Positions 1 through 64,000 of a stretch of DNA of 64,000 bases are shown here, piece by piece. The position numbers and the translations under genes were made by a program. Where the stretch lies: the IMG/VR virus record IMGVR_UViG_3300037467_000966; one strand, 5' to 3'. The notes under the pieces are model-generated. The model was given only the letters and a program-made list of their open reading frames with translations. It was not told the origin of the DNA and did not search any database. Every line of letters begins with the position of its first letter. Within the stretch, counting starts at the first letter, position 1. This DNA comes from a virus. Its lineage: Duplodnaviria > Heunggongvirae > Uroviricota > Caudoviricetes.

Positions 1-85
1 CCTATTCAAAAAGTATCGTCAATACAGTCCCTGAGAACTTTTTTGTCAACGATTACCGCTTGAATTTTCTCAACAAAATTTTCTC

Positions 86-3000
86 TTACTGAGGTGTAAG
101 AAGATGTTTGTTAACCCGTTTGGGAATAGTTATCTTCTTGACGATGATACTTCTTTCATCATATTGTGGGTTATACTTCGTGTAGCAAGTCAGCTTGACC
201 ACAAGGTCTTTCTTCAGCTGGTCTGCAACCGTAGCATATACATCAGGGAATAAGACCATGCGCTTATTGCCTTCTAATGTATCGACATTAATAAATGCCA
301 TTGTGTCACCTTTCTTAGTCGGCATCACTTTGAATGAAGTCAAGATGCCGCCCGTGTTGACGTTCTCGTAGTCGCCCAGGTAATCCCAATTCACTGGCTG
401 AGAAACATCGGAGAGAGGATTACCAGAGACATAAAGCCCCAGTAATTCCTTCTCTGCTTCCAGTCTAACCTTATCAGTGAATCCATTGATTTCGTCAGAC
501 AAGTCATCCTTATCTCCACGAATCATGTACAATTGCTGCAGGATGTCCATACGGTTCAATGCATCCTTGCCCAGCTCGTCCAGCGCACCAGACCTTGCTA
601 GGACTTGAATGCTCCGTTTGTTAAGCTGCTTTTTCGGAAGTGTTTCAACCAGGTTCTGCAGACTTGTATATGGTCTTGCTTCCATAATATTAGATATTAC
701 TGCTTCGCCTAGTCCTTTGATAGCTGCTAAACCGAAACGTATATCATTACCTTCAACGGTAAAACCTACACCTGATGTATTAATGTCAGGCGGCAGGATA
801 TTGATTCCCATTCGCTTACATTCATTGATGTAGTTAATAACCTTTTCTTCCTTGTCTGCACCAATGGTTAATAGAGCTGTCATGAACTCTATTGGATAGT
901 ACGTCTTGAAGAAGGCAGTCTGATACGCAATGAAGCTATAACAAGCCGCGTGGGACTTATTAAACGCGTAGCCTGCGAACGGACGGATGTCATCACATAT
1001 ACGCTTGGCAACGTGCTGTGGTGTGCCGTGTTCAATCATCTTTGCTTCCAGCTCCTCTAAAGCTGGCTCTAAGATTTCCTTCTTCTTCTTACCTACGGCT
1101 TTACGTAGTACGTCCGCTTCGCCTTTCGAGTATCCAGCCATCCGTTGGGACACTATCATAACCTGCTCTTGGTAAATCATGATACCGAAAGTCTCTTTGG
1201 TAATGGCATCATACTCTGGATGTAAAGCTGGAATGTCTTCTTGACCATTCGCACGACGCTGGTATTGCGGAATATAATCCATCGGGCCTGGACGATACAA
1301 TGCGTTTCCAGCTACCAGTGTGTTGAAGTCTACCTTGTTCATTCCTCTGAACATCTTCTTCATACCATCTGACTCAAACTGGAACACGCCGTCAGTCCAT
1401 CCGTCTTTAATGGTCTGGAATACTTTCGGGTCTGTAGGCTCTAAGCTATCTGGGTCAATGTCAACGCCGTGACGTTCCTTTACAAGGCGTCTGGCAATAT
1501 CAACAACCGATAAGTTCTTTAAACCTAAGAAGTCAAACTTAATGTATCCGATTGACTCTAACGTTGGCCCTTCATACTGGGTAACACGCTCACCGTTCTT
1601 ACCACGCATTAATGGAGCTGCCTTTGATACTGGGTCAGGCGTGATTAACATACCACAAGCATGGATAGATGCAGAACGCGGAAGCTTCTCTACCTTAGAG
1701 GCTAACTCAAACAGTTCAGGATACTGACTGATATACGGCTGTAAGTCCGCGACTTCTTCCATCGCATCTTCAATGGACATAACCTTTCCTTGATGAACAG
1801 GGATTAGCTTATTCATGTCATTGATAATGTTGTGGTCAATGCCTAGACCGCGGCCAATATCTTTGAATGCTGCTTTTGTGGATAAGGTAGTGAACGTACC
1901 AATCTGTGCTACTTGGTCGGCTCCGTACTTCTCTGTAACATAATCAATAACTTCATGTCGTCTGAGGTAGTCGAAGTCCGTATCAATATCTGGGAAGCCA
2001 GGTCGCTCTGGATTAATGAAACGCTCAAACAGCAAATCATATTTGATGGGGTCTAAGTTTGTAATATGAAGCAGGTAACAGACAAGAGAACCAGCACCAG
2101 AACCACGGCCTGGGCCTACTAATATCCCATTGTCTTTCGCATACTTAATATAATCCCAAACGATTAATAGATAAGCTGAAATGTTTTTCTTGGCAATAAT
2201 ATCAAGCTCATAGTTCATCCGTTCCTGGTACTCAACAATGTTGATATCTCTGTCCATTGCTAATTCAAATAAGGCTACGTTACATAGCTGTGCAATGTAG
2301 GTATCAAATGTATGTCCAGATGGAACATCAAACTTAGGGAACTTAATGTCGCCCAGTTCTAATTCCACATTACACTTCTGAGAAATCTGGTACGCATTCT
2401 CTAGTGCTTCATGTGGGATGCCAAAGTCGAGCATCTCTTGAGCACTCATGAAGTAACAATGCTCATACACAGAGATGTCTGAAGCGTCCTCACTGCGTCC
2501 AATTGTTGTTAAGGCAGCGTGAATAGGCTTCTCTTCTTTGCGTAGCATATGGGCGTCTGAAGTGGCTACAAGCGGGATGTTCATCTCGACTGACCATTGT
2601 CTCAGAACCTCATTGACCAATATTTGTTCAGGCATGTCTGACGGTTGAATCTCAAGATACAATTCATCAAAACATTTCTGATAGAAGCGAATCAGGTTCT
2701 TCGCTACTTTATACCTGCCTCTTTGAATCAACTGAGGAACTTCTCCGCCGAGACAAGCAGTTGTGGCAATAATTCCTTTGCCATATCTTTTAATCAGTTC
2801 ATAGTCTGCGCGAGGCTTACGATAGAAGCCCTCCAGCTGGGCACGACTGGTCAGTTCCAGTAAGTTCTCATAGCCTTCATTTGTTCTTGCAATCAGAAGC
2901 ATATGAGCCATATTTGGACGCCAGCCAGTTTGATTCTTTTTGTCAAACCAGAATCCAGGCTGCTTGTCGTACTCCTCTTTCTTCCATGTCCTGTGCGGTG

Positions 3001-3283
3001 TGAGATAAATCTCGTTACCCAGAATAGGTTTTAATCCAGCCTTCTTCGCCTTCGTATAGAATTCAATATGCCCATGACAAACACCATGGTCCGAAATACC
3101 TATTGAATCCATTCCGTATTCTTTGGCAAGCTCGATTAAGTCATCAATCCGACAGAATCCATCCAACAAACTCCATGGAGTATGAAGATGCAGATGCGTA
3201 AAACGTACCGTACTAAAAACATTGTACGGAATATTAGTGACTTCCTGTTTAGTATCAACAGCAAACGATAAATCGTGCGTCAC
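86..3283 (-). CDS. dnaE: DNA polymerase III alpha subunit, DnaE family (PHP domain, polymerase core, C-terminal OB fold)
   Basis: 1065-aa ORF. N-terminal PHP motif HLHLHTPWSLLDG...SDHG. Long collinear polymerase body and a C-terminal OB-like segment typical of DnaE. Confidence 0.9.
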   Translation of the reverse strand: MTHDLSFAVDTKQEVTNIPYNVFSTVRFTHLHLHTPWSLLDGFCRIDDLIELAKEYGMDSIGISDHGVCHGHIEFYTKAKKAGLKPILGNEIYLTPHRTWKKEEYDKQPGFWFDKKNQTGWRPNMAHMLLIARTNEGYENLLELTSRAQLEGFYRKPRADYELIKRYGKGIIATTACLGGEVPQLIQRGRYKVAKNLIRFYQKCFDELYLEIQPSDMPEQILVNEVLRQWSVEMNIPLVATSDAHMLRKEEKPIHAALTTIGRSEDASDISVYEHCYFMSAQEMLDFGIPHEALENAYQISQKCNVELELGDIKFPKFDVPSGHTFDTYIAQLCNVALFELAMDRDINIVEYQERMNYELDIIAKKNISAYLLIVWDYIKYAKDNGILVGPGRGSGAGSLVCYLLHITNLDPIKYDLLFERFINPERPGFPDIDTDFDYLRRHEVIDYVTEKYGADQVAQIGTFTTLSTKAAFKDIGRGLGIDHNIINDMNKLIPVHQGKVMSIEDAMEEVADLQPYISQYPELFELASKVEKLPRSASIHACGMLITPDPVSKAAPLMRGKNGERVTQYEGPTLESIGYIKFDFLGLKNLSVVDIARRLVKERHGVDIDPDSLEPTDPKVFQTIKDGWTDGVFQFESDGMKKMFRGMNKVDFNTLVAGNALYRPGPMDYIPQYQRRANGQEDIPALHPEYDAITKETFGIMIYQEQVMIVSQRMAGYSKGEADVLRKAVGKKKKEILEPALEELEAKMIEHGTPQHVAKRICDDIRPFAGYAFNKSHAACYSFIAYQTAFFKTYYPIEFMTALLTIGADKEEKVINYINECKRMGINILPPDINTSGVGFTVEGNDIRFGLAAIKGLGEAVISNIMEARPYTSLQNLVETLPKKQLNKRSIQVLARSGALDELGKDALNRMDILQQLYMIRGDKDDLSDEINGFTDKVRLEAEKELLGLYVSGNPLSDVSQPVNWDYLGDYENVNTGGILTSFKVMPTKKGDTMAFINVDTLEGNKRMVLFPDVYATVADQLKKDLVVKLTCYTKYNPQYDERSIIVKKITIPKRVNKHLLTPQ

Positions 3284-3410
3284 TTGACCACCAACTTTCC
3301 TGATTAAATTGTTTATGACATATATGATACACCCATAAATAGGGTGATGTCACCAAAAACTTTTGTGGAAATTACCCTCCACTTTCTACACGTATCCCTC
3401 TAATCGGTGT

Positions 3411-3450
3411 CCTAGCTAAAAATAAAAGAGCCACCCCGAAGAGTAGCTCT
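3411..3450 (-). terminator. Intrinsic terminator (hairpin with CGAAG loop plus U-run) after the OB-fold gene
   Basis: Inverted repeat agagccacc/ggtagctct around ccgaag. Followed on the transcribed strand by CUUUUAUUUUUAG. Confidence 0.5.
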
Positions 3451-3465
3451 GTGCATTCAAATTAA

Positions 3466-3855
3466 TTATGCTTCAGGCAGCAGAGCAATCTGGTATGATA
3501 GTACTCTCACTGTTTCTGTTTTATGTTTGTTGACGGTTATCTTCTTACCCTTCTTATCATCGTAAGAATGAGAAGTATCAAGACGGCCTACCTTGCCTTC
3601 AACAATGACAGCATCGTCTTTGTTTAACTCGCCGTTATTCTTCACATATAATTCATATGCTTTTGGAGACAAGACAACCTGTGTCTCTCCGATTCCATCG
3701 TCTAATGTGAGGTAAACACCTTCACCAAAATCTGTCATGTTCAGGATAGCTGTAACCTTACCGCCGACAGTCACGGTTTCTCCATGAGAATTTGCATTCA
3801 AAGATGCACTAAACTTTGTAACAAATGGCTTTAAACGTTGAACTAAATTTGTCAT
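3466..3855 (-). CDS. OB-fold nucleic-acid-binding protein (tRNA_anti-like OB), separate gene upstream of dnaE
   Basis: 129-aa ORF. The G-x-V-x-V-x-G-x-V segment (GETVTVGGKVTAIL...VIVEGKVG) resembles the DnaE/PolC OB domain. Confidence 0.5.
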   Translation of the reverse strand: MTNLVQRLKPFVTKFSASLNANSHGETVTVGGKVTAILNMTDFGEGVYLTLDDGIGETQVVLSPKAYELYVKNNGELNKDDAVIVEGKVGRLDTSHSYDDKKGKKITVNKHKTETVRVLSYQIALLPEA

Positions 3856-3920
3856 GGCAGAAGCCCTCCTGGTCTCTTTTATTAACGATAAGCTTTATAA
3901 GACAGAATTGCAAGAATAAT

Positions 3921-4637
3921 TTATCCTGCTTGAGCCTCCATGCTATCTAATAATTCATTGACCAGTTCATCTGCTTCCGCATTCTCTTCTCGTGGTACAT
4001 GAATGAGATTAATACTATCAAACTCTTCTAGTAATTCTAATGCACAATCACGTAATCGTATTAAGTGTGGCGCTTTTGTAGTAGAAATTCGGTTGACTTG
4101 TGTGACAACCATTCTTGAATCGCTAAAGACATCAATGTGTTTTGCATTTAAACCGTTCGCCAATAGGTATTCTAATGCTTCGATTAATGCAACATATTCA
4201 GCTGTATTGTTTGTAGCTTCTGCTTCTGCGATGTGTTTTTCTGGGTCTTCATGTTGGAGTCTTGGCAACTGAATGGATGAACCGAGATACTTCGCTCCCT
4301 TGTGTAATAGCTGACTATCTCCACGAACAATGTAGGATATGCCGCTTACATTCGGTCTGGTGGTATCGTTGTTCCCTCGTGCCGCGCCGTCCACATTCAC
4401 AACCAACCGTTGGTAGTTATACTTAGGCTCTAGTTTCTCTTTAATTTCTCTGATAAGTAAATCAGTATCATGTCCATCTTCCTTTAATTGTTCAATGAGC
4501 TTACGAAGCTCTTCATTCAATTCATATAGTTGTTGGAGCTTGATAATGTTTCCTTTAAATTTGTCCAGCTGGTAAATCTTCTCCATGTATACTCTAAGAA
4601 GTTCCACCGCCATGTTGTAAGATACTTTGTAATTCAT
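3921..4637 (-). CDS. rnhA: Ribonuclease H (RNase HI-like) with N-terminal coiled-coil extension
   Basis: NVDGAARGN...AEYVALIEALEYL...DSRMVVTQ...HVPREENAEADELVN matches the RNase H catalytic DEDD signature order. Confidence 0.8.
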   Translation of the reverse strand: MNYKVSYNMAVELLRVYMEKIYQLDKFKGNIIKLQQLYELNEELRKLIEQLKEDGHDTDLLIREIKEKLEPKYNYQRLVVNVDGAARGNNDTTRPNVSGISYIVRGDSQLLHKGAKYLGSSIQLPRLQHEDPEKHIAEAEATNNTAEYVALIEALEYLLANGLNAKHIDVFSDSRMVVTQVNRISTTKAPHLIRLRDCALELLEEFDSINLIHVPREENAEADELVNELLDSMEAQAG

Positions 4638-5425
4638 AAGATGTTTTCCCCTTTTTGATGTGTTTATTTATCACTATCTTTGCCTCCTTTTGTTTAACAA
4701 ATACAATGGGACTTCAGCTCAACTGAATACCTGCCACTCAGTTATTTCACGTATATACTCGTACTCGGTCTTCACTACTGAGGGAATGCGCCACCACTCG
4801 CCGTGGGATTACACGTCTTACATATACTTCGTCTACTAGCCACTGACTTTCATAGGGAATTTTAGGGGCGGACAGTGCCGTGACCCTTGGCTCTTCTATT
4901 GCTTGGGCGTCCCTTGCATGACATGAATTCGGTTTATCTAGCAGTACGAATTTTTTCGTGGCTGGCAACTAAGCCTCCATTAGCCGAAGCTAAAGCTAGG
5001 TACAGTCTAGAATGCCGCCTAGACCGCAGCCAGTAGTTCCCTACTTATCTTCCCCTTACTAGAGATTCCTAATATCTTATGTCAGAACACAGTATGAATT
5101 CTCATACCGTCAGCTCACATAAGATTAACTTAGATTTCGGATAGGCTGTCAGGTCACGCTCCTTCATTTATCTGCTGGTGCATCCCCCAGCTAGCACCTA
5201 CGCATCCTAATCTCTAAGTAAGACAAGAAGACTTCAGATATGTCGTCACGGATATTCTTCGGCCCACCGTGCTATCCCAGCCGATATATATGGGATTACT
5301 AAAAGTTCTTGGCATCTTCTTTATCTGGTGACGGGGTTAGTTTTTGGAAGGAGAATAAACCGTCATATCTCCTGGCTCTGGTCAACATTTTTTATTTAAG
5401 CGGGAAAGCTGCCAAACAAAACCCT

Positions 5426-5512
5426 TGGAGCTGCCAGGAGGATTCGAACCTCCGACCTCTCCCCGTCGATGTGGACTCTTGGGGGAGTATTCTACCGCTG
5501 AACTACAGCAGC
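5426..5512 (-). tRNA. tRNA-like gene with encoded CCA. Canonical acceptor, D and T arms, but a 19-nt anticodon loop (12-nt insertion). Anticodon possibly AAG if the insertion lies after position 37.
   Basis: Minus-strand read GCUGCUG-UA-GUUCAGCGGUAGAAU-A-CUCCC[19 nt]GGGAG-AGGUC-GGAGGUUCGAAUCCUCC-UGGCAGC-U-CCA. The 7-bp acceptor stem pairs (two GU), and the T loop UUCGAAU is canonical. Confidence 0.5.
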
Positions 5513-5619
5513 ATATAAAAGACACCCCGCGAAGGGTGCCCCAGTGAAAAAATTATTCTGCCTGCTCGTAGTATTTCTCTAGGATGTTTTGGATATCCAC
5601 ATATGGAAAACTTTCTGTG

Positions 5620-5823
5620 TTATACATTTGCATCATTCTCCTTTTTCTTTTTCTTTAATTTATGCAAACCGAAATCAACAAGCGCATGTAAACCAAACCC
5701 AAGAAGGAATAGTTTAATAAGCCCGAAGAATCCAGTGAAATTAAATCCAAGATTAATTAAAGCTGTTGCAATAATAACGTACAGGATAGCGGCAATAATG
5801 AATCGTAAGTTACGATGACTCAT
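5620..5823 (-). CDS. Small hydrophobic membrane protein
   Basis: 67-aa ORF with two predicted TM stretches and a lysine-rich C-terminus. Abuts the vWA gene stop. Confidence 0.4.
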   Translation of the reverse strand: MSHRNLRFIIAAILYVIIATALINLGFNFTGFFGLIKLFLLGFGLHALVDFGLHKLKKKKKENDANV

Positions 5824-6614
5824 TACAATACAACACCTTTTGATTTCGCTTGACGTAACCAGTTAGGGAATTCTTTTAATACGGCTTCGTAAAGCTTCTC
5901 GTCAGCAATTCCATTCACATCTGAAATCTTTGTGAAGTCAGCGTTGTCTAAGTAGCGGCCTGTTAAATCATCCAATGATTGCAGATAGTTGAATGACTCA
6001 TTGCCGATACCGATGAACTGCCAGAAGATACCCTGCTTAGCAGCCTCAGTAATCACACGAGTTGTTTCAGAACGGTCACCATTGTCACCATCTGTCATGA
6101 AGAATACCAGTGTAGGAATCTTAACAGGCTTTACATCTTCAGGCATAACCGTCTTGCTTACTACTTCTGTTACGGTCTTTGATTTTGCACCGAACAGTTT
6201 GCCAAGGAATCCAGCTTCCACTTCTTTTGTTACTTCTTCTTGAACAACTTGTGGAGTGATAGCTGTGCCGTACTTAGCAATAATTTGTTTCATTACTGGA
6301 GCATACTCCGTACCACCAGATGCACGAAGACCCTTCTTCTTTAAGAAGTCTTTGTGATTGCTTTCATTGGCAGAACCAATATATTCATAGCCATGATTGA
6401 AAGCATAGATGTCGATTGATTTGTTTGGGTCCATGTTCATTCCAACGCCGATGAAGCGGTCAGCTTGTTCTTGAACATTCCCTTTGTCAATTTCCCATCC
6501 CATAGAACCTGATTTGTCGATAGCGAATACGATGTTCGCTTGAAGACCAGCAAGCCCTAACTTCTCTAATACGATTGCAGATTTCTTTTTTAAATCAATT
6601 ACGTTACCCAACAT
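5823..6614 (-). CDS. von Willebrand factor A (vWA) domain protein, TerY-like
   Basis: MIDAS motif VFAIDKSGSMG followed by ...FFMTDGDNGD. Sits next to the TerC/TerD genes. Confidence 0.8.
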   Translation of the reverse strand: MLGNVIDLKKKSAIVLEKLGLAGLQANIVFAIDKSGSMGWEIDKGNVQEQADRFIGVGMNMDPNKSIDIYAFNHGYEYIGSANESNHKDFLKKKGLRASGGTEYAPVMKQIIAKYGTAITPQVVQEEVTKEVEAGFLGKLFGAKSKTVTEVVSKTVMPEDVKPVKIPTLVFFMTDGDNGDRSETTRVITEAAKQGIFWQFIGIGNESFNYLQSLDDLTGRYLDNADFTKISDVNGIADEKLYEAVLKEFPNWLRQAKSKGVVL

Positions 6615-6619
6615 GTTTC

Positions 6620-6660
6620 TCCCCCTAGAAATTAGTAAAGCGGCCCCGAAAGACCGCTTA
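6620..6660 (-). terminator. Intrinsic terminator-like hairpin after terC
   Basis: aagcgg-ccccgaaaga-ccgctt stem-loop, then an A/U-rich tail on the transcribed strand. Confidence 0.45.
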
Positions 6661-6730
6661 TTTAAAGAATCGTCTGATAGCTCTGATGGCTCTGTCTATA
6701 GATGTAATCATGCTGATAAGTTGTCTGATA

Positions 6731-7483
6731 TTACGCGGCAACATTTTTCTTGCTGCCCTTGTTCTTTAATGCGTGAACCACAAATGTTAATCCAAATGTG
6801 ATGATTAAAACAATAAAGAATAACCAGTCTGGAGCTTCATATGAAGTCCAGTGTTGACCGATAAGGTTACCTACTTCATGCAGTTCAGTTACAAACATCT
6901 TAACCGCAATCAAGAAGATAAGAACGAATGCTGTTCCTTCCATCTCTGGAACCTTATTGATAAGCTTAATGAATACACCTGCAACAGAACGCATCATTAA
7001 GATACCAAGGATACCACCAGCGATTAATACATAGAAGCTTTGAGATAAAGCAAATGCTGCTAAGATACTATCAACAGAGAAAGCAATGTCCATTAACTCA
7101 ACAGAGATAATTGTTGTAACGAATGGCGACAAGCCAAGCTTACCAAAGAATGCTTGAACCTTGTTTTCTTCGAACTCGTCATTGATACCATCGCCGTCTT
7201 CGTCTTTCTTCTTAGAGGCAAAATGCTTAATAGATAAATAAGCAAGGTATAAAGCACCAACTGTTTTGATGGCCCATAAGTATTCCCAATCAGCGATATA
7301 AGCCCAGCCGAAGATACATACAGCACGGAAGATAATCGCGCCCCACATACCATAGAAAAGTGCTTTCTTTTGCTGACTAAGTGGTAATCTCTTTGTCATT
7401 ACTGCAAGTACTAATGCATTGTCTGCGCTTAGCAAACCTTCAAGTACGACTAACGTAACTACTAGTCCAATGATTGATAACAA
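6731..7483 (-). CDS. terC: TerC-family integral membrane protein
   Basis: Multi-TM 250-aa ORF with the TerC signature LLSADNALVLAV near the N-terminus. Confidence 0.85.
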   Translation of the reverse strand: MLSIIGLVVTLVVLEGLLSADNALVLAVMTKRLPLSQQKKALFYGMWGAIIFRAVCIFGWAYIADWEYLWAIKTVGALYLAYLSIKHFASKKKDEDGDGINDEFEENKVQAFFGKLGLSPFVTTIISVELMDIAFSVDSILAAFALSQSFYVLIAGGILGILMMRSVAGVFIKLINKVPEMEGTAFVLIFLIAVKMFVTELHEVGNLIGQHWTSYEAPDWLFFIVLIITFGLTFVVHALKNKGSKKNVAA

Positions 7484-7634
7484 CTATTCCAACTCCCTAA
7501 TTAATATTTGTTTTTGATTTTGTCCACTACATGTTTTGCTGCTGCCTTCACATTATCGTGAAAGAAGTGACCTACCACATAACCAACCACGAATGTAAGA
7601 ATCGTCCCTGACATCTTCATTCCCCCTGTAGATA

Positions 7635-7672
7635 TAATATCTATATATAAGAAAGGGCCGAAGCCCTCTCGT
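7635..7672 (-). terminator. Intrinsic terminator after terD (RNA hairpin GAGAGGGC-UUCG-GCCCUUUC plus U/A-rich tail)
   Basis: gaaagggccgaagccctctc inverted repeat immediately downstream of the 7676 stop. Confidence 0.55.
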
Positions 7673-7675
7673 ATT

Positions 7676-8257
7676 TTAAGCGACTGTTAATCCATAATCT
7701 TTAACGAAACCAGCTAGGCCATTTGCATAACCAGCACCGATAGCGTTGAATTTCCATTCGCCGTTTACTTTATAAATCTCACAAACTGCTACTCCAGTTT
7801 CAATAGAGAAGTCCTCACCTAAATCAAAGCGAAGGATTTCTTCATTTGTGATTTGGTCATACACGCGGACATAAGCATTGGATACTTGTCCGAAGTTTTG
7901 AGAACGACGCTCTGCTTCATAGATAGTTACTACGAAAGCAAGCTTCTGAATGTAAGCAGGCATTACTGAAAGGTCAACTTTGATTGTCTCATCATCGCCC
8001 TCTGTGCCACCAGTCAACTCATCCCCTGAGTGCTCAACTGCACCAGAAGCATGACGTAGATTATTATAGAATATAAAGTCGCCTTCGTCACGAGTTTTAT
8101 TTAATTCATTAACCATGAATACTGAAACATCCAGGTCAAAGTCTGCTCCGCCAGCATACTTATTTGTATCCCAGCCTAATGCTACATTAATCTTTGAAAG
8201 GTTTGTTCCTTTCGTTAAATCAACACGTTGCCCTTTTTTTACCAACTCAACTGCCAT
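7676..8257 (-). CDS. terD: TerD-domain stress/tellurite-resistance family protein
   Basis: GWDTN...GADFDLDVSVF...GD..TGGTEGDDETIKVDL...FVVTIY.A...QNFGQVSNAYVRV..GEWKF.A.GAGYA.GLA is a near-textbook TerD. Confidence 0.9.
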   Translation of the reverse strand: MAVELVKKGQRVDLTKGTNLSKINVALGWDTNKYAGGADFDLDVSVFMVNELNKTRDEGDFIFYNNLRHASGAVEHSGDELTGGTEGDDETIKVDLSVMPAYIQKLAFVVTIYEAERRSQNFGQVSNAYVRVYDQITNEEILRFDLGEDFSIETGVAVCEIYKVNGEWKFNAIGAGYANGLAGFVKDYGLTVA

Positions 8258-8388
8258 GATTCATTTCCCCTTTTCATAAAAGTCTTTTACTTCCATCCAT
8301 GCTTTTTTATAACCATAGTCATGACCTAAACAAAAGCCACCAACGACTGCGATGGTGACTATGCCTAGCATCTTTAACACTTCAATCA

Positions 8389-9006
8389 TTAGTTGATTCC
8401 AGCTACATAAGCCTCAAGACCGCCGCCGTAACCAGCGCCAACAGCTTTGAATTTCCAATCTCCACTGTGCTCATAAAGCTCACCAATAACCACGCAAGTT
8501 TCAATTGAGAAGTCCTCTGATAAGTCATAACGAGCTACCACTTCACCAGTTCCATCATTGACTACTTGCACATACGCATTGTGTACTTGACCAAAGTTTT
8601 GGTTACGTGTTGCTGCATCATAGATAGTGATAGCAAAACGAACAAACTTTGCAGCGATAGGAAGCTTCGCTAAATCAATTGTTACTGTTTCATCAGGGCC
8701 AGTACCTTCACCAGTACGGTTATCCCCAGAGGATACCACGCTGCCCGTAGGGTCACTTGGATTATTGAAGAATACGAATGAGTTCTCAGATATGATTTTG
8801 CCTCCATCACCTAAGATTGCAGCAGATGCATCTAAGTCAAATGCAGAACCGTCATACTGATTAGCATCCCAACCTAATTCCACTTTGAATTTTGTTACTC
8901 CTGGTACTGATTTTGTAAGATTGATGTTACCGCCTTTTTGCAAATTAATCATTTTGTTATTCCTCCCAATTTTTCTTTTGATTTTTTCTTGAATATATTT
9001 TATCAC
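8389..9006 (-). CDS. terD: TerD-domain protein (second paralogue)
   Basis: LGWDANQYDGSAFDLDASAAIL...SGDNRTGEGTGPDETVTIDL...QNFGQVHNAYVQV...GDWKFKAVGAGYGGGL has very high similarity to canonical TerD. Confidence 0.9.
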   Translation of the reverse strand: MIKYIQEKIKRKIGRNNKMINLQKGGNINLTKSVPGVTKFKVELGWDANQYDGSAFDLDASAAILGDGGKIISENSFVFFNNPSDPTGSVVSSGDNRTGEGTGPDETVTIDLAKLPIAAKFVRFAITIYDAATRNQNFGQVHNAYVQVVNDGTGEVVARYDLSEDFSIETCVVIGELYEHSGDWKFKAVGAGYGGGLEAYVAGIN

Positions 9007-9081
9007 TGCTCTTCACTTGAGTCATAGGCTTGCGCTCCCAAGTGATTCGCGGTGGAGTTACCTTTGGCTTTTTCTTTTTCA

Positions 9082-9327
9082 TCATGATTCCTCCGCCTTT
9101 ATGCTAAATCTTGTTCTGCAAACAGGGCATTTAAATCCAGCACTGAATTCTTCGACTGGCTTTATCCTTGGAACATAATAGTTCTCAAGGATTCTTCGAA
9201 GAGCATTTAGTTCAAAGTTGTTCAACTTCTTCAATGTCTTCTCCTCAAAGAAATATACAATGCCTGGATTTGGCGGCGGAGCTAACTGCATAATTTCTGC
9301 GATGTGCTCATCCTGTCTTCTACCCAT
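9082..9327 (-). CDS. Small hypothetical protein with C-terminal CPVC zinc-ribbon-like motif
   Basis: 81-aa ORF containing FKCPVCRTRF. Confidence 0.4.
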   Translation of the reverse strand: MGRRQDEHIAEIMQLAPPPNPGIVYFFEEKTLKKLNNFELNALRRILENYYVPRIKPVEEFSAGFKCPVCRTRFSIKAEES

Positions 9328-9339
9328 TCAATCACTTCC

Positions 9340-9546
9340 TTACTCATCTAACTTAAATGGTTCCCATACCTTATCATCCCAGCTAGAGGATATGTTGCTC
9401 AGCTTTTCGCTGTCAAACTTCTGTCTGAAGTGTTCTTCCAACTGTTTAACCACGGCGGGATTTACAACAAAGCCACCCATGTTATGGTCAATCAGAAAGT
9501 TCTTCAGGATAATCTTGCGAATAATATCATACTCTTTATTCACCAT
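9340..9546 (-). CDS. Hypothetical protein
   Basis: 68-aa ORF collinear with its neighbours. Confidence 0.4.
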   Translation of the reverse strand: MVNKEYDIIRKIILKNFLIDHNMGGFVVNPAVVKQLEEHFRQKFDSEKLSNISSSWDDKVWEPFKLDE

Positions 9547-9785
9547 TCATCTGGCCTCCATCCTAAAACATGTACAACAAAATATCCAACAGGGAAAATT
9601 AAAACAAGAAAGCCAATAACGCAACTTGTTATAATGGGCTGTTGTTTAAAACCTGCAATAACAAGCATGACAACTGCAATTGCTAGAAGCAGGATTAATA
9701 GAATTTGTATACCTACCATGAAGTAAGTGCCCCAGCTTATCCAGGGAAACTTCTTTTTCTTTTCTTTGTTAAGATTGACTGCCAT
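9540..9785 (-). CDS. Small membrane protein (two TM helices)
   Basis: 81-aa ORF with hydrophobic core ...GTYFMVGIQILLILLLAIAVVMLVIAGF. Confidence 0.45.
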   Translation of the reverse strand: MAVNLNKEKKKKFPWISWGTYFMVGIQILLILLLAIAVVMLVIAGFKQQPIITSCVIGFLVLIFPVGYFVVHVLGWRPDEW

Positions 9786-9786
9786 A

Positions 9787-10047
9787 TCAATACTCCTTAC
9801 TTAGTAGCATTGCAGCGCCCTTATTGCTCTTTAAAGATTCGCTTAGGTACAATGGAGTAAACCCACGGTCAAAGGTTAGAATGCCTTCCCAACCTGCGTA
9901 CAAGCTGCCGTAGTTTTCTACAAGTCTAAAAGTTCCTTCGCATTTGTTTGGGGCCATACTAATTAACTCAAGCTTATGAAAGCTATACTCATATACCCAG
10001 CCAACTTTAAAACGATTGCCTTGTGAGTCACGTCTTTCTGGTGGCAT
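9787..10047 (-). CDS. KEW-tail family small protein (C-terminus ...AAMLLSKEY)
   Basis: First member, in transcription-terminal position, of a tandem array of small proteins sharing the C-terminal LL(S/D)KEW peptide. Confidence 0.55.
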   Translation of the reverse strand: MPPERRDSQGNRFKVGWVYEYSFHKLELISMAPNKCEGTFRLVENYGSLYAGWEGILTFDRGFTPLYLSESLKSNKGAAMLLSKEY

Positions 10048-10048
10048 G

Positions 10049-10342
10049 TTACCACTCCTTACTTAATAAATTAACGGCTTCTTTATTTGATTCAATAGCA
10101 ATTTCAACGGCGTCTTCTGCTGTTATACCTAGTCCTACTCCATTGCCCATAGGAACATTCATCCTACGTACAAACTCGGAGTAGTTATAATCATCAGGTT
10201 CCAAGCGGAGAACCTTCTCATTATCTTCACTAGGAATTACCCGATAGCCACCATTAGATTTCTTTTCTACATCAAAGACTTAACCTATCATTTTTTTATA
10301 CCACTTGCTAGTGGAAGAAATACTTTTAATTCGTACTTTCAT
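10049..10342 (-). pseudogene. KEW-tail family member interrupted by an in-frame TAA after codon 20 (nonsense pseudogene, or shorter product from an internal start)
   Basis: Minus-strand frame reads MKVRIKSISSTSKWYKKMIG*VFDVEKK...NKEAVNLLSKEW. The stop follows an A7 tract and the same frame continues to the family C-terminus. Confidence 0.5.
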
Positions 10343-10343
10343 C

Positions 10344-10652
10344 TTACCACTCCTTTGAAAGCAATCGCTTTGCTTCCATATTGTTTTTCGCTTGAGGAAA
10401 CATCAGGTCTTCTTCAGGATAAGAGTTCCTATAAGTTAGCGCATCCTGCGGCCAATCTTCTGGAGCCACTACGCGAATATCATACCACCATCCTGTCTTG
10501 AAATCACCGTCGTCCCAGAACACATCTAAGATTCTAGCTTGTGGTGTCTGCCAACTGCCGAGTTGCTTTATGTAATAAGCCTTTGGCTGTAGCGTAATGA
10601 TATCGCCTACCTTAAAGTTAGCCGTCTCCTTGCTCGGTCTATTTCTTGCCAT
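10344..10652 (-). CDS. KEW-tail family small protein (...EAKRLLSKEW)
   Basis: 102-aa ORF with the C-terminal family motif, tightly packed against its neighbours. Confidence 0.6.
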   Translation of the reverse strand: MARNRPSKETANFKVGDIITLQPKAYYIKQLGSWQTPQARILDVFWDDGDFKTGWWYDIRVVAPEDWPQDALTYRNSYPEEDLMFPQAKNNMEAKRLLSKEW

Positions 10653-10653
10653 C

Positions 10654-10959
10654 TCACCACTCCTTGCTTAAACGTTTTTTCGCTTCTTGATTTGTTACTG
10701 GAGGAGCTTCCGCCAACATCAAATCTATATCGCGATAATATAATTCATCTTGGGTTTCATCTTCCCAGAGGACAGAATATTGAAAGTGCTTAAAGTGTTT
10801 AGAATACTTTCCTTCTATCTCTCCTTGGTGACATCTACCCACAATGGTTCCGACAACAGCATATTCTTCTCCATTGTCACCTTCTCTTTTGTTTTGTTCG
10901 TACCACTCTGAATCATCTGTAAGTAGTACTTTCTCTCCTAATTCATACATACCTACCAC
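10654..10959 (-). CDS. KEW-tail family small protein (...EAKKRLSKEW)
   Basis: 101-aa ORF. The true start is probably ATG at 10948-10950 (MYELGEK...). Confidence 0.6.
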   Translation of the reverse strand: MVGMYELGEKVLLTDDSEWYEQNKREGDNGEEYAVVGTIVGRCHQGEIEGKYSKHFKHFQYSVLWEDETQDELYYRDIDLMLAEAPPVTNQEAKKRLSKEW

Positions 10960-11171
10960 TCCTTGTCCAATAGGGTAGAAGCCCCTTTGTTATTACTAGA
11001 TACAGGAGCTAAACATGATAGAAAAGAATGACATTCTACGCCATTGTCCCATTTAATACGAGGACTTTCTTTTCCTTCTCCTTCTATAATGGTTCCTGTC
11101 ATACCAACTGGAACATTATATCCTGGGTGTACATACTTAATTCGTTTGACTCTTTGACCTTTGTAATACAT
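10953..11171 (-). CDS. KEW-tail family small protein (...ASTLLDKEW)
   Basis: Start adjusted to the internal ATG (MYYKGQRVKR...) just after the upstream gene's stop. The longer track ORF overlaps its neighbour out of frame. Confidence 0.5.
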   Translation of the reverse strand: MYYKGQRVKRIKYVHPGYNVPVGMTGTIIEGEGKESPRIKWDNGVECHSFLSCLAPVSSNNKGASTLLDKEW

Positions 11172-11172
11172 T

Positions 11173-11445
11173 CTACCACTCCTTGTCCAGCAGCCTAGCA
11201 GCTTCCTTATTACTAGAAGAAGGAATAGAAATAATCCTATCTCCATATGGGTCTAGCCTGTGAGACACTACGCTGCCAAGCCAGCCGCATCCTTTTGGCT
11301 TTCTTACAATCGTTGCCATGTTAGCATGGTCATCCCAGGCCAAATCCCTTGGCAACTCAAAATCCATTCCAATTGCATCCATAGAAATAGATTTCCTTTT
11401 ATTCTGCCCTATGCGGATAATCGTTCCTTTTGGAAGCTTCTTCAT
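11173..11445 (-). CDS. KEW-tail family small protein (...EAARLLDKEW)
   Basis: 90-aa ORF, first gene of the tandem array. Confidence 0.6.
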   Translation of the reverse strand: MKKLPKGTIIRIGQNKRKSISMDAIGMDFELPRDLAWDDHANMATIVRKPKGCGWLGSVVSHRLDPYGDRIISIPSSSNKEAARLLDKEW

Positions 11446-12044
11446 ACCATCACTCCTTGAATAAAAAAAATTCTTTACCCAATAGAAAGTACAAACAAGA
11501 TAGGATTCGAATCAGCGTGTGCATGCCCCAGGTTAGCAGCTAAAGGAAACCATAGGTTCCTCCACTCATCTAATACCTATCATTGATAAGAGAACGTCAG
11601 ACCAGGCTGGTAATTTCTAGGCATGCATTTAACCCCACCTGTACCATGAGGTCACCTACAACGTCTTGGAATTCTCTTATGCGTACTCTCTATTCAGTAA
11701 AGAATTTAAAAAGCTCCTTGGGCAGGAAGAAAATAAGATACAATCATAGGCTTCAGTGCTTACCATCCGACAGTGGGACTCGAACCCACACGCCTCTCGG
11801 CGGACAGAGCTATCTCCGTCTGCGTCTGCCAATTTCGCCATGCCCGATGGGGCTTACTTGGCACCTATGATATGGAGAAGAACTTCGGATTGGTGTCTAT
11901 TGCAGACCCCAGAAGGAATCGAACCAGCTACTTTCCGCTTATAGGCGGCTGTTTTACCCAATAAACTATGCGGGCCTCCACTACACCGTAGTTCCTGGCA
12001 TTCTTCTCATTCTTATTCTCTACCTGCCCAAAGAGCAAGTAACC

Positions 12045-12602
12045 TTATTTACCTAGTATGTGTTCAACAATATCACTGACTCCGTGGAATCCGTAAATCA
12101 TTGTAACACCGTCAAGCTTTTCAAGCTCCTGATTCCAATGATGACTAGGAACCAGAACAGGTCGCCCTGTCTTAATCCAATCTACCACATTATGGATAGC
12201 ATCGTCAATTAAAATGTCCGCATTAATTAGGTCTTTCCTAGATGCCGTAATAAAATTCCTTTGTGGAATGAATGGAAGATTCTTTTGCAACCAGTTCCAC
12301 TTACCACCTACTGCGTTAGGAAAAGCAGACGTAACAATAATGACATCATAGTTTTCAGTAAGCTTCTTTAGTTCAGGAACAACATATTCATCAACCAGTT
12401 CCAGGCTTTCATAAGTCGCTGGGTCATTCAGATAAGATATTAAATCATAGTCAGGATGAAATACCTCATGTTTAAATGCCGCCATCTGTTCGTATTCTAA
12501 TTGATGGTCTGGGTGAAGAATATTGTGGTGTTCCATAATCCGTTTCATTAAATAAACAATTGTGTCGTCCATATCAACCGCGACGATTTTCTTTTTCTCC
12601 AT
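12045..12602 (-). CDS. 5'(3')-deoxyribonucleotidase (HAD superfamily, NT5C-like)
   Basis: N-terminal HAD motif I VAVDMDDTIV, with size and layout of dNMP nucleotidases. Confidence 0.8.
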   Translation of the reverse strand: MEKKKIVAVDMDDTIVYLMKRIMEHHNILHPDHQLEYEQMAAFKHEVFHPDYDLISYLNDPATYESLELVDEYVVPELKKLTENYDVIIVTSAFPNAVGGKWNWLQKNLPFIPQRNFITASRKDLINADILIDDAIHNVVDWIKTGRPVLVPSHHWNQELEKLDGVTMIYGFHGVSDIVEHILGK

Positions 12603-12645
12603 GTTAAGCCTCCCTGTAAATCTCTCTATCTATTGTACCAACTTA

Positions 12646-12990
12646 CTATTTTACATTCCATTCATATTTTTTCAAGAGGGATTTAGCCTCCGTATTCTTT
12701 TCAATGAATGGTTCGGCTTCATTCTTGCTAATCCACATCCACGGCCCTCTCTCATAACGCTCAGGCAAGTCGGAACTACGGTATGTTCGAATAATCTTAC
12801 CTACTCTTACATCGCCATCACTAATAAAAGTGCCAGTAGTTTCAACTCCTGTATGAACCAAGTACCAGCCGTACTTTGGGTCGCTGTCGTGTTCGTGTTC
12901 TTCAATGTAGACTTCTCGAATAGGATTCTGATTAAGGCTATCTCGAATATCACTGCTCCAATGATTCTGAACCTTTACGCGAACCTTCAT
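12646..12990 (-). CDS. KEW-tail-related small protein (...EAKSLLKKYEWNVK)
   Basis: 114-aa ORF. C-terminus is a variant of the family motif with a 3-aa extension. Confidence 0.5.
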   Translation of the reverse strand: MKVRVKVQNHWSSDIRDSLNQNPIREVYIEEHEHDSDPKYGWYLVHTGVETTGTFISDGDVRVGKIIRTYRSSDLPERYERGPWMWISKNEAEPFIEKNTEAKSLLKKYEWNVK

Positions 12991-13019
12991 GTTATCACCT
13001 CATAAAAAAAGACTACCGC

Positions 13020-13937
13020 TTACGCAGTAGCCTCCGTCTTTTTAGCAGGAACTTTCTTCGCTGGAGTCTTCTTTACTTCCACTTCAGCCTTTGGTTCTTC
13101 AACTGGTTCTGGTTTTAAGAAACGTGCCTTATTCAGCTTGGTATCAAAGCTCATCGTTTGTGCATTGAAGGTAACGGCATGAGTCTTTAATCCTTCACCC
13201 TGTCTTGCGTCAGCTGATAACACTGTATTGGCAAAACCTAATGCTAAGTTCGCTGCCGTTTGGTTCGTAAAGATGTTCTGAGGATTGCTCACGGCCCGCT
13301 CCGCACAACTCATTTCATGTGGAAGTTTATCTGTTGCCTCTAGAATCTCTGGATACATATCCGCTACGCTTGGAAGATTGAATAAGTGAGGAACCTTTTC
13401 GCCCTTCACAAAGTCACGTCCAGCATTGTAACCAACAACAACTTGACCAGCCCACTCTTCATTTCCCATGTCCAGCCAGAACATACCTTTTGTTTCCTTG
13501 AACACTTCATTCACAATCGCACGAGTCTTATTGTTATCCACCGCACCGACTACGAAAGGAACCAAGTTATGCCGATTAACAATTTGCTTTAACATCTTTG
13601 GCCCATCCAGATATTCTCCAATGATGGTTACCTCAACACCGAACGCACCGCCATAACGCATGCCCATGATTTCAGCTTTGTTATGACCAACATCTCTTGG
13701 CAAGAAGTTCTGACGTGTTAAGTTCTTATCCTCAACGCTGTCTGCATCAATGATAGTTACTGCATGCAATGCCTTGTTCTCCAGCTTAAGCATTCTGTTT
13801 TGAAGACTGATTTGACGAATTAATTGTGGAATAAAATAACCGCCGTTGCCGCCTGCTCCAATAATAATCCAATGCTTTGCCTTCTTTGCTTGTACATCCA
13901 AAGTATAAGTTGGTTCTAATGCCATTGATAAATCCAT
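13020..13937 (-). CDS. E1-like ubiquitin-activating enzyme (ThiF/MoeB fold)
   Basis: Rossmann motif WIIIGAGGNGGY, then IIDADSVEDKNLTRQNF...DVGHNKAEI (the E1/ThiF ATP-binding and arginine-finger region). K/P/E-rich C-terminal tail. Confidence 0.8.
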   Translation of the reverse strand: MDLSMALEPTYTLDVQAKKAKHWIIIGAGGNGGYFIPQLIRQISLQNRMLKLENKALHAVTIIDADSVEDKNLTRQNFLPRDVGHNKAEIMGMRYGGAFGVEVTIIGEYLDGPKMLKQIVNRHNLVPFVVGAVDNNKTRAIVNEVFKETKGMFWLDMGNEEWAGQVVVGYNAGRDFVKGEKVPHLFNLPSVADMYPEILEATDKLPHEMSCAERAVSNPQNIFTNQTAANLALGFANTVLSADARQGEGLKTHAVTFNAQTMSFDTKLNKARFLKPEPVEEPKAEVEVKKTPAKKVPAKKTEATA

Positions 13938-14007
13938 GATTAATTCCTCCTAGTTTTTGTTTTGTTCCTTAATTGAAGTAAGAGCAGCCAAAGACTGCCC
14001 TCTCTTC

Positions 14008-15294
14008 TTAATCTAAGAACCAATCATTACGTTCGCCATGAAGATGACCATAACCGCTGTTCTCAGTCATTGTATCACTCACAACGTAATCGTACCCAAG
14101 GTCAATCAGCTCTTGAACGATTTCCTTAACGGTCTCTTCCACTTCGCCAATTGATTTAGTGTCGTCTCCCAGATTTTTTTCCAGAAAAATTTCGACTTCT
14201 GTTCTCGGCTCGCTGCTTGCGCTTTTGCTCGCGCTGCTCCCGCTTAGTGATTCTTTTTTTTTAGAATCTAAGCCTTGTGCTTTCGCATTAGCTGCCACAA
14301 TATCATCCTTGTTCGCTCGTCCCCCTGGTGAGCCATGGTAGCCATAGCCGCCAGATGTCCCATACCCATAGTAGTCCCACTCGTCCCCCCACTTGTCGTA
14401 ACTGGGAGATGTCCCTGTCCCCGACTTTTTTGCGTGATAGTTGTAACCTCCGTAAGAACGAGAGTGTTGTCCCATCCAATCGTCTGGAGCTTCAACACGA
14501 GGCCATGGTCCTTTAAATGATTTGTGTTCTACTTTTTCTTCGACTACTGGTTCGAATCCTTCTACTGGTACAGTAGTTGTTACCAGTGTCTTGATTTCTA
14601 CTTGAGGAATATCAAACAGCAAAGCTGGGTCAATGTTTACGCGTGTGCCGCCACATACCCAACGGAATAAGAAGTTTGGTTCATCCTTGTCGATGTTGCC
14701 CCATACTCCGTAGAACTGAGTCATGTTTTCATTGGCATCATCTGTACCAGACCAGAACGCTCCCATCGTATGGTGGCTGTGCGTCTCACATAATGGTGTG
14801 CAATTCTCACGAAGATAATTCACCATCCCATCCTGATGGAACTCAGATAATGAACCAGAGTTCTTTTGCTGTGGACAATACACAATCAACTGTCCATCTT
14901 CAATAAGGCCCTTGATGTCTGTGCCATCTGTATACTTTGGTGGCAGCTCCACATTATCATGATTCCAGAAGAACAATGCGCTGGCTTCTGTCTTATCCTT
15001 CGTATGAACATCACGATAGAAAGTTAATACCATGATTAGATACTTCAAAGGAATCTTTGGAATCAATAACTCTGGACCTTCTTCCATTGATTCAAGACCT
15101 GGAATTGCTTTGTCCGCTGGGATATCTGAAAGCTTTACTTTGAATAAAGCAACAGGAGTCTTCACCACTCGGAAGACCCCGTTACGTGCAACAACGATAT
15201 TGGTTGGTTTATCATAAGCCTCAGCTGGTTGTGGACCGAAGTGCTTACCTACTAATTGACCTGCTAACATTGCGGTTAAATCTAAATTTGCCAT
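14008..15294 (-). CDS. JAB/MPN (JAMM) metallopeptidase with long low-complexity G/Y/S-rich C-terminal region
   Basis: Perfect JAMM motif E...HSHHTMGAFWSGTD (H-x-H-x7-S-x2-D). Confidence 0.75.
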   Translation of the reverse strand: MANLDLTAMLAGQLVGKHFGPQPAEAYDKPTNIVVARNGVFRVVKTPVALFKVKLSDIPADKAIPGLESMEEGPELLIPKIPLKYLIMVLTFYRDVHTKDKTEASALFFWNHDNVELPPKYTDGTDIKGLIEDGQLIVYCPQQKNSGSLSEFHQDGMVNYLRENCTPLCETHSHHTMGAFWSGTDDANENMTQFYGVWGNIDKDEPNFLFRWVCGGTRVNIDPALLFDIPQVEIKTLVTTTVPVEGFEPVVEEKVEHKSFKGPWPRVEAPDDWMGQHSRSYGGYNYHAKKSGTGTSPSYDKWGDEWDYYGYGTSGGYGYHGSPGGRANKDDIVAANAKAQGLDSKKKESLSGSSASKSASSEPRTEVEIFLEKNLGDDTKSIGEVEETVKEIVQELIDLGYDYVVSDTMTENSGYGHLHGERNDWFLD

Positions 15295-15336
15295 TTTAAA
15301 ATTCCTCCAATTGTTTTAGTTTTTTGTTTGATTATC

Positions 15337-16095
15337 TTAACGTAAATACTGTTCACCATGACGACGAATGGCATCGCCTAAACGAATTGCTGGCTGTAAA
15401 ATATCATTCTTGAATCGTGGTGTTTCCCCTTTTGCGTCTGCTTCTTTACAGATTCTGTCCATGTATTGCAGTAAGTGAATCGTTCTCTCACGTACAATAC
15501 GTTGACCGTTTACCGTATCTTCAAAGCGCTCAAACTTGCCGCCATCTAAATCATTATTAAATGGATTAGCGAAGAAGCGGTCTGGAACAGTCATGATGGA
15601 TTTAGAACCACCAAGCGCTGGGTAATCAGACTCAGAACCCCAGCATAGGTAACTATGATTAGAGTTCGCAAATGGGAATGTATACAATTGGTCATTCAAG
15701 CTAAGCACAGGTTGCTTAATCGCATATGCTACTCCGTGGCGATACCGACGCGTATCATTTGCTGGGTTGTGCAAAACATGAATAATCCAAACTGCTGCTG
15801 GTGCTACAATCTGAAACTCAGGGAACGCATTCTCCCCTGTCTCGCTTCTCATATCAAACTTGGCAATGTGCCTTGTCTCTGGAGTTGCGATAACATACTG
15901 TTCCATGTTATTAACCTTTGTATATTTTTGTACGCCAAAACCATAAGGAAGAAGCGGCGATTCAATCCGCTCACCTCTGGTTAGGACTTCTTGAATTGCT
16001 TGAACATTTGTATTTTTGATTGAGCGCTCTCCATTACGGATAACTTCAATCTGAATACTATCTGGATTTAAGTGAATACTTGTGCGGTTTTCCAT
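15337..16095 (-). CDS. Putative E2-like (UBC-fold) conjugating enzyme
   Basis: FPFANSNHSYLCWGSESDYPAL aligns with the UbcH5 active-site region [23 protein letters not shown] (NSN-x-S-x2-C followed by S-x-W/Y-x-PAL). Adjacent to JAB and E1. Confidence 0.45.
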   Translation of the reverse strand: MENRTSIHLNPDSIQIEVIRNGERSIKNTNVQAIQEVLTRGERIESPLLPYGFGVQKYTKVNNMEQYVIATPETRHIAKFDMRSETGENAFPEFQIVAPAAVWIIHVLHNPANDTRRYRHGVAYAIKQPVLSLNDQLYTFPFANSNHSYLCWGSESDYPALGGSKSIMTVPDRFFANPFNNDLDGGKFERFEDTVNGQRIVRERTIHLLQYMDRICKEADAKGETPRFKNDILQPAIRLGDAIRRHGEQYLR

Positions 16096-16107
16096 TTCAA
16101 TTCCTCC

Positions 16108-17811
16108 TTAGAATGGTAAATCTTCTTCGTAAGTGTACTCTTCAATTACATCAAATGGCAGATGGTAATCATGGATTGCAACCCTTGCTCCATTGCTTAT
16201 ACCAGCGTATACGCATGCAGCATCAAGCTCACGGAAACGTCTTACATCCCCGCCTTCACGAATAACTACATAGCGCTCTAGTGGAATCGCTCTGCCGTTC
16301 ACATAGATGCCAGGTGCTGTTGCCCGCGGTGGTTCTGCAGTTGGTTCAGCTTGTACAACTTCTTCCACCTGAGCATTTAATCGAGCAATCAACTCATCAA
16401 ATGGCGTCTGCGTTGGAACTTCTTCCACCACTGGTTGTGCTGGCTGAGCTTGCAACTGTTGACGAAGTTGTTCAGCTAAAGCATGACGGCGTTCAGCATT
16501 GGCTCTCGCTTCTGCTTCTATACGCTGACGTTCTTGCTCTTCCAACTCTTGGAGTCGCGCTTCTTCCTCTTGGCGTCTTATGCGCTCAGCTTCCTGACGA
16601 GCACGTTCTTGTTCCATCTCACGACGGATTTGCTCTTCACGCTGACGACGTTCTTCTTCTAAACGAAGTCTTTCTGCTTCTTGACGAGCACGCTCTTCTG
16701 CCTCTTCACGCTCCTTCTGAATACGCTCCTGCTCTAACCAAGGCTCAATCTCAGCCTCCGCCTCACGACGGATACGCTGAGTAACCTCTAGCAACTCAGT
16801 ATGTCCTTCTGGCAATAAGTGCTTCCAGAATTCCATATTAAATTCAGCATAGATGTAATCTTGGATAACGATTGGAGCAACACCATTACGGCTACGGTCA
16901 CCAGTCATATCAATGCTGGTAACTTTACCCCAACCTTGCAGCTCATAACCTTCTGGCTCTTGGTAACCATCGAATGGTGGCAATGCAATCCATCCTTCTT
17001 CTTCAGAACCTGATGGAGCCATAACCTTTACCTTGAGTCCTGTAGGCACCATTTCCGCCGCTGTAGGAGCGACAGCATATTCAGGAGCCTTACCATTCTC
17101 TCTTGCCCATTCAAGGAACTTGTGAGCAAATAAGCGGTCTGTTGCATCAGCTGATTCTTGAAGCTGAACCGCTGGCTTGAATAACTTCTCCATCACCCTG
17201 CGGCTATAATCTCGAAGCTCAGTGCGGATACGCTCTAATCGTTCTTGCTCACGGCGCTGAATCTCTGCTTCCATTAACCTTGTAACTTCACCATGGATTG
17301 CAGCTAGCGCAGAATCCTTACTGTACTCAGCATCAATCCAGTTAACAAAATCAACTAGGCCAGACTGAATGAATTGATAGATGCGATTGGTCTTGAACGG
17401 AATGTACAAGAATGTATTCCCGTTTCTTTCTTCGCGGCGAACCACATAACCAGATTGAAAAGAATTACGATTGTCTCTCATTCTCCTATAAAGCTGATTG
17501 TGGTTCTGCTCAAACCAAGACTTCCATTCAGGTTCACTATTATAGATTTCTCTTATCTTGTTAGCTTTCCTGTGGATGTGACTATCAAGACGTAGAGAAT
17601 AACTATGTTGGTTCTGTCTAATGCGACAGCCAGGGAACTTCTTCTTTAGATAAGCGAACACTAAATCTTTCACTATCTCTTCTTCCTGTGCTCCTGTTTG
17701 TGGAAGCGGCGGAAACTCTTCAATGTATTGCTTGTTGGCAAGTAGCCTAGAACTCATTACAAAGTTTAACTTGCTGACTAATGCGGTTGCATTAACTGTC
17801 ATGTCCCTCAC
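16108..17811 (-). CDS. Large hypothetical protein with long E/R/Q-rich coiled-coil segment
   Basis: 567-aa ORF inside the Ubl-E2-JAB-E1 operon. Candidate adaptor, E3 or target. Confidence 0.6.
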   Translation of the reverse strand: MRDMTVNATALVSKLNFVMSSRLLANKQYIEEFPPLPQTGAQEEEIVKDLVFAYLKKKFPGCRIRQNQHSYSLRLDSHIHRKANKIREIYNSEPEWKSWFEQNHNQLYRRMRDNRNSFQSGYVVRREERNGNTFLYIPFKTNRIYQFIQSGLVDFVNWIDAEYSKDSALAAIHGEVTRLMEAEIQRREQERLERIRTELRDYSRRVMEKLFKPAVQLQESADATDRLFAHKFLEWARENGKAPEYAVAPTAAEMVPTGLKVKVMAPSGSEEEGWIALPPFDGYQEPEGYELQGWGKVTSIDMTGDRSRNGVAPIVIQDYIYAEFNMEFWKHLLPEGHTELLEVTQRIRREAEAEIEPWLEQERIQKEREEAEERARQEAERLRLEEERRQREEQIRREMEQERARQEAERIRRQEEEARLQELEEQERQRIEAEARANAERRHALAEQLRQQLQAQPAQPVVEEVPTQTPFDELIARLNAQVEEVVQAEPTAEPPRATAPGIYVNGRAIPLERYVVIREGGDVRRFRELDAACVYAGISNGARVAIHDYHLPFDVIEEYTYEEDLPF

Positions 17812-17816
17812 CTCTC

Positions 17817-18368
17817 TTAAATAAAGTCAATAGATTCAACTGCTACTGTTCTTGCACGAGTTATTTGATTCACAAAGCCAACGACTTGTCTTTCTACTTC
17901 TGGCAAACGACGCTGTATCTGATGCTTAAAATCATTAAGTTGACTATCATTGTAACGACTAAAGTCCTGAACGGTTTGTGCATTGTTTATCGTTTCAATG
18001 ATTTGTCTTAGGTCAGATGTCAGCAAAAATCTTTCCCGTTCACCCTCAAGGTCATTACAAATCCTTGCGATGTCTGGTAAGAATCCATTTGCTTCCCAGT
18101 GGTCAGCAGGCTCTTCATTCCTTACTACTTCTACTTCCACTGCTGGTCTTGCCTGTACTGCTTCTTCTGGATTCACTTGTTCATTCCTCCTTAGTGATTC
18201 ACATCTTTGACAAACTCGATAATGTGAATAAGAATCTCTATCAACCGTTTGGTTGCTGAAGCCTTGACCGCAATACATTCTGTCGCCGCTTCTTCTAATA
18301 TGAAGAACTCGCGTTGTATTACTTGGAACATACTCAATCGTTGCTACCATCTCTACACTCCCTTTCAT
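17817..18368 (-). CDS. Hypothetical protein with N-terminal Cys cluster (C-x19-CxxC), possible zinc-binding module
   Basis: 183-aa ORF directly downstream of the hexa-repeat gene. Confidence 0.55.
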   Translation of the reverse strand: MKGSVEMVATIEYVPSNTTRVLHIRRSGDRMYCGQGFSNQTVDRDSYSHYRVCQRCESLRRNEQVNPEEAVQARPAVEVEVVRNEEPADHWEANGFLPDIARICNDLEGERERFLLTSDLRQIIETINNAQTVQDFSRYNDSQLNDFKHQIQRRLPEVERQVVGFVNQITRARTVAVESIDFI

Positions 18369-18428
18369 AAAAAAATAGAGGGCCGTGCATAAGCAAGCAG
18401 CCCTCTACCTTTTGTCATGGTATCCAGA

Positions 18429-19508
18429 TTAAGCTAATTTAATCACTAGCTTTGTGAAACGGGCACCTTTCGTACCAGCTTTCACGGTGAAACGAATCTC
18501 GTCGCCAACCACTTCGAATGTTGCATTCTTCAGTTCAGGGAAGATTTCGCTCATGGATGCCTGGATTTCTTCAGGCTTTAAGCTGTCGTCTTCCACGTTA
18601 AGGCGGTTAGAGCCGTATACAACGACTCTCGCACCTTTCGTACCAGCCTTAACAGTGAATCGGATTTCATCCCCAACAACTTCAAACGTTGCGTTTTTCA
18701 ACTCAGGAAAGATTTCAGACATGGAAGCCTGAATCTCTTCTGGTTTTAAGGAATCATCCTCAACATTTAAACGATTAGAACCATAAACAACTACGCGTGC
18801 CATACCTTTCGTCCCCGCTTTCACTGTGAATCGAATTTCATTTCCAACTACCTCGTAGGTAGCATTCTTCAACTCTGGAAAAATCTCAGACATAGATGCC
18901 TGGATTTCTGCTGGAGTCAAAGATGAGTCCTCTACATTCAGACGGTTTGAACCATACACAACAACTCTTGTCATACCTTTTGTACCTGCCTTTACTGTGA
19001 ATCGGATTTCGTTTCCTACTACTTCATACGTAGCATTTTTAAGCTCTGGGAAAATCTCGCTCATAGAAGCTTGAATCTCCGCTGGTGTTAAAGAAGAATC
19101 TTCAACATTCAAACGATTGGAGCCGTAAACAACCACGCGGGTCTGGCCTGAACCAGAACCCTTTGTGCCTGCTTTGACAGTGAAACGAATCTCATTGCCT
19201 ACGACTTCGAAAGTAGCGTTCTTAAGCTCAGGGAAAATCTCAGACATAGAAGCTTTGATTTCCTCTGGGCTTAAAGAATCATCCTCAACGTTTAAGCGGT
19301 TGGAACCGTATACCACAACGCGGGTAGCACCCTTCGTCCCAGCTTTAACTGTGAAGCGGATTTCGTTTCCAACGACTTCGTAAGTTGCATTCTTTAACTC
19401 AGGAAAAATTTCAGACATTGACGCTTGAATTTCTGCAGGTGTTAAAGAAGAATCCTCCACGTTAAGACGATTTGAACCATAAACCACTACTCTTGTTTGA
19501 TTAGACAT
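18429..19508 (-). CDS. Tandem hexa-repeat small-domain protein (6 x ~57 aa, each unit ending ...KAGTKG), candidate polyubiquitin-like precursor
   Basis: Six near-identical units (T)RVVVYGSNRLNVED(S/D)SL(T/K)P(A/E)EI(Q/K)ASMSEIFPELKNAT(Y/F)EVVG(N/D)EIRFTVKAGTKG. First gene of the operon that ends with E2-like, JAB and E1. Confidence 0.6.
   Translation of the reverse strand: MSNQTRVVVYGSNRLNVEDSSLTPAEIQASMSEIFPELKNATYEVVGNEIRFTVKAGTKGATRVVVYGSNRLNVEDDSLSPEEIKASMSEIFPELKNATFEVVGNEIRFTVKAGTKGSGSGQTRVVVYGSNRLNVEDSSLTPAEIQASMSEIFPELKNATYEVVGNEIRFTVKAGTKGMTRVVVYGSNRLNVEDSSLTPAEIQASMSEIFPELKNATYEVVGNEIRFTVKAGTKGMARVVVYGSNRLNVEDDSLKPEEIQASMSEIFPELKNATFEVVGDEIRFTVKAGTKGARVVVYGSNRLNVEDDSLKPEEIQASMSEIFPELKNATFEVVGDEIRFTVKAGTKGARFTKLVIKLA
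18462..19499 (-). repeat. Six tandem ~171-180 bp near-identical coding repeats
   Basis: DNA-level repetition is visible (e.g. gtgaaacgaatctcgtc/gccaac...cttcagttcaggg recurs with period ~171-180 bp). Confidence 0.85.
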
Positions 19509-19573
19509 ACCAACATTCCTCCATAGAATTAATATATTTTGGTGCCCCTCCTAACCTGTGCGGTTGTTCAGGA

Positions 19574-19614
19574 CATAAAAAAGACTAGGTAGGAACCCCT
19601 AAGAACCCACCTAG
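19574..19614 (-). terminator. Hairpin plus U-run upstream of the hexa-repeat gene (terminator or attenuator)
   Basis: ctaggtagg-N13-ccacctag inverted repeat followed by an A6 run on the plus strand (U6 on RNA). Confidence 0.4.
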
Positions 19615-19857
19615 TTAAAAGAATCGTCGCGATATCCCCATCGCTTCAGATTGCTGTCTTTCCAGCCGTCAAAAATATAGTCAAGTCAGATAAAGTTAGT
19701 CAGACCTTATCGACGGTGGGAAGCACGTTAGTCAGACGTACACCCTAGAATCCAAAAACAATAAGCAATGTTAACATTAAAACATAAAATCAGCTTTGAA
19801 GAAAAGTTCTAAAAGTTTGAGACCATTTAGAAACTGGTGAATCTGATTGTCGAAACC

Positions 19858-20037
19858 TTACAAACCCATTTTCTTGATTACTTGATTCTTCATCTTGCGT
19901 TTTACTCCATTGACTTTTGAGTTCAACTTCTTCTTGATGAACTTCTCAGGGTCGGCCTGCATCTCAAGGGCCGCGGCCATGGCGTTCAACTTCTTCGCCA
20001 TAGCACGCAACTCTTTCGGGTTGTTAGAGAACAACAT
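19858..20037 (-). CDS. Small basic protein (59 aa), translationally coupled (TAATG) to the upstream gene
   Basis: Minus-frame MLFSNNPKELRAMAKKLNAMAAALEMQADPEKFIKKKLNSKVNGVKRKMKNQVIKKMGL. Below the 60-aa track threshold. Confidence 0.4.
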   Translation of the reverse strand: MLFSNNPKELRAMAKKLNAMAAALEMQADPEKFIKKKLNSKVNGVKRKMKNQVIKKMGL

Positions 20038-21824
20038 TATTTGTTGCCCTTAACATCCTTAGCTTGTGCTTGTGGAGCTGCTGGGGCGCCTCCAAACAGA
20101 CCACCTTGACCATTGAATCCACCCATTAAAGCAAGAGTAGTTAGGTCAAGTTCGCCATCGCCAAGAGCTAGCATCATCATTGGATTGAAGTTGCCGCCGC
20201 CTTGTTGACCCATCATCATCAATGGAAGAAGCTTATCCTTAGAACCGCCATCTTTCATTGCAAGAAGCATCAATGGATTGAATCCTTGAGAAGCTACTCC
20301 ACCTTGTTGCATCAACATTAATGGTAGTAAGTCATCCATGTTATCGCCAAGAAGCATTAACATTGTTGGGTCGATTGCTCCACCCTGAGCACCACCAAAG
20401 CCGCCAGTAAGAGCCATGATTTTCACAAGCTCATCCTTGTTACCATCGCCAAGGGCAAGAAGTAAAGCTGGGTTGAATCCGCCTTGACCAGCAGCATCCA
20501 ATGTCTTAACAACAGTGTAGAATGCTTTACCAAAGATTGGGTTAGTAGTTGGTAGTACAGAACCATTAGCGTTCTTTTCAGGTACAACCACTTCTACATA
20601 ACCATCATTTACTTTAGTAACATACCCAAAATCAGCACCGTTTAATACAATGTCTCCAACTTTTACTTCATCAGCAGCAGTTGGTAATTTGAATGCAGGT
20701 ACATTGAAGTCAAGAGTTAATCCAGTTACATCAGTGATAGTGCGTGTTGCTGGTTCGAATGCCACAAAGTTTTGAGAGATACCTTTACGAAGTGCAAGAC
20801 CGCCAGTTGTGATTGAGAATGCAAATTTTCCTTCTACTTTACCAAATTGATTTTTGAATGCTCCGAATAAGTTTTTCATAGTTCCATTACCTCCGATTGT
20901 TTTGTTTGATTTTTGGTTTAATTTTGCGTTTAATTGAGCTTGTACATCAGCTTGCTGTTTTGCTTGTGCTAACTTTTGGTTTAATTGATTTTGAATATCC
21001 ACTTTCAACGCCTCCGCTTTTTGTTTTTGTTCGATTGCTGCCACACGATTGATAGCTTCATATGCTGCATCTTGTGCATCATACGCTACATCAGCAACAC
21101 TTTCGATTTCGTGAGCAACATCACTCACTCTGTCATCAAGGCTACCAATTTCATAACCAAGACTGTTTACTGCGCTTTGAAGACGACTTGCATCTTCTCG
21201 TACTTCGTTTGCCCTTTGCTTTGCAATTGCCGCATCAAGCCGTGCTTGGCTACCCACTTGCTGAGCAGATTGAGCACGAAGATTAGCTGTTAAAGAAGAT
21301 TGTTTTGCTTCTTCAACTTCCTTGCTGATGTTGTTCACGCCATCAAACATGCTGACATGTGAATAAGCATGAGAGTGAGCTAGGTTATAGTCGCCATAAA
21401 AAGATTCAGCACCACGGAAAGCGTAGTAATCGTCGTCCTCTTCCTCCTCTTCGTCATCCTCATCGTCCCAATCGTCATCTCCGTAGATATCATCTTCTGT
21501 ATAGCTAGAAGCTTGTTCTACTTGAGCGCGAAGAGAATCAGTTAACGACTGACCTTTCACTTGCGCCCGAAGCTGAGAAGTTAAATCATTCTTCTTTGTA
21601 TCAACCACGTTAACTAGATGATACTCAGCTCCTTCATATCCTTGAATCAGAGTGCCAATACCACGCTTCTGAGATTCAAAGATGCCAGCTGCTACTTGCT
21701 TACGAACAAGAACTTGATGTCCTGTATTCGTATCAATCTTGTAGTTGCTCCCTCCAATCGTAATAATTTCACCAACTGCGACATCAGATAGTTTTCTTAA
21801 ACCCACTGTGTCAACCTCCTTCAT
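20037..21824 (-). CDS. Large hypothetical protein: N-terminal domain, poly-acidic tract (DDDWDDEDDEEEEEDDD), coiled coil, C-terminal Met/Leu/Gly-rich repeats (FNPxLLLAxGDG...GG)
   Basis: 595-aa ORF with 3-4 degenerate C-terminal repeats. Confidence 0.7.
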   Translation of the reverse strand: MKEVDTVGLRKLSDVAVGEIITIGGSNYKIDTNTGHQVLVRKQVAAGIFESQKRGIGTLIQGYEGAEYHLVNVVDTKKNDLTSQLRAQVKGQSLTDSLRAQVEQASSYTEDDIYGDDDWDDEDDEEEEEDDDYYAFRGAESFYGDYNLAHSHAYSHVSMFDGVNNISKEVEEAKQSSLTANLRAQSAQQVGSQARLDAAIAKQRANEVREDASRLQSAVNSLGYEIGSLDDRVSDVAHEIESVADVAYDAQDAAYEAINRVAAIEQKQKAEALKVDIQNQLNQKLAQAKQQADVQAQLNAKLNQKSNKTIGGNGTMKNLFGAFKNQFGKVEGKFAFSITTGGLALRKGISQNFVAFEPATRTITDVTGLTLDFNVPAFKLPTAADEVKVGDIVLNGADFGYVTKVNDGYVEVVVPEKNANGSVLPTTNPIFGKAFYTVVKTLDAAGQGGFNPALLLALGDGNKDELVKIMALTGGFGGAQGGAIDPTMLMLLGDNMDDLLPLMLMQQGGVASQGFNPLMLLAMKDGGSKDKLLPLMMMGQQGGGNFNPMMMLALGDGELDLTTLALMGGFNGQGGLFGGAPAAPQAQAKDVKGNK

Positions 21825-22121
21825 AATAATGAATGTTTAAGCCAACCAACTCCCGAAGTTAGAGGGCTTATGACAGCCACTATAATAAATAAGAGCCAGA
21901 ACCTTTATCGGTCCCGACCCTTGTAAATGCATCGTGCAAGTATTTCTCCAATGACTTCAGCAACGATATTCCAAATGATATCTATCACTCTTTCATTCTT
22001 ATTTGATACTCCCATAGTATGCGAATCGGCTGGTCTTTATCCATCGTCATCCAGATTTCATCGTAATACTCTAGTTTCTCACCTAGTAATAACTTTTCCA
22101 TTGCTTCGCAAGGAGATAATA

Positions 22122-22976
22122 TCATTTAGTTAGCCTACTTGCCAAGATGGAAAATGTTTTTTCTTCACCAATGTTTTCTAAGTGTTGCCAGAACCATTCA
22201 GCTAAATCCTTACCAGTCATCTCACTTTCAAGGTCGCCTCCAAGTAGACCTTCAATGTTGTCCAGTTTCATAAGAATCATATCAATCTTACTAGGCGAAC
22301 GTCCTTCTCTTACGATTATCTCTGCGTTCTTATGATTCGCAAAGTATTCGCGTGTTGCTTTCTGAGCTGGCGTTTCCCCCTTCTGCTCTTCATGTTTAAG
22401 AAGTTTTAAATCTTCAGAGGTAGTAAGAATCAACTCGCTCTTCTCAGCAACTGGTTTTGATTTCTGTTCAGCCAGCTTTGCATTTAACTTATCCTGCAAT
22501 GTTTCAACCTTCGGCTCCTCCTTCTTCTGTTGAAGTTGAGCACGTAAGCTTGCAGCCAAATCAGGTTTCGGAAGTTCAGGAGCTGGTACATCGTGAATAG
22601 TTAACTGACCTTTCTCGACTTCTTCCTGGGCAACCGTTTCTGTTTCACATTCATTAATTTCTTTAATCAAATCCAATGAATACCGAGCAGGCCCAATGTT
22701 TAACACTGGATGACCGCCGCATAAATCAACCATACAAGAACTAACAACAGCCGAAGGAACATTATCTAATCCATCTCTTAATCCTGCCGCTCCATCCTGA
22801 GATGCAACGATGGCTTTGCCGAATCGAACTAAGATAAGACCTGGATGCTTCTTTACGAATGATTGAAGCTTACCTTCTAATTCCTCCATGGCTGGAATAA
22901 CAAATCTTTTCACCACATTTTCTTGCTCAAGTTCAACGAACATTCCTTCTGAACCTTTTGTTAAACTCAATCCCAT
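22122..22976 (-). CDS. Hypothetical protein (start adjusted to ATG with AAAGGAG RBS)
   Basis: The track ORF extends to 23036, but the internal ATG at 22976 has a strong SD 8 nt upstream and removes the out-of-frame overlap with the upstream gene. Confidence 0.6.
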   Translation of the reverse strand: MGLSLTKGSEGMFVELEQENVVKRFVIPAMEELEGKLQSFVKKHPGLILVRFGKAIVASQDGAAGLRDGLDNVPSAVVSSCMVDLCGGHPVLNIGPARYSLDLIKEINECETETVAQEEVEKGQLTIHDVPAPELPKPDLAASLRAQLQQKKEEPKVETLQDKLNAKLAEQKSKPVAEKSELILTTSEDLKLLKHEEQKGETPAQKATREYFANHKNAEIIVREGRSPSKIDMILMKLDNIEGLLGGDLESEMTGKDLAEWFWQHLENIGEEKTFSILASRLTK

Positions 22977-22989
22977 TTCATCATCTCCT

Positions 22990-23769
22990 TTAATATCCGC
23001 CTGGACTTTCTTCGCGGTGTCCTTGCCCACTGACAATCATGTTGTTTAACTTTCTAATATAATCACCCATTGTTTTGCATTCTTCCATGTGAGGAAATCC
23101 ACGGTTCTTCATTATCTTAAAGCATGTATCACCAACTTCATCTTCAACCATCTTTAAGCAATTACGAAGAAGAATATCTGTGCCCATTGGCTCCTTAACT
23201 GCTTCTTTTATTTCAGCATTCAATGGAGTATCAATGGTGAATCCATACTTGGCAGCGAACCGAATCGCCCGTGTTGCTAAGTTTGTTGTCATCCTGTCCG
23301 TTGTTTTTCTAATGATTCCTCTATCAAGGTCACGCCATGCATACTTCGGAGCATAGAAAAAACCATCTGACTTCAAACATATCTGATTAATACTAAAGTC
23401 AAAACGAACGGGAGCGAATGCCCACTCATCATCTGCATTAATCCAATGAACAGGTATTTCTGATTTCGTGAATGTGTAGGGGTCGCAATAGATGTCATGA
23501 GGAATCTCTGTTCCATCCTGCTGCCCAAGTGCTAACACTCCTGTCTTTTCTAAGATGTCTCTTGCATAAGGAACATCACGAATACAAACATCATAATCAT
23601 TCCAGTGCTTTCCCTTGTATAAATCCCTAGGAAACCCACCTGCAAATGACCATTGTGTTCCATGTTCCATTGCAACTGAATCCATTATATCCATGAATGT
23701 TTTCATGCCTGCATCAATCTGACCTTCATAAGGTCGTCTTTCGTATTCAACTTCAGTCGGGTGCATCAT
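22990..23769 (-). CDS. Hypothetical protein
   Basis: 259-aa ORF with coherent composition. Confidence 0.6.
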   Translation of the reverse strand: MMHPTEVEYERRPYEGQIDAGMKTFMDIMDSVAMEHGTQWSFAGGFPRDLYKGKHWNDYDVCIRDVPYARDILEKTGVLALGQQDGTEIPHDIYCDPYTFTKSEIPVHWINADDEWAFAPVRFDFSINQICLKSDGFFYAPKYAWRDLDRGIIRKTTDRMTTNLATRAIRFAAKYGFTIDTPLNAEIKEAVKEPMGTDILLRNCLKMVEDEVGDTCFKIMKNRGFPHMEECKTMGDYIRKLNNMIVSGQGHREESPGGY

Positions 23770-23995
23770 TTACCTCCTTTCATTAAACAAAACATCCAGC
23801 GTTCAGCATCATCGTTTCACGGCCCCGTGCTCGCGCAGTAGCCTGCCACTAGCTTAATAACTGGATGTGACATATAGATTTCAGATTAATCCTAAGACCT
23901 TCACCTAAAACGGTATGGCGGGAATCTCGCTTTTACTCGCTATGAGGACATTAATTACCAGCGTTGTCATCGCCGTAACCCTATTCTTAGGCAAC

Positions 23996-24151
23996 CTTAA
24001 TTTCTATTCATCTTAGACAGCACGATGTCAATCGTCACTGAAGTGTAGCTGCTCCCAAGAAGTCAACTCACTTAGGTAGTAAAAAATACTGGTTGGAGAT
24101 AACCTAAAAAACCTACCTACCATCATACTGTCTAAGACAAATAGAACCACA
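23996..24151. repeat. Inverted-repeat-flanked element, copy 1 (TIRs TTAATTTCTATTCATCTTAGACAG / CTGTCTAAGACAAATAGAACCA)
   Basis: ~22-bp imperfect terminal inverted repeats enclosing ~110 bp. Confidence 0.6.
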
Positions 24152-24316
24152 TCAACTTCGGACGGTGTACCATAATCCCCCTTCCTTCGATGTTGACCAC
24201 TCCTTGAATCAATCACGAAGGCGTAGGAAGTCCGCAGCCCATATTTAATCCTTGGCATTGATGTGGGATAAACAGATTTCAGTAGACCGCTTACGCTATT
24301 AGCGGGGTCCATGTGT

Positions 24317-24416
24317 CCTTAATTTCTATTCATCTGGGAAGATGCAAAGGCGGGGCCTACAATCGGGCATAATCCGCGGTCATATCATTGCATCCTCCAA
24401 GATAAATAGAACCATG
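24317..24416. repeat. Inverted-repeat-flanked element, copy 2 (TTAATTTCTATTCATCTGGGAAG / CTCCAAGATAAATAGAACCA)
   Basis: Same TIR family as copy 1, with different interior. Confidence 0.55.
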
Positions 24417-24563
24417 TGTAATTCAACGTCAACAGGCTGCCACGCTGCGTGACATTTAAACTTCGTCAAAGCTCCATCACCCTAGCTTAATATACACATG
24501 GTAATAAACAGATTTCAGAATCAATAGATGTGCAAGGCGGCTTAGAAGGCCGCGGCACTCATC

Positions 24564-24649
24564 TTAATTTCTATTTATCTTAGAAGGTACAACACATAAG
24601 TTGTGAGCTGGTCAAGCTCGTTATACCCTCTAGGATAAATAGAACCACA
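24564..24649. repeat. Inverted-repeat-flanked element, copy 3 (TTAATTTCTATTTATCTTAG / CTAGGATAAATAGAACCA)
   Basis: Same TIR family. Spacers between copies share TAAACAGATTTCAG. Confidence 0.55.
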
Positions 24650-24895
24650 TAGAGTTCAGTGTCGCGGTGTGAAGAGTTTGTTGGCTCGCTATGAGTTTCC
24701 ATCCCATCACTAACTTAATATCTATGTGGAACGCAAGAACTTCGGTTTCAAACAGGAATTGGTTTCCACTCACTAGTGCTGTCCACCCTAACCTTGGCAT
24801 TCTTACATCTTTGAAAATACGAAGCAGGGGAAAGGAACCGAAAAGGAAACCTGCCTCGTACCCTCAAAGACGAAAGAATATCTTTCGCCCGAAGC

Positions 24896-25288
24896 CTACC
24901 AGTCGTATTCAATACTACCAAACTTGATTTCAATCAATTGCTTGATGACCGCATCATACTTATCAAGTTTTAATCTCACTTGATTCTCTGTCATCTTGCC
25001 TTCCTCCAACTTACTTTCATAATAATATTTATTATCCAGTATGCTGTCGGCAATTCTTTCAAGGTCAAGAACCTCGCGTCGATTCAATTCAAATTCTTCT
25101 TTGATAAAAGAATACAATGGGTCTTTCACATCACCGATATAATCAAAGTGTTTCAACATCGCATCTGGAAGTTCCATTAGTTCTTCCAATGTTTGCGGAT
25201 TGTTAAACTTCCTTAAGAAAGCATCGACTCGTTTTAAGTCAATGCCTTCCTTCTTTGCAAACTCTCTTAATAATGAAATACCGTCCAC
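24896..25288 (-). CDS. Hypothetical protein
   Basis: 130-aa ORF. Confidence 0.55.
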   Translation of the reverse strand: MDGISLLREFAKKEGIDLKRVDAFLRKFNNPQTLEELMELPDAMLKHFDYIGDVKDPLYSFIKEEFELNRREVLDLERIADSILDNKYYYESKLEEGKMTENQVRLKLDKYDAVIKQLIEIKFGSIEYDW

Positions 25289-25296
25289 TTTATCAC

Positions 25297-25404
25297 CTAC
25301 TTGGGAATTTGATTCTTACCACTACGACACATTGGACATTTGTTTGTAATGATTTCACAATCATCATAATCAAAGCCGCAGTTGCCACATTCGATTTCTC
25401 TCAT
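25297..25404 (-). CDS. Mini zinc-ribbon protein (35 aa, CGNC...CPMC)
   Basis: Minus-frame MREIECGNCGFDYDDCEIITNKCPMCRSGKNQIPK. Below the track threshold. Confidence 0.35.
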   Translation of the reverse strand: MREIECGNCGFDYDDCEIITNKCPMCRSGKNQIPK

Positions 25405-25422
25405 TCGAATCACTAGCGTCAC

Positions 25423-25560
25423 CTACTTTGTATGTTTGGCTGGCTGAATCACTCCTAAGAATGTCCAGCCATTTGATTGCATCCATGCTAAGAATTCGTT
25501 CGTGAATGTTTCTTCATCAACCGTGACACCGACAGAGCCTTCAATATCAAACCAACCCAT
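25423..25560 (-). CDS. Small hypothetical protein (45 aa) starting right after the NAMPT stop
   Basis: Internal ATG of the 82-aa track ORF. The longer form would overlap the NAMPT 3' end out of frame. Confidence 0.3.
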   Translation of the reverse strand: MGWFDIEGSVGVTVDEETFTNEFLAWMQSNGWTFLGVIQPAKHTK

Positions 25561-25561
25561 C

Positions 25562-27091
25562 TTATTGGGCCGCCAATCTTTCACGAATTTCAGATAAGCT
25601 TTCTTCACGTTTGATTTCACCGTTCTCAAAGATAACTTCAAGAAGGTCAATGTTTGCAAAGTTTGCTTCATAAGTTTTCGTATCCAGATTATCAGTGGCT
25701 ACTAATTCACCACCGACTTTTACAACTGCCACTAATCCAGTTAATGATTTCTTTGTACCATCATCTGTCTTAGGGTCTTTCAATAAGAAGCGCTCTTCTC
25801 CATCCACTTCAGCAAAGGTTGCTTTCATCGCATGTGCAAATGTATCACGCGTTGTATACTGATAGGTAAAGCTTCCGATACCAAATACCACGTTTGTTGA
25901 AGCAAAGCCTTTTTCTTTTAACAAAGCACAAATCAAATCAGCTCTCTCTAGCGTAATAGAATCGCCGTAGATAGCTCCGATGTGAGGGTCTAATACTTTG
26001 TACCCTAAATCATTTACTGTGCCGCCAATGATGTCGTAGAGGCTCTCAATTAAACCTTTACGCACCAATTCTTCTTCTGCATTCGGGTCACCACAAAGAA
26101 TCTTAACTGGGTCACCACTGTCAGGACGAATAACCACGCGACCATCACGACCAAGGATTTCTTCTTTCAGCTTCGGTAAGTATTCACCAACCACTTTCCA
26201 GAAGTCCCAAGTATCAGATACTACGCTGAAGAAACCTGTTGGATACTTTTCAGTCATCAGTGATTTGAATAATTCATACTCATCTGTTTGACCGTATGCG
26301 CACATCACTGAATGTTCAGTCGCAGGTATTGAAGTTGCCACCAATTCTTTCTCGATGTTTGCATTGTAATAAGCTTCAAGATAATTGATAGCTGGGATTG
26401 TATCTGTACCAACAAAACTTAGTAAGTGACCAGCACCACTTGCTGCCGCCGCATCCTTGCCAGCCATACCGCGCATAGAGAAATCATGACCCTGGAATTC
26501 AACACCTGCTGTAGAACCTGTTGTTTCCATCGCATACGCATCAAGAATCTGACGGTACGTGTAAGCAATCGTTGCAGATGTTGTTGGCTGCCAAAGCTCA
26601 GCTGACATAATGGTTTCAAGATAATTTGTTACCCAGTAGAATTCATCCACTGTATTTTCGATGACCAACATTGGAACACGCATTGGAACCAACGTACCTT
26701 CTTTCACAGCTCTTACACGAACTGGAAGATAACCTAAATCATGAAGAGCTGCAATGTGCTCCGCATCGACCTTTGATGCTTCCATTAATGGGTCTGCAAC
26801 ACCCTGAACATTGCCAGGATTGATTAATGTAAAGTAGATAACACGTTGGTATTCAAATACCACTTCATCCTTTGGACGGCTAAAGAAATGCTCATTGAAG
26901 TAATCAACAAAGTATTTCTTGGTTAATCCTTGGAAGTTAAACGCTACAACTTTCTTTGCTTTCGGGAAGTACTTGTTGCCTCGTGCAATCCATGTGCTGA
27001 AAACCTTATTTGTTTTCTTTGGATACTGCTCACGGTGAGACACCTTGTAAAAATCACACAACAATGTAGCTGGAAAAATAGTTTTAGTCAT
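25562..27091 (-). CDS. nadV: Nicotinamide phosphoribosyltransferase family protein (NAMPT/NadV-like; could be the homologous nicotinamide-ADPR transferase)
   Basis: N-terminus LLCDFYKVSHREQYPKKTNKVFS parallels NAMPT [24 protein letters not shown]. Full-length 509 aa. Confidence 0.85.
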   Translation of the reverse strand: MTKTIFPATLLCDFYKVSHREQYPKKTNKVFSTWIARGNKYFPKAKKVVAFNFQGLTKKYFVDYFNEHFFSRPKDEVVFEYQRVIYFTLINPGNVQGVADPLMEASKVDAEHIAALHDLGYLPVRVRAVKEGTLVPMRVPMLVIENTVDEFYWVTNYLETIMSAELWQPTTSATIAYTYRQILDAYAMETTGSTAGVEFQGHDFSMRGMAGKDAAAASGAGHLLSFVGTDTIPAINYLEAYYNANIEKELVATSIPATEHSVMCAYGQTDEYELFKSLMTEKYPTGFFSVVSDTWDFWKVVGEYLPKLKEEILGRDGRVVIRPDSGDPVKILCGDPNAEEELVRKGLIESLYDIIGGTVNDLGYKVLDPHIGAIYGDSITLERADLICALLKEKGFASTNVVFGIGSFTYQYTTRDTFAHAMKATFAEVDGEERFLLKDPKTDDGTKKSLTGLVAVVKVGGELVATDNLDTKTYEANFANIDLLEVIFENGEIKREESLSEIRERLAAQ

Positions 27092-27512
27092 TATTTGTTT
27101 CCTCCCGTTTCAATTTAATATAACTGCTAGCTTGCTTTAATGAATAATAAGCTGACTCTAATCCTGCTCTGTCGTCCAGCAGGATGTTGTAATAAATCTT
27201 GCCGCCTTTAAACGGAAGACCTGGCATGTTTTCATTGACTGCGTCATAAGGAATATCCCATCTATCAAGATAATTCTTAATGAAATCATGTCGTTCTGGT
27301 TCACTTGTACTAAAGACAATCAAGTAACAGCCAAGCTTCTTGCACTCCCGAAGAAGTTCAATGACTTGGTCGTACTTGTTGCCTTCCTTGTGGTAGTCAT
27401 GAACCGTTCCATCAAAGTCATAAGCAACGATTAACTTCCCGTGCTGCTCCCACTCCTTAATTAAACGAAGGGTTGCAGCACCTGGCAATAGGTACGGGTC
27501 AGTCAAGAACAA
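27084..27512 (-). CDS. HAD-like phosphatase-fold protein (DxDGT motif)
   Basis: IVAYDFDGTVHDY motif I. 142 aa. Confidence 0.45.
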   Translation of the reverse strand: MFLTDPYLLPGAATLRLIKEWEQHGKLIVAYDFDGTVHDYHKEGNKYDQVIELLRECKKLGCYLIVFSTSEPERHDFIKNYLDRWDIPYDAVNENMPGLPFKGGKIYYNILLDDRAGLESAYYSLKQASSYIKLKREETNND

Positions 27513-28377
27513 TCAGCTCCTCGACATCCGTCACATCAATCTTATCTTTATATAGCTGATTTGCCCAATCATGTTGAGCTTGGTCAGATAAGATAGAGTT
27601 GGTTGTAAACACTTTGTTGATTGGACTTTCCGTAAATATTTTACCCTTGAAGATAGTGTCTTCTGCGTGAGCCACACAAAGATAGATTTCTTCAAAGCCA
27701 CGCTTCTTCAACTCATCAGCAGCCATGATAAACGTACCACCCTTACTGGATAAGTCATCAACGATAATCGCTTTCTTACCAATGCCTGGTGTAACCAAAT
27801 CAAGTTTCGTTATGTAACCTGTTTGGAAATCACGATGTTTCAAACCAACGATTGCTTGAAGGTCAAACATTTTCTCGTAACGTTTCTCCGCACCAGCATC
27901 AGGATAAACAAGGAAATCATTGTCGAAATCAAAATCAATTTCATTCATAACATAGTTCACTAAGAATTGATTTACCATTAATGGTTTTGAACGGTCAAGC
28001 AATGCACATGTTACATCTGAATGTGGTTCAATCACAAACACTTTATCGAAATAAAGGCTGTTAATAAAAGCAGAAACATATTTTAAAGTAAATACGCTGC
28101 CGCCTTCGCTTCTGTCCATGCGTGAATAAGGCATGTAATAAACAAGCAGATAACAAGGAACTGTTGCAATCAAGTCCATGTGATTCTTAACAAACATCAG
28201 CTTGATTAAATCCGCATCATCTTCGTACTTAAATGATAGGATATTTACCTGCTCCATATTTTGTTTGAAGAAATTGAGCGCTGGATGCTCCTCCGTTGCT
28301 TCAATTGTTGTAATCACATGTGTTTCGCCATTAGGAAATCTACCGAACGGAACTTCTTTGCCATTTAATAAAATCAT
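27499..28377 (-). CDS. Ribose-phosphate pyrophosphokinase (Prs) family protein, divergent. PRPP synthetase or ADPR-pyrophosphate synthetase-like
   Basis: YMPYSRMDR (Prs CFPYARQDK), VYPDAGAEKR (Prs SPDAGGAKR), and PRTase motif IIVDDLSSKGGT. Confidence 0.8.
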   Translation of the reverse strand: MILLNGKEVPFGRFPNGETHVITTIEATEEHPALNFFKQNMEQVNILSFKYEDDADLIKLMFVKNHMDLIATVPCYLLVYYMPYSRMDRSEGGSVFTLKYVSAFINSLYFDKVFVIEPHSDVTCALLDRSKPLMVNQFLVNYVMNEIDFDFDNDFLVYPDAGAEKRYEKMFDLQAIVGLKHRDFQTGYITKLDLVTPGIGKKAIIVDDLSSKGGTFIMAADELKKRGFEEIYLCVAHAEDTIFKGKIFTESPINKVFTTNSILSDQAQHDWANQLYKDKIDVTDVEELIVLD

Positions 28378-28613
28378 TTTGACTCCTCCACTTCTTCTTC
28401 TAATGGTTCACCGAATGCTGCCGATACAAGAATCGTATTGCTGTTGTCGTACTCCCAAACTTTCACGAATGGGTCAATGCCTTTTGGAGCCTTAAACTTA
28501 CGTGTTGTGCGTGGCGGGATGGGACTCATATCGCATTCAATCCCATGAATCGCTGTTGCTGGATGAATCACATACTCCTTGTTTGTATCATTGTAAAATA
28601 TCATATTATCCAC
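28374..28613 (-). CDS. Hypothetical protein
   Basis: 79-aa ORF. Confidence 0.5.
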   Translation of the reverse strand: MDNMIFYNDTNKEYVIHPATAIHGIECDMSPIPPRTTRKFKAPKGIDPFVKVWEYDNSNTILVSAAFGEPLEEEVEESK

Positions 28614-29341
28614 CCATCTAAAGTCGCATCAAAGATTAAATCTCTTAGCTTCTCCTGAAGCTGATTGTTTACTTCGACACGAATTTCTTTTGATTTGTAA
28701 ACATCTTTTAATTCTTGTGCTGCTGTTTCCCAATCCTTAATCAGCATTCTGATTTCATCAAATGTAAACTTACCACGTTTGATATCTATCATGAACTGGC
28801 GTTCTTCACCTTCATACCAGATAGCTTTCTTGTAGTCCGTAAAGCCATTTGCATGAAACTTAACCAGTACTTTGCAAAGATGAACAGCCAACATTGCTTT
28901 CTTTGGATTGTAAGCATGTCGTTCAATCAGTGCCCGTGTCTTCTCCGAAGTTGGATTCTGAAGGTCATTGATGTTCCGCTGAACCGTACCCATCGTAGCA
29001 CTGTAAAGATTGGAGAGATTCATATTGGCTATGTCATCTCTCATCGCAATGATTTCATCCATCTTCTGGCATCCGAATGTTTCAATGCCTGGGCTAAATA
29101 ATAAATCAAGATAAGCAGGATTCGCTTTGAACAATAAAGTCTCAAGCCGTCTTACATCCTGAACATCTTCATCCACTTCATCCGAAGTTGTTTGCTTTGC
29201 ATGCTTCTTGCCTTCATATAAATCATCAAAGGTTGGAAGAACAAAGTATTTCAAATCCACATCTGATTGTTCATCATTTAAATTACGCATATGACTGCCG
29301 CCATTTATCATAGCAACAACATGTCTGTCATGCTTCTTCAT
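28601..29341 (-). CDS. Predicted nucleotidyltransferase (Pol-beta superfamily fold)
   Basis: GGSHMRNLNDEQSDVDL fits the GS-x9-13-DxD NTase signature. Confidence 0.5.
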   Translation of the reverse strand: MKKHDRHVVAMINGGSHMRNLNDEQSDVDLKYFVLPTFDDLYEGKKHAKQTTSDEVDEDVQDVRRLETLLFKANPAYLDLLFSPGIETFGCQKMDEIIAMRDDIANMNLSNLYSATMGTVQRNINDLQNPTSEKTRALIERHAYNPKKAMLAVHLCKVLVKFHANGFTDYKKAIWYEGEERQFMIDIKRGKFTFDEIRMLIKDWETAAQELKDVYKSKEIRVEVNNQLQEKLRDLIFDATLDGWII

Positions 29342-29634
29342 CGAATCCCATCCTTATGTTTGACCTCATGATACTTATCACCTAAATGAAGCATATCTTC
29401 GACAGTGTCCGCAAGTTCCTTCATGATGATAGCTCTCACAACTCTTAGTGTTTCCCTTCTTACTGATTCTTCAACAGGGTTTTGTTTGATGCCAGCTAAT
29501 GCATTGGATGCCGATAGCCTGCGCTCCTGCTCTTCAAATTCATCAATCTTTGTAATAACATGATGAGCGAAGTGCGGTGTATCTTTAAATTGCAATGGTA
29601 GTGCATCTTTGATTTGCTTAATTTTTTCTAGCAT
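29338..29634 (-). CDS. Hypothetical protein
   Basis: 98-aa ORF. Confidence 0.5.
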   Translation of the reverse strand: MLEKIKQIKDALPLQFKDTPHFAHHVITKIDEFEEQERRLSASNALAGIKQNPVEESVRRETLRVVRAIIMKELADTVEDMLHLGDKYHEVKHKDGIR

Positions 29635-29646
29635 CCAATCATCCTC

Positions 29647-29901
29647 CTAAAGTGACTCTACTAATTTTGCAATGCATGTTGGGCAAATACCTGTCTTGCC
29701 ATGTAATTCATGAATAGCTACTACTGTACCGCATTCTGCACAACCTGGATTGTACTTGCGAAGAACAATGTTTTCCCCATCTTTAAAGAATTCCATTGCT
29801 TGGTCATCCTCGCAACCCATTGCTCTACGCATTTCTTTTGGTATTACGATACGTCCTAAGCTATCAATCTTTCTGATGATTCCTGTCGCTAACATTGCCA
29901 T
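29647..29901 (-). CDS. AbrB/SpoVT-family DNA-binding regulator with C-terminal Cys4 zinc ribbon
   Basis: GIIRKIDSLGRIVIPKEMRRAMG is the AbrB/MazE swapped-hairpin signature. C-terminus has CAECG...CPTC. Confidence 0.75.
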   Translation of the reverse strand: MAMLATGIIRKIDSLGRIVIPKEMRRAMGCEDDQAMEFFKDGENIVLRKYNPGCAECGTVVAIHELHGKTGICPTCIAKLVESL

Positions 29902-30049
29902 CTCTCCCTATGGTATCTATTTTAGTTTTATCTTCTACATAATCCTCACATACGGGGCAAATGATTTCTTCGCCCTCGTACATGACCTTTCGGGTATTAC
30001 TACAACAAGCACAATTAATCATTTGATTTTTCGAACCATTTTTTCTCAC
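29864..30049 (-). CDS. Small Cys-rich protein (CACC...CPVC)
   Basis: 61-aa ORF. Confidence 0.35.
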   Translation of the reverse strand: MRKNGSKNQMINCACCSNTRKVMYEGEEIICPVCEDYVEDKTKIDTIGRDGNVSDRNHQKD

Positions 30050-30227
30050 GAAGATTAACTAGCTTAACACCAGTATGATTTACACAATGCAAATCCCCAT
30101 TTGTAGCATTCTCAAAGAAAAGCTTATCAAGTTCACCTGCTGCTGCTAATAATGCTGCGCGTTCCACACTGATTTCTTTTAAAGTTGTCATTTGTTGTTT
30201 CCCCTTTTCAATGGTTTTAATAGCCAC
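30015..30227 (-). CDS. Small hypothetical protein
   Basis: 70-aa ORF. Confidence 0.35.
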   Translation of the reverse strand: MAIKTIEKGKQQMTTLKEISVERAALLAAAGELDKLFFENATNGDLHCVNHTGVKLVNLREKKWFEKSND

Positions 30228-30269
30228 TCTCCAATGGCTGTAACAATATCAATACACATAAAGATAAAA

Positions 30270-30674
30270 TCAATCATTTGTATTACCCTTGATTAATTCC
30301 ATGATATCTTTTAGTGCATAGTACTCAGGAGCAAAGACATGCATAATACCGTTTGCTAATACTACTAAATCAATAATCATCAAAGCTAACATAAGAAAAG
30401 AAATGAAATAGCCGAAGCCGCCATAATAGCCGCCTTTGAACTCTTCTTTTTCTCGCTTGAGAAAGTGTCTTGCAGCCCATAGAAACACAAACAATAACGG
30501 AACTGTTACTACCAGCTCCGCTACTCCATACATCATTTCTTTTTGAACAACCGCTATGTAAACATGCTCGGCTGCTACACCTAATTGTTTTGCTACTTCC
30601 TTAACGACATCACCAATTCTATCTGTTCTGTCCATCAGATAATTAATCAGCTTGTCCTGTGTTGCGTCTCTCAC
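30270..30674 (-). CDS. Membrane protein (3 TM)
   Basis: 134-aa ORF with hydrophobic segments. Confidence 0.5.
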   Translation of the reverse strand: MRDATQDKLINYLMDRTDRIGDVVKEVAKQLGVAAEHVYIAVVQKEMMYGVAELVVTVPLLFVFLWAARHFLKREKEEFKGGYYGGFGYFISFLMLALMIIDLVVLANGIMHVFAPEYYALKDIMELIKGNTND

Positions 30675-30686
30675 TTAACCACTCCC

Positions 30687-31082
30687 CTAAAATGGTATTC
30701 TAAAGCTATTAAACTTCTTAAACAATTCTTCTGCCCTTTTCTTTTGCTCATCGTACTCCCACATGTCACCTTGAAGAAGTTTGTTTTTAAAGATGGCATT
30801 ATTACCAACTGGCTGACAGTCTTTAATACGAACAGTAAAGATTTTAATATTATCTTGCACACGCCTAGTGCGATGAATATGATTGTGTTCCCTACCATAC
30901 CTCGCAATCATTTCTTCGGGTGTCATGCCATCGTGCGATAGGGTTCCAACACGAATTAAATGTTCGGCAGCATCTCCTTCTACATTAAAGTAAGCCATCC
31001 ATTTTGTCCCTGGCTTTGTGACCGCGTACTCCACATCATCAGGGTCTCTCATTTCAATAATATCACCTGCCCTAAATGTCAT
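30687..31082 (-). CDS. Hypothetical protein
   Basis: 131-aa ORF. The overlapping 30671-30907 frame is judged spurious. Confidence 0.55.
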   Translation of the reverse strand: MTFRAGDIIEMRDPDDVEYAVTKPGTKWMAYFNVEGDAAEHLIRVGTLSHDGMTPEEMIARYGREHNHIHRTRRVQDNIKIFTVRIKDCQPVGNNAIFKNKLLQGDMWEYDEQKKRAEELFKKFNSFRIPF

Positions 31083-31221
31083 AGCGACACCTCACTTTTT
31101 CCATATCCAAACTGCTATAAAAATAAGTACAATCATAAGTGCAACTGGGATACTGAAGAAATAAAAATATGCTTGTAATGTATCCCACATTGTTAACGTC
31201 TTGCCTTCATACATCTGCTAA

Positions 31222-31260
31222 CCCCCCAGAAAGCAGAAGGCCCCGAAGGGCCTACTCAGC
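31222..31260 (-). terminator. Hairpin (GGCCCCGAAGGGCC core) at the sigma-factor gene stop
   Basis: Extended stem agtaggccc/gggccttct around a UUCG loop on RNA. Weak U-tail. Confidence 0.45.
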
Positions 31261-32682
31261 TTCTACATTTAATGTGAATGTGATAGAACCGTTATTGCTT
31301 TCTTCAAGCATGCTAATCAGCTCTTTCATTTCAGCTACGAAATCTTCAGTTGGAACGTTCCCGCCCGAAGCATGATACTTAAATGTTAGAAGCTTTTGAA
31401 TCTTACCCATTGGTGATGTCTCTGTAGCAACGCTTTCAGCAGCCATCTCCTTGCGAACCTCTGCTTCAACTTCTGCACGAAGCTCGGCTTTGATTTCAGC
31501 CTTGAACTCTTCGATTGCTTCTGCCATATTCACAACAGGCTGTTCAGGCTTCTTGATTTCCACTTGCTCAACTTCATGTTTTACAACAGGCACTTGTTCT
31601 ACCAACCTTTCCTTGTCTTTTTCACCCATGAAAGCTGGATGATTAATCACTGGCGTTTCAACTGGTACTTCAATCTCCACCCGTTTCTTAGGTTCATTGA
31701 CCCATTTGTAATCGCCTTTCTCATATAAACGACGTAATCTGGTTAGACTACCTGTTGGGACACCTGTTTGTTTTGATATCTCTGCATAGGTATATTTACC
31801 TTCTGCCAACAACTGGACCGCTTTATCGGTGTCCCCGCTATGTTCACGAACCATGCCTGGATGATTAGTCATCTTTTCCTTCCGCACTTCTTTTGGACGG
31901 TGCTTCTGAGCATACGTTGCAATAGTGCTGTAAGGTACGCCTGTCTTTTCATTGATTTCTTTGTAAGACATCGTCGTTGTCTTTAACAAGTGAATAACTT
32001 CTTTCTTATTGGCTGGTGCAATTCCTCTAGCCATTTTCTCTTCATTCCTTTCTGCCTTAGCTTGATTAGACTCAATGGTCTTTTTTATTTTCTTCAATAT
32101 CTTTTTCTCTATCCTTGATATGTAGGACTGAGAGATATCGAGTGCCGCCGACACTTCCCGTTGTGTTTGATTTTGAAAGTAACGCATAAGAATAATATCT
32201 TTATCCCGTGGCGACAAGCCTTCCAATGCAGCTCGTACTTCAGCCATGGTATCGTTCCATTCAAACACTTCTGAGAAATGTTGGATGTTCTTATCAGGCG
32301 TGACATCCATCAAAGTTAATTCATGTCCATCTATATCCGTCGTTATCGGGCTGTCAATGGACGTTTCAGCTTTGATTTTCTTACCTTTCCGAAGGAACAT
32401 CAAGATTTCGTTGTCGATGCATCGTGAAGCGTATGTAGCAAACTTGACTTCCTTCTCTGTGTTAAAAGTATGAACAGCTTTAATCATACCGATTAATCCA
32501 ATACTAAACAAATCCTCTATGTCTAGTCCTGTGTTGTCATACTTTTTTGCAATATGCACTACCAACCTGAGATTACCTTCAATTACTTTCTCTTTAGCTT
32601 CCTCATCCCCCGCCTTGTATGCTCTAAGCAGCTCTAATGTTTCTGTAGGTTTTAGCGGTGGTGGCAAATCCATCATCGACAT
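31252..32682 (-). CDS. Phage-encoded sigma-70-family RNA polymerase sigma factor with long C-terminal extension carrying two HTH-like repeats
   Basis: Region 2 DLFSIGLIGMIKAVHTFNTEKEVKFATYASRCIDNEILMFLR. Region 4 TQREVSAALDISQSYISRIEKKILKK. Then repeats Y(K/A)EI(N/S)(E/K)(K/Q)TGVP... Confidence 0.85.
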   Translation of the reverse strand: MSMMDLPPPLKPTETLELLRAYKAGDEEAKEKVIEGNLRLVVHIAKKYDNTGLDIEDLFSIGLIGMIKAVHTFNTEKEVKFATYASRCIDNEILMFLRKGKKIKAETSIDSPITTDIDGHELTLMDVTPDKNIQHFSEVFEWNDTMAEVRAALEGLSPRDKDIILMRYFQNQTQREVSAALDISQSYISRIEKKILKKIKKTIESNQAKAERNEEKMARGIAPANKKEVIHLLKTTTMSYKEINEKTGVPYSTIATYAQKHRPKEVRKEKMTNHPGMVREHSGDTDKAVQLLAEGKYTYAEISKQTGVPTGSLTRLRRLYEKGDYKWVNEPKKRVEIEVPVETPVINHPAFMGEKDKERLVEQVPVVKHEVEQVEIKKPEQPVVNMAEAIEEFKAEIKAELRAEVEAEVRKEMAAESVATETSPMGKIQKLLTFKYHASGGNVPTEDFVAEMKELISMLEESNNGSITFTLNVEAE

Positions 32683-32783
32683 TGCTTCACCTCCATGGAA
32701 GATACCAGGTACAACAAAAGGAGGTAGTTGAAAACAAATCTGGTATCCTCTATGCAGGAGAAGCCCGAAGGCCTCCCGCTATT

Positions 32784-33338
32784 TTATTCTTCGATTACAA
32801 GCAACGTATGAACATAGCTAAGAATCTGTGCCTTAGCATGTGCTGTTAACTTGCAGTCACGCACCCATTTAGGAGCCTCATCTGAGCCGATGTTGCGTCC
32901 TCCGCCCATCTGCATATAGATATCACCCTCTGCAAAATCAGAGGCAAATATGCTGATGTTATCAATTGTAGCGGCATGTGTTTGAAGACGAACCTTACAA
33001 AGGATACCAGCCTTCACTTGATTTTCAGTTGGTTCAAAGATATCAATCATCTTAATGCCTAGTACTTCATTGCTTGACTCATCAGTAACAATAGATAAGT
33101 CGCCTTTACGGTTCAAGTACCAGAATGGTTTTGCACCGCTGCCAGTGGCACGACGAGTATTGTTATCAGCTTGGTCAAACGCAATACGTGGACTAACTTG
33201 CTTAGTTTCTTTCTTAGCTGCTGGAGCCTTAGTTGATTTACGAGTAGTTGTTTTTGTTGTCATTGTGACAACCTCCTTCGAATAGTTAATATATTTAAAA
33301 GACCCCATTGCTGGGGCCGCCTTACACATAAATTCCAA
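32784..33338 (-). CDS. K/T-rich N-terminus protein, paralogue of 46615-47175
   Basis: Shared architecture and shared C-terminus AQIL(S/R)YV(H/D)(T/S)LLV with the 46615 gene. Confidence 0.6.
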   Translation of the reverse strand: MEFMCKAAPAMGSFKYINYSKEVVTMTTKTTTRKSTKAPAAKKETKQVSPRIAFDQADNNTRRATGSGAKPFWYLNRKGDLSIVTDESSNEVLGIKMIDIFEPTENQVKAGILCKVRLQTHAATIDNISIFASDFAEGDIYMQMGGGRNIGSDEAPKWVRDCKLTAHAKAQILSYVHTLLVIEE

Positions 33339-33561
33339 TTGCTCTTCTTTGTCTTACTGGATTCAATACAAATTCACGGAGTATTAAGAATGCATCAATC
33401 ATCAAACATACCACTGACCATATCTTAAAGAACAATGGGATTGCTGCCCAAGTTACAATGGTCATCGTTGTTTCAATCAATAGACTGCATACCATCCATG
33501 TCTTCGCACCAATTGATGTTTTTCTTGCTGACACTATCTTCTTGGTATCCAACCATCTCAT
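33322..33561 (-). CDS. Small membrane protein, paralogue of 48507-48710
   Basis: SIGAKTWMVCSLLIETTMTIVTWAAIPLFFKIW vs SVGAKSWMVMSFLIESCMAFTMWSVIPWFFKLW. Confidence 0.5.
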   Translation of the reverse strand: MRWLDTKKIVSARKTSIGAKTWMVCSLLIETTMTIVTWAAIPLFFKIWSVVCLMIDAFLILREFVLNPVRQRRAIGIYV

Positions 33562-33564
33562 CTC

Positions 33565-33837
33565 CTATCTAATCGTGTCGGGGATTTTCCACCGAGTCAT
33601 GATTGGTATTGGATGCAAGATGTATGGAAATTCGACTACGAAAAATAAACCATGACAATCTGTACATAGATTCATTTCTGCAATCAAATGGGTTTCACGA
33701 GAATCAATCACATCAATCAGTTCGGGAGCCGCATAATTCTTACAGTGCGGACAACATGTATCATTTGACCAATAATGTTCTGATACAATTGCCACATCTA
33801 CTTCTTTATAGGCAACACCTGCCGTCATCTGAATCAC
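33565..33837 (-). CDS. Cys-rich small protein (CCPHC...CTDC), putative zinc finger
   Basis: 90-aa ORF. Confidence 0.45.
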   Translation of the reverse strand: MIQMTAGVAYKEVDVAIVSEHYWSNDTCCPHCKNYAAPELIDVIDSRETHLIAEMNLCTDCHGLFFVVEFPYILHPIPIMTRWKIPDTIR

Positions 33838-33840
33838 CTC

Positions 33841-34098
33841 CTAGCGAATATCATCTTTTGCTAATAGCACTTTAGCATCTTTGTTATTACCAAGATTCAT
33901 ACTGAATTGATAAACCTCACTGTCTTCTGGATGCTTTCCAAGAAAGACTACAGGCTGACCAATCGCGTTGCCTAATCGTGTTGCAACTTCCTTGCTCCAC
34001 CTCTCACCTCCACCAGTATAGAGACTGACAATTCCTTCTTTTCGCAATATTTCCTCAGCTTGCTTCCATTGTGACGGTAAATTTTTTCTATCTAGCAA
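33841..34098 (-). CDS. Hypothetical protein
   Basis: 85-aa ORF. Confidence 0.5.
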   Translation of the reverse strand: MLDRKNLPSQWKQAEEILRKEGIVSLYTGGGERWSKEVATRLGNAIGQPVVFLGKHPEDSEVYQFSMNLGNNKDAKVLLAKDDIR

Positions 34099-34431
34099 AT
34101 GGCCTCAACTCCTTTCGTACCAAGGGATAGAAAATTCACAGAATATTCATAATAAACTTTCTTCTTTTTCCGAGGTGTAATTTTCTCTAAAAACCTTTAT
34201 TAGTATATATAGAGTGACTTTTCTACGACGCATGATGTAGAGAGTTACATTCTACAGAAAATGGAAGAAAAGAAAAACCACCACCAAAAAGGTACAGCGT
34301 GCGTACAGAGTTAGCGTGGAGTGCGAAGCATGACCACGCAGAAACGATAGCGTACAATATATACTTTATAAGATGGGGGTCTAAGGGGGCTGGACCCTTG
34401 ACCCAGTATATCCATATGGGTAGTAATGTAC

Positions 34432-35181
34432 CTACACTGCACTCAAGCCATCATCATCTGTATCGGACAGTTCGTGCGCGTCCACCCAGTCAGCAGCTGC
34501 ATCATCTGGATTCCAATCAATCATTGCTGGTGCATCAGCCAAGTGAGCCGTTAACTGAGACTTGAATGAATCAGTCAGGCTTTGTACCTTTGCCTTCTTC
34601 TCTGCATCAATCTCTACTGTACGCTTAGCACGGGCTTCATACGCCGCCTTCTGACTGATATAAGTATCACGAAATTTCTTTGTTACTTCACATGATTCAT
34701 CATCCAATGGTAGTGCTACCCAATTCATTGGCTCTCTTGTTTCCTGATAACCAAAGATACTTGGACGACGTTTAAATGGATATGTTCCATGCAATTCATC
34801 GAGCAGTTCATGGATATATTTAAAGTCTTTGAATATCTGAGTCTGATTTATACCAACATATTCAGATACTTTCATTGTGAAATCCATATCTCCTGAATAA
34901 TAGATAGTGCCATTTACGAAATCAGCCACCGCATAAAACTTCTCAGGAGCCTCATCTTGCATCAATATGGCATCACCCTTATGAATGTCTACCTGCTTGC
35001 CTATCATCGCAGGATGGCCCGATAGAACCGTTACACCTACCAATGCCTTCAAGACGTTGTCTACGACAGCCATTGAGCCAACCAGTTCTTCATAACCCAG
35101 GCGCTTTGCATACTCATCACCAATGGTTACATATTGTACTTGTTTCATAGTTAAATCCTCCTTTTGGATACTTCTGTGCAT
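34432..35181 (-). CDS. Hypothetical protein
   Basis: 249-aa ORF. Confidence 0.6.
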   Translation of the reverse strand: MHRSIQKEDLTMKQVQYVTIGDEYAKRLGYEELVGSMAVVDNVLKALVGVTVLSGHPAMIGKQVDIHKGDAILMQDEAPEKFYAVADFVNGTIYYSGDMDFTMKVSEYVGINQTQIFKDFKYIHELLDELHGTYPFKRRPSIFGYQETREPMNWVALPLDDESCEVTKKFRDTYISQKAAYEARAKRTVEIDAEKKAKVQSLTDSFKSQLTAHLADAPAMIDWNPDDAAADWVDAHELSDTDDDGLSAV

Positions 35182-35336
35182 GATTCATCAATCCAACGCT
35201 TATCTTCTTCGCTGGCTTGAGTATAAGTTTTATTAATGAATGCTTCTCCTTCAGTAGATATCTTGCATCCACACATCAAAGCTAGCTCCATTAATCCGAT
35301 AGTAATAATATCAGCACCTGATTTCATATCCTTCAC
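35151..35336 (-). CDS. Small hypothetical protein
   Basis: 61-aa ORF. Confidence 0.35.
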   Translation of the reverse strand: MKDMKSGADIITIGLMELALMCGCKISTEGEAFINKTYTQASEEDKRWIDESCTEVSKRRI

Positions 35337-35395
35337 TCCTTAAATCAATGTTAGTAGAGAACCAACAACCATAACAACCATACCGATAGTACAAA

Positions 35396-35899
35396 TCATT
35401 GCGATGCAGAAACCAAAGATGTCGAAATCCAATTGTCTGACCCCCAGTATCCCGTAGGAATTTCTTTTCCTGCTGCTATCTTTGCCATGTCCTCCCTTCT
35501 CAACGCTTTTAGTTTGGATAACCGTTCTCTTAAACGCATTCCACGAGGATAGAATTCACTAAAGTCTTCCACATTATAGCCAATCTGCATGATTCCCTTA
35601 CCTATGATTAGTGGTGCTTTAATCAAACGTGGATTGCATTTGACATACAAATAAAGCTTAGATAATGGAAGTGACTCTACATCAATGCCGCGTGCCAACA
35701 ATTCCTTATAGACTTTGCCATTCTTAGCAATGATGTCGTCTGTTCCGTTCTCTGTGTAGCTTAGGATATCTTTCAGTTCCTCAAATGTTAACGGCTCTGT
35801 CCCCATATTGCGAACCTCAAATTCTTGCCCAACTGCCTGTAAATGAGCAACAGCTTTTCTAGATGACGGATTCGATGACAGTATAAAAACTCGAATCAT
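35396..35899 (-). CDS. Hypothetical protein
   Basis: 167-aa ORF. Confidence 0.6.
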   Translation of the reverse strand: MIRVFILSSNPSSRKAVAHLQAVGQEFEVRNMGTEPLTFEELKDILSYTENGTDDIIAKNGKVYKELLARGIDVESLPLSKLYLYVKCNPRLIKAPLIIGKGIMQIGYNVEDFSEFYPRGMRLRERLSKLKALRREDMAKIAAGKEIPTGYWGSDNWISTSLVSASQ

Positions 35900-35933
35900 T
35901 TCTCCATTCCTCCCCAGGAATCAAAAAAGACCC

Positions 35934-36215
35934 CTATTCAGGAGTCCTTTCATCAATTAATTTTTTACTTGCTTCTAATACATCTTTTGTAGAGGTGCCA
36001 AGGACATCCTTCTTCAAATTGTATATCTTCACATCACCCGACATTTCTCTGACATACTTTTCAAATTCCTTTTTGTCTTTGAACTTATCAGTATCAAACA
36101 TGCCAGGTCTTCTAACTTTAACACCACGTTCTACCGTAAAATCATCAAACTCTTTACTAGTCGGGCCTACGATTCCAGTGCCCGCAATATGACCACCCAA
36201 TGATGAACGTCTCAT
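35934..36215 (-). CDS. Hypothetical protein
   Basis: 93-aa ORF. Confidence 0.5.
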   Translation of the reverse strand: MRRSSLGGHIAGTGIVGPTSKEFDDFTVERGVKVRRPGMFDTDKFKDKKEFEKYVREMSGDVKIYNLKKDVLGTSTKDVLEASKKLIDERTPE

Positions 36216-36436
36216 TTGTATGCCTCCCTTATTTCGCGGTATTCATACATCATATTCTTACCATTTGGTGTAGCCCCTATGTAATGCTTCTCACCAATCC
36301 AGGTAATCTTTCCGTTATTCTCAGCAACAATGAACATGATGTCATGGATTTCGTCAATATCTTTGCATTCATAAGAACCATGACTAATGACTTGCCCAGG
36401 AAACTTAGCATGAACTTTGTACTGTGCAGCTTGCAT
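36212..36436 (-). CDS. Hypothetical protein
   Basis: 74-aa ORF. Confidence 0.5.
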   Translation of the reverse strand: MQAAQYKVHAKFPGQVISHGSYECKDIDEIHDIMFIVAENNGKITWIGEKHYIGATPNGKNMMYEYREIREAYK

Positions 36437-36437
36437 A

Positions 36438-36749
36438 TCACCACTCCTTATCTAACATTCGGGCTGCGGCCTTATTGCTGGTCTCACCCTTCTCAACTGG
36501 GACAGCGTGCCCTCGCTCAATCCAACAGCTAACATAGCTCTGACCATAACCTGTTCCGCCATTAGTATACTTTCTTCCTCTCATCTCTGAAAACTGCTGG
36601 TCATTATGCGGACTAGTTGCTAAATAGTAAGCGCTAAAGAACTGGTCTCCTGGGTCACATACTTCAAAGACTCTCCCTATGGCAGACCTCTTTTTATCAT
36701 ACCAGTGGCCGCTAAATCCATCTTCTATTATTTGAACGAACATTCTCAT
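36438..36749 (-). CDS. KEW-tail family small protein (...AAARMLDKEW), dispersed copy
   Basis: C-terminal family motif. Confidence 0.6.
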   Translation of the reverse strand: MRMFVQIIEDGFSGHWYDKKRSAIGRVFEVCDPGDQFFSAYYLATSPHNDQQFSEMRGRKYTNGGTGYGQSYVSCWIERGHAVPVEKGETSNKAAARMLDKEW

Positions 36750-36760
36750 CCCTCCACTTC

Positions 36761-36794
36761 ACACAAAAAAAGGAGAAGACCGAAGCCCTCTCCT
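36761..36794 (-). terminator. Intrinsic terminator (RNA GGAGAGGGC-UUCG-GUCUUCUCC then U7)
   Basis: Fully paired 9-bp stem with GU wobbles and UUCG tetraloop, followed by a U7 run. Confidence 0.7.
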
Positions 36795-36800
36795 AATTTA

Positions 36801-37919
36801 TTAATATGCTAATTTGTAGTTCACACCAGTATCATATTGTTGTTTGATAACAATACCACTTACTTGAACTTCTTCTGTTGGGTCTCCCTCTTCATCTGTT
36901 ACATTCACCGTGATAGCATCAGCAGGAACAGTCATTTGAGTTACCTCTTCGACAATCGTAGCTGGATTAAAGCTCAATGAGAAGTATTTGCCACTGCCCA
37001 TATAGCCATCCAATCGAATCTCTTCAGAGAATAAGTCTAAACGCTGACTCTTTAGGTCATGTGACTTACCATCAGAGAATACAACTTTTACATTGTAACG
37101 TTGGTCATCTGTATTCAAGATGTTCAGGTCACCAATAGCCTCCTTGAACGAATACCCTTCATTTAATTCAAACGCGATTGCACGTAGACTGTCGTAGTTA
37201 AGCTTCACACGATTTGCAAATGATACAACATGGTTGATTTCGCCATGATATTCTGGAGCAACCTTATCTCCTAAATACTCTTGAATCTCAGCAGATGATG
37301 GATAGTCAAAGCGAATGTGATAATGGAAGCGACCAGGGCGGCTCAACATGAACTCATTTACTCGATTCAAATCATTAACAGTGATAGCATACAATCTCTT
37401 CTGTTGAGATGTACCATCGAACAGACCCAATAGATTGTCTTGATTCTCAACATTAGGATTCTGTTGTTGATTACCGCCACCGCCAAATTGATGACCACGA
37501 TTAGAAGCAAACATCTTCTCGAATTCATCAAAGATAACTAAGCATTCTTGTTCAATCTCCTCAATGAAATCAGCAATGCCTGGGAATGCCTTCGTAACCA
37601 TGACAACTGGAATACCCTTCGCAACAACTGCTTCTGCAATCAATTGAACGAACATTGATTTACCCATGCCTTTTTTACCAGAAAGGATAATACCCATGCT
37701 ACGATTAAACTTCTCGTAAGATTTCAAAACTTTTGTAATCTTCTCAGCATGAGAGCCATAGATTTTCTCCTCAGTAGTTTCAAAGCTTGTTACCTCTGTC
37801 AAATAAAAGCCCATCATTGGATGGAACTCCACCTTGTATGTAGCTGCTGGAAGTTCGTTGTAAGTTTTAAGGTCATCACCATAAATTCTAAATGTTTTAC
37901 CAGTACCGACGATTTTCAT
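36801..37919 (-). CDS. P-loop NTPase (Walker A GKKGMGKS, Walker B LVIFDEFE)
   Basis: 372-aa ORF with central ATPase motifs. Confidence 0.7.
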   Translation of the reverse strand: MKIVGTGKTFRIYGDDLKTYNELPAATYKVEFHPMMGFYLTEVTSFETTEEKIYGSHAEKITKVLKSYEKFNRSMGIILSGKKGMGKSMFVQLIAEAVVAKGIPVVMVTKAFPGIADFIEEIEQECLVIFDEFEKMFASNRGHQFGGGGNQQQNPNVENQDNLLGLFDGTSQQKRLYAITVNDLNRVNEFMLSRPGRFHYHIRFDYPSSAEIQEYLGDKVAPEYHGEINHVVSFANRVKLNYDSLRAIAFELNEGYSFKEAIGDLNILNTDDQRYNVKVVFSDGKSHDLKSQRLDLFSEEIRLDGYMGSGKYFSLSFNPATIVEEVTQMTVPADAITVNVTDEEGDPTEEVQVSGIVIKQQYDTGVNYKLAY

Positions 37920-37941
37920 AATTAATTCCTCCAGTTTGTTT

Positions 37942-38148
37942 TTAATAGTTTTCTTCTTCCATCCATGTCTTCACTAACTCTAGCATTTCTTCATTGCTAT
38001 CAAACTCTGTTACATCCAACCAACTGTTGTTCACTCGAACTAAGAGCCAGTTCCAGCCCCATGCAACAATCACATGAGGGCCGTAACCATCTCGTCCGAA
38101 TCTTCCATCGCAGAAGCTTTCGATTTCCATGCCAACTTTTAGTTCCAT
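37942..38148 (-). CDS. Small hypothetical protein
   Basis: 68-aa ORF. Confidence 0.45.
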   Translation of the reverse strand: MELKVGMEIESFCDGRFGRDGYGPHVIVAWGWNWLLVRVNNSWLDVTEFDSNEEMLELVKTWMEEENY

Positions 38149-38151
38149 GAC

Positions 38152-40233
38152 TTAATCCCAACGGTCAATCTTCACAAGCTGAGTAGTGGCACCAGTTGTA
38201 ACTTTCAGTGTCACATTCCAGTCTTGGTCTTTATTGAATCCAATACCACATGCACTTGCTTCATCAGCACCTTCGATTGTCGCATTCGCCGCAAAGTGCT
38301 CAAGCGTTCTACGAATTTCACGAAGCTCTGAAATCAAATGCTCGTTGAAGAATCCACGGCCTGCACCTTCAGATGTATCCTTCACATCTTTCAATAAGAA
38401 GAATGTGTGGTTACCAGCTTCAGGAGCCTGCTTCTCACCCCAAAGATTTGGAGAAGTGGTAATACCCGTTACTTCAACGAATGTGTTTTGTCCAGCAGTC
38501 CAGCTTTCATCAGATGTGATAGCTGCATGACGAATGTGACTTACTTCACCGTTGACATAATCAAATTCAAATACATCAACTTGGTATCCAGTTGAGCCAG
38601 ATACGCCGTTGTAAGTGAATTTCTTGCCATTACGTAATGCAAGTTCGACTTTAAATGCCGTCTTACCAGTTCCACGCTCGCAGAAGTTATGAACATAGAA
38701 GCGATAACGTCCGTTAGGAGCGCCAGTTGCAAAGCGAATGTTTTCTACTGGATGTGGATTGCGATGACCACCGCCATTCATATCAATGTCAAGGTAACCG
38801 CCGCTTCGACGACCACGCTTGTCACTCCAGTAAATGTGTTCACCGTATGGTGTTTCACCATGCAAGTCTAAGTCAGTAAATCCTTCCCATGCTAGAGACA
38901 CACGAATGTCGTTATTTTCATAACGTCCGCCCGCTGCTTCAACACGCTCTTTGATTTCAGCATCCACACCACCATGATAATACCAGCTGAATGTGTTATC
39001 CCAACGCAACATGTTTGGTGCGCCTTCGACAGCAGCTGTAACCAATGCCATGAAGCGGTCAGGATTGTCAATCAATGCTTCAATCTTGTCAGCCGTAGGC
39101 AATACAGTTCTTTGGAACTTAGCCCATGTCATAACAGTTGATGGAAGATTGCTGACGTTTCCTTGCTTAGGCTTTGTATCCTTTGGAGTCAAATGACCGA
39201 ATACACCGCCTGTAGTTTTTGGTGCTGCAGCTTGCTCTACTGCCTTAGGCCACCAGAACATGGCTGGCACTTCTTCAATCTTTGCATAACGACGCTTTAA
39301 TGAGTCAGCACTTACAAGGCCAGCTTCTACAAACTTCGCAAAAATCTTTTCATCTTCACGAATCTTATTAGCTGTTGGAGCAGACTGAGCACGCATGAAT
39401 GTTGCTGGATTTAAACGCTGTGCTAATGCGCGACCAGCTTCAGCCAATGATGCGCCGCCATTGATATCATTCAATGTTTGACCAACGTTAGAGCTGTTAG
39501 ATGGAATGAATCCAGTTGGTGCGCCTACTGCTGCTAACCATAGGAAGTTTTCCTTCTGCTTACGGTCTGCAAATGTATCAAGCTTAACTAGCACATTGCG
39601 GAACCATTCAGCAGCTGGAACATAACGCTCACCACGGTAAACCGTTTCAGATTTTAATAAAGCAATAACAGATTCAACCGTTTCAACATTGTGCTGAGAA
39701 GACACACGACGTAGAACATTGTAGTCCTCACGCTTTGCAGCAGATACTTGATAAGCAGTACGAAGAACGCTACGGTTAGCCATTCCTTCTGGTAGACGAA
39801 CGTGAACGTGTGTCCACTCACCAGTCTTAGGAGTACCTAATACACGAGCATCAGGAATAAATACACCATCAACACGGGCATTTTGTACAGCTTGTTGCAT
39901 CGCTGCTACTGCTGGCCCGAAGAATGTTGGTACACTTGCAAAATCAAGAATAGCAGAGCGTTGGTTTCCATCAGCATCAATCGTTACAAGACCGCCATAA
40001 CGAGTCCAGAATTGACGGCAACCATGACAAGTATAATGCTGGCGTGTTCCCTCTTTGTGCTCTGGAAGGTTTGCCAAGTACAACTCGTACAACTCTTCTC
40101 TTGCAGTAGTCGTGAACAATTGCTTGCCGCCATCAATCATCTTATCGAAATGAGCCTGAACAGCAGCCTCAAATTGTGGGTAACCATCACGTACAGAATC
40201 CTCGTTAGTGTAAACATTGAATAAGTTAGTCAT
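38152..40233 (-). CDS. Large hypothetical protein (693 aa) downstream-coupled to the ATPase gene
   Basis: Long ORF with no motif recognisable by eye. Confidence 0.7.
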   Translation of the reverse strand: MTNLFNVYTNEDSVRDGYPQFEAAVQAHFDKMIDGGKQLFTTTAREELYELYLANLPEHKEGTRQHYTCHGCRQFWTRYGGLVTIDADGNQRSAILDFASVPTFFGPAVAAMQQAVQNARVDGVFIPDARVLGTPKTGEWTHVHVRLPEGMANRSVLRTAYQVSAAKREDYNVLRRVSSQHNVETVESVIALLKSETVYRGERYVPAAEWFRNVLVKLDTFADRKQKENFLWLAAVGAPTGFIPSNSSNVGQTLNDINGGASLAEAGRALAQRLNPATFMRAQSAPTANKIREDEKIFAKFVEAGLVSADSLKRRYAKIEEVPAMFWWPKAVEQAAAPKTTGGVFGHLTPKDTKPKQGNVSNLPSTVMTWAKFQRTVLPTADKIEALIDNPDRFMALVTAAVEGAPNMLRWDNTFSWYYHGGVDAEIKERVEAAGGRYENNDIRVSLAWEGFTDLDLHGETPYGEHIYWSDKRGRRSGGYLDIDMNGGGHRNPHPVENIRFATGAPNGRYRFYVHNFCERGTGKTAFKVELALRNGKKFTYNGVSGSTGYQVDVFEFDYVNGEVSHIRHAAITSDESWTAGQNTFVEVTGITTSPNLWGEKQAPEAGNHTFFLLKDVKDTSEGAGRGFFNEHLISELREIRRTLEHFAANATIEGADEASACGIGFNKDQDWNVTLKVTTGATTQLVKIDRWD

Positions 40234-40285
40234 TAAAATCGTCTCCTTTTTTACATCCGAATTTTTGTTAGCAAACCAATAACAA

Positions 40286-40480
40286 TTAGTTAATTACCCT
40301 TGCATTGATGTAATTCATAACAGTTGGTACGACTTCATCAATGAATTCTCTTGCATTTAAACCAGCAACATTGTTGTAAACATACCCTAAAGATTCACAT
40401 GTCTTGTCTCCTAATTTGCCTACGGCGCTGAGCGCAACGTCAGCCAAAATGAACATGACCGCGATGTCTTGCATCCTCAT
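40286..40480 (-). CDS. Small hypothetical protein
   Basis: 64-aa ORF. Confidence 0.4.
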   Translation of the reverse strand: MRMQDIAVMFILADVALSAVGKLGDKTCESLGYVYNNVAGLNAREFIDEVVPTVMNYINARVIN

Positions 40481-40481
40481 C

Positions 40482-40766
40482 TTATTTCCTCCTTAGATTC
40501 ATCGTATAATCCCTGGACTTATGAACACTACACATCCAGTTATCAACTTGTCGTTGCAAGTGAGAGCTTGTTTCAAACATGGCTATTAACTTACCCCATG
40601 CTAAATCAACTAAGCCATAACGATAGGATACTTTTTTCCCACTATCATCGACAATTTTAGTGAGATTAAGAGCAACAACCATGTACTGTCTGCCGCGCAT
40701 CATATCGTCAACAAATATTAAATCCCCTTCTCCTACTTCTGGATTTTCATTAATATGGACATCCAT
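40482..40766 (-). CDS. Hypothetical protein
   Basis: 94-aa ORF. Confidence 0.5.
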   Translation of the reverse strand: MDVHINENPEVGEGDLIFVDDMMRGRQYMVVALNLTKIVDDSGKKVSYRYGLVDLAWGKLIAMFETSSHLQRQVDNWMCSVHKSRDYTMNLRRK

Positions 40767-40770
40767 TATA

Positions 40771-41148
40771 TCAGCCTCCTACGTAAATTACATCAACAGC
40801 ATCTTTGTCATCTTCTTTAGCAGATGTATAAACATCGCTGCTGTAACGAGTATAATCAAATGCATCAACAAAATCACGACGCTCCAATACCATCTTGCGC
40901 TGTGAAGCATAAGCATTAACGGTAGCGTTACCCATCTCCATGCTGTTGTGAGTATGAGCCACGATTAAAGCATTGTCGGGCGCATCCTTAAATTTTTCTT
41001 TCATTTGTCCCCAAGTTAATTGACTAGCCATATTATCTACTCCTTCGCAAACCAGTATCGTAAAGCAAAATAAAGAATAACAATAGGTATAATAGCGGGC
41101 CAATAATGCCCTATAAAGTGAAGTTTCTGAAGCTCCAATTGCCACCAA
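40771..41148 (-). CDS. Hypothetical protein (true start may be the internal ATG near 41031)
   Basis: 125-aa ORF with an odd N-terminal segment. Confidence 0.4.
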   Translation of the reverse strand: MVAIGASETSLYRALLARYYTYCYSLFCFTILVCEGVDNMASQLTWGQMKEKFKDAPDNALIVAHTHNSMEMGNATVNAYASQRKMVLERRDFVDAFDYTRYSSDVYTSAKEDDKDAVDVIYVGG

Positions 41149-41167
41149 TCATGAAAGAAACTATTCA

Positions 41168-41632
41168 TCAAAGCTCATCCTCATTGCATACTGGAAAAGC
41201 TTGATAATCATCTCTAGTAGAGAACACTCTGCCATTCCAACAGATGTAGTTGTATTTAAGGTCCTTTGCTGTGTGTATACATTCCCGCCAGGATTTTGGC
41301 ATCATCCTCTTTGCGTCAAACACATCCCTCCAGCCATTTGGCTTTGGCTCTTCAATATATTCCATGAACTTATGAGAATATAAATCCAGAAATCCAAGCG
41401 AGATATCTTTCTCCCTGCCATCGGCTAGCCTGCCTATCATCCGATTCATCTGTGGATTACACCAGAAATAAAGAACAGGAGTCAGCCGAGTATTTGTACT
41501 TGACCAACATCCTGAATCAGGGTTGTTCCAATCTTCGTTGTACTTCAAACCATTTTCACTAACAGTCGTTACTTTCTTGCCAGATTTCAGCATCTCGTAA
41601 AGTTCGACTGACTTTTGCCCTATATTAATCAT
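41168..41632 (-). CDS. Hypothetical protein
   Basis: 154-aa ORF. Confidence 0.55.
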   Translation of the reverse strand: MINIGQKSVELYEMLKSGKKVTTVSENGLKYNEDWNNPDSGCWSSTNTRLTPVLYFWCNPQMNRMIGRLADGREKDISLGFLDLYSHKFMEYIEEPKPNGWRDVFDAKRMMPKSWRECIHTAKDLKYNYICWNGRVFSTRDDYQAFPVCNEDEL

Positions 41633-42882
41633 TTGCTCTCTCCTTTGATTTGTTTTATAAGAGCAGCCTGTCTCTTTCTTTTGTCATCCCACGCTTTCAT
41701 GCCTTCAAGTTCCTTATTACCTTTAACTTTAGAAATCTCATTAGCCCAGAATAGAAATGGCCCGTAATTAGAATGTCCTTCATGTAATCCATTCCGACCA
41801 CGAGCATCTGCTAATCCTAATTGAGCAAGACCTTCAACACCCAATGCACTTTTTCTAGCTCCTTCAATCATATCGACTTTCTTCACGTCCCTCATTTCAT
41901 GAACACGATGAAATCTCATATGATTAAGAACGCCAAAATGAGCGGCATTAAACCATTTTTTCGGAAGCTTCAAACGAATACATATTTCTTCTAGCGGTGC
42001 TACACCAGCTTCTTCATGACCATGATGCTTAGGCCACAACTCTTTAGGAGTACGAGCCTTACCAAAGTCATGACAAAGAGCAGTAAATCTCCTTTCAACT
42101 TGGTCTGTTAGCTTGCACATCTCAGACAAAACCTGCATCGTATGATTATACGCATCACCCTCTGGATGATGTTCAGGATGTTGCTCCACACCAATTAAGT
42201 CATAAACTTCTTTGAAGTGAACCTGTAGGCACTGCCCATTTTTCAGTACTTCAAAAAACTTTTCTGGGTGGTCAGACTCTAAAGCTTTTTCTAGTTCAAG
42301 ATAAACACGTTCAACCGATAATGACTTCATCTCCTCTTGTAGAGTTTCATCCTTCATCATTTCTAATGTATTCGGATGTACATCAAATCCTAATTGAGCA
42401 GCAAATCGTGCGGCCCGATAAACCCTTAATGGGTCTTCTTTAAACGCTTCTGTTGTTGCATTGATTATTTTATTCTTAATGTCTCTCTGACCGCTAAATG
42501 GGTCATAAAGCTCATCTCGAAGAATGTTATAAGCAATCGCATTCATTGTAAAATCACGACGAGATAAGTCTTCTTCAATCGTAATGTCGGGACTAGAATC
42601 TATTTCAAATCCTCTGTGTCCTTCGCCCACTTTCTTTTCTCTCCTAGCAAAAGCTACCTCACATATTTCTTCTCCGATTTCTAGAAGATATACATGAAAG
42701 CTAAGCCCAACAGAATAAGCACGAGGAAATAATCTTTCAAATTGTTCTCCTGTTAAACCAGTAACACAATAATCATTATCATGAACGGGAATGCCCAAGA
42801 TTTTATTACGGATGCTGCCACCCACACGGTAAGCAATACCCCCAGCTTCATGCACTGCATTAGCAAATTCCATTTCGTTCAT
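41629..42882 (-). CDS. cca: CCA-adding tRNA nucleotidyltransferase (class II NTase head plus HD domain)
   Basis: GGSIRNKILGIPVHDNDY (GG-x-VRD-x-LLG...DxD) and C-terminal HD motif CHDFGK. Confidence 0.85.
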   Translation of the reverse strand: MNEMEFANAVHEAGGIAYRVGGSIRNKILGIPVHDNDYCVTGLTGEQFERLFPRAYSVGLSFHVYLLEIGEEICEVAFARREKKVGEGHRGFEIDSSPDITIEEDLSRRDFTMNAIAYNILRDELYDPFSGQRDIKNKIINATTEAFKEDPLRVYRAARFAAQLGFDVHPNTLEMMKDETLQEEMKSLSVERVYLELEKALESDHPEKFFEVLKNGQCLQVHFKEVYDLIGVEQHPEHHPEGDAYNHTMQVLSEMCKLTDQVERRFTALCHDFGKARTPKELWPKHHGHEEAGVAPLEEICIRLKLPKKWFNAAHFGVLNHMRFHRVHEMRDVKKVDMIEGARKSALGVEGLAQLGLADARGRNGLHEGHSNYGPFLFWANEISKVKGNKELEGMKAWDDKRKRQAALIKQIKGESK

Positions 42883-42892
42883 CTAATCACTC

Positions 42893-43117
42893 CTAGTCAC
42901 ATAATAATTGAACAGCCTTTTTTAGTTCAGCCTTGTTAATATGAATAACGCGGCTTTCTGTTTCACCATAAGAGCCATATATATAAAGTTCAACAGAGTC
43001 TCTATAATGAGAAGACTCCTCTAAGGCAACGTTTGTTTGTATGCCATCGTGATTGCCAGTGCCATGGTCTTGTACTTCAACTTCAATTTTAATTTTTGCC
43101 ATCACGCTTCCCTCCAA
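42893..43117 (-). CDS. Small hypothetical protein
   Basis: 74-aa ORF. Confidence 0.45.
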   Translation of the reverse strand: MEGSVMAKIKIEVEVQDHGTGNHDGIQTNVALEESSHYRDSVELYIYGSYGETESRVIHINKAELKKAVQLLCD

Positions 43118-43284
43118 AATTTATTGCACGTTGGACAATAGAATTCATCAATGCTGCCCACATCTTCTGTAGCAGGCAAAGAACCTAGAACCACGATATT
43201 ATGAAAAGCATCTCGACAGATGCCTTCTTCAGCTTGAATAAAGCGACGGGTAGGATATTCCTTTTCTTCATTTGGATTTGTCAT
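43102..43284 (-). CDS. Small protein with CPTC motif
   Basis: 60-aa ORF. Confidence 0.4.
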   Translation of the reverse strand: MTNPNEEKEYPTRRFIQAEEGICRDAFHNIVVLGSLPATEDVGSIDEFYCPTCNKFWREA

Positions 43285-43466
43285 CAGAACGGCTCCTTAT
43301 AAGTTAGTACTAGCTTGCCATCAAATACAATCAGACTGATTGGTTCAATGTACGGGTTCCTATCAATAAAGCTTTCATATCCATGAGCAAATACGAACGT
43401 TTCAACTAACAGCTTTCTTGCTGGTGGCATTGACGGCTTCAACAGTTCTAACGGGTCCATTCTCAT
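43284..43466 (-). CDS. Small hypothetical protein
   Basis: 60-aa ORF. Confidence 0.35.
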   Translation of the reverse strand: MRMDPLELLKPSMPPARKLLVETFVFAHGYESFIDRNPYIEPISLIVFDGKLVLTYKEPF

Positions 43467-43551
43467 TCTCCTTTACGATAATTTTATTTAAGTATTGCTG
43501 GGTTAAATGCGATAATCCTTTTTCATTTACCTTTGTATTTATCTTCGGCAT
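43402..43551 (-). CDS. Small basic protein (internal start MPKINTK...). Overlaps the previous ORF, so one of the two may be spurious.
   Basis: 49-aa ORF. Confidence 0.25.
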   Translation of the reverse strand: MPKINTKVNEKGLSHLTQQYLNKIIVKENENGPVRTVEAVNATSKKAVS

Positions 43552-43659
43552 TGTGATTCTCCTCCTCCATTGGTGCTTCTTTAAACTGGTCAAAAATAAA
43601 AGTAGCAAAGTAAGCTATGCATGCGGCAATTAAATACCACCACCAATGTAAATGCATGA

Positions 43660-44271
43660 CTAGCCTCCAATCGGTTTAAAATACATCATCCAGCCAGCTA
43701 ATTCAAGCTGACGCTTAGCTTTCAAAAATATGTAGTCGAGATTCTCACCCAACTTAATTGTTCCATCTTCTTCAAGATGCTTACATGGAATCCATATATT
43801 CTGATTGGTTTGGAATCCGTCAGCGCTGCTGATAATCACATAGCGCTTAGCATTGTAGCCTTTATAACTTCTATCAATCAGTCGAATCGGAATGCCCTTG
43901 TAATTCTGAACATCAAAATTCAATCTTGCATCTCCTCCTTCTGATAACACATCACTAATCTTAGCGAAAACAAATTCACTAAATGGAACTTCACCAATTG
44001 CTTTCATCTTACGTGGTGACAGAGCAACCATATTGGCATCAAACATGATGTCCACAAAATAAAAAGTACGATTACGATAAGAAACTTTATCCCCAAATTT
44101 CATTACGATTTCCCCCTCTACATTGAACATGACGCAATGGTCATCATTACAAAAACAATTAGAAAAGCAATGCCAAGGCATCCCCATTCTCTGCCTGGTC
44201 CCCAGAAAATAAGATAACAAAGAAACAATAAGATAATCGTTGTAAGCAACATAAAATTCCCTCCCCTTCAC
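43660..44271 (-). CDS. Hypothetical protein (real start probably internal MKFGDK...)
   Basis: 203-aa track ORF. Confidence 0.5.
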   Translation of the reverse strand: MKGREFYVAYNDYLIVSLLSYFLGTRQRMGMPWHCFSNCFCNDDHCVMFNVEGEIVMKFGDKVSYRNRTFYFVDIMFDANMVALSPRKMKAIGEVPFSEFVFAKISDVLSEGGDARLNFDVQNYKGIPIRLIDRSYKGYNAKRYVIISSADGFQTNQNIWIPCKHLEEDGTIKLGENLDYIFLKAKRQLELAGWMMYFKPIGG

Positions 44272-44303
44272 ACAAAAAAAGGGCTGCCCCGAAGGACAAC
44301 CCT
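44271..44303 (-). terminator. Intrinsic terminator (RNA GGGUUGUCC-UUCG-GGGCAGCCC then U7)
   Basis: Immediately after the SPFH gene stop. Confidence 0.7.
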
Positions 44304-44310
44304 AGTTTAA

Positions 44311-45333
44311 TTATTTAGATGCTGGTAATTGAATCATTGGTGTGTTGCCACCTTGAACCTGAGGAACAGAACCATTCCATTTCTTAATCCAGTTATCTTG
44401 AATGATAGCAGGAGTTAATGATTGTTCCAGCTTAGCATTCGCCTTAGCTTGTGCATCAGCCTTGATTTGTACTTCTTTAGCAGCAGCTTGAGCCTGAATA
44501 ACTTGAACCTGAGCCTTGTTGTCGGCGTCAATCTTATCGTTAATCATCTCTTGCTCTTTGTTGCGTTGCTCACGCTTTAAGAACTCATTACGGTTCTGTG
44601 CATCAGCAATTTGCTGTAAGGATTTCAATGTTGTCTTATCAGGACGAACATCAGATAATGCGAAACTTTCAAGCATGATGCCATCTTTCGCTAGAATCTT
44701 AGCAAGTTCAGACTCCATTTCTTTTGTAGCCTTGTCACGTTGTTCAGCATACATTGCTAACACTCCGTAACGAGTAGAAACTTCCTGCATAACTGTTTTA
44801 ATCTGGGTCTTAATGTAGCTCTCTTCAATTTCTGGAGCCTCTTTACGACGGAACTTGGTAAAGATATGTGGAAGCTTATCATCTTCCATGTGGTAAGAAT
44901 AAACTACGTCAACATTCACTGACTTACCATCAGAAGTATTGATGTCGAAATCTTCATTCCCTGGAGAGTTCTTTGTTTCCTTCTTAGTAAGATAAACCGT
45001 TTCAGTTGATACAGGGTACTGCGTCACATCTACCCATGGTGCATGCCAGCGTAACCCTTGGTTAAGAACTTCTTTCTTTAAGCCGCCAGACAAACTGAAC
45101 TGGACGCCTTTGTATCCAGGTTGAATAATATCAGAGCTTTGACCAATAATCGTTCCAGCAATAATAGCAGCTACAACAAACCCACCAATTTTAACAGCTT
45201 TCTTCTTGTACTTTGTGTATAATTCTTTCTCTTCGATATTTAAGTTCATGCTTCTTTCACTCCTAGTTTGTTTTTGTTGTTGTATTCTATTTAAGCCCTC
45301 GTTTAACAAGCGCTGTAAATCCTTATCATCCAT
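44311..45333 (-). CDS. SPFH/band-7 (prohibitin/HflK-like) domain membrane protein with C-terminal coiled coil
   Basis: N-terminal TM, then YKGVQFSLSGGLKKEVLNQGLRWHAPWVDV..., typical of an SPFH domain start. Confidence 0.65.
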   Translation of the reverse strand: MDDKDLQRLLNEGLNRIQQQKQTRSERSMNLNIEEKELYTKYKKKAVKIGGFVVAAIIAGTIIGQSSDIIQPGYKGVQFSLSGGLKKEVLNQGLRWHAPWVDVTQYPVSTETVYLTKKETKNSPGNEDFDINTSDGKSVNVDVVYSYHMEDDKLPHIFTKFRRKEAPEIEESYIKTQIKTVMQEVSTRYGVLAMYAEQRDKATKEMESELAKILAKDGIMLESFALSDVRPDKTTLKSLQQIADAQNRNEFLKREQRNKEQEMINDKIDADNKAQVQVIQAQAAAKEVQIKADAQAKANAKLEQSLTPAIIQDNWIKKWNGSVPQVQGGNTPMIQLPASK

Positions 45334-45452
45334 TACTTAGTACCTCCGAAAAAGATTCGCCATAACTTAACAGCCCACTTCGCTAGAATCGGGCCGTAGA
45401 AAAATCCTGCGCCAATCATTGTAATAAGTACTAGCGCATAATACATTAACAT
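45333..45452 (-). CDS. Micro membrane protein (39 aa), TAATG-coupled to the SPFH gene
   Basis: Minus-frame MLMYYALVLITMIGAGFFYGPILAKWAVKLWRIFFGGTK. Confidence 0.35.
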   Translation of the reverse strand: MLMYYALVLITMIGAGFFYGPILAKWAVKLWRIFFGGTK

Positions 45453-45461
45453 ACAATCACC

Positions 45462-45605
45462 TCAATGCATCATGGTAAGTAGTGTAAAAAATCCACCTAC
45501 CAAGAAAACTAAAAGGAGGACAATGCCTCCTAAAACCATGCCCCATCTTTTGTCCAGAATTCCAATTACAAAACAGGCAAAGACTGCCAAAAATAATGCG
45601 TACAT
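45462..45605 (-). CDS. Micro membrane protein (47 aa)
   Basis: Minus-frame MYALFLAVFACFVIGILDKRWGMVLGGIVLLLVFLVGGFFTLLTMMH. Start abuts the upstream stop. Confidence 0.35.
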   Translation of the reverse strand: MYALFLAVFACFVIGILDKRWGMVLGGIVLLLVFLVGGFFTLLTMMH

Positions 45606-45863
45606 TTAAGCCTCCATTCCGTCATCAACTAGCACAATCTTGTAGCCATCGACGCGGTCAATTAATTTTCCATACCCATTAAACGATGTGAAGCCCATTT
45701 GTTCTGTCCAGAACTTCTGTGCCAGTACAACTGCTTCAAGTGCTGAATGAGCGGCGTATAATCTACCTTCATCAACGTGAACTCCTGCTTCAGGATGTAT
45801 TGCAATACCAACCACTTTATACAATTGCTTTGGTGATACCATATTCATTAGTTCGCTTGTCAT
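45606..45863 (-). CDS. Hypothetical protein
   Basis: 85-aa ORF. Confidence 0.5.
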   Translation of the reverse strand: MTSELMNMVSPKQLYKVVGIAIHPEAGVHVDEGRLYAAHSALEAVVLAQKFWTEQMGFTSFNGYGKLIDRVDGYKIVLVDDGMEA

Positions 45864-46124
45864 TTAAAATTCCCCCTGTAATAATCTTTTTGCTTCCCTA
45901 TTAGTTCGAGCAACCAACGATTTAAATCGTGATTCATCAATGCCAATTACATCTCCAGGGTCATGCCCTTTCGATACAGTAAACTCAGTAATTCTAACTG
46001 ACCATACATCGCTGTGTCGATGCTCTGTAACAATACCTCTGAAGATATAACTGTCATCATTTCTTGAGCGATGCTGGCTGTAAAAATTATATTCACGACC
46101 AATTTCTATCTCCACGACTACCAC
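45864..46124 (-). CDS. KEW-tail-related small protein (variant ...EAKRLLQGEF)
   Basis: 86-aa ORF. Confidence 0.5.
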   Translation of the reverse strand: MVVVEIEIGREYNFYSQHRSRNDDSYIFRGIVTEHRHSDVWSVRITEFTVSKGHDPGDVIGIDESRFKSLVARTNREAKRLLQGEF

Positions 46125-46516
46125 TCCTTCGACAGTAAACTTTTTGCTTGAGTATTCTTCTCGAAGACTGTCACTTCCTTCACATGGTCATGCGGAATAA
46201 ACGTGTACTTCCTCACATCTAATTCATCATGAGGCTTAAGAATACCTTCTACTTCAGGATGCATATAGTGAATCTTGTCATCACGCTCAATAGGAGAACC
46301 ATCGGTTTCATAGCCTTCCGTAGGGCGAATAATATACCATACAGAACCATTGCCATGATTTCCTTGCACCTTGACCAATACTTCTCGAATCTCTCCTTCT
46401 GGACCGCGTAATTCACTCGTTAATTTTACATGCATAAAACCACTCCTTCCGTCGTGCAACGGCGAATATCCCGCTCGGTTAAAAATATCCAAGTATAAAA
46501 AAGAGGACGCCGCCAT
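46118..46516 (-). CDS. KEW-tail family small protein (...QAKSLLSKEW)
   Basis: 132-aa ORF. Confidence 0.6.
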   Translation of the reverse strand: MAASSFLYLDIFNRAGYSPLHDGRSGFMHVKLTSELRGPEGEIREVLVKVQGNHGNGSVWYIIRPTEGYETDGSPIERDDKIHYMHPEVEGILKPHDELDVRKYTFIPHDHVKEVTVFEKNTQAKSLLSKEW

Positions 46517-46567
46517 ACCTATACTCTGTTGTTAAGGAAAGAGCACAACCAGAAACTCTCCCCTTAA

Positions 46568-46603
46568 CATAAAAAAAGGGACAGCTCTAAAAGAACCATC
46601 CCT
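46568..46603 (-). terminator. Intrinsic terminator (10-bp wobble-rich stem, then U7)
   Basis: gggacagctc...gaaccatccc on the plus strand, preceded by an A7 run. Confidence 0.55.
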
Positions 46604-46614
46604 TCCCTAACTTC

Positions 46615-47175
46615 CTATGCGTCAACCAATAGGCTGTCCACATAGCGTAGGATTTGCGCCTGAACCTTGCGGTCAAGAGTCAAATCACTAACGTACTGAG
46701 TCTGACCTTCACGCTCGTAGCTACGACGTTGCATACGAACATAAAGACTGTCGTCACGGTTAGACTCAACCACGGCAATACCTTTAACTTGACCAATAAT
46801 GGTTTCTAGCGTAATCGTCGCTACAGTACCATTGTTCCACTGTGCCTCACTAGGCTCGTATACCTTGATTTCACGAATACCCAACGCGTCGTTGAAAGAA
46901 TCCGCCGTTACACCTTCAGTCTCTGCTGAATCCTGAAGATACCACATACCATTACTAGATACAGCTTGGGCACCTAATCTACGCTTTGTAGCAGGACGCT
47001 CCTGAACCTTTGGTGCATTTGAACCAGTAGACTGGCGTGTAGATTTACGTGTAGTAGTTTTAGTTTCTGCCACTTGATTTTCCTCCTTCTTTGTTTCAAC
47101 CTGAGCTTTCGCTTGGATGTTTTCCTTAGCTGTAGATTTTCTTGCTGGAACCTTTACTGATACTTTTGTTGTCAT
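46615..47175 (-). CDS. K/T-rich N-terminus protein, paralogue of 32784-33338
   Basis: Shared C-terminus AQILRYVDSLLV. Confidence 0.6.
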   Translation of the reverse strand: MTTKVSVKVPARKSTAKENIQAKAQVETKKEENQVAETKTTTRKSTRQSTGSNAPKVQERPATKRRLGAQAVSSNGMWYLQDSAETEGVTADSFNDALGIREIKVYEPSEAQWNNGTVATITLETIIGQVKGIAVVESNRDDSLYVRMQRRSYEREGQTQYVSDLTLDRKVQAQILRYVDSLLVDA

Positions 47176-47261
47176 AATAAATTTCCTCCTATGCCTCTTT
47201 GGGCCAATTAATTTTATTCACACGGCGATTAGCAACATACAATAAACCTTACCCTTACCTT

Positions 47262-47447
47262 TTAACTCTCACCACCTTTAAATATCATCTTACCTACAAA
47301 CCACAAACAACCAATCACCACCAAGATAATCCCTAGTCCACCTAGAACGGGAACCAAGAATGCAACCACGGCGGGTAATACCGTAAAGCCTAAGAACAAA
47401 AAGCCACATATGAAAATCAGACTCCTTATCAGAGCCATATGTATCAC
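47262..47447 (-). CDS. Small membrane protein
   Basis: 61-aa hydrophobic ORF. Confidence 0.45.
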   Translation of the reverse strand: MIHMALIRSLIFICGFLFLGFTVLPAVVAFLVPVLGGLGIILVVIGCLWFVGKMIFKGGES

Positions 47448-47498
47448 TTCCTTTCACATGCGAAAAGGGAGACAGTACCAAGACCGCCTCCCCATATA

Positions 47499-48062
47499 TT
47501 AAGCTTCCTTATCAAATAACTTTCCTAGCGGACCTAAATCCATCTTGCCACCGCCAAGCTTTCCTAATAAATCACCCAGGCTAACCTCTTTAAGCTCTGG
47601 CTTTTCCCATGGTAACTTGCCACCCATCATATCTTTCAAATCCTTAGGCAGTTCGCCACCATTCTTTGCCTCCTCATGCTTCAAGAACGCCTTCAATAAC
47701 GGATTATCCTTTGGAATAGCCATGCCTTTACCATGAATAGGATGATTAACAGGAATAGCACCAGTCTTCTTCATAAGGTCATCCAGCATGCCTTGCATAA
47801 AATCCTTCTCATCCTGCTCATCAGCGGCGGACGCCATAGCCTCATCCAAATCTACTTCCATTACCTGACGTAGTTCAAATAGAATACCAGGAAGCTCCTT
47901 TAATACTTTCAAACCTTCCATTAAGTTATAATCAGAAACAGAAACCTCTAAGCCTTCAATAATAATACCATCAGCTAATTGTGGTACTGGAATCATCACT
48001 TTACCTAATTTAAAATTCATGTTCATGTCAACATACCTCCAAAGTTTTATAATAAATTTCAC
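47499..48062 (-). CDS. Hypothetical protein
   Basis: 187-aa ORF. Confidence 0.6.
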   Translation of the reverse strand: MKFIIKLWRYVDMNMNFKLGKVMIPVPQLADGIIIEGLEVSVSDYNLMEGLKVLKELPGILFELRQVMEVDLDEAMASAADEQDEKDFMQGMLDDLMKKTGAIPVNHPIHGKGMAIPKDNPLLKAFLKHEEAKNGGELPKDLKDMMGGKLPWEKPELKEVSLGDLLGKLGGGKMDLGPLGKLFDKEA

Positions 48063-48259
48063 ATGACTAAAGGGAGATACCAGCGCGGCACCTCCCTACT
48101 TTAACTTATATTCTATCACACTTTTACCTTCCATAGAAGCGAATAACATATCCTGCTTATGCGCACATCCAGCAAACGGGTCTTCCAATGTACCACATAG
48201 TAAACAACAAGCACTGCCTTCCATTTCATCAATGATTGGATGACTCTGCATTTCTCTCA

Positions 48260-48520
48260 TTATTCAACAACCTCCGTAAGGGAATACATTAAATCTAACA
48301 ACGGCTCGGATAAAACCTCCTCAATATAGCCGCGGTAAGGACTATCCAAATAATCAATCTCTAACGTAGGCTCTTCACCCTGAGAATCAACTATATGAAT
48401 CGTAGCCTCATCACCATCAGGAACAGTAACAGTAACGACGGCAACAACACCACTCTCAAATAAATCATCCGTAGGTTCCTCTACAACTAAATTAGCATTA
48501 CCAATACTAAACATATACAT
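48260..48520 (-). CDS. Acidic small protein
   Basis: 86-aa ORF. Confidence 0.5.
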   Translation of the reverse strand: MYMFSIGNANLVVEEPTDDLFESGVVAVVTVTVPDGDEATIHIVDSQGEEPTLEIDYLDSPYRGYIEEVLSEPLLDLMYSLTEVVE

Positions 48521-48710
48521 TCCTCCTACTAATCGGGTGCAGGATAAACTCCCTGCTTATTAAGAATAAATCTATCATCAAACAGAATACAGTCCATAGC
48601 TTAAAGAACCATGGTATAACAGACCACATAGTAAATGCCATACATGATTCAATCAAGAACGACATAACCATCCATGACTTAGCACCAACACTTACCGACT
48701 GTCTATCCAC
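48507..48710 (-). CDS. Small membrane protein, paralogue of 33322-33561
   Basis: See 33322 entry. Confidence 0.5.
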   Translation of the reverse strand: MDRQSVSVGAKSWMVMSFLIESCMAFTMWSVIPWFFKLWTVFCLMIDLFLISREFILHPISRRNVYV

Positions 48711-49174
48711 AACATCACCTCCTAATGGCGGGCGGGATTACCTTATGATTACAACATCACTATATAGTACAATAAGACATAGACAACTATATAGAGATAG
48801 ACCATATAGCATTACCCCATACAAGATAAGCTAATAGAACACCTAACCACATAGAAGTACCTATACCTAAACAAAACCATATAGCACATTTATTATAATT
48901 ATCCATACAACTTTCCTTTCATAGGTGTATTTTCCACTTTTACCTCTTATTATAGTACTTATGACTTTAGTCATTAGTCACCCATAATATAGGCACAAGG
49001 TACAAATAAATAAACATAACCTCTCAAACCCTTGGTACGCAAGGACTTTTTACTACCAGTACCCTCAAACATTCATTGTGTCTTACCTAGGCCCACTTTT
49101 AGTGTGTCCATTTGTTACCTTAAGGTTAAGTAAGTTACCATGACTTTATGACATCCAGAGAGAAAGGGAGTCAC

Positions 49175-49423
49175 CTACACGGCGCTCCCTATGCGTTCCT
49201 CTATATAGTCTCTGTCCATCTCCATCTCCATAGGATGGCTTATATAGTATTCCTCCAAGCGGCGGCGTATCTCCACTGGACCTTCTTCGGTATCACACTC
49301 TGGTAATACAGGGTCCTGTACTATATAGATATCATTGCCTATATAAGAGATGAATAGCCCGTCGGTGCCCAGTGTCATCCCTTCCTTTAATACATACATA
49401 CACTTATCAATAAACTCTTCCAT
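49175..49423 (-). CDS. Hypothetical protein inside the CTATATAG-rich spacer
   Basis: 82-aa ORF. Contains motif copies itself, so the call is uncertain. Confidence 0.4.
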   Translation of the reverse strand: MEEFIDKCMYVLKEGMTLGTDGLFISYIGNDIYIVQDPVLPECDTEEGPVEIRRRLEEYYISHPMEMEMDRDYIEERIGSAV

Positions 49424-49519
49424 TCTACCATTCCTCCTATATAGTACTACTTATGCCTATTAGCTAAATCATATAGCATTATGACACCACATATGAAAAA
49501 CAATGCCGCCACGTATAAC

Positions 49520-49612
49520 ACTCTATTCTATATAGTCTTCCTCTCCCTATATAGTTCCTGCTATATATACCATATACCTATATAGTACATGATACTCTCT
49601 ATATACATCCTA
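49520..49612. repeat. Array of CTATATAG-core repeats (5 copies, ~14-19 bp spacing)
   Basis: ctatatag at 49528, 49547, 49561, 49578 and 49597. Confidence 0.6.
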
Positions 49613-50059
49613 CCTATTAATTCAATTCAATTAATCAGGCGTAATACGCCCACCAGCGAAAGCCTCCTCTAAAGGGGTCCCCCCACAACTTCAACCAGCC
49701 GAAGGCGAATAGTCAGCCGAAGGCAGGTCCTCCTATATAGGGACTCCCACACCCTATTTGCATATGGCTCGCTCATCGCTCGCCATCGGGCTTGCACCTG
49801 CTACCGCAGGGTCCGATAAAGAACGGGGCCTCTATAGCTAAACGCTCCCCGCGTGCGTCGGCGCAACAAGTTCGAATCTTAAGGGTCCCCTTCCCATGCG
49901 TAAACTCCGTGACAGCTTCCCCCCATTCACTTGAACTTGTAACGCGCCTCCTACCAGTCAAGCTTGGCCTCGCTTCGCTCGGCGTATCGGGCGGGTATAT
50001 TCTCCAGCGTATATAGATAATGTATAAAACTAGCAGCCCATACAAGTAATCATCTCCCT

Positions 50060-50090
50060 ATATAGTAATAAAGGAGGCCGAAGCCCCCAT
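50060..50090 (-). terminator. Intrinsic terminator (RNA GGGGGC-UUCG-GCCUCC then U/A-rich)
   Basis: Immediately downstream of the 50099 stop. Confidence 0.5.
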
Positions 50091-50098
50091 GGTGACAA

Positions 50099-51319
50099 TT
50101 ACTCTGCTACAACTCCCCACATGTCAAGACCAGCATCATACTGAGCAATAGCCATGATTAATGCAAGAGTTTCACGAGGTACAACCAAGTTAGGAACAGT
50201 TTGGAATACCCAGTTGCCATCAAACTCCATATCCAAAGCGTGTGATACAGATACTTCAGCGTCAGCATGTTTCTTCTTGCAGCTTGTGCAGTATAGGTTA
50301 CCAGTGTTGCCTTTGAATTCTTTACCGCAAGTACAAGTAGCTTTCACATTGATTTCATTAGGTCTCCAGAAACCGAATGCAGGACGAAGGCCGTTCTTTG
50401 TATCCACCCATCCAATAGAAGTAGATGCAAGGTCAGAGCTAGAGTTAGCAGATGCATTCTTGATTGGGAACTCCAAGATGTTACCATTAGCTTTGATTTG
50501 GATTACCACAGTGATGTCTGGGTTGTTACGAGTACGAGACACTTCACTTGGGTCAACCAATACGATTTGCTCAATACCTAGTTCAGCATCAGACAATGTT
50601 TCAAGGATTCCTTCTAATCGGTTTAATACAGGGTATAGTTCAGCATTCAAGTACCAAGGGCCTTCAAACTTCTTGAATTCATTCTTGATTGATTCAGAGC
50701 GACCTAGACGACGACGACCTTCAGCAGCAGCAGGCTTAGTATTCTTTAGTACACGGCTAGTAGATTTACGGTTTGGTTTATTCATTTCAGTTTCCACCTT
50801 TTCATTAGTTGTAGTTTTAGTTTCTTTTACTTCAGCTTTCTTTTCTTCTTGTGTAGCAGCACCAGTATTTAAACGACGACGACCAGCAACCTTCTTTTCT
50901 TCTTGTTTCATTTCAACTTCCTCCTTAGTGTTTTCAACTTTGTTTGCATGTTTAGCCAAGAACTTTTGTGCAGCAGATGATTTAGCGATAGTAGCAGCTT
51001 TCTTTTCTTCAGGTGTAGATTCAACAGATACAGTGATTTCAGCAGTTTTAGTAGTTTTCATTAATTCCATCTCCTTAGTGTATGCTTGGTTTAGTACAGC
51101 AGCGATTGCATTAGCAACATTGATATCATCAGATACTACAGCGATGGACTTCTCTCCGCCGTTGATAGCTTCCATCACATACATATCAACAGCTTCTTCA
51201 AGTCCGTTCTTGCCCTCAGCAGTAAAGTTGTTAACAGTCATTTGGAAGTCTTCAACAAGAACATCAACACCAGCTTTAACATCTTCAGTAGTTGCTACGA
51301 ATTTTACAAATTTAGTCAT
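50099..51319 (-). CDS. Hypothetical abundant-looking protein: N-terminal domain, K/E-rich linker, C-terminal CxxC...CxxC zinc ribbon
   Basis: 406-aa ORF bracketed by terminators. CTCGKEFKGNTGNLYCTSCKK. Confidence 0.7.
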   Translation of the reverse strand: MTKFVKFVATTEDVKAGVDVLVEDFQMTVNNFTAEGKNGLEEAVDMYVMEAINGGEKSIAVVSDDINVANAIAAVLNQAYTKEMELMKTTKTAEITVSVESTPEEKKAATIAKSSAAQKFLAKHANKVENTKEEVEMKQEEKKVAGRRRLNTGAATQEEKKAEVKETKTTTNEKVETEMNKPNRKSTSRVLKNTKPAAAEGRRRLGRSESIKNEFKKFEGPWYLNAELYPVLNRLEGILETLSDAELGIEQIVLVDPSEVSRTRNNPDITVVIQIKANGNILEFPIKNASANSSSDLASTSIGWVDTKNGLRPAFGFWRPNEINVKATCTCGKEFKGNTGNLYCTSCKKKHADAEVSVSHALDMEFDGNWVFQTVPNLVVPRETLALIMAIAQYDAGLDMWGVVAE

Positions 51320-51354
51320 GATTAATTACCATCCTTATTATTAGTTATAGTTTT

Positions 51355-51392
51355 TTGGTTAAATAAATAAAGGGAAGCCCGAAGACTCCCCT
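51355..51392 (-). terminator. Intrinsic terminator (RNA GGGGAGUC-UUCG-GGCUUCCC then UUUAUUUAUUU)
   Basis: Textbook hairpin plus U-tract after the 837-aa gene. Confidence 0.75.
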
Positions 51393-51402
51393 GTGGTATT
51401 GC

Positions 51403-53916
51403 TTATAGTCCTAGAAGGTCAGCGATGTAGAACTTCACATCATCACAAACATTCAAGGCTTCTAGTGCAGCTTTAGGGTCAGCATCACGTTTCACATTGC
51501 TTACAAGAGAAGCATCGCGGCGAGAACCATCAGCAAACACATAGTAGTTGTTTGTTAATTCGATTTGAAGCATATGCTGTAATGCACCAGTAGCAAGCTC
51601 CACATCTTTAGCGTCATCACCAACAAGAACGAAACGTTGACCGCTTTCGATGACACGGTAGACATAGTCCATAGCCTTGTCATTCAAGTAACGAGTGAAC
51701 TCAGTTGGCATTAAATCTTTGTAACCCATACCATAACCGATTTCATCTTCACGGTCCATAGTCTCACCCATAACCCACTCCACTTTGATTTCTTCTAAGT
51801 GAGCTGGAGCTTCGATTACAGTCCCATCTTCTTGCTCTACTTCAAGAACCACATTAGTAGTATCGAAGAAGTATGGTGCGAATGCTGGAATCTTCTTAGA
51901 CTCTTCACGCTCTTGAGCACGAACGATGGCTTGAGCTAACCAGTACACAGCAAGGTCCCACTTATCGTTCTCAGCATCAGTTAAACCTTCAGGCTTGTTA
52001 TCAGCTAATTCGAAGATTGCTTCTGCTTGAGCTTCATCAAGTTTCCACATGTTGAATGCAGCAAAGAAGATTTGGTTGATTTTCTTCATTACATCATTGT
52101 GACGAACATCTTCTGGCATAGTTGGCGCAACAAATCCTTTATCTGAGTATTTGAATACGTGTGGTGCTCCGTATACAGTTAATCCAGCAGATTTAACACG
52201 AACAGCTAATGGCTTCTCAACTTCACCAGGGAACTTAGGCACCCATAGTTTCTTACCTTCTACTTCAACATATGTTTGAACGAATTGACGCTCAACTTGT
52301 GGAAGCTCTTTGTAGAATGGAGAAACATAATCAGACTTACCTTGCTCACGTAATGATGCACGTTCAGCTGCTACCTTACCTTCAGACTTAGGAGTGTTGC
52401 CATGGTAGTGAACACAATCTTCAGCCGCACCTCTTGTACCTTCAGCACGGAATTCAAACTTGTTGATTGCTTCACCTTTCATTAGGATTTGATTGTGACC
52501 AACATAACGGATTCTTCCTTCTGCATCACGATAGTCTGTTTTCTCGAATTGCTCAGCTTCGTTTAATGCAAGTGTTGCTTCAACATCCACAAACTTCTGA
52601 GAAAGACCACAAACAACGGACGGCAGGTTGCTACCCACTTGAGCCAATTCAAGGATGCTTAATGGATTCAACACAGAACGAGACTTTCTTGAAGTATCCA
52701 AATCACCGTTTACTTCATCACGTTGGAACAAACGTACACTGTGAGCACAAGTAGTACAAAGCTTATTGATGGCATGGATATTACGCACATCTTGTTGAGC
52801 AAACTCACCAGTGAACACTTGGATATACGCAGTTACCTGAGCATTGAACCAAGAGTTGTTATCAGCTACATACATAGACTCATCTTTGAAACGTGCATTC
52901 TTGCTGTTGATATAACGTACATCAGCAGTCTTGAATACAGGCCATGGGCGTCCACCATTCTTATCAGCATCAACTGGAAGGTTAACTCTTGGCTTACCGT
53001 CTTTACCTAATTTGATTGGTAGTACAATATAGCCTTTACCTTCAGCTGGTTTCATAGAGTTGTTACGTGGCTTAGTGAAGTCAGCATCATAAGCAACACG
53101 ATTACCTTCAGCATCATAGCCATTGAAGTCTAACCATTCAACCATACCCATGCGACCAGTGTTTGGATTTGGCAACTTACGGTTGAAGAACTTGATTTGC
53201 ATATAATCCTTAGGAATACGCACAGTTACTTCACCGATAATTGTTTGCTCCCACTTCTCACCATTCTTGTTCACACCTTCACTGTGACGAACATACTTAC
53301 GGCTACGAATCTCTTCACGAGTTGCTTCTGCTTTCTCAGCATAGAACCAGATGTTTTCCACACGCACACCAAAGTCACCAATGCTACGGAAGTATTCATT
53401 CTTAGAATTGTTCACGTTGTCCAGCATAGCTTGAATCTCATTTGACAATCCACCAGTATGAGATACGTTAAACTCATTGAATGCACCTTTCTCTAAGTGC
53501 TTAGAGTTGTTGATTGCCTTTTGATTACGGTAGTTTACTTGTTCTTGTTCAGTCATAGTTTGAACTTCCTCCTTTTGATTTGTTTCTGCCACTAGAGTCT
53601 CACTAGCAGCAGATAATTGACCAACTTCACCTTCAACTTCTACAGTTTCAGCAACAGGACCACGAAGAGATTCCATATCAGCCGCGAAATCTTCATCGTC
53701 AATATCCATTTCAAGAGCACGAGCGAAAAGGTTAATCTTAACTGCTTTAGTCATACGAGTAGTGTGAGCAACCATTAATGAATCAAGAGCTTCGTCAAGC
53801 ATAGCAACAGTTACATTACGTCCAAGACCAGTTACGAAAGCTTCGATTTCAGTAGCAGTTTTAACTCCAGCGTTGATTACCATTTCGATTACAGTTGCGA
53901 TAGTAGTGTTTGTCAT
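51403..53916 (-). CDS. Large hypothetical protein (837 aa), terminator-insulated
   Basis: Long clean ORF with an N-terminal segment similar in character to the 406-aa neighbour. Confidence 0.75.
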   Translation of the reverse strand: MTNTTIATVIEMVINAGVKTATEIEAFVTGLGRNVTVAMLDEALDSLMVAHTTRMTKAVKINLFARALEMDIDDEDFAADMESLRGPVAETVEVEGEVGQLSAASETLVAETNQKEEVQTMTEQEQVNYRNQKAINNSKHLEKGAFNEFNVSHTGGLSNEIQAMLDNVNNSKNEYFRSIGDFGVRVENIWFYAEKAEATREEIRSRKYVRHSEGVNKNGEKWEQTIIGEVTVRIPKDYMQIKFFNRKLPNPNTGRMGMVEWLDFNGYDAEGNRVAYDADFTKPRNNSMKPAEGKGYIVLPIKLGKDGKPRVNLPVDADKNGGRPWPVFKTADVRYINSKNARFKDESMYVADNNSWFNAQVTAYIQVFTGEFAQQDVRNIHAINKLCTTCAHSVRLFQRDEVNGDLDTSRKSRSVLNPLSILELAQVGSNLPSVVCGLSQKFVDVEATLALNEAEQFEKTDYRDAEGRIRYVGHNQILMKGEAINKFEFRAEGTRGAAEDCVHYHGNTPKSEGKVAAERASLREQGKSDYVSPFYKELPQVERQFVQTYVEVEGKKLWVPKFPGEVEKPLAVRVKSAGLTVYGAPHVFKYSDKGFVAPTMPEDVRHNDVMKKINQIFFAAFNMWKLDEAQAEAIFELADNKPEGLTDAENDKWDLAVYWLAQAIVRAQEREESKKIPAFAPYFFDTTNVVLEVEQEDGTVIEAPAHLEEIKVEWVMGETMDREDEIGYGMGYKDLMPTEFTRYLNDKAMDYVYRVIESGQRFVLVGDDAKDVELATGALQHMLQIELTNNYYVFADGSRRDASLVSNVKRDADPKAALEALNVCDDVKFYIADLLGL

Positions 53917-54027
53917 TTTAAATTATCCCCTTTTGATTGTTAGTTTTTTATGATGGCCTCTCACCCATCTGTGTCCTCACTGTTAAACCAACCATTGACT
54001 CTCCCGACAACGACAATTATTTATCTA

Positions 54028-54648
54028 TTAATCTGCTAGTGGTGCTTGGCGGCCTAACTTACGACGACCACCTTTAAGTGGAGCAGCAACACCTTCATCT
54101 TTCTTAGTCTCCATCTTCACCACGTTTTCTTCTTTCTTTGGTTCAGGCTGTTTAATCTCGATGATTTCTTCCTCTTCATCTTCTTCCACTTCACCAAATG
54201 GATTTGTACCGAATAACTTCTGAGCTAACATGCCCAACATCTGAGTTACCTCAGGATTCACAACAACATCAGCAACAGCTGCTACTTTCTTTGCCACTTC
54301 TTCATCTTTCTTAGCCTGAGCTTCCAAACGGTCATCCTCAAGGATAGCCTCAACGATTTCTTCATCAGTTGGAAGATTCACACCAGTAGCCTGAGCAATC
54401 ATTGAAATCTTAACTGCGTCAACACGTTGTTGCATTTCAACGTTATTCAAACGAGTGTTGAACTTGGCAGCAATACCATCAACTTTCTTATTAGTTGCAG
54501 GCATAACTCCTTTAACAGTAGAGCCAACAGTTGCAGCAGTAGACTTAGTAGTATCCCAAGCCTTGTTAGCGAATTGAGTTGTAGCTTCAACAGCAGCACC
54601 TCCGTTATTTCCTAGTGCTGATTTGAATTGTGATAATGTGAATGCCAT
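54028..54648 (-). CDS. Hypothetical protein (start adjusted to ATG with GAAAGGAG RBS)
   Basis: The track ORF extends 17 codons further upstream without an RBS. Confidence 0.6.
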   Translation of the reverse strand: MAFTLSQFKSALGNNGGAAVEATTQFANKAWDTTKSTAATVGSTVKGVMPATNKKVDGIAAKFNTRLNNVEMQQRVDAVKISMIAQATGVNLPTDEEIVEAILEDDRLEAQAKKDEEVAKKVAAVADVVVNPEVTQMLGMLAQKLFGTNPFGEVEEDEEEEIIEIKQPEPKKEENVVKMETKKDEGVAAPLKGGRRKLGRQAPLAD

Positions 54649-54761
54649 GATTATTTTCTCCTTTCGTCCCGCCCCTTTTTGGGCTGCCAGACGTACCAAT
54701 GACTAAGTGACAGGGATAGACAGATTTATCCCAACAACAATGACGGTCACCTCCTACGCCA

Positions 54762-54788
54762 TACAAAAAGGAGAGCCGAAGCTCCCCC
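54762..54788 (-). terminator. Intrinsic terminator (RNA GGGGAGC-UUCG-GCUCUCC then U5)
   Basis: ggagagccgaagctcccc preceded by caaaaa on the plus strand. Confidence 0.7.
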
Positions 54789-54793
54789 TGTCA

Positions 54794-55216
54794 TTACTTT
54801 ATGTCACCATAGGCCCATTTAGTTAACCAAGAGCCAAGGCCGCCAGCACCTTTCTTTGTAACCTTCTTAGTGGTATCAATTGCCTTAGCTGTCCTTTCAC
54901 CAAGACTCTGAGCTAAAGCACCACCACTCGTTTGCTTAGCCACTTGGTCAGCAGTCTTACCAGTACTAGCTTGGATAACAATATCTAAAACGTCATATGC
55001 ACTCATACCAGATGGGTCCATACCAACCTGCTTTACCATAGCGAATACAGACAATAGTTCTTTAACCTCTTTACGCTTCATAGCAGCACCAGCAATTTCT
55101 TCATCTAATGCATCAGGGTCAGCAATGATATCATTAAGAATAGTAATGCGTTTCATTAGTCTTTCCTCCGTGAAGCTTACAAACTCTGAACCTAGTAAAT
55201 TGATTTCTTTTGACAT
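54794..55216 (-). CDS. Hypothetical protein (start adjusted to ATG with GGAGG RBS)
   Basis: MSKEINLLGSEF... with GGAGG 7 nt upstream. Confidence 0.6.
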   Translation of the reverse strand: MSKEINLLGSEFVSFTEERLMKRITILNDIIADPDALDEEIAGAAMKRKEVKELLSVFAMVKQVGMDPSGMSAYDVLDIVIQASTGKTADQVAKQTSGGALAQSLGERTAKAIDTTKKVTKKGAGGLGSWLTKWAYGDIK

Positions 55217-55725
55217 GATTAATTCCTCCAATTTAAAATTTAGTAACATAATAAAGGGAACTGCGAATCGAGCAGGAAACAGAACAAACTCTCCCCGTCA
55301 TTTAAGAAACCCCGCGACGGGTGTTTCTAACTACGTTAGGCTCCCACCCCCTTTCGGTAGGTGAGTAAAAGACAGACGACCTGGGTACTTGCTGTTGATT
55401 GCTGTTGCTTCAGATGTTTGTACGTGTTGTTTCATGATAGTTTCCATCTCCATTGCTTGTGTTGCTTCCCCAGTAAACCCCCGCCAACCATTTCTCCTCT
55501 CCCTAGTGTAACTCTGTCTGTATACATCGAGGACAAACTTAGGCGGGCCTTGCACTTTTACCAACTCCTTTCATACTATGCTCAGGGACCCATACCACCC
55601 TGGCAATCTTACTAGCACCCTCCAACCAATGCATGCTGTTACCAACATGCCCCTCACCAGTTCTTCGGTAACTGGCTACTGTGCTTTAATTAATCCGTGG
55701 CAAATGCGACTAGATGACAACTTCC

Positions 55726-56190
55726 CTATCTCTGATAGTAATTTGGGGGAAGAGGTTTTACCTTTTTAGTACGTGCTGTTATATCATACATAGGTGCGTC
55801 ATCAAATAATCGAAAAGCTCTACGGACTAATGCAGCTGCATCCTTCTTGATGGCAACTGAGAATAACGGTCTAAGGCTAGACACTAAAGCTCGGATTTCC
55901 TTTAGGTCTTTACAATCTCTTTCCATCTTTGTGATAGCGTACTTAAACTCACCTGCACGGGCACATAAATCCATGAAGTATTCAGTTTTGATTTCTTCAT
56001 TACCCAATGCATTGATGCTTGTTTCGCGAACGACAAGACTGAAAGATTTTGTAGCAACGACTTTTCTGTACGTTTGCCCCTCAAACTGCACAACGCCCTC
56101 GATATTTACCAAGCCTTTATGGACTTCAATGTGGTAAGAGCGATTGTATTTCTCAAATTCCCATGTTAGCATTAATTGACGGTTCTCCAT
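55726..56190 (-). CDS. Hypothetical protein (start adjusted, GGAGG RBS)
   Basis: MENRQLMLTWEF.... Confidence 0.55.
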   Translation of the reverse strand: MENRQLMLTWEFEKYNRSYHIEVHKGLVNIEGVVQFEGQTYRKVVATKSFSLVVRETSINALGNEEIKTEYFMDLCARAGEFKYAITKMERDCKDLKEIRALVSSLRPLFSVAIKKDAAALVRRAFRLFDDAPMYDITARTKKVKPLPPNYYQR

Positions 56191-56644
56191 CCTTATTACC
56201 TCCAGTAATGATTTGAATGAAAATCGTATGTGCCAACCCATTGATGTGTGCTACAATATTGCTCTCTTTAACCACTCGATTAACATAGTGGCGGCGAGCA
56301 TTAATGCGTTCTTTAATGTTAACAGTATTACAAGGTGCATAGAAAGCTTCATGTTGCTCAACGATATTGTCAATTGCTTCAGAACCCAAGAAAGCTTCAT
56401 ATTTACGACCCATCTCCAATAGCTCTTGAATGTTCAAATCATGAGCGTCATTGGTCAAACCAAAGATGGCCGCATACCTTCTTGCTTCTTCAAAGTCTTC
56501 TAAATTGTGCAAAGTCTTTGGTGCTAAGTTGATGTGTTGATGTCCACAGTGTCCTGCTAGTCCATAGATAGCGATGCCCATAGTAACGGCAATTGATGCT
56601 AAAGCCAATAAGATGATTAATAGTGTTTCCATTGATAGTTTCAC
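56153..56644 (-). CDS. Membrane-anchored hypothetical protein (N-terminal TM)
   Basis: 163-aa ORF. Confidence 0.5.
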   Translation of the reverse strand: MKLSMETLLIILLALASIAVTMGIAIYGLAGHCGHQHINLAPKTLHNLEDFEEARRYAAIFGLTNDAHDLNIQELLEMGRKYEAFLGSEAIDNIVEQHEAFYAPCNTVNIKERINARRHYVNRVVKESNIVAHINGLAHTIFIQIITGGNKDGEPSINANMGI

Positions 56645-56666
56645 TCCTGTAAGTTTTGAATTATGA

Positions 56667-57047
56667 TTATTCTTCTTCTGATGCGGCTACTTCTTCTACC
56701 ACTTCCGCATCAATGATGTCTTGAGTAGATTTCCAAAGGTGTCTTTCTTGTAATGCGCGATTGTCTTTAAACAGACGAACCTTCTCTGCTTGCTCAGCTT
56801 CCCACTGTGCCTGAAGCTTGCGTTGTCTTTCAATTTCAGCCAGCTCATCTTTGAGTCTTTTCTTTTCCTCATTCCAAGCCAGGATAGCTGCATGGTTTTC
56901 TTCAATTAATTTGGCAATGTGCTGCTCGTGCTCAAGGCGTAATTTTGCCTGACGCTTTTCTTCGCGCTCCAGTCTAGTCTCAAGTTCAAATGCGTGAGCA
57001 ACAATACGTTTAACTTTTTCCCATAAACTGATTCTAGTTTTAGCCAT
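56667..57047 (-). CDS. Coiled-coil protein
   Basis: 126-aa ORF, E/K/R-rich. Confidence 0.55.
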   Translation of the reverse strand: MAKTRISLWEKVKRIVAHAFELETRLEREEKRQAKLRLEHEQHIAKLIEENHAAILAWNEEKKRLKDELAEIERQRKLQAQWEAEQAEKVRLFKDNRALQERHLWKSTQDIIDAEVVEEVAASEEE

Positions 57048-57064
57048 GATAGGTTCCTCCCTTA

Positions 57065-57283
57065 TTATAGTTCGAACATTGCAACAAGCCAGCAGTGTAA
57101 CTCATGAGCTTGCTCAGGCGTAATGACGCAGAATTGTACAGCTTGGGTAACGGCCCCGTAAAACTTAAATACAATAGAAAGAACTTCTTCAATAGAGAAG
57201 AAACTTTCAGCATTGCCAAGAAGTAAAACATCCTGAACGGCTTCGGTTAATTCAGCACGGATTGCTTCATCAATAGTCATCAT
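57065..57283 (-). CDS. Small hypothetical protein
   Basis: 72-aa ORF. Confidence 0.5.
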   Translation of the reverse strand: MMTIDEAIRAELTEAVQDVLLLGNAESFFSIEEVLSIVFKFYGAVTQAVQFCVITPEQAHELHCWLVAMFEL

Positions 57284-58623
57284 TATTCTGCATCTCCTGG
57301 GATGTCTAGAGTTTGACCTGCGTGAATCCAGTGACCTGCATCTGTTGCATTGCGAACATCGTCATGCATCAGTCTGTCTTTGTTAGCTTCCCAGATTCGA
57401 TGCCATTGATTACCGTCACCATAGACAGCAACAGCAATATCCCACAGTGTATCACCATCATGGACAATAGCAGTGTCCACTTGAACAGGGACAATGTCTT
57501 CATGACCATCGACAGAAACAGCATCAGAAGGCTCTGAAGGCTTGTTGTCAACAACAGGGGCTGGACTATTCTCCTTAGGCTTAGACTGCTCTGTGGCCTT
57601 GTGAGAAGCCTCAGGATGCACCTTAGGAGAAGGAGCTTTATCAACACCCATGTTAAACATAGAGACAACAGCAAACAGCACCATTAATGCACCAGCAGTA
57701 ATCAGCGCTTTAGGGCCAAACTTCTTAATCTTAGCCCAGATACTGCCGAAGAAGGCGGCAACTGCATCTTCAAAAGCAGGCTTTTCTTCTTTAGGCTCAT
57801 CTGTATTCATTTGAGCTTCGTACATTTCAATCTGAGCCATAACTACCGCACGCTTATTCTTGTAGTCAATTACCTCTGCAAGAATAGCATCAATATCCAT
57901 ACGGATATCTAGTGGGATATGTTGACCGTATTCATTGTGAGCATCCTCCGTCATGCTCTTTGATTTTGCAGATAGTTCATCTTCCTGAGCTTTAAGGAAC
58001 TTAAATTCTAGTCCAGCTTGAAGATAGGTCATGCCTGCAACCTTGATTATATAAGCAGCAAATAAATCTTTGTTAGCAACTGCCTCTAGAGCAACATGCT
58101 CCATTAAATAGCTATACTTAGCAAATACATCTTCTGGATTCACAATGTCACCAGTGTCCACAACACGACTAAGGTCAAAGTCATATTCAGACTCTTGCTG
58201 TTGTTGGTGAAAATAATCAAGAGCATCTTGGACTGGGCGCTCCTCCGCATTCTCAACACTGTAGCTTCCTACTGGTAAATCAATCACCGCATCATCCCCA
58301 GGAATAAAGCTATTGATTTCATTAACCAAATCACCTAGGTCAGAAGGGATTGTTAAATCAGCTTCAGAATGCACTGGAGGAGTATCGAAATTGTCATGAC
58401 GGTGCAATTGGCAAAGACCATCTTTCACAGCCACTTCTTCACACTTACGTCCATTAGGCCAAACATAAGAGCAGATAACTAAAACATTAGACTCTTCAAC
58501 AGCAGGACGGTGAGAAGCACAGAATCCGTTAACCAAACCAACAGTTTGCTTGCAGCGTTCTCCATTCTTCTTGATTGCTTCACAAGTTACTTTTCCACGA
58601 CGATTAGCCAAATTAATTACCAC
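57283..58623 (-). CDS. LysM-domain protein with N-terminal Cys-cluster (zinc-ribbon-like) and central TM segment
   Basis: C-terminal DGDTLWDIAVAVYGDGNQWHRIWEAN...GQTLDIP is a LysM motif. Confidence 0.7.
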   Translation of the reverse strand: MVINLANRRGKVTCEAIKKNGERCKQTVGLVNGFCASHRPAVEESNVLVICSYVWPNGRKCEEVAVKDGLCQLHRHDNFDTPPVHSEADLTIPSDLGDLVNEINSFIPGDDAVIDLPVGSYSVENAEERPVQDALDYFHQQQQESEYDFDLSRVVDTGDIVNPEDVFAKYSYLMEHVALEAVANKDLFAAYIIKVAGMTYLQAGLEFKFLKAQEDELSAKSKSMTEDAHNEYGQHIPLDIRMDIDAILAEVIDYKNKRAVVMAQIEMYEAQMNTDEPKEEKPAFEDAVAAFFGSIWAKIKKFGPKALITAGALMVLFAVVSMFNMGVDKAPSPKVHPEASHKATEQSKPKENSPAPVVDNKPSEPSDAVSVDGHEDIVPVQVDTAIVHDGDTLWDIAVAVYGDGNQWHRIWEANKDRLMHDDVRNATDAGHWIHAGQTLDIPGDAE

Positions 58624-58725
58624 CTTTTAATAGTATAGTTTTTACTCGCTGGACTTAGGGACGGACGACCTTACAATACAAGCTCCTTTCTGGACAGTTT
58701 AACGCCTTGTCCAGGGCGGGAGATA

Positions 58726-59655
58726 TTACTCCTGAGAGCTGTGCATGAATTCAAAGATGTTTACTACTTTAGGGTTAGACTCATGCTCTTGAACATCAGT
58801 ATCAAACTTCTTTAATTCCTTAAGCTGCTTATCAGTAGGAATATTGAATACAAATCTACCAGCTTCAACCTTCAGGAGCTTTTCCTCAATAAGAAAATTG
58901 TATTTCTCTACACGGCTTAGGATTGTTTGAATAACTTCAATCTCTTCACCGTATTCTTTCTCTTGCTTACAGATAAGCTCTTCAAAGCGTTTAACATTCT
59001 CCTCTTTGCGTAAATCAAAGTGAAGGTAACTACTAGCTGTAGCAATATCTTCATCTGCAAGGTAAATGTCCATAGCTCTAACTGAGCCATTCTCTTTACG
59101 CTCAATCACCATAGCCATACGAGGAGCCTTATCTGCCCATGCACCAGTCTTTGTTTCAATGCCGATAGTACAAGCATTGTAAGAGTAAATCGTGCCAAAT
59201 AGAGGAGATTTGACAGTCTTATAGTGGCGGCTTGCATTAAACTTCTCTTTACGAAGAATATATAGCTCCTTCTCAAGAGTAAGCAGACGTAAAGCTGTTT
59301 CTTCACTCATTTCAGCAGAGCGCTCAATAGCATCCCTTACTGATTCATAGCGAACACCATAAGCAGTAACGTATAGTACATTCAAGCTGTCAATCTTTGT
59401 CGTGATACGTGGAGCAGTTTCAGAGTCATAAGAGCCAGTGCCAAATTTACCAACAAGACGGTTCTTTTCCTCAGCGGACATTTCATCAGCAAGTTTCATT
59501 GCCTTAGCTTCAAGCTTTTCATAGAGAGACACAGGAGCAGCTTCAGACTTAGACTTCTTACCTTTCATGACCATAGCAACAATAACAGCAACCAACGCAG
59601 CAACAACAACAACAGATAAAATAATAGTAGCTTCAAACATTCTAGATTCCTCCAA
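58726..59655 (-). CDS. Membrane-anchored hypothetical protein
   Basis: 309-aa ORF with N-terminal TM. Confidence 0.6.
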   Translation of the reverse strand: MEESRMFEATIILSVVVVAALVAVIVAMVMKGKKSKSEAAPVSLYEKLEAKAMKLADEMSAEEKNRLVGKFGTGSYDSETAPRITTKIDSLNVLYVTAYGVRYESVRDAIERSAEMSEETALRLLTLEKELYILRKEKFNASRHYKTVKSPLFGTIYSYNACTIGIETKTGAWADKAPRMAMVIERKENGSVRAMDIYLADEDIATASSYLHFDLRKEENVKRFEELICKQEKEYGEEIEVIQTILSRVEKYNFLIEEKLLKVEAGRFVFNIPTDKQLKELKKFDTDVQEHESNPKVVNIFEFMHSSQE

Positions 59656-59669
59656 TGATAGTTTAATTT

Positions 59670-59702
59670 TATTTTAAAAGGAGAGGCCCGAAGACCCCTC
59701 CC
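59670..59702 (-). terminator. Intrinsic terminator (UUCG-loop hairpin then U4A4)
   Basis: ggagaggcccgaagacccctcc after the 59709 stop. Confidence 0.65.
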
Positions 59703-59708
59703 ATTGTT

Positions 59709-60209
59709 TTAAAGCAGATTTAATTCTTCTAAATATCTACGCATTTCAATGATGAATTGACGAGCATAGGCAATAGTAGGAGCATTGGTTTTATTATGAC
59801 GCACCACATACTCGAAAATCTTAAAGCCTTTAGCCATATAATCATAATCAGCAAATTCCTCACACTTATCAATTAAGCACATTGCTCTAAGGAATTCATG
59901 CTCCTTTTCCATATGACCAAGTACATCAATAAGACCCTGGTAATTGCTAAGAGTAATGAAACGATAAACTTCTTTAGCACCAGGAAGATTGACTCTGTAA
60001 ACAAAACCAGATGGAGACATGTCCTGCAGTAGTGCAGCAATTTCCTCAGCAGTAAGAATTTCTTTTGCTTCACCAGAGATTGATTTACCAGCAGCCTGCT
60101 CTTCCATAGCACGACGAATCATTTCACGCTCTTTCTTGAAAGTAGCCAAAACCTCAGAGTTACGCTTCTTGTTCTTCCCAAGTAAAAATTTCTTGATATC
60201 AATAATCAT
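59709..60209 (-). CDS. Hypothetical protein
   Basis: 166-aa ORF. Confidence 0.6.
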   Translation of the reverse strand: MIIDIKKFLLGKNKKRNSEVLATFKKEREMIRRAMEEQAAGKSISGEAKEILTAEEIAALLQDMSPSGFVYRVNLPGAKEVYRFITLSNYQGLIDVLGHMEKEHEFLRAMCLIDKCEEFADYDYMAKGFKIFEYVVRHNKTNAPTIAYARQFIIEMRRYLEELNLL

Positions 60210-60210
60210 G

Positions 60211-60579
60211 CTAGATTCCCTCCCGATTTTGTTTTTCTTGAATTTCTTTTTGTTCCATTAGATAGTCGTTCTCAAATGCAATAACACCTTTGGTTGGAAT
60301 GACAATACCAGCAATTAGCCAACCTTCTTTACTTGCCCTAACCTGAATGACTGTAAAACCAGCACGCTGAAGAGCTGCTTTAGCCGCAAACTGCAATCTA
60401 CCTCTTTCACTAAACAATTCCCAAGAAGCCAGTTTACTGATTTCATTAATCTTCTTGTACTCAAGGTCAATAAAGTAACGGTTTGTTTCTGAGTCATAGT
60501 TTAACTCGTAGTCAACTTCGCTTTGTCTCACCTCCTCTAATTGGTATATAAGGTGTTCTAGTGGGTTCATGATAGTCAT
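60211..60579 (-). CDS. Hypothetical protein
   Basis: 122-aa ORF. Confidence 0.55.
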   Translation of the reverse strand: MTIMNPLEHLIYQLEEVRQSEVDYELNYDSETNRYFIDLEYKKINEISKLASWELFSERGRLQFAAKAALQRAGFTVIQVRASKEGWLIAGIVIPTKGVIAFENDYLMEQKEIQEKQNREGI

Positions 60580-60635
60580 CTGAACTCCTCCTTTGGTTTA
60601 TTGTCCTTCATGGGAATGGCTACCCAATCCAGACA

Positions 60636-60668
60636 CGATAAAAAGAGAAGGCCCGAAAGCCTCCTCAT
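60636..60668 (-). terminator. Terminator-like hairpin (CCGAAAG loop) then U-run
   Basis: gagaagggcccgaaagcctcctc preceded by aaaaag. Confidence 0.45.
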
Positions 60669-60676
60669 AGGAATTA

Positions 60677-60859
60677 TTAACGGCAATCTTCGTGATAGCA
60701 CTCACTAGGAGTGATAGGCTGATTCCATTCTTTCTCAATATCCTTCTGAGACCTACCATCAAATGCGAATGGGTTGTTCATAGACACGATAATAAAAGCA
60801 ATTACACCTAATACAGTAACAACAATAGCCCATTTAATAACTTTCGCTAAATCTTTCAT
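60677..60859 (-). CDS. Small membrane protein
   Basis: 60-aa ORF with TM. Confidence 0.45.
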   Translation of the reverse strand: MKDLAKVIKWAIVVTVLGVIAFIIVSMNNPFAFDGRSQKDIEKEWNQPITPSECYHEDCR

Positions 60860-60860
60860 T

Positions 60861-61193
60861 TTACATTACCTCCAAAAATAGTTTATTTAAGTTTTCAATA
60901 GCTTCAATTAACTGACTGTTGTTTTCAGGGTGTAGCTGAGAGGCACCACCACTGGCAGGCGGCTCCTCATTCATTCCTTTATCTTCTGCCTCGTCTAAGA
61001 TGTCGATAATTAAGTAATCTGGGATGTTAGTTCTACTAAGCACGGCTTCACATTGTTCAATATACCAATGAACAGGAAAGCCAGGGTCAATCTTAAGGTT
61101 TTGTGCAATACAATGTGCAATAACGCTCTCGATGCCAATACGTGCAATCTGAATCTGTTTATCCTTTAGAGTTACTCTACCGACACGCTTCAT
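60861..61193 (-). CDS. Hypothetical protein (start adjusted to the internal ATG after the upstream stop)
   Basis: MKRVGRVTLKD.... The longer track form overlaps 61195-61554 out of frame. Confidence 0.5.
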   Translation of the reverse strand: MKRVGRVTLKDKQIQIARIGIESVIAHCIAQNLKIDPGFPVHWYIEQCEAVLSRTNIPDYLIIDILDEAEDKGMNEEPPASGGASQLHPENNSQLIEAIENLNKLFLEVM

Positions 61194-61194
61194 A

Positions 61195-61554
61195 TTAGTC
61201 CTCCAAGTCCCAGAGCCAATTCCAAACTTTCTTTGCATCACTGCGAAGAGTACGTTTAGACTCGCCCTTGTATCCATTATTAAGGTAAACAACTTTATCT
61301 GCAGGCTCTTCAATGATAGTCTCAACAGGCGCAGGCTTACGGTTCTTCATGAAGCTAGGAACATCAATAGATTCTTCCTTAATCATGCTTACACCATAAG
61401 TAACAGCAGGTTCACGACGAACAACAGGAGCAACAGCAGGCTTACTAACGTGCTTAGCAAATCCTTTACCTGAAGCATCCACAAAAGTCATAACGCCATT
61501 CTTAACTACACCTTTACCAACCATTCCTAAAACCTTTTCCATTATAGACTCCAC
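61195..61554 (-). CDS. Hypothetical protein
   Basis: 119-aa ORF. Confidence 0.55.
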   Translation of the reverse strand: MESIMEKVLGMVGKGVVKNGVMTFVDASGKGFAKHVSKPAVAPVVRREPAVTYGVSMIKEESIDVPSFMKNRKPAPVETIIEEPADKVVYLNNGYKGESKRTLRSDAKKVWNWLWDLED

Positions 61555-61571
61555 CTTTGCTAGTTTAGTTT

Positions 61572-61605
61572 TTTATATAAATAAAGAGAGGCCCGAAGAC
61601 CTCCC
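61572..61605 (-). terminator. Intrinsic terminator (RNA GAGGUC-UUCG-GGCCUC then UCUUUAUUUAU)
   Basis: gagaggcccgaagacctc after the 61613 stop. Confidence 0.65.
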
Positions 61606-61612
61606 ATTGTTT

Positions 61613-62491
61613 TTACTTATTGAAGTGTTCAGCAATAAATGCTTTCCAAACGCCCTTTTGACCAGGATACTTCTTAGTGTATTGCATGTAAGCACCCTGA
61701 CATACAGGATGGAACTTACGGAACTCATTAGTGTCATTAACATTAATCCCATTATCAATAGCAAATTCAACAATAGGGATAATGACATTTAAGAATCCAG
61801 CTTCATCACTAGGCACCTTAGACCAAGCCACAGAGTACCCACTTCTACCCTTATTAAGTGGAGTACAAATAGTGCTAAGAGTAAGCCTGCTGCTACCTTT
61901 CTTCTTAATAGTAGCTTTACGTTGTTTCTTAGCAGGCTTTTCAGTAACCTCAATAGCATCCAAAATAGTATTCACAGCTGTACTATGCTCTTCGATTACT
62001 TCTTCTAACTTGCCATGAGTAACAGGAACCATTGGAGTTAATTCAAATTCAACTGGAGCAGATTGCAGCTTAGCTAATTCAACTTGAAGCTCTAATTCTC
62101 TGATACGTAGTTCAGCCAATTTGATTTCCTCTGCACGCTTGTTGCTTTCTCTTGCATCTAATACCTCGTTTAACATTGCTTTAAATTGTTCCATCATCAT
62201 TTCCTCTACCTCTTTCTCTGCTTGTAATTTAGTATCTGCGATTAATTTATTGTAAAAGCTTTTGTTCATGAAACCCCAAACATCATCATCTGCATTTGCT
62301 ACGTTGTAATCTACAACTTCTTCAGTTTCAAAATTAGTAACACCAGTACGTTTCATTTTATCTTCTAGTGATTCTGTAGCTAGTTTCTTATCAGCTTGCT
62401 GCTTTAAATGATGACCTTCTGCTGCTAATTTACCTTTCTTGCTCATTCTTTTGCTAACTTCTTCGTATTTCTTTCCCCAATTTCTTGCCAT
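61613..62491 (-). CDS. Coiled-coil protein
   Basis: 292-aa ORF, charged and heptad-like. Confidence 0.6.
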   Translation of the reverse strand: MARNWGKKYEEVSKRMSKKGKLAAEGHHLKQQADKKLATESLEDKMKRTGVTNFETEEVVDYNVANADDDVWGFMNKSFYNKLIADTKLQAEKEVEEMMMEQFKAMLNEVLDARESNKRAEEIKLAELRIRELELQVELAKLQSAPVEFELTPMVPVTHGKLEEVIEEHSTAVNTILDAIEVTEKPAKKQRKATIKKKGSSRLTLSTICTPLNKGRSGYSVAWSKVPSDEAGFLNVIIPIVEFAIDNGINVNDTNEFRKFHPVCQGAYMQYTKKYPGQKGVWKAFIAEHFNK

Positions 62492-62523
62492 TCTAGTTTC
62501 CTCCTGCTAGTTAAAAGTATTTT

Positions 62524-62778
62524 TTATAAGAAAGATTTAACGGATTTCTTAACTTCAATTTCCGCTAAAGTCTTTTCCTTCTGGTACTGCGCTGTTTCTA
62601 GTAAGCCTTTAATCCAATCAATATCATTTTGATTAAATGTTTCAGGTGCTTTAATCATCATTGAATAAGTTTCTAAATAAGAATCAATGTTTGTGTTCCA
62701 AACCCTAAGTGCTGCGTTTAAAGATTGAATCTGTAAATCTACCATTTCAGCAGTTAAAATATCGAATTCTAAGTTCAT
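62524..62778 (-). CDS. Hypothetical protein
   Basis: 84-aa ORF. Confidence 0.5.
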   Translation of the reverse strand: MNLEFDILTAEMVDLQIQSLNAALRVWNTNIDSYLETYSMMIKAPETFNQNDIDWIKGLLETAQYQKEKTLAEIEVKKSVKSFL

Positions 62779-63011
62779 TAGTTTCTACCTCCATTGTTAA
62801 ATTCTCTCCAAGCTTCGTTTTGCACAAGGCGAAGTTTACGAGTAAATTCAGGTTTTTCGATGTGATTCAAGATGTCTTTCATTTCGGTAAGTTCGGCAGT
62901 AAGCTCTTCTTGTAAACGAAGGTTTCTGTTGCGAATGGCTTCTTCCAATAAACCGTGGTACATTTCAATGTCCTTTCTTAATAGGTTCGCAATGATAGTT
63001 AATTCTGACAT
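62778..63011 (-). CDS. Hypothetical protein
   Basis: 77-aa ORF. Confidence 0.5.
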   Translation of the reverse strand: MSELTIIANLLRKDIEMYHGLLEEAIRNRNLRLQEELTAELTEMKDILNHIEKPEFTRKLRLVQNEAWREFNNGGRN

Positions 63012-63115
63012 GTTTGTCCTCCAGGGTTAAAGTCCCACGACTATTAATTGGTGACCACAAGGGCCATGATATAAAGGGAACGGCGAATCACATATAGCCT
63101 AACTACCTGGCTATA

Positions 63116-63619
63116 TTAAGAATCCCCGTCCCAATTGAAATTAAAGGTAATGCTGCGAGGACTAGACGGGAGCTGAGTACGCTCGTATCTAGCAACCTCA
63201 TAAGACATGGCTTTAAGCATACTTTCATGAATGCTCATATCAAAGTGCCAGTTAATCTCTTCTTCCACATAGATGTCTTCACTTAAGCCATAGTAGTAAG
63301 TATCAATGTCAGTATCTACTTGACCAGCTTTATATCCTCTAGCTCGTGACCTTCCACCAAGCAAGTAATCATTAGGGTTTACTAGGAAACCATTTTCTGC
63401 AGGAATACGAATACGGCGGTGCTGGATAAAACCATTTGTGTTATTTGCATAAACAAGAGCAGTAGCATAAGATGTAGAAAACCAAGAAATACCTTCAAGA
63501 TTATCAGTATCAGAACCACGGAAGATATCGAAAACATACCAGCCTTCAGAATCAACAGTGTAAACAGGTTCAGTAGAAAGCATTAATTCAGCAGATGGTT
63601 TATCTAAAACTTTTAACAT
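63116..63619 (-). CDS. Hypothetical protein
   Basis: 167-aa ORF. Confidence 0.55.
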   Translation of the reverse strand: MLKVLDKPSAELMLSTEPVYTVDSEGWYVFDIFRGSDTDNLEGISWFSTSYATALVYANNTNGFIQHRRIRIPAENGFLVNPNDYLLGGRSRARGYKAGQVDTDIDTYYYGLSEDIYVEEEINWHFDMSIHESMLKAMSYEVARYERTQLPSSPRSITFNFNWDGDS

Positions 63620-63861
63620 TATAAAACTTCCTTTCCAATTAAAATATTTTGTTTGTACATTTCAGAATCAGCGGGCAATTCTACCCAAGAAATTAAACCT
63701 TCGATTTTTGATTCTTTTCTTTTTTCGAAATTAACTTGCTTGATTTTGCTTGAAGAATCTGAGTAGTAATCTTGGTACATTTTTTCAATGCGTTTTCTTA
63801 GAAGTTCGTTTTTCATTTTCTTTTCCTCTTTTCTAGTTGTAGGTTTTTTATGTAAACACAA
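63619..63861 (-). CDS. Hypothetical protein, first gene after the CCCC-TTATATAG array
   Basis: 80-aa ORF. Confidence 0.5.
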   Translation of the reverse strand: MCLHKKPTTRKEEKKMKNELLRKRIEKMYQDYYSDSSSKIKQVNFEKRKESKIEGLISWVELPADSEMYKQNILIGKEVL

Positions 63862-63961
63862 ATATAGGAGGCCCTATATAGGACCCCCCCCTTATATAGA
63901 CCCCCCTTATAGGAAGGCCCCTTATATAGCACCCCTTATATAGAGGCCCTACTATATAGCA
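63861..63961. repeat. Phased array of 6-7 CCCC-TTATATAG units (period 14-18 bp) directly upstream of the structural-type operon
   Basis: TATATAG at 63875, 63893, (TTATAGG 63907), 63923, 63937 and 63953, each preceded by a C-run. Confidence 0.7.
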
Positions 63962-64000
63962 CCCTTTGCTAGCTGCTTCTTGTAGTAGGCCACAGTAGCC

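What the first reader, a model, noticed from the sequence alone, without database searches (positions are those of the whole stretch)
15337..16095. Cryptic UBC-like active-site region in a 252-aa ORF between the poly-Ubl/coiled-coil genes and JAB
The segment YTFPFANSNHSYLCWGSESDYPALGG lines up with the UbcH5 catalytic region [24 protein letters not shown]. Both have P-x-x-NSN-x-S-x-x-C and then S-x-(W/Y)-x-PAL. That is a lot of coincidence for a gene sandwiched between a poly-Ubl gene and JAB plus E1. The upstream part has alternating hydrophobic strands (FQIVAPAAVWIIHVLH) compatible with the UBC beta-sheet.
Basis: seen in the sequence. Interest (0 to 1): 0.55.

Follow-up and report, generated by a model that had tools for sequence, protein, structure and literature searches.

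The report
Divergent E2-like enzyme in phage cassette
This 252-residue phage gene is a very diverged member of a known bacterial family of E2-like (ubiquitin-conjugating-enzyme-like) proteins, and it sits in a complete ubiquitin-like tagging cassette of a type whose biochemistry I could not find tested anywhere.

Summary
The ORF (15337-16095, minus strand, 252 aa) is real and sits in a tightly packed operon. The quoted peptide is at residues 138-163. The ORF itself hits no Pfam, NCBIfam, PHROG, PADLOC or PDB sequence model. Its orthologues (49-73% identical) pass Pfam's threshold for Prok-E2_D (PF14460). A profile of the family retrieves 341 representatives; of 145 aligned, 125 match Prok-E2_D and 104 match PRTRC system protein B. 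The neighbours are 6x Prok_Ub, a JAB peptidase (PRTRC_A-like) and a ThiF E1 (PRTRC_ThiF-like). This is the "6d" operon of Iyer et al. 2006.

Cys151 (99%), Asn144 (99%), Pro141 and Trp152-Gly153 are near-invariant across the family. Profile-profile alignment to eukaryotic UBCs puts Cys151 on the catalytic Cys and Asn144 on the HPN Asn (P = 2.8e-4; 0 of 523 shuffles reach it).

Verdict: the E2-like reading is supported, and this is a new, divergent member of a known but uncharacterised family, carried by a relative of Bacillus jumbo phages.

The parts
15337..16095 (-). 252-aa E2-like protein, a divergent Prok-E2_D / PRTRC_B family member (the finding)
   Evidence: ORF. Orthologues hit PF14460 at 25-36.8 bits against a gathering score of 25. 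A family profile retrieves Prok-E2_D/PRTRC_B proteins. AlphaFold model has pLDDT 89.3.
15637..15687 (-). Active-site motif, residues 137-153 (LYTFPFANSNHSYLCWG). The family consensus is LYxxPFxNVxxxxxICWG. The Cys151 codon is 15643-15645 and the Asn144 codon is 15664-15666.
   Evidence: Conservation in 145 sequences: P141 97%, N144 99%, C151 99%, W152 94%, G153 96%. hhalign to UBC places N144 on N77 and C151 on C85, P = 2.8e-4, with 0 of 523 shuffled profiles reaching the score. Codons read.
15547..15576 (-). Second conserved motif after the helix that follows the Cys, residues 174-183 (FFANPFNNDL; consensus FFxxxFNxDL)
   Evidence: F174 91%, F179 82%, N180 98%, D182 91%, L183 92%. The relaxed hhalign places it opposite the UBC 'PNPDDPL' region at low confidence.
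15856..16095 (-). N-terminal beta-rich extension, residues 1-80, present across the whole Prok-E2_D family and not part of a canonical UBC domain
16103..16109 (-). Shine-Dalgarno site AAGGAGG, 7 nt upstream of the ATG, overlapping the stop codon of the upstream gene
   Evidence: Read from the sequence.
18429..19508 (-). Poly-Ubl precursor: six head-to-tail Prok_Ub repeats each ending AGTKG, plus an 11-aa C-terminal cap
   Evidence: PF14454 5.9e-30 with 6 stretches. TIGR03738 PRTRC_C 8.3e-15. Repeat dissection.
17817..18368 (-). 183-aa operon protein with an N-terminal Cys-rich segment; function unknown
   Evidence: ORF. Only sub-threshold Pfam hits. A small gene occupies the same position in L001, L003, L004, L007 and L008.
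16108..17811 (-). 567-aa protein with a central Glu/Arg-rich stretch (read as coiled coil from the sequence). By position it is the counterpart of the '6d' alpha-helical protein.
   Evidence: ORF. No family hit. A 503-579 aa gene lies immediately upstream of the E2-like gene in every related locus. Iyer 2006 description.
14008..15294 (-). JAB/JAMM peptidase with an N-terminal JAB-N-type domain (PRTRC_A-like). The motif E103...H172-S-H174...S182-x-x-D185 is intact.
   Evidence: PF14464 25.3 bits. TIGR03735 8.3e-10. Motif conserved in orthologues.
13020..13937 (-). ThiF-type E1 adenylyltransferase (PRTRC_ThiF-like) with a Gly-rich ATP loop and a conserved Cys211 in 'SCAERAVSNPQNI'
   Evidence: PF00899 2.4e-11. 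TIGR03736 8.2e-37. Alignment.

Best explanation
The ORF encodes the E2-like carrier enzyme of a phage-borne '6d'/PRTRC-type ubiquitin-like conjugation cassette.

Proposed pathway:
1. The JAB peptidase cuts the six-repeat poly-Ubl precursor after each ...AGTKG and removes the C-terminal cap.
2. The ThiF-type E1 adenylates the exposed C-terminal Gly. It probably passes through a thioester on its conserved Cys211.
3. The Ubl is handed to Cys151 of this protein as a thioester.
4. Cys151~Ubl is then discharged onto amino groups of still unknown phage or host targets. The 567-aa helical protein and/or the 183-aa protein may assist.
5. JAB may also reverse the conjugation.

Asn144 plays the role of the Asn of the UBC 'HPN' motif. 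The FNxDL motif after the next helix may supply the acidic residue near the active site.

Shown here: family membership, operon composition and synteny, near-invariance of Cys151 and Asn144, and profile-level alignment of this motif to the UBC active site.

Inferred: the thioester chemistry, the order of steps, the E1 Cys intermediate, the role of FNxDL, and the targets.
For: 1. Family. 11 of 26 close homologues hit Pfam Prok-E2_D, the best at 4.2e-9 and 36.8 bits against a gathering score of 25. The matches span residues about 53-198, including the Cys. 8 of 26 hit TIGR03737 PRTRC_B. A profile of the clade finds 341 representatives at E <= 1e-3 among 1.84 billion. Of 145 aligned, 125 hit PF14460 (best 1.2e-17) and 104 hit PRTRC_B (best 7.4e-14). 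A 34%-identical plasmid homologue is named 'prokaryotic E2 ligase family D protein' in RefSeq.

2. Context. The operon holds Prok_Ub x6, JAB (PRTRC_A-like) and ThiF (PRTRC_ThiF, 8.2e-37) in the same order as related loci, with no other E2 candidate. This matches operon type 6d of Iyer et al. 2006, PMC1779556.

3. Active site. C151 99%, N144 99%, P141 97%, W152 and G153 94-96% in 145 sequences.

4. UBC relationship. hhalign of the family against 10 eukaryotic E2s aligns 29 columns, with N144 on N77 and C151 on C85, P = 2.8e-4. None of 523 column-shuffled UBC profiles reaches the score (real 30.9, maximum 24.5). A relaxed alignment extends over UBC residues 4-131.

Against: - The window protein itself hits no family model at E <= 1 and no PDB sequence.
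- hhalign probability is only 41%, over 29 columns. The close-clade alignment alone gives nothing.
- The His of HPN is absent. The conserved His C-terminal to the Cys that Iyer et al. reported for 6d is not seen: no His column reaches 25%.
- There is a precedent for a wrong Pfam 'Prok-E2' name. Prok-E2_C turned out to be an inactive adenylation domain of the Bil E1 (PMC10557695).
- I found no biochemical study of any Prok-E2_D protein.
- I could not inspect 3D coordinates, so spatial equivalence of the Cys is inferred from topology and sequence alignment only.
Confidence: 0.75

Rival explanations
1. The Prok-E2_D family is not a true E2. It would be a different Cys-dependent enzyme or an adaptor of the cassette (for example a Ubl-specific peptidase, a transferase, or an E3-like factor) that was named 'E2' only from weak 2006 profile matches.
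Against: No conserved His or other nucleophile partner exists for a Cys-protease-type dyad. The only near-invariant polar residues are N144, C151, N180, D182 and K27. The Cys/Asn spacing and the flanking secondary structure copy the UBC active-site loop. E2/UEV/RWD folds dominate the recognisable hits for the core domain. The cassette already has a JAB peptidase and has no other E2 candidate.
Confidence: 0.15
2. It is a catalytically inert UEV/RWD-like Ubl-binding subunit. Conjugation would be done directly by the E1 or not at all, for example if the cassette served sulfur transfer or partitioning.
For: RWD and UEV proteins are among the structural matches. The PRTRC cassette has been loosely called a 'partitioning cassette' in the literature (PMC13366799).
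Against: The Cys is conserved in 99% of 145 divergent family members, together with the Asn. Inactive E2-like domains characteristically lose the Cys, as in Iyer 2006 row 6e. A JAB peptidase and a capped poly-Ubl precursor ending in Gly point to C-terminal activation and conjugation.
Confidence: 0.06
3. The resemblance to UbcH5 is chance, in an unrelated conserved phage protein.
For: The pairwise similarity is marginal (p about 0.02).
Against: Independent profile evidence places the family in Prok-E2_D. The hhalign match to the UBC active site exceeds all 523 shuffles. The cassette context is the one expected for an E2.
Confidence: 0.04

Closest known systems
Prok-E2_D (Pfam PF14460) / PRTRC system protein B (TIGR03737): the E2-like protein of the '6d' operon of Iyer, Burroughs and Aravind 2006
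   Same: Homologous by profile searches. The length is similar (about 210-290 aa). It has the same PFxNV...ICWG and FNxDL motifs. It has the same neighbours and order: Ubl, small gene, about 500-aa helical protein, E2-like, JAB with N-terminal domain, ThiF E1.
   Different: It is so diverged that the curated HMMs do not detect the window protein itself. It is carried by a relative of virulent-type Bacillus jumbo phages rather than an ICE or plasmid with ParB. Its Ubl partner is a six-repeat capped precursor rather than a single small Ubl. The conserved His reported downstream of the Cys was not found.
Eukaryotic UBC-fold E2 enzymes (for example UBE2D2/UbcH5B, Pfam PF00179)
   Same: A conserved Cys sits in the loop between the last core strand and the following helix. 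A conserved Asn lies 7-8 residues upstream. The local profile alignment covers beta3, the loop, beta4, the Asn and the Cys. E2s recur among the structural matches.
Experimentally characterised bacterial E2s: CBASS Cap2 E2 domain (6a/6b), BilB (Bil, 6c-related), BubB (Bub, 6e)
   Same: Each is the E2 step of a bacterial Ubl/E1/JAB cassette on mobile elements. Divergence from eukaryotic E2s is of a similar order; BubB superposes on UBE2D2 at 3.8 A over 104 C-alpha atoms according to PMC11601596.
   Different: PADLOC models for these systems do not hit the window E2-like protein, and only weak E1-E2 models hit its E1. Cap2 and BubBD are E2-E1 fusions, and BubB uses Ser instead of Cys. Those systems are host antiphage defences, whereas this cassette is in a phage genome.
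Eukaryotic polyubiquitin precursor genes (operon-level comparison)
   Same: Head-to-tail Ubl repeats end in Gly, followed by a short C-terminal cap that must be removed before activation.
   Different: The Ubl family is different (Prok_Ub, about 57 aa, single terminal Gly). Processing by the JAB peptidase is presumed and has not been shown.

Membership tests
Prok-E2_D (PF14460) / PRTRC_B (TIGR03737) | The window protein itself scores above the curated HMM threshold | tested here: not met
   No Pfam or NCBIfam hit at E <= 1 for the window protein.
Prok-E2_D (PF14460) / PRTRC_B (TIGR03737) | Homology to the family shown through orthologues and through a family profile | tested here: met
   Full-length orthologues at 49-73% identity score 26.1-36.8 bits against a gathering score of 25. 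The A1 profile retrieves 341 representatives. Of 145 aligned, 125 hit PF14460 and 104 hit PRTRC_B.
Prok-E2_D (PF14460) / PRTRC_B (TIGR03737) | Conserved Cys-containing motif | tested here: met
   C151 99%, N144 99%, P141 97%, W152 94% and G153 96% in 145 sequences. The window protein has all of them.
Prok-E2_D (PF14460) / PRTRC_B (TIGR03737) | Absolutely conserved His C-terminal to the Cys (Iyer et al. 2006, row 6d) | tested here: not met
   No His column reaches 25% in the 145-sequence alignment. H207 is conserved only in the close phage clade. This may reflect alignment or subfamily differences.
'6d' operon (Iyer et al. 2006) | Neighbourhood of a small Ubl ending in Gly, JAB with an N-terminal domain, E1-like, E2-like and an alpha-helical protein | tested here: met
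   Prok_Ub x6 ending in Gly, JAB (PF14464/TIGR03735) with about 90 residues ahead of the JAB domain, ThiF (TIGR03736 at 8.2e-37), and a 567-aa protein with a Glu/Arg-rich central stretch.
PRTRC cassette (ParB-related, ThiF-related cassette) | Associated ParB-related gene and PRTRC proteins D, E and F | tested here: not met
   No ParB or PRTRC_D/E/F hit among the operon proteins and the flanking ORFs that were scanned. The rest of the window was not scanned exhaustively.
UBC/E2 superfamily | UBC fold (alpha/beta: 4-strand meander followed by helices) | tested here: inconclusive
   [not shown]
UBC/E2 superfamily | Catalytic Cys in the loop between the last core strand and helix 2, aligned with the E2 Cys | tested here: met
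   hhalign puts C151 on C85, P = 2.8e-4, with 0 of 523 shuffles reaching the score. In the model C151 lies 12 residues after strand 136-139 and 13 before helix 164-176. Spatial superposition was not possible with these tools.
UBC/E2 superfamily | HPN motif upstream of the Cys | tested here: inconclusive
   The Asn is present and 99% conserved (N144 on N77). The His is absent: T139 sits at that position. The Pro is displaced (P141 lies within an FPF insertion).
UBC/E2 superfamily | E1-dependent Ubl thioester on the Cys | not testable with these tools
   Needs biochemistry.
Bil / Bub / type II CBASS E2s | Match to the curated defence-system models | tested here: not met
   No PADLOC hit for the E2-like protein, JAB or Ubl to Bil/Bub/Cap models. 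The E1 gives only weak E1-E2 hits, the best at 1e-6.

The most novel reading that the evidence does not exclude
A clade of Bacillus jumbo phages and related 220-240-kb Bacillus/Cytobacillus plasmids runs its own complete ubiquitination-like pathway during infection. It would have a polyubiquitin-style precursor, JAB processing, an E1 and this Cys-dependent E2, and it would tag phage or host proteins. This would make the uncharacterised '6d' family a virus-side protein-conjugation system rather than a host defence or a plasmid-partition device. The family-specific N-terminal domain of the E2 might serve as a built-in substrate or E3-like module.
Probability: 0.4. Interest if true: 0.7.

Novelty: new member of a known kind. 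Interest (0 to 1): 0.4.

Why it matters
According to the papers I read, four of the five bacterial E1/E2/JAB operon types predicted in 2006 have now been worked out: 6a/6b as CBASS/MBL, 6c as Bil and 6e as Bub. All turned out to be real conjugation systems with surprises, including one wrong 'E2' assignment and oxyester chemistry. I found no experimental study of type 6d (Prok-E2_D/PRTRC).

This window shows a compact, apparently intact 6d cassette in a phage related to cultivated Bacillus phages (KLEB27-3, WH1, Edson). It has a clear catalytic-Cys candidate (C151) and a polyubiquitin-like precursor. That gives a tractable system for asking what 6d does and whom a phage-encoded Ubl pathway modifies.

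For annotation, it shows that the 'hypothetical protein' next to the PRTRC_A-like and ThiF genes in these phages is the missing E2-like component.

Tried and rejected
- Direct family scans of the window protein (Pfam, NCBIfam, PHROGs, PADLOC) and phmmer against PDB gave no hits.
- hmmsearch of the family profiles A1 and A2 against PDB sequences gave nothing meaningful.
- Foldseek of the full model against PDB found nothing at E <= 0.001.
- hhalign of the shallow close-clade alignment against UBCs found nothing. Only the deep 145-sequence alignment gave the active-site match. Global-mode hhalign was uninformative. My first shuffle control used the wrong match-state option and was discarded; it was redone correctly.
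- Megablast of the operon against phage genomes found no match.
- Three scans of IMG/VR viral contigs (A1, A2 and the single protein) found no relatives or could not be run.
- The contexts of two remote homologues were on contigs too short to be informative.
- tblastn of a remote family member against plasmids gave only one partial hit.
- A cysteine-peptidase reading was considered and rejected, because no conserved His exists.
- Membership in Bil, Bub or CBASS was rejected on PADLOC results.

Full report
**1. What is there**

The finding's coordinates match an ATG-initiated ORF of 252 aa on the minus strand (15337-16095). An AAGGAGG ribosome-binding site lies 7 nt upstream. The gap to the stop codon of the preceding gene is only 12 nt.

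The ORF is the fourth gene of a co-directional block:
- a 359-aa protein made of six Prok_Ub repeats (18429-19508);
- a 183-aa protein (17817-18368);
- a 567-aa protein with a Glu/Arg-rich central stretch (16108-17811);
- the target ORF;
- a 428-aa JAB peptidase (14008-15294);
- a 305-aa ThiF-type E1 (13020-13937).

Family support for the neighbours:
- Ubl: PF14454 at 5.9e-30, TIGR03738 PRTRC_C at 8.3e-15.
- JAB: PF14464 at 25.3 bits, TIGR03735 PRTRC_A at 8.3e-10.
- E1: PF00899 at 2.4e-11, TIGR03736 PRTRC_ThiF at 8.2e-37.

The window is phage DNA. It carries a phage-type DNA polymerase, NAMPT, a sigma factor, a tRNA nucleotidyltransferase, TerD genes and tRNAs. The polymerase is 60-61% identical to those of Bacillus jumbo phages vB_BauM_KLEB27-3, vB_BceM_WH1 and Edson.

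**2. Checking the observation**

- The ORF reads P-F-A-N-S-N-H-S-Y-L-C, then S-D-Y-P-A-L.
- UbcH5 reads [10 protein letters not shown], then S-Q-W-S-P-A-L.
- Each half therefore needs a one-residue indel.

In 1000 shuffles, 18 reach that score, and the optimal path puts the two Cys one position out of register. Taken alone, the similarity is suggestive but not compelling.

Most of the matched residues are not conserved. Among 26 close homologues the 'NSN' reads NVD, NCS, NTT and so on, and 'PAL' reads PVL, PEL or PTI. Only P141, F142, N144, C151-W152-G153 and P159 are invariant. The strands claimed upstream are genuine in the model, at 93-98 and 101-110.

**3. What the protein is**

The window protein alone hits nothing in Pfam, NCBIfam, PHROGs, PADLOC or PDB sequences.

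A search of the 5.8-billion-protein collection returned 29 full-length homologues, 49-88% identical, all from metagenomes.
- Eleven of 26 aligned members match Pfam Prok-E2_D (PF14460). Several exceed the gathering score of 25 bits: P0026 at 36.8 bits, P0024 at 35.1 bits, and P0022, P0019, P0028, P0005 and P0027 at 26-29 bits.
- These matches span residues about 53-198, that is, across the Cys.
- Eight match TIGR03737 PRTRC_B weakly.

A profile of this clade, searched against 1.84 billion cluster representatives, found 341 proteins at E <= 1e-3 and 105 at E <= 1e-10. Of 145 that I aligned, 125 match PF14460 (best 1.2e-17) and 104 match PRTRC_B (best 7.4e-14). No other family recurs.

The ORF is therefore a strongly diverged member of Prok-E2_D / PRTRC protein B. 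A 34%-identical homologue on a 240-kb Cytobacillus plasmid is already named 'prokaryotic E2 ligase family D protein' in RefSeq. The equivalents in B. thuringiensis pBTHD789-2 and in the three Bacillus phages are 'hypothetical protein'.

**4. The system it belongs to**

Iyer, Burroughs and Aravind (2006, PMC1779556) described operon type '6d'. Its components are:
- a small Ubl with a C-terminal Gly;
- a JAB with an extra N-terminal domain;
- an E1-like protein;
- a largely alpha-helical protein;
- an E2-like protein with a conserved Cys but without the classical His.

The Pfam names Prok-E2_A to E appear to follow their table rows 6a to 6e. This is my inference from the matching descriptions.

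The gene order Ubl, small gene, 500-580-aa protein, E2-like, JAB, ThiF recurs in every related locus I examined:
- a 246.7-kb metagenomic contig (L001);
- phage KLEB27-3 (L003);
- a 138-kb contig carrying a homologue only 23% identical (L004);
- the Cytobacillus and B. thuringiensis plasmids (L007 and L008).

No ParB or PRTRC D/E/F protein was detected among the genes I scanned. The cassette is 6d-like rather than a full canonical 'ParB-related, ThiF-related cassette'.

**5. Is it really E2-like, and is Cys151 the active site?**

Conservation. Across 145 sequences that are mostly 17-30% identical to the window protein, the near-invariant positions are:
- P99 (100%), N144 (99%), C151 (99%), N180 (98%), P141 (97%), G153 (96%), W152 (94%);
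- P50 and L183 (92%), D182 and F174 (91%), K27 (90%).

No His is conserved anywhere. The consensus is LYxxPFxNVxxxxxICWG ... FFxxxFNxDL.

Profile-profile comparison. That alignment recovers the expected invariant H-P-N, Cys and Trp. The comparison gives one local hit of 29 columns, with probability 41% and P = 2.8e-4. In it:
- L137-Y138 aligns with I73-Y74;
- N144 aligns with the HPN Asn77;
- C151 aligns with the catalytic Cys85.

As a control, 523 column-shuffled UBC profiles gave scores of 12.7 +/- 2.5, with a maximum of 24.5, against the real 30.9. The reversed profile gave 10.8. With a relaxed threshold the alignment extends over UBC residues 4-131 and puts P159 opposite UBC Pro95, at low confidence.

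**6. Structure**

AlphaFold2 models are confident. The full-length model has pLDDT 89.3 and pTM 0.80. The model of residues 81-252, built with the deep alignment, has pLDDT 94.1 and pTM 0.88.

The order of elements around the Cys mirrors UbcH5. This rests on my knowledge of the UBC fold.
- This protein: strand 115-125, a 10-residue loop, strand 136-139, P141/N144, C151, a short helix at 155-157, helix 164-176, later helices at 205-222 and 239-250.
- UbcH5: beta3, the YPxxPP loop, beta4, HPN, Cys85, a 3-10 helix, alpha2, alpha3 and alpha4.

Extra features are an 80-residue N-terminal beta-rich region and a hairpin at 191-202.

Fold searches are weak.
- Foldseek finds nothing.
- E2-fold clusters are a tiny fraction of the 48,164 chains searched, so this enrichment is specific. 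No single score is significant.

For scale, the validated bacterial E2 BubB superposes on UBE2D2 at 3.8 A over 104 C-alpha atoms (PMC11601596).

I rate the fold criterion as inconclusive but leaning positive. I could not inspect coordinates.

**7. Caution and rivals**

Pfam's 'Prok-E2' labels are predictions. The Prok-E2_C domain was shown crystallographically to be an inactive adenylation domain of the Bil E1 (PMC10557695).

- A non-E2 Cys enzyme remains possible (about 0.15). It lacks any conserved His for a protease-type dyad, and the cassette otherwise has no E2.
- A dead UEV/RWD-like binder is unlikely, given 99% Cys conservation.
- Pure chance is excluded by the profile evidence.

**8. 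Likely mechanism (inferred)**

1. JAB has an intact E103...H172-x-H174...S182-x-x-D185 motif. It would cut the six-repeat precursor after each AGTKG and remove the 11-residue cap.
2. The E1 has a Gly-rich loop, a DxDxVxxxNLxRQ motif and an invariant Cys211 in SCAERAVSNPQNI. It would adenylate the terminal Gly.
3. The Ubl would move to Cys151 of the E2-like protein and from there to targets.

The targets and the roles of the 567-aa and 183-aa proteins are unknown.

**9. Novelty**

The family and operon type have been known since 2006. PRTRC cassettes were noted in temperate Burkholderia phages in 2026, with the remark that their function has not been studied (PMC13366799). I found no paper on Prok-E2_D biochemistry.

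The Corbett-lab papers I read describe CBASS, Bil (6c) and Bub (6e) as characterised, and say that other operon families remain uncharacterised.

What is new here:
- a divergent subfamily that is invisible to the curated HMMs;
- its location in relatives of Bacillus jumbo phages and in 220-240-kb Bacillus and Cytobacillus plasmids;
- its pairing with a capped poly-Ubl precursor.

This is a new member of a known kind. Interest is moderate, at 0.4.

Noticed in passing
window 18429-19508 (-); also L001 6710-7780, L003 3041-3748, L008 2140-2889, L007 2657-2998, L004 4545-4919: The Ubl gene is a polyubiquitin-style precursor: six head-to-tail 56-61-aa Prok_Ub repeats each ending AGTKG, followed by an 11-aa cap (ARFTKLVIKLA). 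Relatives carry 6, 4, 4, 2 and 2 repeats, each with its own short cap. The repeat number varies while the capped design is kept.
   Followed up: partly
window 9787-11445 (-) and 12646-12990 (-): A run of five small ORFs of 86-102 aa ends in nearly the same C-terminal tail...A(K/A)xLL(S/D)KEW or KEY; none of these five has a Pfam hit. A sixth ORF of 114 aa at 12646-12990, which also has no Pfam hit, carries a related ...LLKKYEW near its end. The meaning of the shared tail is unknown.
   Followed up: partly
window 7676-8257 (-) and 8389-9006 (-): Two adjacent full-length TerD-domain genes (PF02342, 6.8e-74 and 2.1e-67) lie a few kb downstream of the Ubl cassette in a phage genome.
   Followed up: partly
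window 5426-5512, 11764-11848, 11902-11976 (-): ARAGORN reports three tRNA-like genes with irregular anticodon loops (2- or 4-base 'anticodons', type '???'). Rfam confirms two as tRNA: 5429-5512 at 51.7 bits and 11904-11975 at 31.4 bits, just above threshold. The third is ARAGORN-only.
   Followed up: partly
window 14008-15294 (-), residues about 280-428: The JAB peptidase carries a Gly/Tyr/Ser-rich low-complexity stretch and an acidic C-terminal tail. L001 shares them, but the Bacillus phage KLEB27-3 orthologue lacks most of this region.
   Followed up: no
window 20037-21824 (-): A 595-aa ORF just upstream of the cassette has an acidic stretch and repeated GGFNPxLLLALGDG-like motifs in its C-terminal third. 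It has no Pfam or PHROG hit.
   Followed up: no
L004 10199-10849, L007 7901-8575, L008 8019-8705: In the plasmid and contig versions of the cassette, a 'reverse transcriptase-like' (RVT_3, RNase H-like) gene directly follows and overlaps the ThiF gene. In the window and L001 a small ORF and an NT5C 5'-nucleotidase are found downstream instead.
   Followed up: no
L005 536-1204 and 2176-2862: One short metagenomic contig carries two Prok-E2_D paralogues about 1 kb apart, which suggests that some cassettes have duplicated E2-like genes.
   Followed up: no
[not shown]
   Followed up: partly

Follow-up and report, generated by a model that had tools for sequence, protein, structure and literature searches.

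A minus-strand array of structured RNA cassettes upstream of a truncated CCA-adding-type nucleotidyltransferase gene in a phage genome

What does a phage keep in a gene-free spacer of 1.1 kb? The question is raised by positions 23770-24895 of the 64,000-nt stretch of Caudoviricetes DNA (hereafter the window; IMG/VR record IMGVR_UViG_3300037467_000966), where an earlier note had seen three inverted-repeat-bounded elements and had proposed an array of small structured RNAs, MITE-like mobile elements, origin or packaging iterons, or bidirectional terminators. We found that the spacer is filled by a five-unit array of structured RNAs on the minus strand, the strand on which all neighbouring genes also lie. 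With a probability that we put at roughly 0.55, the array is an operon of tRNA-class small RNAs held in a phage-specific processing scaffold and tied to tRNA-repair enzymes of the phage.

Most of the sequence features described earlier were recovered. The element start TTAATTTCTATTYATCT occurs exactly at 23997, 24319 and 24564 and the element end AGAYAAATAGAACCA at 24135, 24400 and 24633 (one mismatch), both motifs are found nowhere else in the 64 kb, and the repeats are kept in relatives. The arms are complementary at 85-88% over 25-26 nt, as proposed for hairpin-forming inverted repeats, and the start-to-start spacings of 322/245 and 265/233 nt bear out a degenerate tandem repeat. The shared spacer sequence TAAACAGATTTCAG recurs as two exact copies and one variant. 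The second shared segment, GGCGG...CCGCGG, did not hold up: its positions are not equivalent, one lying in the tip of element 2 and the other in a spacer. The 94-aa ORF suspected of being spurious indeed lacks credibility: it matches no family, and in all nine relatives (9/9) the corresponding gap is without a called gene. As an interpretation, the small structured RNA array was right in outline, while the minus strand, the clamp helix, the role of the hairpin as only one part of a cassette, and the connection with tRNA-like RNAs and with the nucleotidyltransferase encoded downstream had been missed.

Each unit is composed of a clamp helix (P1), a long hairpin (P2) and a tail, (A/U)NYYAAG. P1 has 9-10 bp and closes a variable cargo domain, 59-102 nt long in the units of 23770-24895, through a conserved asymmetric internal loop (5'-UNYYA / 5'-GAAN), which may resemble the UAA/GAN internal-loop motif and next to which the closing pairs are AG/CU. 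P2 follows directly as a hairpin of 25-30 bp with a sequence-conserved base and a variable tip, and its stems run past the conserved inverted repeat, with extensions that differ in each copy in a compensating manner. The linker between cassettes is also a folded domain, around which a clamp of the same type can be formed by the 3' strand of P2. A divergent fourth hairpin of the P2 family lies at about 24806-24872 and a fifth unit is without a hairpin, so the repeat occupies the entire spacer.

Read along the minus strand, on which all features below lie, the array starts right behind the stop codon that ends the DUF7020 gene upstream, with a short hairpin, GGGCGAAAGA-UAU-UCUUUCGUC (24870..24891; read from the sequence and recovered in the minimum-energy fold), which marks the start of unit 1. 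The 5' strand of this first hairpin is GGCGAA(A)G in 6/10 loci, and the motif is absent from the other loci and from all later units. The divergent P2 of unit 1, GUCUUUGAGGGUACGAGGCAGG...CCUGCUUCGUAUUUUCAAAGA (24806..24872), shows compensating changes among loci and is covered by a covariance-model match at 24787-24883 (50.8 bits, E 2.9e-9). It is followed by an 11-bp clamp, a1:b'2 (24730..24809), in which GAUGUAAGAAU (24809-24799) pairs with GUUCUUGCGUU (24740-24730) in both the grammar scan and the minimum-energy fold; the clamp encloses linker domain 1 (24798-24741), a conserved GGGUGGACAGCAC...GGAAACC domain that is 74-84% identical in the related loci L167, L170, L172 and L183. The P1 of unit 2 (24645..24729), supported in the same two ways, pairs CCACAUAGA (24729-24721) with UCUAUGUGG (24653-24645) around a 67-nt cargo (24720-24654). 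Its P2 with an AUUAAG tail (24563..24644, the third copy of the earlier note) is recovered in folds and by the covariance model (24557-24648), which scores 57.0 bits on the minus strand versus 34.7 on the plus strand. The base of this P2 competes with an alternative clamp from the grammar scan, a2:b'3 (24503..24579), where GAUAAAUAGA (24579-24570) pairs with UCUGUUUAUU (24512-24503) around a 44-nt linker containing a GC hairpin.

The P1 of unit 3 (24411..24502; grammar scan and minimum-energy fold) joins ACCAUGUGUA (24502-24493) and UACACAUGGU (24420-24411) around a cargo of 72 nt. The P2 that follows, again with an AUUAAG tail (24318..24410, the former copy 2), appears in folds and as a covariance-model match at 24312-24415 (54.7 bits on the minus versus 26.5 on the plus strand) and is orthologous, at 81% identity, to the last hairpin of L172. 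An alternative clamp, a3:b'4 (24267..24334; grammar scan and fold), pairs GAUGAAUAGA (24334-24325) with UCUGUUUAUC (24276-24267) around a 35-nt linker. Unit 4 has the largest cargo, 102 nt, held by a P1 (24147..24266; grammar scan and fold) of CCACAUCAA (24266-24258) and UUGAUGUGG (24155-24147), and carries in it a degenerate copy of the expanded anticodon-arm motif CAAGGAGUGGUCAACAUCGA of a tRNA-like gene elsewhere in the window (5429-5512). The clamp and cargo region is orthologous to gap positions 567-709 of L170, and the P2 of the unit (23996..24146, the former copy 1; folds), which has a three-way tip of 93 nt and an AUUAAG tail, to the hairpin at 350-490 of the same gap, where it stands at a different unit position. 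Linker domain 4, which is 111 nt long and shares 78-79% identity with L167 and L170, is followed by CUGAAA and b'5, UCUAUAUGUC (23878-23869); together they fill 23869..23995 in the minimum-energy fold. In unit 5, P1 (23792..23868) pairs ACAUCCAGU (23868-23860) with GCUGGAUGU (23800-23792) around a 59-nt cargo, and the ribosome-binding site of the nucleotidyltransferase gene (22990-23769), into which this last unit runs, takes the place of the hairpin.

The helices differ in quality between the two strands. Mismatches in the P2 stems of the plus strand are C-A or A-C, i.e. G-U pairs on the minus strand, and the three hairpins fold at -60.9, -37.5 and -34.4 kcal/mol on the minus strand versus -39.1, -32.7 and -32.2 on the plus strand. 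Both halves of the spacer are more structured than dinucleotide shuffles (z = -6.9 and -3.8), the minimum free energy of the sense strand is 12-24% lower than that of the antisense strand in 10/10 loci, and the covariance model places the sense strand about 15-35 bits above the antisense strand. In alignments that are trimmed constructs, with units chosen partly by complementarity, G-U pairs exceed A-C pairs both in P1 (24 versus 3) and in P2 (107 versus 24); all nine P1 pairs (9/9) changed on both sides, with 98% of cells paired versus 63% in shuffles and 27-43% with the partner slid, and 25 of the 29 P2 pairs did so, with 87% paired versus 74.5% in shuffles. The third closing pair of P1, which had no part in picking the units, covaries too. 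Automatic clamp parsers were noisy, and the 41 units were therefore curated by hand; a loose grammar scan of the whole window gave 46 rows, in many of which one helix recurred in another register, versus 7-26 in shuffled sequence, and its meaningful part is only the clustering of matches in three intergenic regions.

These observations left little room for the other proposals of the earlier note. Copies are confined to the arrays and the stems covary well past the inverted repeat with a G-U strand bias, contrary to MITE-like elements; for an origin or packaging site, the cumulative GC skew is monotonic without inflection, the genes all lie on one strand, and it is RNA pairing rather than protein-binding direct repeats that is conserved. 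Bidirectional terminators fail as well, the hairpins having AUUAAG tails without U-tracts, and scans of 23770-24895 for sigma-70 promoters and terminators gave nothing above shuffles, no convincing promoter and no terminator-like site. A repeated CUGAAA...UAUAUU reaches only a 9/12 promoter match, with an 18-nt spacer, in one unit, and was not read as a promoter because it forms part of an RNA helix that covaries.

In the lower stem of P2 the sequence itself is conserved, beyond its pairing, and this stem has in addition a competing partner strand; a simple "processing stem" explains neither. The array contains mutually exclusive helices, a:b versus a:b'. A triple helix is conceivable in that UUCUAUUUAUCUU, at the base of P2, forms a perfect mirror repeat, but b' pairs better with strand a in an antiparallel duplex (10/10) than as a parallel third strand (about 7-8/10). 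Several known elements were compared by eye and dropped: the hammerhead core (of its elements CUGA occurs, G8/A9 and GAAA do not), the kink-turn (the 5' strand of the loop is without GA), the integron attC site (the core sites do not fit) and HDV-like ribozymes.

Relatives were fetched from JGI, ENA and Logan assemblies, and in all nine metagenomic loci (9/9) a gene-free array of 0.9-2.1 kb lies directly upstream of a nucleotidyltransferase homologue 48-73% identical to that of the window. All 41 sense-strand matches to the P2 covariance model fall within these arrays. The adjacency of array and gene could be just the inherited gene order of one phage lineage. Exact scans of IMG/VR with either inverted-repeat arm gave chance single matches only and none with both arms; locus searches seeded with proteins found nothing in IMG/VR and JGI contigs; and the specific two-arm P2 pattern was absent from IMG/VR, JGI metagenome contigs and GTDB genomes. 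Since this pattern matches 8 of the collected array loci, we take the three collections to be without the lineage. GenBank phages gave no DNA match and a single distant (26%) full-length match to the nucleotidyltransferase.

The number of units varies from about 3 to 7 among close relatives, and units were gained, lost and reordered between genomes, which fits independent cassettes. Such variation, together with tRNAs that are inserted or absent, is hard to reconcile with a fixed three-dimensional architecture, and for this reason we regard it as unlikely that the spacer encodes a single multi-domain RNA of about 1.1 kb that stays uncut, for example as an assembly scaffold or a ribonucleoprotein like the large ornate phage RNAs. 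This alternative is consistent with the folding of the entire spacer, linkers included, and with the lack of detected internal promoters or terminators, and the repeated complementary strands a, b and b' could make higher-order or intermolecular contacts. In phages, GOLLD and ROOL RNAs are found close to tRNAs, which can also lie within GOLLD itself. They share with the array a kilobase scale, a highly structured nature and the association with tRNAs, whereas the array is modular, repetitive and variable in copy number, and neither GOLLD, ROOL nor another large RNA of Rfam matches it.

The last clamp is joined to the ribosome-binding site of the nucleotidyltransferase gene in 10/10 loci across a gap of 8-25 nt, the helix being present every time with differing sequences. 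Together with the mutually exclusive helices, this would suit a cis-acting leader of the nucleotidyltransferase operon that senses, for example, tRNA 3' ends and controls translation or stability of the mRNA. We consider such a leader quite improbable: a leader of 0.9-2.1 kb that varies in its number of units and has tRNA genes embedded in it would be without precedent, contact with the ribosome-binding site is made by the last unit alone, and the same cassettes occur at two further loci of the window without such a gene downstream.

The downstream gene (22990..23769, minus strand) encodes a 259-aa protein that motifs, profile search and predicted fold mark as a truncated class II tRNA nucleotidyltransferase of the CCA-adding / poly(A) polymerase family. 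It contains the head-domain motif GGxxRD...DxD (GGFPRDLYKG...NDYDVC; GGFxRD...NDYDVC) and RAIRFAAKYGF, matches CCA-adding enzymes in a profile search of solved structures (E 5e-7) and matches a PHROG nucleotidyltransferase. The AlphaFold model (pLDDT 90.9) has the head-neck fold, and its 44 highest-ranking Foldseek matches (best E 3.8e-10) comprise nothing but CCA-adding enzymes, other tRNA nucleotidyltransferases and bacterial poly(A) polymerase. Class II enzymes grip the tRNA elbow with their body and tail domains and select nucleotides through an EDxxR motif. The phage protein is without body and tail (259 aa versus 370-440 aa in solved enzymes; target coverage 0.3-0.45), and the expected EDxxR site before RFAAKYGF reads (T/S)NxAxR, as judged by eye in a homologue alignment without a reference enzyme. 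Enzymes of this type are rare: clustering at 50% identity leaves only 14 clusters of them in a set of 1.84 billion representative proteins. Further tRNA-end enzymes were also found: a gene for an RlaP-type nucleotidyltransferase adjoins the array in L167, L172 and L176 and lies at 28601-29341 in the window, and a full-length CCA-adding enzyme is encoded at 41629-42882. For two conserved proteins encoded downstream (304 and 595 aa), no relatives could be detected. The only match related to reverse transcriptases is an RVT_3 domain, RNase H-like, at 3921-4637.

Type III toxin-antitoxin systems have near-identical RNA repeats of about 36 nt (ToxI) upstream of a ToxN/AbiQ-type endoribonuclease, and nucleotidyltransferases that modify tRNA ends can be toxins (MenT). 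By analogy, the array could be processed into an RNA antitoxin or inhibitor that neutralises the downstream nucleotidyltransferase, and in all loci a tandem RNA repeat does lie immediately upstream of a single enzyme gene on the same strand. We hold this to be very improbable, as repeat length, heterogeneity and protein family all differ: the units are 230-320 nt long (233-322) and heterogeneous versus 34-36 nt and near-identical, the enzyme is of the CCA-adding type rather than a ToxN/AbiQ endoribonuclease or a DUF1814 toxin, and no terminator separates array and gene.

Genuine tRNAs were found within the same cassette grammar, in relatives and in the window itself. Clamp-enclosed positions of L177 and L174 hold a tRNA-Lys(UUU) (55.7 bits), a second tRNA (33.8 bits) and a module resembling YrlA, a Y RNA (33.2 bits, E 0.0018; a cargo of L177). 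A second array of the window (11586..12008, minus strand), detected by grammar scan and tRNA search, has clamps at 12008-12000/11883-11875, 11871-11863/11751-11743 and 11680-11672/11594-11586, which enclose a tRNA (11904-11975), a tRNA-like sequence (11764-11848) and an 86-nt domain, respectively. At a third locus (5130..5512, minus strand), the tRNA-like gene (5429-5512), whose anticodon loop, CAAGAGUCCACAUCGAC, spans 17 nt and whose tail is UCCAAGG, precedes a clamp (5321-5314/5232-5225) and a degenerate P2-like hairpin (about 5224-5130). Neither of these two arrays adjoins a nucleotidyltransferase gene. The main array at 23770-24895 gave no tRNA or tRNA-like match, and its cargos are not recognisable tRNAs. 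Rfam gave no match to 23770-24895 even at E up to 10 and contains no family for the hairpins or clamps of the window and relatives; an RNA family of this kind is absent both from Rfam and from the literature searched.

The module in L177 invites comparison with Y RNAs, whose tRNA-like domain comprises a T-arm, a closed acceptor stem and a D-arm, with GNCGAAN0-1G near the 5' end, and YrlA genes have been described within about 4 kb of rsr (Ro60/Rsr, TROVE) on the same strand (Chen et al. 2014, PMC4201824). In both YrlA (Rfam RF02553) and the array, a stem of distant 5' and 3' segments encloses a module, which in YrlA is tRNA-like and permuted in order, and both occur in phages near RNA-repair genes, with several per locus possible. 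The array might be a series of Y RNAs whose Ro60/Rsr partner is encoded by the host or in another part of the 526-kb genome; besides the L177 module, a GNCGAAN0-1G-like motif in the first hairpin of 6/10 loci and the nearby RlaP RNA-repair gene might point in this direction. We think it scarcely probable. The 33.2 bits of L177, the best relative, stay below the RF02553 gathering score of 69 bits, that family is unmatched in the spacer at E up to 10, and most cargos are not tRNA-like: the tRNA-like domain occurs in one L177 cargo and not in 23770-24895, where unit 4 has only the degenerate anticodon-arm motif. The conserved P2 hairpin, the UNYYA/GAAN loop and the repetition of cassettes are all without a counterpart in YrlA. 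Nor was a Ro60/Rsr gene found near the array, the TROVE domain being absent from 39 window ORFs searched with Pfam (all of at least 180 aa and several smaller ones next to the spacer) and from the precomputed Pfam gene tables of the nine related loci. We give next to no probability to a DNA-level explanation, be it MITE-like insertions, a hotspot of recombination, an origin of replication, a packaging site or neutral junk, for although inverted repeats in tandem, unit shuffling between genomes and five contigs of the closest relative that all break within the array, 80 nt upstream of the nucleotidyltransferase gene, might suggest one, the folding is strand-asymmetric, compensatory changes keep the RNA helices including the long-range P1, no copies lie outside the arrays, GC skew shows no inflection, and the position is kept across proteins only about 50% identical.

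We therefore favour the operon of tRNA-class small RNAs. The spacer would hold clustered non-coding RNA genes whose transcription proceeds from the minus strand, and the cassette would be a scaffold for the expression and processing of interchangeable tRNA-class small RNAs, which in relatives and at the two other window loci include, besides genuine tRNAs, mimics of tRNA and a permuted tRNA module of Y-RNA-like type. Phage tRNA gene clusters such as the T4 tRNA region carry co-transcribed stable small RNAs. Like them, the array is a tRNA-class cluster of a large phage among genes of nucleotide metabolism and RNA repair, and real tRNAs fill some of its positions in relatives and in the second array of the window; it differs in that the RNAs sit in repeated clamp-plus-hairpin cassettes and that the cargos of the main array are not tRNAs. 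The array is probably co-transcribed with the downstream nucleotidyltransferase gene, and the transcript may be cut at the long double-stranded P2 stems, at the conserved loops or at both. At 25-30 bp, P2 has the length expected of an RNase III signal between transcript units (at least about 20 bp). RNase III processing hairpins are known from the early transcripts of phage T7, and rRNA has processing stems. As in these systems, related hairpins of at least 25 bp with an internal loop lie between units and flanking helices bracket an RNA, whereas in the array cleavage is putative, the P2 base has a competing strand and the units are non-coding. The released domains would be substrates, cofactors or decoys for the tRNA-end repair enzymes of the phage (the truncated CCA-adding-type nucleotidyltransferase, the RlaP-type nucleotidyltransferase and the full-length CCA-adding enzyme), presumably in a conflict with host nucleases that attack tRNA.

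A more far-reaching reading can be put forward only tentatively: the loci may represent an undescribed class of phage RNA cassette arrays, in which a universal clamp (P1 with its UNYYA/GAAN loop) and a switchable hairpin package interchangeable RNAs, among them tRNAs, tRNA mimics of the Y-RNA-like type and domains with other folds. Either of two pyrimidine strands, b or b', could pair with the 3' strand of P2, and this strand exchange would govern folding or processing. The minimal CCA-adding-type enzyme, without tRNA-measuring domains, would be the dedicated partner in a system, based on tRNA-mimic decoys or on repair, with which giant phages counter the cutting or modification of tRNA by host defences. 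The ncRNA arrays of UG27 reverse transcriptases are also phage-encoded and variable, conserved in structure and diverse in sequence, with units of about 150 nt whose main hairpin is interrupted by a conserved asymmetric internal loop (bioRxiv 10.64898/2026.09.22.753630). A hairpin with an asymmetric loop and the gain and loss of units between relatives are shared with our array, whereas no reverse-transcriptase domain was found in the neighbouring genes of the window or of relatives, the two accessory genes (small and large) are missing, the units are longer (about 230-320 nt), the partner is a nucleotidyltransferase and the cargo is of the tRNA class.

Giant phages carry many tRNAs and RNA-repair enzymes, and to our knowledge the organisation of their non-coding RNAs has been little described. 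The locus described here is a well-defined RNA module with strong covariation support and without an Rfam family, and it accommodates tRNAs and tRNA mimics in the manner of a cassette holder, one that is linked to an unusual, minimal CCA-adding-type enzyme. The cassette grammar is a practical search key for tRNA-like genes hidden in phage "spacers". If our reading is true, the array would provide a new way to package and process small RNAs, a natural case of competing helices built into a repeat, and a new player in the conflict between phages and bacterial defences over tRNA.

The earlier note had described three inverted-repeat elements, copies 1-3, in the spacer at window 23770-24895, and all three sit where it placed them (23996-24151, 24317-24416 and 24564-24649). 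Both arm motifs were located: TTAATTTCTATTYATCT has exact matches at 23997, 24319 and 24564 and AGAYAAATAGAACCA lies at 24135, 24400 and 24633, with no further copy of either in the remainder of the 64 kb. The copies are spaced by 233-322 nt and their arms are 85-88% complementary across 25-26 nt; pairing extends past the common 12-15 nt of the stem, each copy having its own mutually compensating sequence. On the plus strand the stem mismatches are of the C-A and A-C type; read on the minus strand they are G-U pairs, and the elements therefore fold more stably there (-60.9, -37.5 and -34.4 kcal/mol vs -39.1, -32.7 and -32.2 kcal/mol on the plus strand). The genes flanking the spacer are all on the minus strand. 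The elements are real, but their count was too low, as the spacer consists of five units. Terminators, MITEs and origin repeats, also offered in the earlier note, were each rejected on the features tested.

Homologues of the 259-aa nucleotidyltransferase encoded directly downstream (22990-23769, minus strand), 48-78% identical to it, were traced back to their contigs. In all nine related loci that have upstream sequence (L167, L170, L171, L172, L174, L175, L176, L177 and L183), the nucleotidyltransferase gene is immediately preceded by a gene-free gap of 905-2094 nt. Which gene lies upstream of the gap differs among loci (DUF7020, RlaP, NAMPT or another), so the array is anchored to the nucleotidyltransferase gene and stands in fixed linkage with this truncated CCA-adding-type enzyme. 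Every gap contains the same long hairpins, hereafter P2, whose tips differ and whose base, of consensus UUCUAUUUAUCUUAG...CUAAGAUGAAUAGA, runs into (A/U)NYYAAG. A P2 covariance model trained on 34 trimmed hairpins gave 41 sense-strand matches, all 41 within gaps upstream of the nucleotidyltransferase gene and each outscoring the antisense match at the same site by ~15-35 bits. The remainder of the window, 63 kb, gave none. When whole gaps were folded, a test independent of the hand choice of units, the sense strand was 12-24% more stable than the antisense at 10 of 10 loci (the window and the nine relatives), and folding z-scores for the window spacer, taken as two halves, were -6.9 and -3.8. 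L177 (array at 2854-4945), a relative whose GC content is much higher (54% vs about 42%), retains the cassette architecture by way of compensated sequences. The spacer is a conserved, structured RNA array, made of cassettes on the minus strand.

On the RNA strand, the 5' half of a unit runs from CUGAAwUCU.. (about 10 nt, termed b') through the 5' strand (8-10 nt) of a clamp helix, P1, and UNYYA-AG to the cargo; after the cargo come CU-GAAN, the P1 3' strand, the P2 hairpin, (A/U)NYYA-AG and a linker. Pairs were counted in alignments of trimmed constructs, whose units were chosen partly by complementarity: in P1 (41 units, 10 loci) both sides change in 9/9 pairs and 98.1% of cells are paired, vs 63% in shuffles and 27-43% with the partner slid by 1-3 columns, and in P2 both sides change in 25/29 pairs with 87% paired and two conserved U-G wobbles. 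P1 has 24 G-U pairs against 3 A-C pairs, and P2 has 107 against 24. Inside P1, AG pairs with CU in 34-36 of the 41 units, leaving a conserved 5-by-4 internal loop between P1 and these pairs. The next pair inward, which played no part in unit selection, also covaries (CG 11, AU 7, UA 7, UG 4). About one third of P2 copies carry an optional 2-by-2 loop.

In the window, unit 1 comprises a short hairpin (24870-24891) and a divergent P2 (24806-24872), units 2-4 have P1, cargo and P2, the P2s being copies 3, 2 and 1 respectively, and unit 5 has a P1 (23868-23860 / 23800-23792) and then, where a hairpin would be expected, the nucleotidyltransferase gene's ribosome-binding site and start codon; all five are on the minus strand. 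This order of a last P1 and then the ribosome-binding site was found at 10 of 10 loci, with covarying P1 sequences.

In the P2 base, the 3' strand is purine-rich (strand a, GAUGAAUAGA) and complementary to two alternative pyrimidine strands, its own 5' partner in P2 (strand b) and b' (UCUGUUUAUU, the 10 nt following the next CUGAAA). An a:b' helix would enclose the linker domain just as P1 encloses the cargo, via the same loop and AG/CU pairs. In unit 1 of the window, strand a lacks a matching b strand and pairs with b' only, over 11 bp. In the clade of the window, L167, L170 and L172, 9-10 of 10 a:b' positions pair in 13/13 cases, compensatory changes included, and over all loci 76% are paired in fixed register vs at most 49% when slid. 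Only one of a:b and a:b' can form at a time, which points to a switch or to folding along an ordered pathway. The conserved P2 base UUCUAUUUAUCUU is also a perfect mirror repeat (24002-24014, 24326-24338, 24571-24583 and the partner arms), for which no convincing triple-helix model was obtained.

Clamp positions hold tRNA-class cargo. One P1-enclosed cargo of L177 is a tRNA-Lys(UUU) (55.7 bits), a cargo of L174 contains a tRNA (33.8 bits), and additional tRNA-like inserts lie between P1 and P2 in L172, L183 and L177. In the main array of the window no tRNA was recognized in the cargos beyond a degenerate form, in unit 4, of the loop motif CAAGAGUCCACAUCGAC. This motif is the 17-nt anticodon loop of a tRNA-like gene at 5429-5512 (minus strand; Rfam tRNA, 51.7 bits), which has an encoded UCCAAGG tail and to which ARAGORN assigns no anticodon, and it was found again in array cargos of L172, L170, L167 and L176. 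The cassette grammar recurs in two more intergenic regions of the window, both on the minus strand. Just downstream of that tRNA-like gene, a third cassette (5130-5330) has a clamp (5321-5314 / 5232-5225) and then a degenerate P2-like hairpin with a CUUAG...CUAAG core. A second array (11586-12008) encloses, each within a clamp helix bearing UGCCAAG / CUGAAG motifs, a tRNA with an odd anticodon loop (11904-11975, 31.4 bits) and a tRNA-like RNA (11764-11848) to which ARAGORN gives a 4-base 'anticodon'.

Orthologous array pieces hold different unit positions in different genomes: the long hairpin of window unit 4 matches that of the second unit of L170, and its cargo matches the third. With units reordered and numbering roughly 3 to 7 per array, independent cassettes are suggested rather than a single rigid RNA. 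In the closest relative, P0002 (78% identity), five independent assemblies (L178-L182) all break off inside the last unit, about 80 nt before the nucleotidyltransferase gene; this is consistent with assemblies breaking at repeats or with strain variation. The window region is 100% identical in two other JGI contigs and an identical 259-aa protein is encoded on contigs up to 526 kb; the source is a giant phage.

No Pfam domain matched the 259-aa protein. Its family alignment contains GGFxRD...NDYDVC and RAIRFAAKYGF, the family profile matches solved CCA-adding enzymes and poly(A) polymerase (E 5e-7 to 1e-5), and PHROGs annotates it as a nucleotidyltransferase. With the AlphaFold model (pLDDT 90.9), the top 44 Foldseek matches consist throughout of CCA-adding enzymes, other tRNA nucleotidyltransferases and bacterial poly(A) polymerase (best E 3.8e-10), and the protein is a truncated class II tRNA nucleotidyltransferase of head and neck only. 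Being ~150 residues shorter than the matched enzymes, it lacks the body and tail domains, which in CCA-adding enzymes hold the tRNA elbow. The nucleotide-selection motif EDxxR is expected at the segment immediately preceding RFAAKYGF, which, by our own reading of the family alignment, is (T/S)NxAxR. The family is rare: a search of 1.84 billion representatives gave 14 clusters with E below 1e-30. In every relative the nucleotidyltransferase gene is followed by genes for two conserved proteins of 304 and 595 aa (20037-23036 in the window, minus strand), which have no detectable family or solved relative.

In the direction of transcription, the spacer is preceded by genes for a sigma factor, an RlaP-type RNA-repair nucleotidyltransferase (28601-29341, minus strand), the NAD salvage pair of PRPP synthetase and NAMPT (25562-28377, minus strand) and a DUF7020 protein; positions 41629-42882 encode a full-length CCA-adding enzyme that has an HD domain. 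Enzymes of the RlaP family extend damaged RNA 3' ends by one or two nucleotides (PMC12776372). The NAD salvage genes, the RlaP-type gene and the full-length CCA-adding enzyme are compatible with a counter-defence setting, as context rather than proof. The phage genome also carries a ubiquitin-like conjugation set (13020-19508, minus strand; ThiF-like E1, JAB peptidase and three Prok_Ub repeats in one 359-aa protein; a Prok-E2 gene is present as well in relatives) and a tellurite-resistance-type set (5823-9006, minus strand; vWA-TerF-like, TerC and two TerD).

Among known systems, type III antitoxin repeats were rejected on the features tested. Arrays of UG27 reverse transcriptases, recently described phage non-coding RNA arrays, likewise have a hairpin bearing an internal loop, but the reverse transcriptase present there has no counterpart at the array here. 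The nearest described family is YrlA, a Y-RNA-like family in Rfam, which another P1-enclosed cargo of L177 matches at 33.2 bits (E 0.0018); this is below the threshold of 69 and the Ro60 gene is missing, so the array is not a member. No paper describing the cassette was found in the literature searched. We rate the array as a variant form of an already known kind, the phage cluster of tRNA-like non-coding RNAs; the cassette RNA motif itself is new. The array may be co-transcribed with the downstream gene and its RNA cut at the long P2 stems, in an RNase III-like manner, and/or at the loops; the freed RNAs would then act as substrates, cofactors or decoys of the phage tRNA-end repair enzymes.

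Follow-up and report, generated by a model that had tools for sequence, protein, structure and literature searches.

A lineage-variable TA-rich word and a conserved, apparently structured RNA element in a compact expression module of a huge phage

The window analysed here is a 64-kb stretch of DNA from a phage genome of about 526 kb, and all genes in the window lie on the minus strand. The initial annotation had described positions 48711 to 50098 of the window as a low-coding boundary between two operons. We find that this region is a compact expression module and not a gap, consisting of a terminator, an RNA-like element, an AT-rich spacer and three small ORFs (Table 1). The region illustrates that stretches of phage genomes taken for low-coding gaps can contain micro-ORFs (21–39 aa) and RNA genes, which standard annotation overlooks or wrongly calls as ORFs.

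Table 1. Features of the 48.7–50.1 kb region and its surroundings, and the second array of the word
Feature	Position	Strand	Remarks and basis
406-aa gene	50099-51319	-	Directly upstream of the terminator 50073-50088
Intrinsic terminator	50073-50088	-	GGGGGC-UUCG-GCCUCC, then UUUAUU; closes the upstream gene block; terminator scan
First copy of the word, ACTATATAG (50058-50066), then conserved leader GGGAGAUGAUUACUUGUAUGGGCUGCUAG	50030-50066	-	Alignment
Conserved non-coding GC-rich element, candidate structured RNA	49620-49998	-	Alignment, RNAalifold, pair counts
CCCGA box and hairpin H1, with tandem G.A pairs	49967-49996	-	Part of the RNA element
Long helix P-x, two arms	49933-49948 and 49860-49873	-	Part of the RNA element
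Variable hairpin	49797-49810	-	Part of the RNA element
Second CCCGA and hairpin H1'	49766-49784	-	Part of the RNA element
Copy of the word within the RNA element	49733-49740		Between H1' and the twin hairpins; sequence, alignment
Twin hairpins GCCUUCGGC-N8-GCCUUCGGC	49698-49724	-	Part of the RNA element
3' hairpins	49663-49684, 49638-49650	-	Part of the RNA element
AT-rich spacer with five closely spaced sites	49528-49605		Sequence, alignment
21-aa hydrophobic micro-ORF, VAALFFICGVIMLYDLANRHK	49447-49512	-	Basic C-terminus; homologous ORFs in relatives
ACTATATAG (49437-49445), Shine-Dalgarno and 82-aa ORF (49175-49423)	49175-49445	-	Protein family, codon evidence
39-aa hydrophobic ORF	48787-48906	-	Called by source pipelines; translation
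Last copy of the word in the region, ACTATATAGT	48760-48768		About 40 nt upstream of the Shine-Dalgarno of ORF 48507-48710
67-aa membrane-like ORF	48507-48710	-	Shine-Dalgarno about 40 nt downstream of the ACTATATAGT copy
Second array of seven TATA-type units	63861-63961	-	Each followed by a G/C-rich run, (C)TATATA(A/G)+GGGG

The terminator at the head of the module has a G+C-rich hairpin and a T tract on the transcribed strand, lies after a stop codon, and its hairpin is kept in relatives with compensatory variation (e.g., GGGGGCTTAGGCCCC). The protein of the 406-aa neighbour is conserved and basic, contains RRRL repeats and a zinc ribbon, and gave nothing in a profile search, an AF2 model (pLDDT 63.6) or Foldseek; an assignment as capsid protein, based on a weak PDB match (E = 0.21), was withdrawn. 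The 82-aa ORF, which the initial annotation had regarded as doubtful and as the only one in the region, belongs to a conserved protein family whose amino-acid sequence is kept across diverged relatives (56, 46, 41 and 36% identity to the homologues in lineages L005, L007, L248 and L008, with tblastn E-values as low as 3e-24), and it is accompanied by conserved ORFs of 21 and 39 aa. The 21-aa micro-ORF begins just downstream of the last site of the spacer block and has homologues of 20–21 aa in L005, L006, L007 and L248. Several copies of the word lie inside real ORFs, where rare codon pairs keep them, an observation that the initial annotation had missed. The 82-aa protein was considered as a binder of the word on grounds of co-occurrence, and this idea was rejected because the motif-less lineage L247 encodes the protein.

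The GC-rich island that had been pointed out earlier is real (about 49620–50000), but what it is had been missed: an RNA element, apparently structured, that is conserved and does not code for protein. It measures about 380–440 nt (about 250–440 nt across the family), and 12 related lineages have it at the corresponding position, among them the cultured Bacillus phage vB_BauM_KLEB27-3 (217 kb), which infects Bacillus australimaris. Close relatives differ in it by 1-nt indels, substitutions are equal at the three codon positions, and different relatives have different frames open across it, all of which mark it as non-coding; its DNA identity to L248 is 70% versus 57% for the neighbouring gene, indicating slower evolution. 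The helix P-x was recovered independently in eight lineages in which the sequences differ and the pairing is kept. Double changes are found at 11 base pairs, and pairing is 93.7% compared with 90.3% in shuffles, with a covariation of 0.182 compared with 0.124 (values reached in 0 of 500 shuffles); because most helices are invariant, the covariation in this small alignment comes mainly from P-x and a few short helices. GNRA-type loops (GCAA, GCGA, GUAA) and GC to GU alternations are confined to the gene strand. Moreover, in L244 the element begins 6 nt after the stop codon of the upstream gene, and it must therefore be transcribed there. With its non-coding conservation and compensatory pairs, the element apparently has the properties of a structured RNA transcribed in the direction of the genes. 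A long-range pairing of H1 with the twin hairpins, proposed by RNAalifold, was rejected, as H1 shows no compensation for the change from UUC to UAC in the loops of the twin hairpins, and local hairpins fit better.

The element had no match in Rfam 15 at the gathering score or at E-values up to 10, and the homologous elements of L008, L009 and L246 had none in Rfam either. In INPHARED, DNA similarity searches returned no relatives besides KLEB27-3 itself, whether the query was the region, the neighbouring genes or the element of KLEB27-3, and scans of IMG/VR with the neighbouring protein and with exact RNA and leader strings gave no matches. Looser RNA patterns applied to IMG/VR and GTDB genomes gave hundreds of chance or GC-rich matches, among which nhmmer found no true homologue, while the scan of one JGI metagenome yielded two contigs, one of them a real truncated copy of the element (L244). 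An H1-like hairpin in unrelated low-GC IMG/VR phages, together with an overlap with Flavo-1, has just about 25 nt in common with the element and was treated as a generic hairpin. A literature search on the word and on KLEB27-3 found nothing relevant.

The saturation of the region with the motif is real. CTATATAG is present 10 times in 48711–50098, whereas 2000 dinucleotide-preserving shuffles of that region alone gave 0.20 copies on average and never more than 3, so local composition does not explain the enrichment. Statistics for the whole 64-kb window agree with this: there are 12 copies of CTATATAG against 0.87 expected, a count reached in 0 of 100 shuffles; 10 of the 12 fall within 48760–50065, and TATATAG occurs 36 times against 8.3 expected. 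The earlier figure of more than 15 copies corresponds, on counting, to 15 distinct TATATA cores with a 5' C and/or a 3' G, of which 10 are full sites and 5 are half-sites. The cluster at 49520–49612 had been called phased, but its spacings of 21, 17, 14 and 19 do not follow a strict period, and the orientation bias of the 9-mer ACTATATAG is just 7:4. Two recurrences at other operon boundaries had also been reported. At 34205–34225 there is only a single 7-mer variant, CTCTATATATAC on the gene strand, whereas the array at 63861–63961 is genuine; its units are spaced about 13–19 nt apart, it extends from the stop codon of a 55-aa ORF to a point about 50 nt short of the first gene in the 50.1–63.9 kb block, and L009 has a similar array at 4561–4620. 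Outside these two clusters the word is rare, TATATA being present in just 6 of the 37 intergenic gaps of at least 90 nt in the window, and most of the 22 terminator-like hairpins are without the word; it therefore cannot be the promoter used throughout the genome. Two other over-represented words, TGGCGGC and CGTCGT, reflect codon usage.

The word is under nucleotide-level selection. The 82-aa ORF contains four in-frame TAT-ATA (Tyr-Ile) copies or half-copies (49340–49345, 49321–49328, 49241–49247 and 49201–49208), and in the motif-bearing lineages of its family all 17 of 17 Tyr-Ile dipeptides are encoded TAT-ATA, versus 1 of 37 in the long genes of the window. The proposal that the region carries a regulatory word marking the borders of transcription units thus holds insofar as the word is a selected, lineage-specific cis element with some promoter-like copies; as a general border marker it fails, being absent from 31 of the 37 gaps and from most of the terminator-like hairpins.

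Comparison across lineages shows what is kept in the word. Its positions are conserved in L005, L006, L007, L008, L248 and L399, where the neighbouring protein is 44–79% identical. At positions homologous to those of the window's word, the distant relative L398 has tACTCTATAG(R)GGGG, and its CTATAG occurs 9 times against 0.8 expected, all in the corresponding zone. This points to a family-wide word that is directional, TACT(A/C)TATAG followed by G or purines, with CTATATAG as its local form; L247 carries TCTATAGGAGG. The core CTATATAG of the window's lineage is a perfect 8-bp palindrome, and the palindrome is apparently incidental, because the form used in L398, CTCTATAG, has no dyad. In L247 and L398, CCTATAGGGAGGGGCC is also found inside the RNA element, but in the domain enclosed by P-x. 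The presence or absence of the word is lineage-specific, L009, L244, L246 and L249 being without it, while the genes and the RNA persist, and L006 alone has gained a new copy, GTCTATATAGAC, as a small insertion inside the RNA. The 38-nt block TATAGCAGGAACTATATAGGGAGAGGAAGACTATATAG (49528–49565) is near-invariant, with 1–2 differences, in L005, L006, L007 and L248; the spacer GGAGAGGAAGA between two sites is conserved; and the leader GGGAGAUGAUUACUUGUAUGGGCUGCUAG is near-identical in the window, L006 and L007. The stretch 50030–50066 is a candidate start of an RNA transcript. Among 53 aligned sites, conservation peaks at TATAG|G and not at a TAnnnT hexamer, stays below 0.5 bit upstream of -1 (with weak preferences for T and A at -2 and -1) and stops at about -9, and no -35-like element is conserved at any distance from -40 to -9. 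The sites do not show the bipartite sigma-70 arrangement of a -35 element 16–18 bp upstream of a TAnnnT -10 hexamer, and a sigma-70 consensus scan gave 6 sites versus 7.0 in shuffles. The suggested link to the phage sigma factor, a sigma-70-family protein at 31252–32682 and the only such transcription factor seen in the window, finds no backing in these sites.

We favour, with a probability of roughly 45%, the reading that the word forms the core of a phage-specific promoter or initiator that resembles those of T7 in shape. The TA-rich stretch of the word would melt readily, with transcription starting at the G run behind it, as in T7-type promoters (CACTATA|GGGAGA), and some polymerase or specificity factor would read the word. 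It would drive transcription of the RNA element and would give each small ORF a leader of 11–14 nt beginning with its Shine-Dalgarno, and the tandem array at 63.9 kb would act as a reinforced start for the next gene block. The placement of the word looks promoter-like in several respects: copies stand directly after terminators (50064 and 7647), and in L008 one stands 6 nt ahead of the conserved RNA 5' end; at least 11 ORF starts in eight lineages have the word's G, then 11–14 nt, then ATG; and an array precedes the first gene of a block. At 49437–49445, for example, ACTATATAG abuts the Shine-Dalgarno GGAGGAA, 13 nt ahead of the ATG of the 82-aa ORF, and also at sites with no ORF behind them the downstream flank has a direction and is rich in purines (GGGAGA, GGAGGA). 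The word also appears to co-vary by lineage, as expected of a cis signal matched to a trans factor. Against this reading, no phage RNA polymerase is visible in the window (64 kb of about 526 kb), whose large ORFs gave no RNAP match in Pfam or PHROG and contained no DxDGD motif. A tblastn search of INPHARED with T7 RNAP, whose ten commonest host genera did not include Bacillus, was uninformative for this phage. Further points against it are the end of conservation at about -9, where T7-type promoters need a specificity region from -17 to -5, the low orientation bias (7:4) and the rarity of the word outside two clusters. Four copies in one 250-nt ORF and spacings of 14–21 nt are also more than a promoter needs, and fit an array of binding sites or an RNA element more readily.

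It is conceivable, though in our view unlikely, that the word is instead a duplex-DNA site for a sequence-specific, probably dimeric phage protein, and that the clusters are operator or silencer, partition or packaging, or origin arrays and not initiation points. The perfect palindrome of the window's lineage and the density of 15 sites in 1.4 kb are in line with this, as are the centre-to-centre spacings of 18–21 bp, about two helical turns, that recur among the sites, the half-sites found in both orientations, the regular second cluster with its G/C clamps, and the lineage-specific occurrence of the word alongside genes and an RNA that stay. In addition, the rare TAT-ATA codon pairs keep the in-ORF copies, so that site density itself seems to be selected. 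However, the form at the same positions in L398 (tACTCTATAG+GGGG) is directional and not palindromic, and the flanks are asymmetric along the direction of transcription. A fixed distance of 11–14 nt to start codons would be unexpected for a partition, packaging or origin site, the conserved spacer GGAGAGGAAGA would not be required, and none of the small ORFs nearby was identified as encoding a DNA-binding protein.

Alternatively, the word may act in RNA, where CUAUAUAG beside the Shine-Dalgarno would serve as a processing site, translational operator or enhancer, and pairs of copies 18–30 nt apart would fold into 8-bp AU-rich hairpins shaping mRNA stability or ribosome access. We regard this as doubtful. 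Such a role would agree with the strict Shine-Dalgarno adjacency at a constant distance from the ATG, the asymmetry specific to the gene strand, the selection on in-ORF copies, and the conserved loop of the tandem pair. Many copies are indeed paired, folding at -5 to -7.7 kcal/mol, and the word supplies the TAG stop codons of upstream ORFs at 48787 and 63952 (at 48787–48794, its end is the stop codon of the 39-aa ORF). Yet single copies after terminators and before the RNA have no partner, the units of the 63.9-kb array are too close for hairpins, and the L398 form is not self-complementary, so hairpins between copies are not a family-wide mechanism; nor was a candidate nuclease or RNA-binding protein identified.

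The GC-rich island, for its part, could be something other than an RNA gene, either a protein-coding remnant or a DNA-level element such as single-stranded DNA hairpins at an origin or priming site, and we think this quite improbable. ORFs of 42–90 aa are open in it, in L008, L247 and L248 gene-calling programs annotated ORFs across it, the GCGAAGC hairpin is also very stable as a DNA mini-hairpin, and besides the missing Rfam match the MFE z-scores (-0.38 for the RNA) are not significant on either strand, so that stability alone is no evidence. Coding is nevertheless excluded by the 1-nt indels, the shifting open frames and the equal substitutions at codon positions, GNRA-type loops and G-U pairs restricted to the gene strand favour RNA over single-stranded DNA of either strand, and the L244 element, 6 nt past a stop codon, must be transcribed. 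Finally, a functionless excess, produced by a locally TA-rich composition, by slippage or by a small selfish palindromic repeat that spreads, could draw on the confinement of the word to some lineages and on small insertions that create new copies, as in the RNA of L006 only, but is made very improbable by the local shuffles, the positions conserved across relatives with diverged flanks, the codon-level maintenance (17 of 17) and the different but related word at the homologous positions of L398.

Joining the promoter or initiator reading to the RNA element gives a broader picture, which we put forward as speculative and, taken as a whole, unlikely. A Bacillus-type jumbo/mega phage family, from the 217-kb KLEB27-3 to the phage of about 526 kb studied here, would possess an undescribed structured RNA (about 250–440 nt) adjoining the 406-aa protein, possibly as an RNP, and one branch would express this RNA and the micro-genes from minimal T7-like TATA+G initiators by way of an unrecognised phage polymerase or specificity factor. 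Very little is known of the signals by which huge phages of Gram-positive hosts direct transcription, and a lineage-variable, initiator-like word with a fixed geometry to start codons offers a testable handle on the start of transcription and on its reader. The GC-rich island is strongly constrained and non-coding, belongs to no described family and is shared by a metagenomic megaphage and a cultured Bacillus phage; because it is conserved in vB_BauM_KLEB27-3, laboratory work on its expression and function is feasible.

Several known systems resemble parts of the module. The early promoters of phage AR9, read by its virion multisubunit RNAP, have a 13-nt AT-rich consensus, AAATATATATTAT-N6-G+1, with the start 6 nt downstream, and in the late class internal promoters within ORFs are documented (PMC5312081). 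The word is likewise an over-represented AT-rich word of a jumbo/mega phage of Bacillus-type hosts, sometimes doubled, and followed by G. In contrast to the extended AR9/phiKZ-type early consensus, it is much shorter (8–10 nt), of another sequence, without an N6 spacer and confined to two clusters in 64 kb, and the window has neither split beta/beta'-like genes nor a DxDGD motif. T4-type late promoters consist of a single 8-bp element, TATAAATA, read by gp55 without a -35. The word shares with them that it is one short TA-rich element lacking a -35 partner, and TA-rich TTATTTAT and TTATATAA stand after terminators and before genes of the 50–64 kb block. Unlike the T4 element, it has conserved C and G ends, is clustered and abuts the Shine-Dalgarno, so that a T4-like start, 6–7 nt downstream, would leave the ribosome-binding site out of the transcript; no gp55-like gene was identified here.

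Operator, iteron and centromere arrays and iterated palindromes are known from KorB sites, the P1 pac hexamers and the cyanobacterial HIP1. As in these, a short palindrome is iterated, also in coding sequence, and kept by codon choice; unlike them, the word is local and not genome-wide, is directional and non-palindromic in the relative L398, and is fixed relative to start codons. Structured RNAs of phages include the phi29 pRNA, and GOLLD and ROOL, which are often prophage-borne. Like them, the element is conserved, non-coding and GC-rich, has several hairpins and keeps its syntenic place, with variable inserted hairpins and compensatory changes. It differs from them in having no Rfam 15 match (E up to 10) and in its own motifs, namely the CCCGA box, the tandem-G.A hairpin, the twin GCCUUCGGC hairpins and the GGGGACCC boxes.

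In shape, the word is like the promoters of T7-group single-subunit phage RNA polymerases. These promoters span about 23 bp with a conserved specificity region at -17 to -5; that of T7 is TAATACGACTCACTATAGGGAGA, and those of SP6 and K11 contain CACTATAG. The sites of the word depart from this pattern in that they have no conserved -17 to -5 region, carry an extra TA step in the window's lineage, and occur inside ORFs and at 14–21-nt spacing, and no single-subunit RNAP gene was seen in the 64-kb window. What they have in common with the T7 group is TATA at -4 to -1 followed by a G run, seen here as CTATATAG and then GGAGA, GAGGA or GGGG. The core (A)CTATA(TA)G, with GGGAGA or GGGG after it, can be read directly in the window at 50066–50053 (ACTATATAGGGAGA) and in L398 (TACTCTATAGGGGGAAG), and, as in the T7 group, copies stand after terminators and ahead of many consecutive small genes without terminators between them, some of them in tandem.

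We show that the saturation of region 48711-50098 with a short TATA-like word, CTATATAG and its variants, reported in the initial annotation, is real and non-random. Across the window we count 12 copies where 0.87 are expected; 10 of them lie within 48760-50065, inside 2.2% of the window (binomial probability of about 1e-15 by our own arithmetic); TATATAG occurs 36 times against 8.3 expected. Dinucleotide-preserving shuffles of the 1388-bp region alone fall short of the 10 copies observed (mean 0.20, maximum 3), and 15 distinct full or half sites are found there. The second array, at 63861-63961, is equally real: seven copies stand in tandem, a G run after each, ahead of the gene that opens the 50.1-63.9 kb block. 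This array begins at the stop codon that ends a 55-aa ORF; a counterpart is present in the related phage sequence L009. The longest G run of this array has 8 G in the window (63881-63888) and 7 G in the same phage from another sample (L396 9730-9736). The cluster at 49520-49612, thought to be phased, has spacings of 21, 17, 14, and 19 and is not strictly so, and the supposed recurrence at 34205 comes down to a single variant 7-mer. A 333-nt gap at 34099-34431 (-) holds C-rich runs beside TATAAAG and TATATATT elements and a variant CTCTATATATAC; its plus strand is similar to the 63.9-kb array's TATAAG+GGGGG units, oppositely oriented. Nor does the word mark transcription-unit borders in general, as had been proposed, since TATATA occurs in 6 of the 37 intergenic gaps of at least 90 nt in the window and the majority of 22 terminator-like hairpins have no word after them. 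Genes of the 50-64 kb block have a different upstream pattern (51320-51392, 61560-61605), common to L001, L005, L008, L009, L247, and L248: behind a terminator come a T/A-rich element (TTATTTAT or TTATATAA), then AAAACTAAAC...(A)TTGGAGG and ATG, possibly a second class of promoter or leader.

Codon usage indicates that the word is under selection at the nucleotide level. Among 37 Tyr-Ile pairs in the window's 56 long ORFs, one is written TAT-ATA, and ATA accounts for 9% of Ile codons there; in the family of the 82-aa ORF, TAT-ATA encodes every one of the 17 Tyr-Ile dipeptides of the six motif-bearing lineages, in most cases with C before and G after, and the homologue in the motif-less L247 has TAT-ATC. 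The word is also lineage-specific: the window, L005-L008, L248, and L399 have it, and L009, L244, L246, L247, and L249 lack it in this form. In the most distant relative, L398, CTATAG is found 9 times (0.8 expected), always in the same zone and in the form tACTCTATAG(R)GGGG, with one copy inside the RNA element described below and four or five immediately ahead of the Shine-Dalgarno and ATG of successive small ORFs. With the 3' G as anchor, the window-lineage and L398 forms differ at one position (TACTATATAG versus TACTCTATAG), which we consider decisive sequence evidence that the signal is directional family-wide, the window lineage's palindrome being incidental. Among 53 non-redundant aligned sites from six lineages, T and A are weakly preferred at -2 and -1 and a purine-rich stretch lies downstream. 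The distance from the word's G to the ATG is constant at 11-14 nt at no fewer than 11 ORF starts in 8 lineages; copies stand directly after terminators at 50064 and 7647, and in L008 one copy lies 6 nt upstream of the conserved 5' end of the RNA. The comparison shows that the word is a selected, directional, lineage-variable cis element with positions fixed relative to terminators, the RNA, and start codons.

The region had been taken for a low-coding gap with one doubtful 82-aa ORF; it contains a conserved RNA-like element and micro-ORFs that had been missed, and the 82-aa ORF belongs to a genuine protein family.

Features of the region, of its relatives, and of the rest of the window
Feature	Coordinates	Strand or direction	Basis or remark
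Intrinsic terminator, 3' of 406-aa gene	50073-50088	gene direction	terminator scan
ACTATATAG, then conserved leader starting GGGAGA	after terminator, ahead of island	gene direction	
GC-rich island	49620-49998	gene direction	
Long helix P-x of island	arms 49933-49948 and 49860-49873		MFE folding
AT-rich spacer, five sites	after island	gene direction	includes 38-nt block TATAGCAGGAACTATATAGGGAGAGGAAGACTATATAG
21-aa hydrophobic micro-ORF, conserved	after AT-rich spacer	gene direction	
82-aa ORF	after micro-ORF	gene direction	36-56% identity over four lineages; tblastn E down to 3e-24
39-aa hydrophobic ORF	after 82-aa ORF	gene direction	its stop codon lies within a word copy
Extra ORF, KLEB27-3 gp275	L246 8809-9378		HELGH (HExxH) motif
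Extra ORF, 179-222 aa	in L008, L009, L247, L248, L249		
ThiF/E1-like protein	13020-13937	-	ubiquitin-like cluster
JAB-domain protein	14008-15294	-	ubiquitin-like cluster
359-aa protein with Prok_Ub match	18429-19508	-	ubiquitin-like cluster
Three tRNA-like genes, abnormal anticodon loops ('cc', 'atag', 'at')	5426-5512, 11764-11848, 11902-11976	-	ARAGORN

The 38-nt block is near-invariant in L005, L006, L007, and L248 (1-2 differences only), unlike the neighbouring protein, which is merely 46-79% identical in them. In every relative retrieved through homologues of the 406-aa protein, an element related to the island lies in the same place: a long form of about 400 nt in L005, L006, L007, L248, and L399, further copies in L247, L008, L009, L398, and the cultured Bacillus phage vB_BauM_KLEB27-3 (L246 9380-9640), and truncated copies in L244 and L249. 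The common modules are a CCCGA box followed by a hairpin, GCC-GA-GC-[loop]-GC-GA-GGC, with tandem G.A pairs and a GAA, GCAA, GCGA, GUAA or GAUA loop (H1), twin hairpins GCCUUCGGC-N8-10-GCCUUCGGC with a UUC or UAC loop, and GGGGACCC boxes. The island is non-coding, because single-nucleotide indels separate close relatives, open frames vary from relative to relative, and substitutions in its longest ORF fall equally on the three codon positions (13/15/13, 9/11/12, 12/10/11, 18/23/19). It also evolves more slowly than its neighbours, with 70% DNA identity between the window and L248, where the 406-aa gene has 57% and the 82-aa gene 32%. MFE folding found P-x independently in eight lineages of differing sequence, with pairings such as ACAAGUUC/GAACUUGU, GGUAUGC/GCAUACC, AUAC..CUUAC/GUAAG..GUAU, and GUAUACC/GGUAUAC. 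In the five long forms, a small alignment in which most helices are invariant, 93.7% of cells are paired (shuffles, 90.3%), double changes are seen in eleven pairs, and a covariation score of 0.182 (shuffles, 0.124) was reached by 0 of 500 shuffles. The MFE z-scores of the island are not significant, and the element has no Rfam match at any threshold. GNRA-type loops and GC-GU alternations are limited to the gene strand, which favours an RNA transcribed in that direction. An RNAalifold pairing of H1 with the twin hairpins was rejected because loop changes are uncompensated. About 20 unrelated low-GC viral contigs (L371-L394, IMG/VR, GC 30-34%) share an 80-nt GC-rich island, for example L372 4760-4840, placed directly upstream of a gene and ending CCCGAAAGGCCGAGCGGAGCGAGGCC; the CCCGA box and tandem-G.A hairpin of H1 recur in it, it is without Rfam match, and it could reflect a widespread hairpin module or convergence.

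The constant partner of the RNA element is the gene of the 406-aa protein (50099-51319, -), which with its homologues P0001-P0044 always precedes it, and the protein could be a partner of the RNA. Its disordered basic middle part carries several RRRL repeats and its C terminus a CxC...CxxC ribbon; it has no match in Pfam, PHROG, PDB or Foldseek and no recognisable fold (AF2 pLDDT 63.6). In more distant relatives an additional ORF lies between the two; it is missing from the window's lineage. An intergenic spacer of L009 holds a twister-P1 ribozyme-like match (5318-5369, +; E = 6e-10), which at 56.1 bits stays under the 67.2 gathering score and has no counterpart in window 44-64 kb.

All long ORFs of the window are on the minus strand. 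The gene content (DNA polymerase III alpha, a sigma-70-family factor, NAMPT, a CCA-adding enzyme, an SPFH protein, and tRNAs), the GGAGG ribosome-binding sites, and Bacillus phages as closest cultured relatives point to a very large phage with a Bacillota host. The protein encoded beside the region is found on a 526,029-bp contig; no DNA-level match exists in INPHARED or IMG/VR. The genes at 13020-19508 (-) look like a ubiquitin-like conjugation system carried by the phage. Rfam confirmed two of the three tRNA-like genes as tRNA (51.7 and 31.4 bits), and they may be intron-containing or non-canonical tRNAs. In L396, a gene of 994 aa (1-2464, -), some 7-10 kb past window position 64000 and upstream of the gene block, encodes intein-splicing and LAGLIDADG domains on the opposite strand; the strand switch falls between about 6.5 and 8 kb of L396.

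As to function, we infer that the word forms the core of a promoter or initiator: its TA-rich stretch would melt, transcription would begin in the G run after it in T7-type fashion, and the resulting leaders would start with a Shine-Dalgarno. The earlier view of a phage-specific, promoter-like regulatory word stands in that part; its tie to the phage sigma factor is unsupported, no conserved -35-like element being present across the 53 sites. That factor (31252-32682, -; 476 aa) has regions 2 and 4 within its first 200 residues and a long C-terminal extension with additional helix-turn-helix matches; the sigma of Bacillus phage Goe8 matches it best (33% identity). Counting against the promoter reading are in-ORF copies and tight spacing beyond what a promoter needs, and an orientation bias of just 7:4. 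An array of DNA-binding sites would suit the palindrome in the window's lineage, a spacing of about two helical turns, and the site density maintained inside ORFs, but is weakened by the non-palindromic L398 form. That form also weakens an RNA-level element, for which the word's adjacency to the Shine-Dalgarno and the folding of paired copies at -5 to -7.7 kcal/mol speak.

For a promoter or initiator core, the likeness is to T7-type promoters (CACTATA|GGGAGA), in which a TA-rich stretch likewise precedes a G run at the putative start; the word is without their -17 to -5 specificity region, and no polymerase gene was found for it in the 64-kb window, both of which also count against this reading. 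In the jumbo Bacillus phage AR9, the early-promoter consensus, AAATATATATTAT-N6-G, and the polymerase are unlike the window's case (PMC5312081). Over-represented AT-rich words are early promoters in such phages, and internal promoters occur among the late class of AR9 (PMC5312081).
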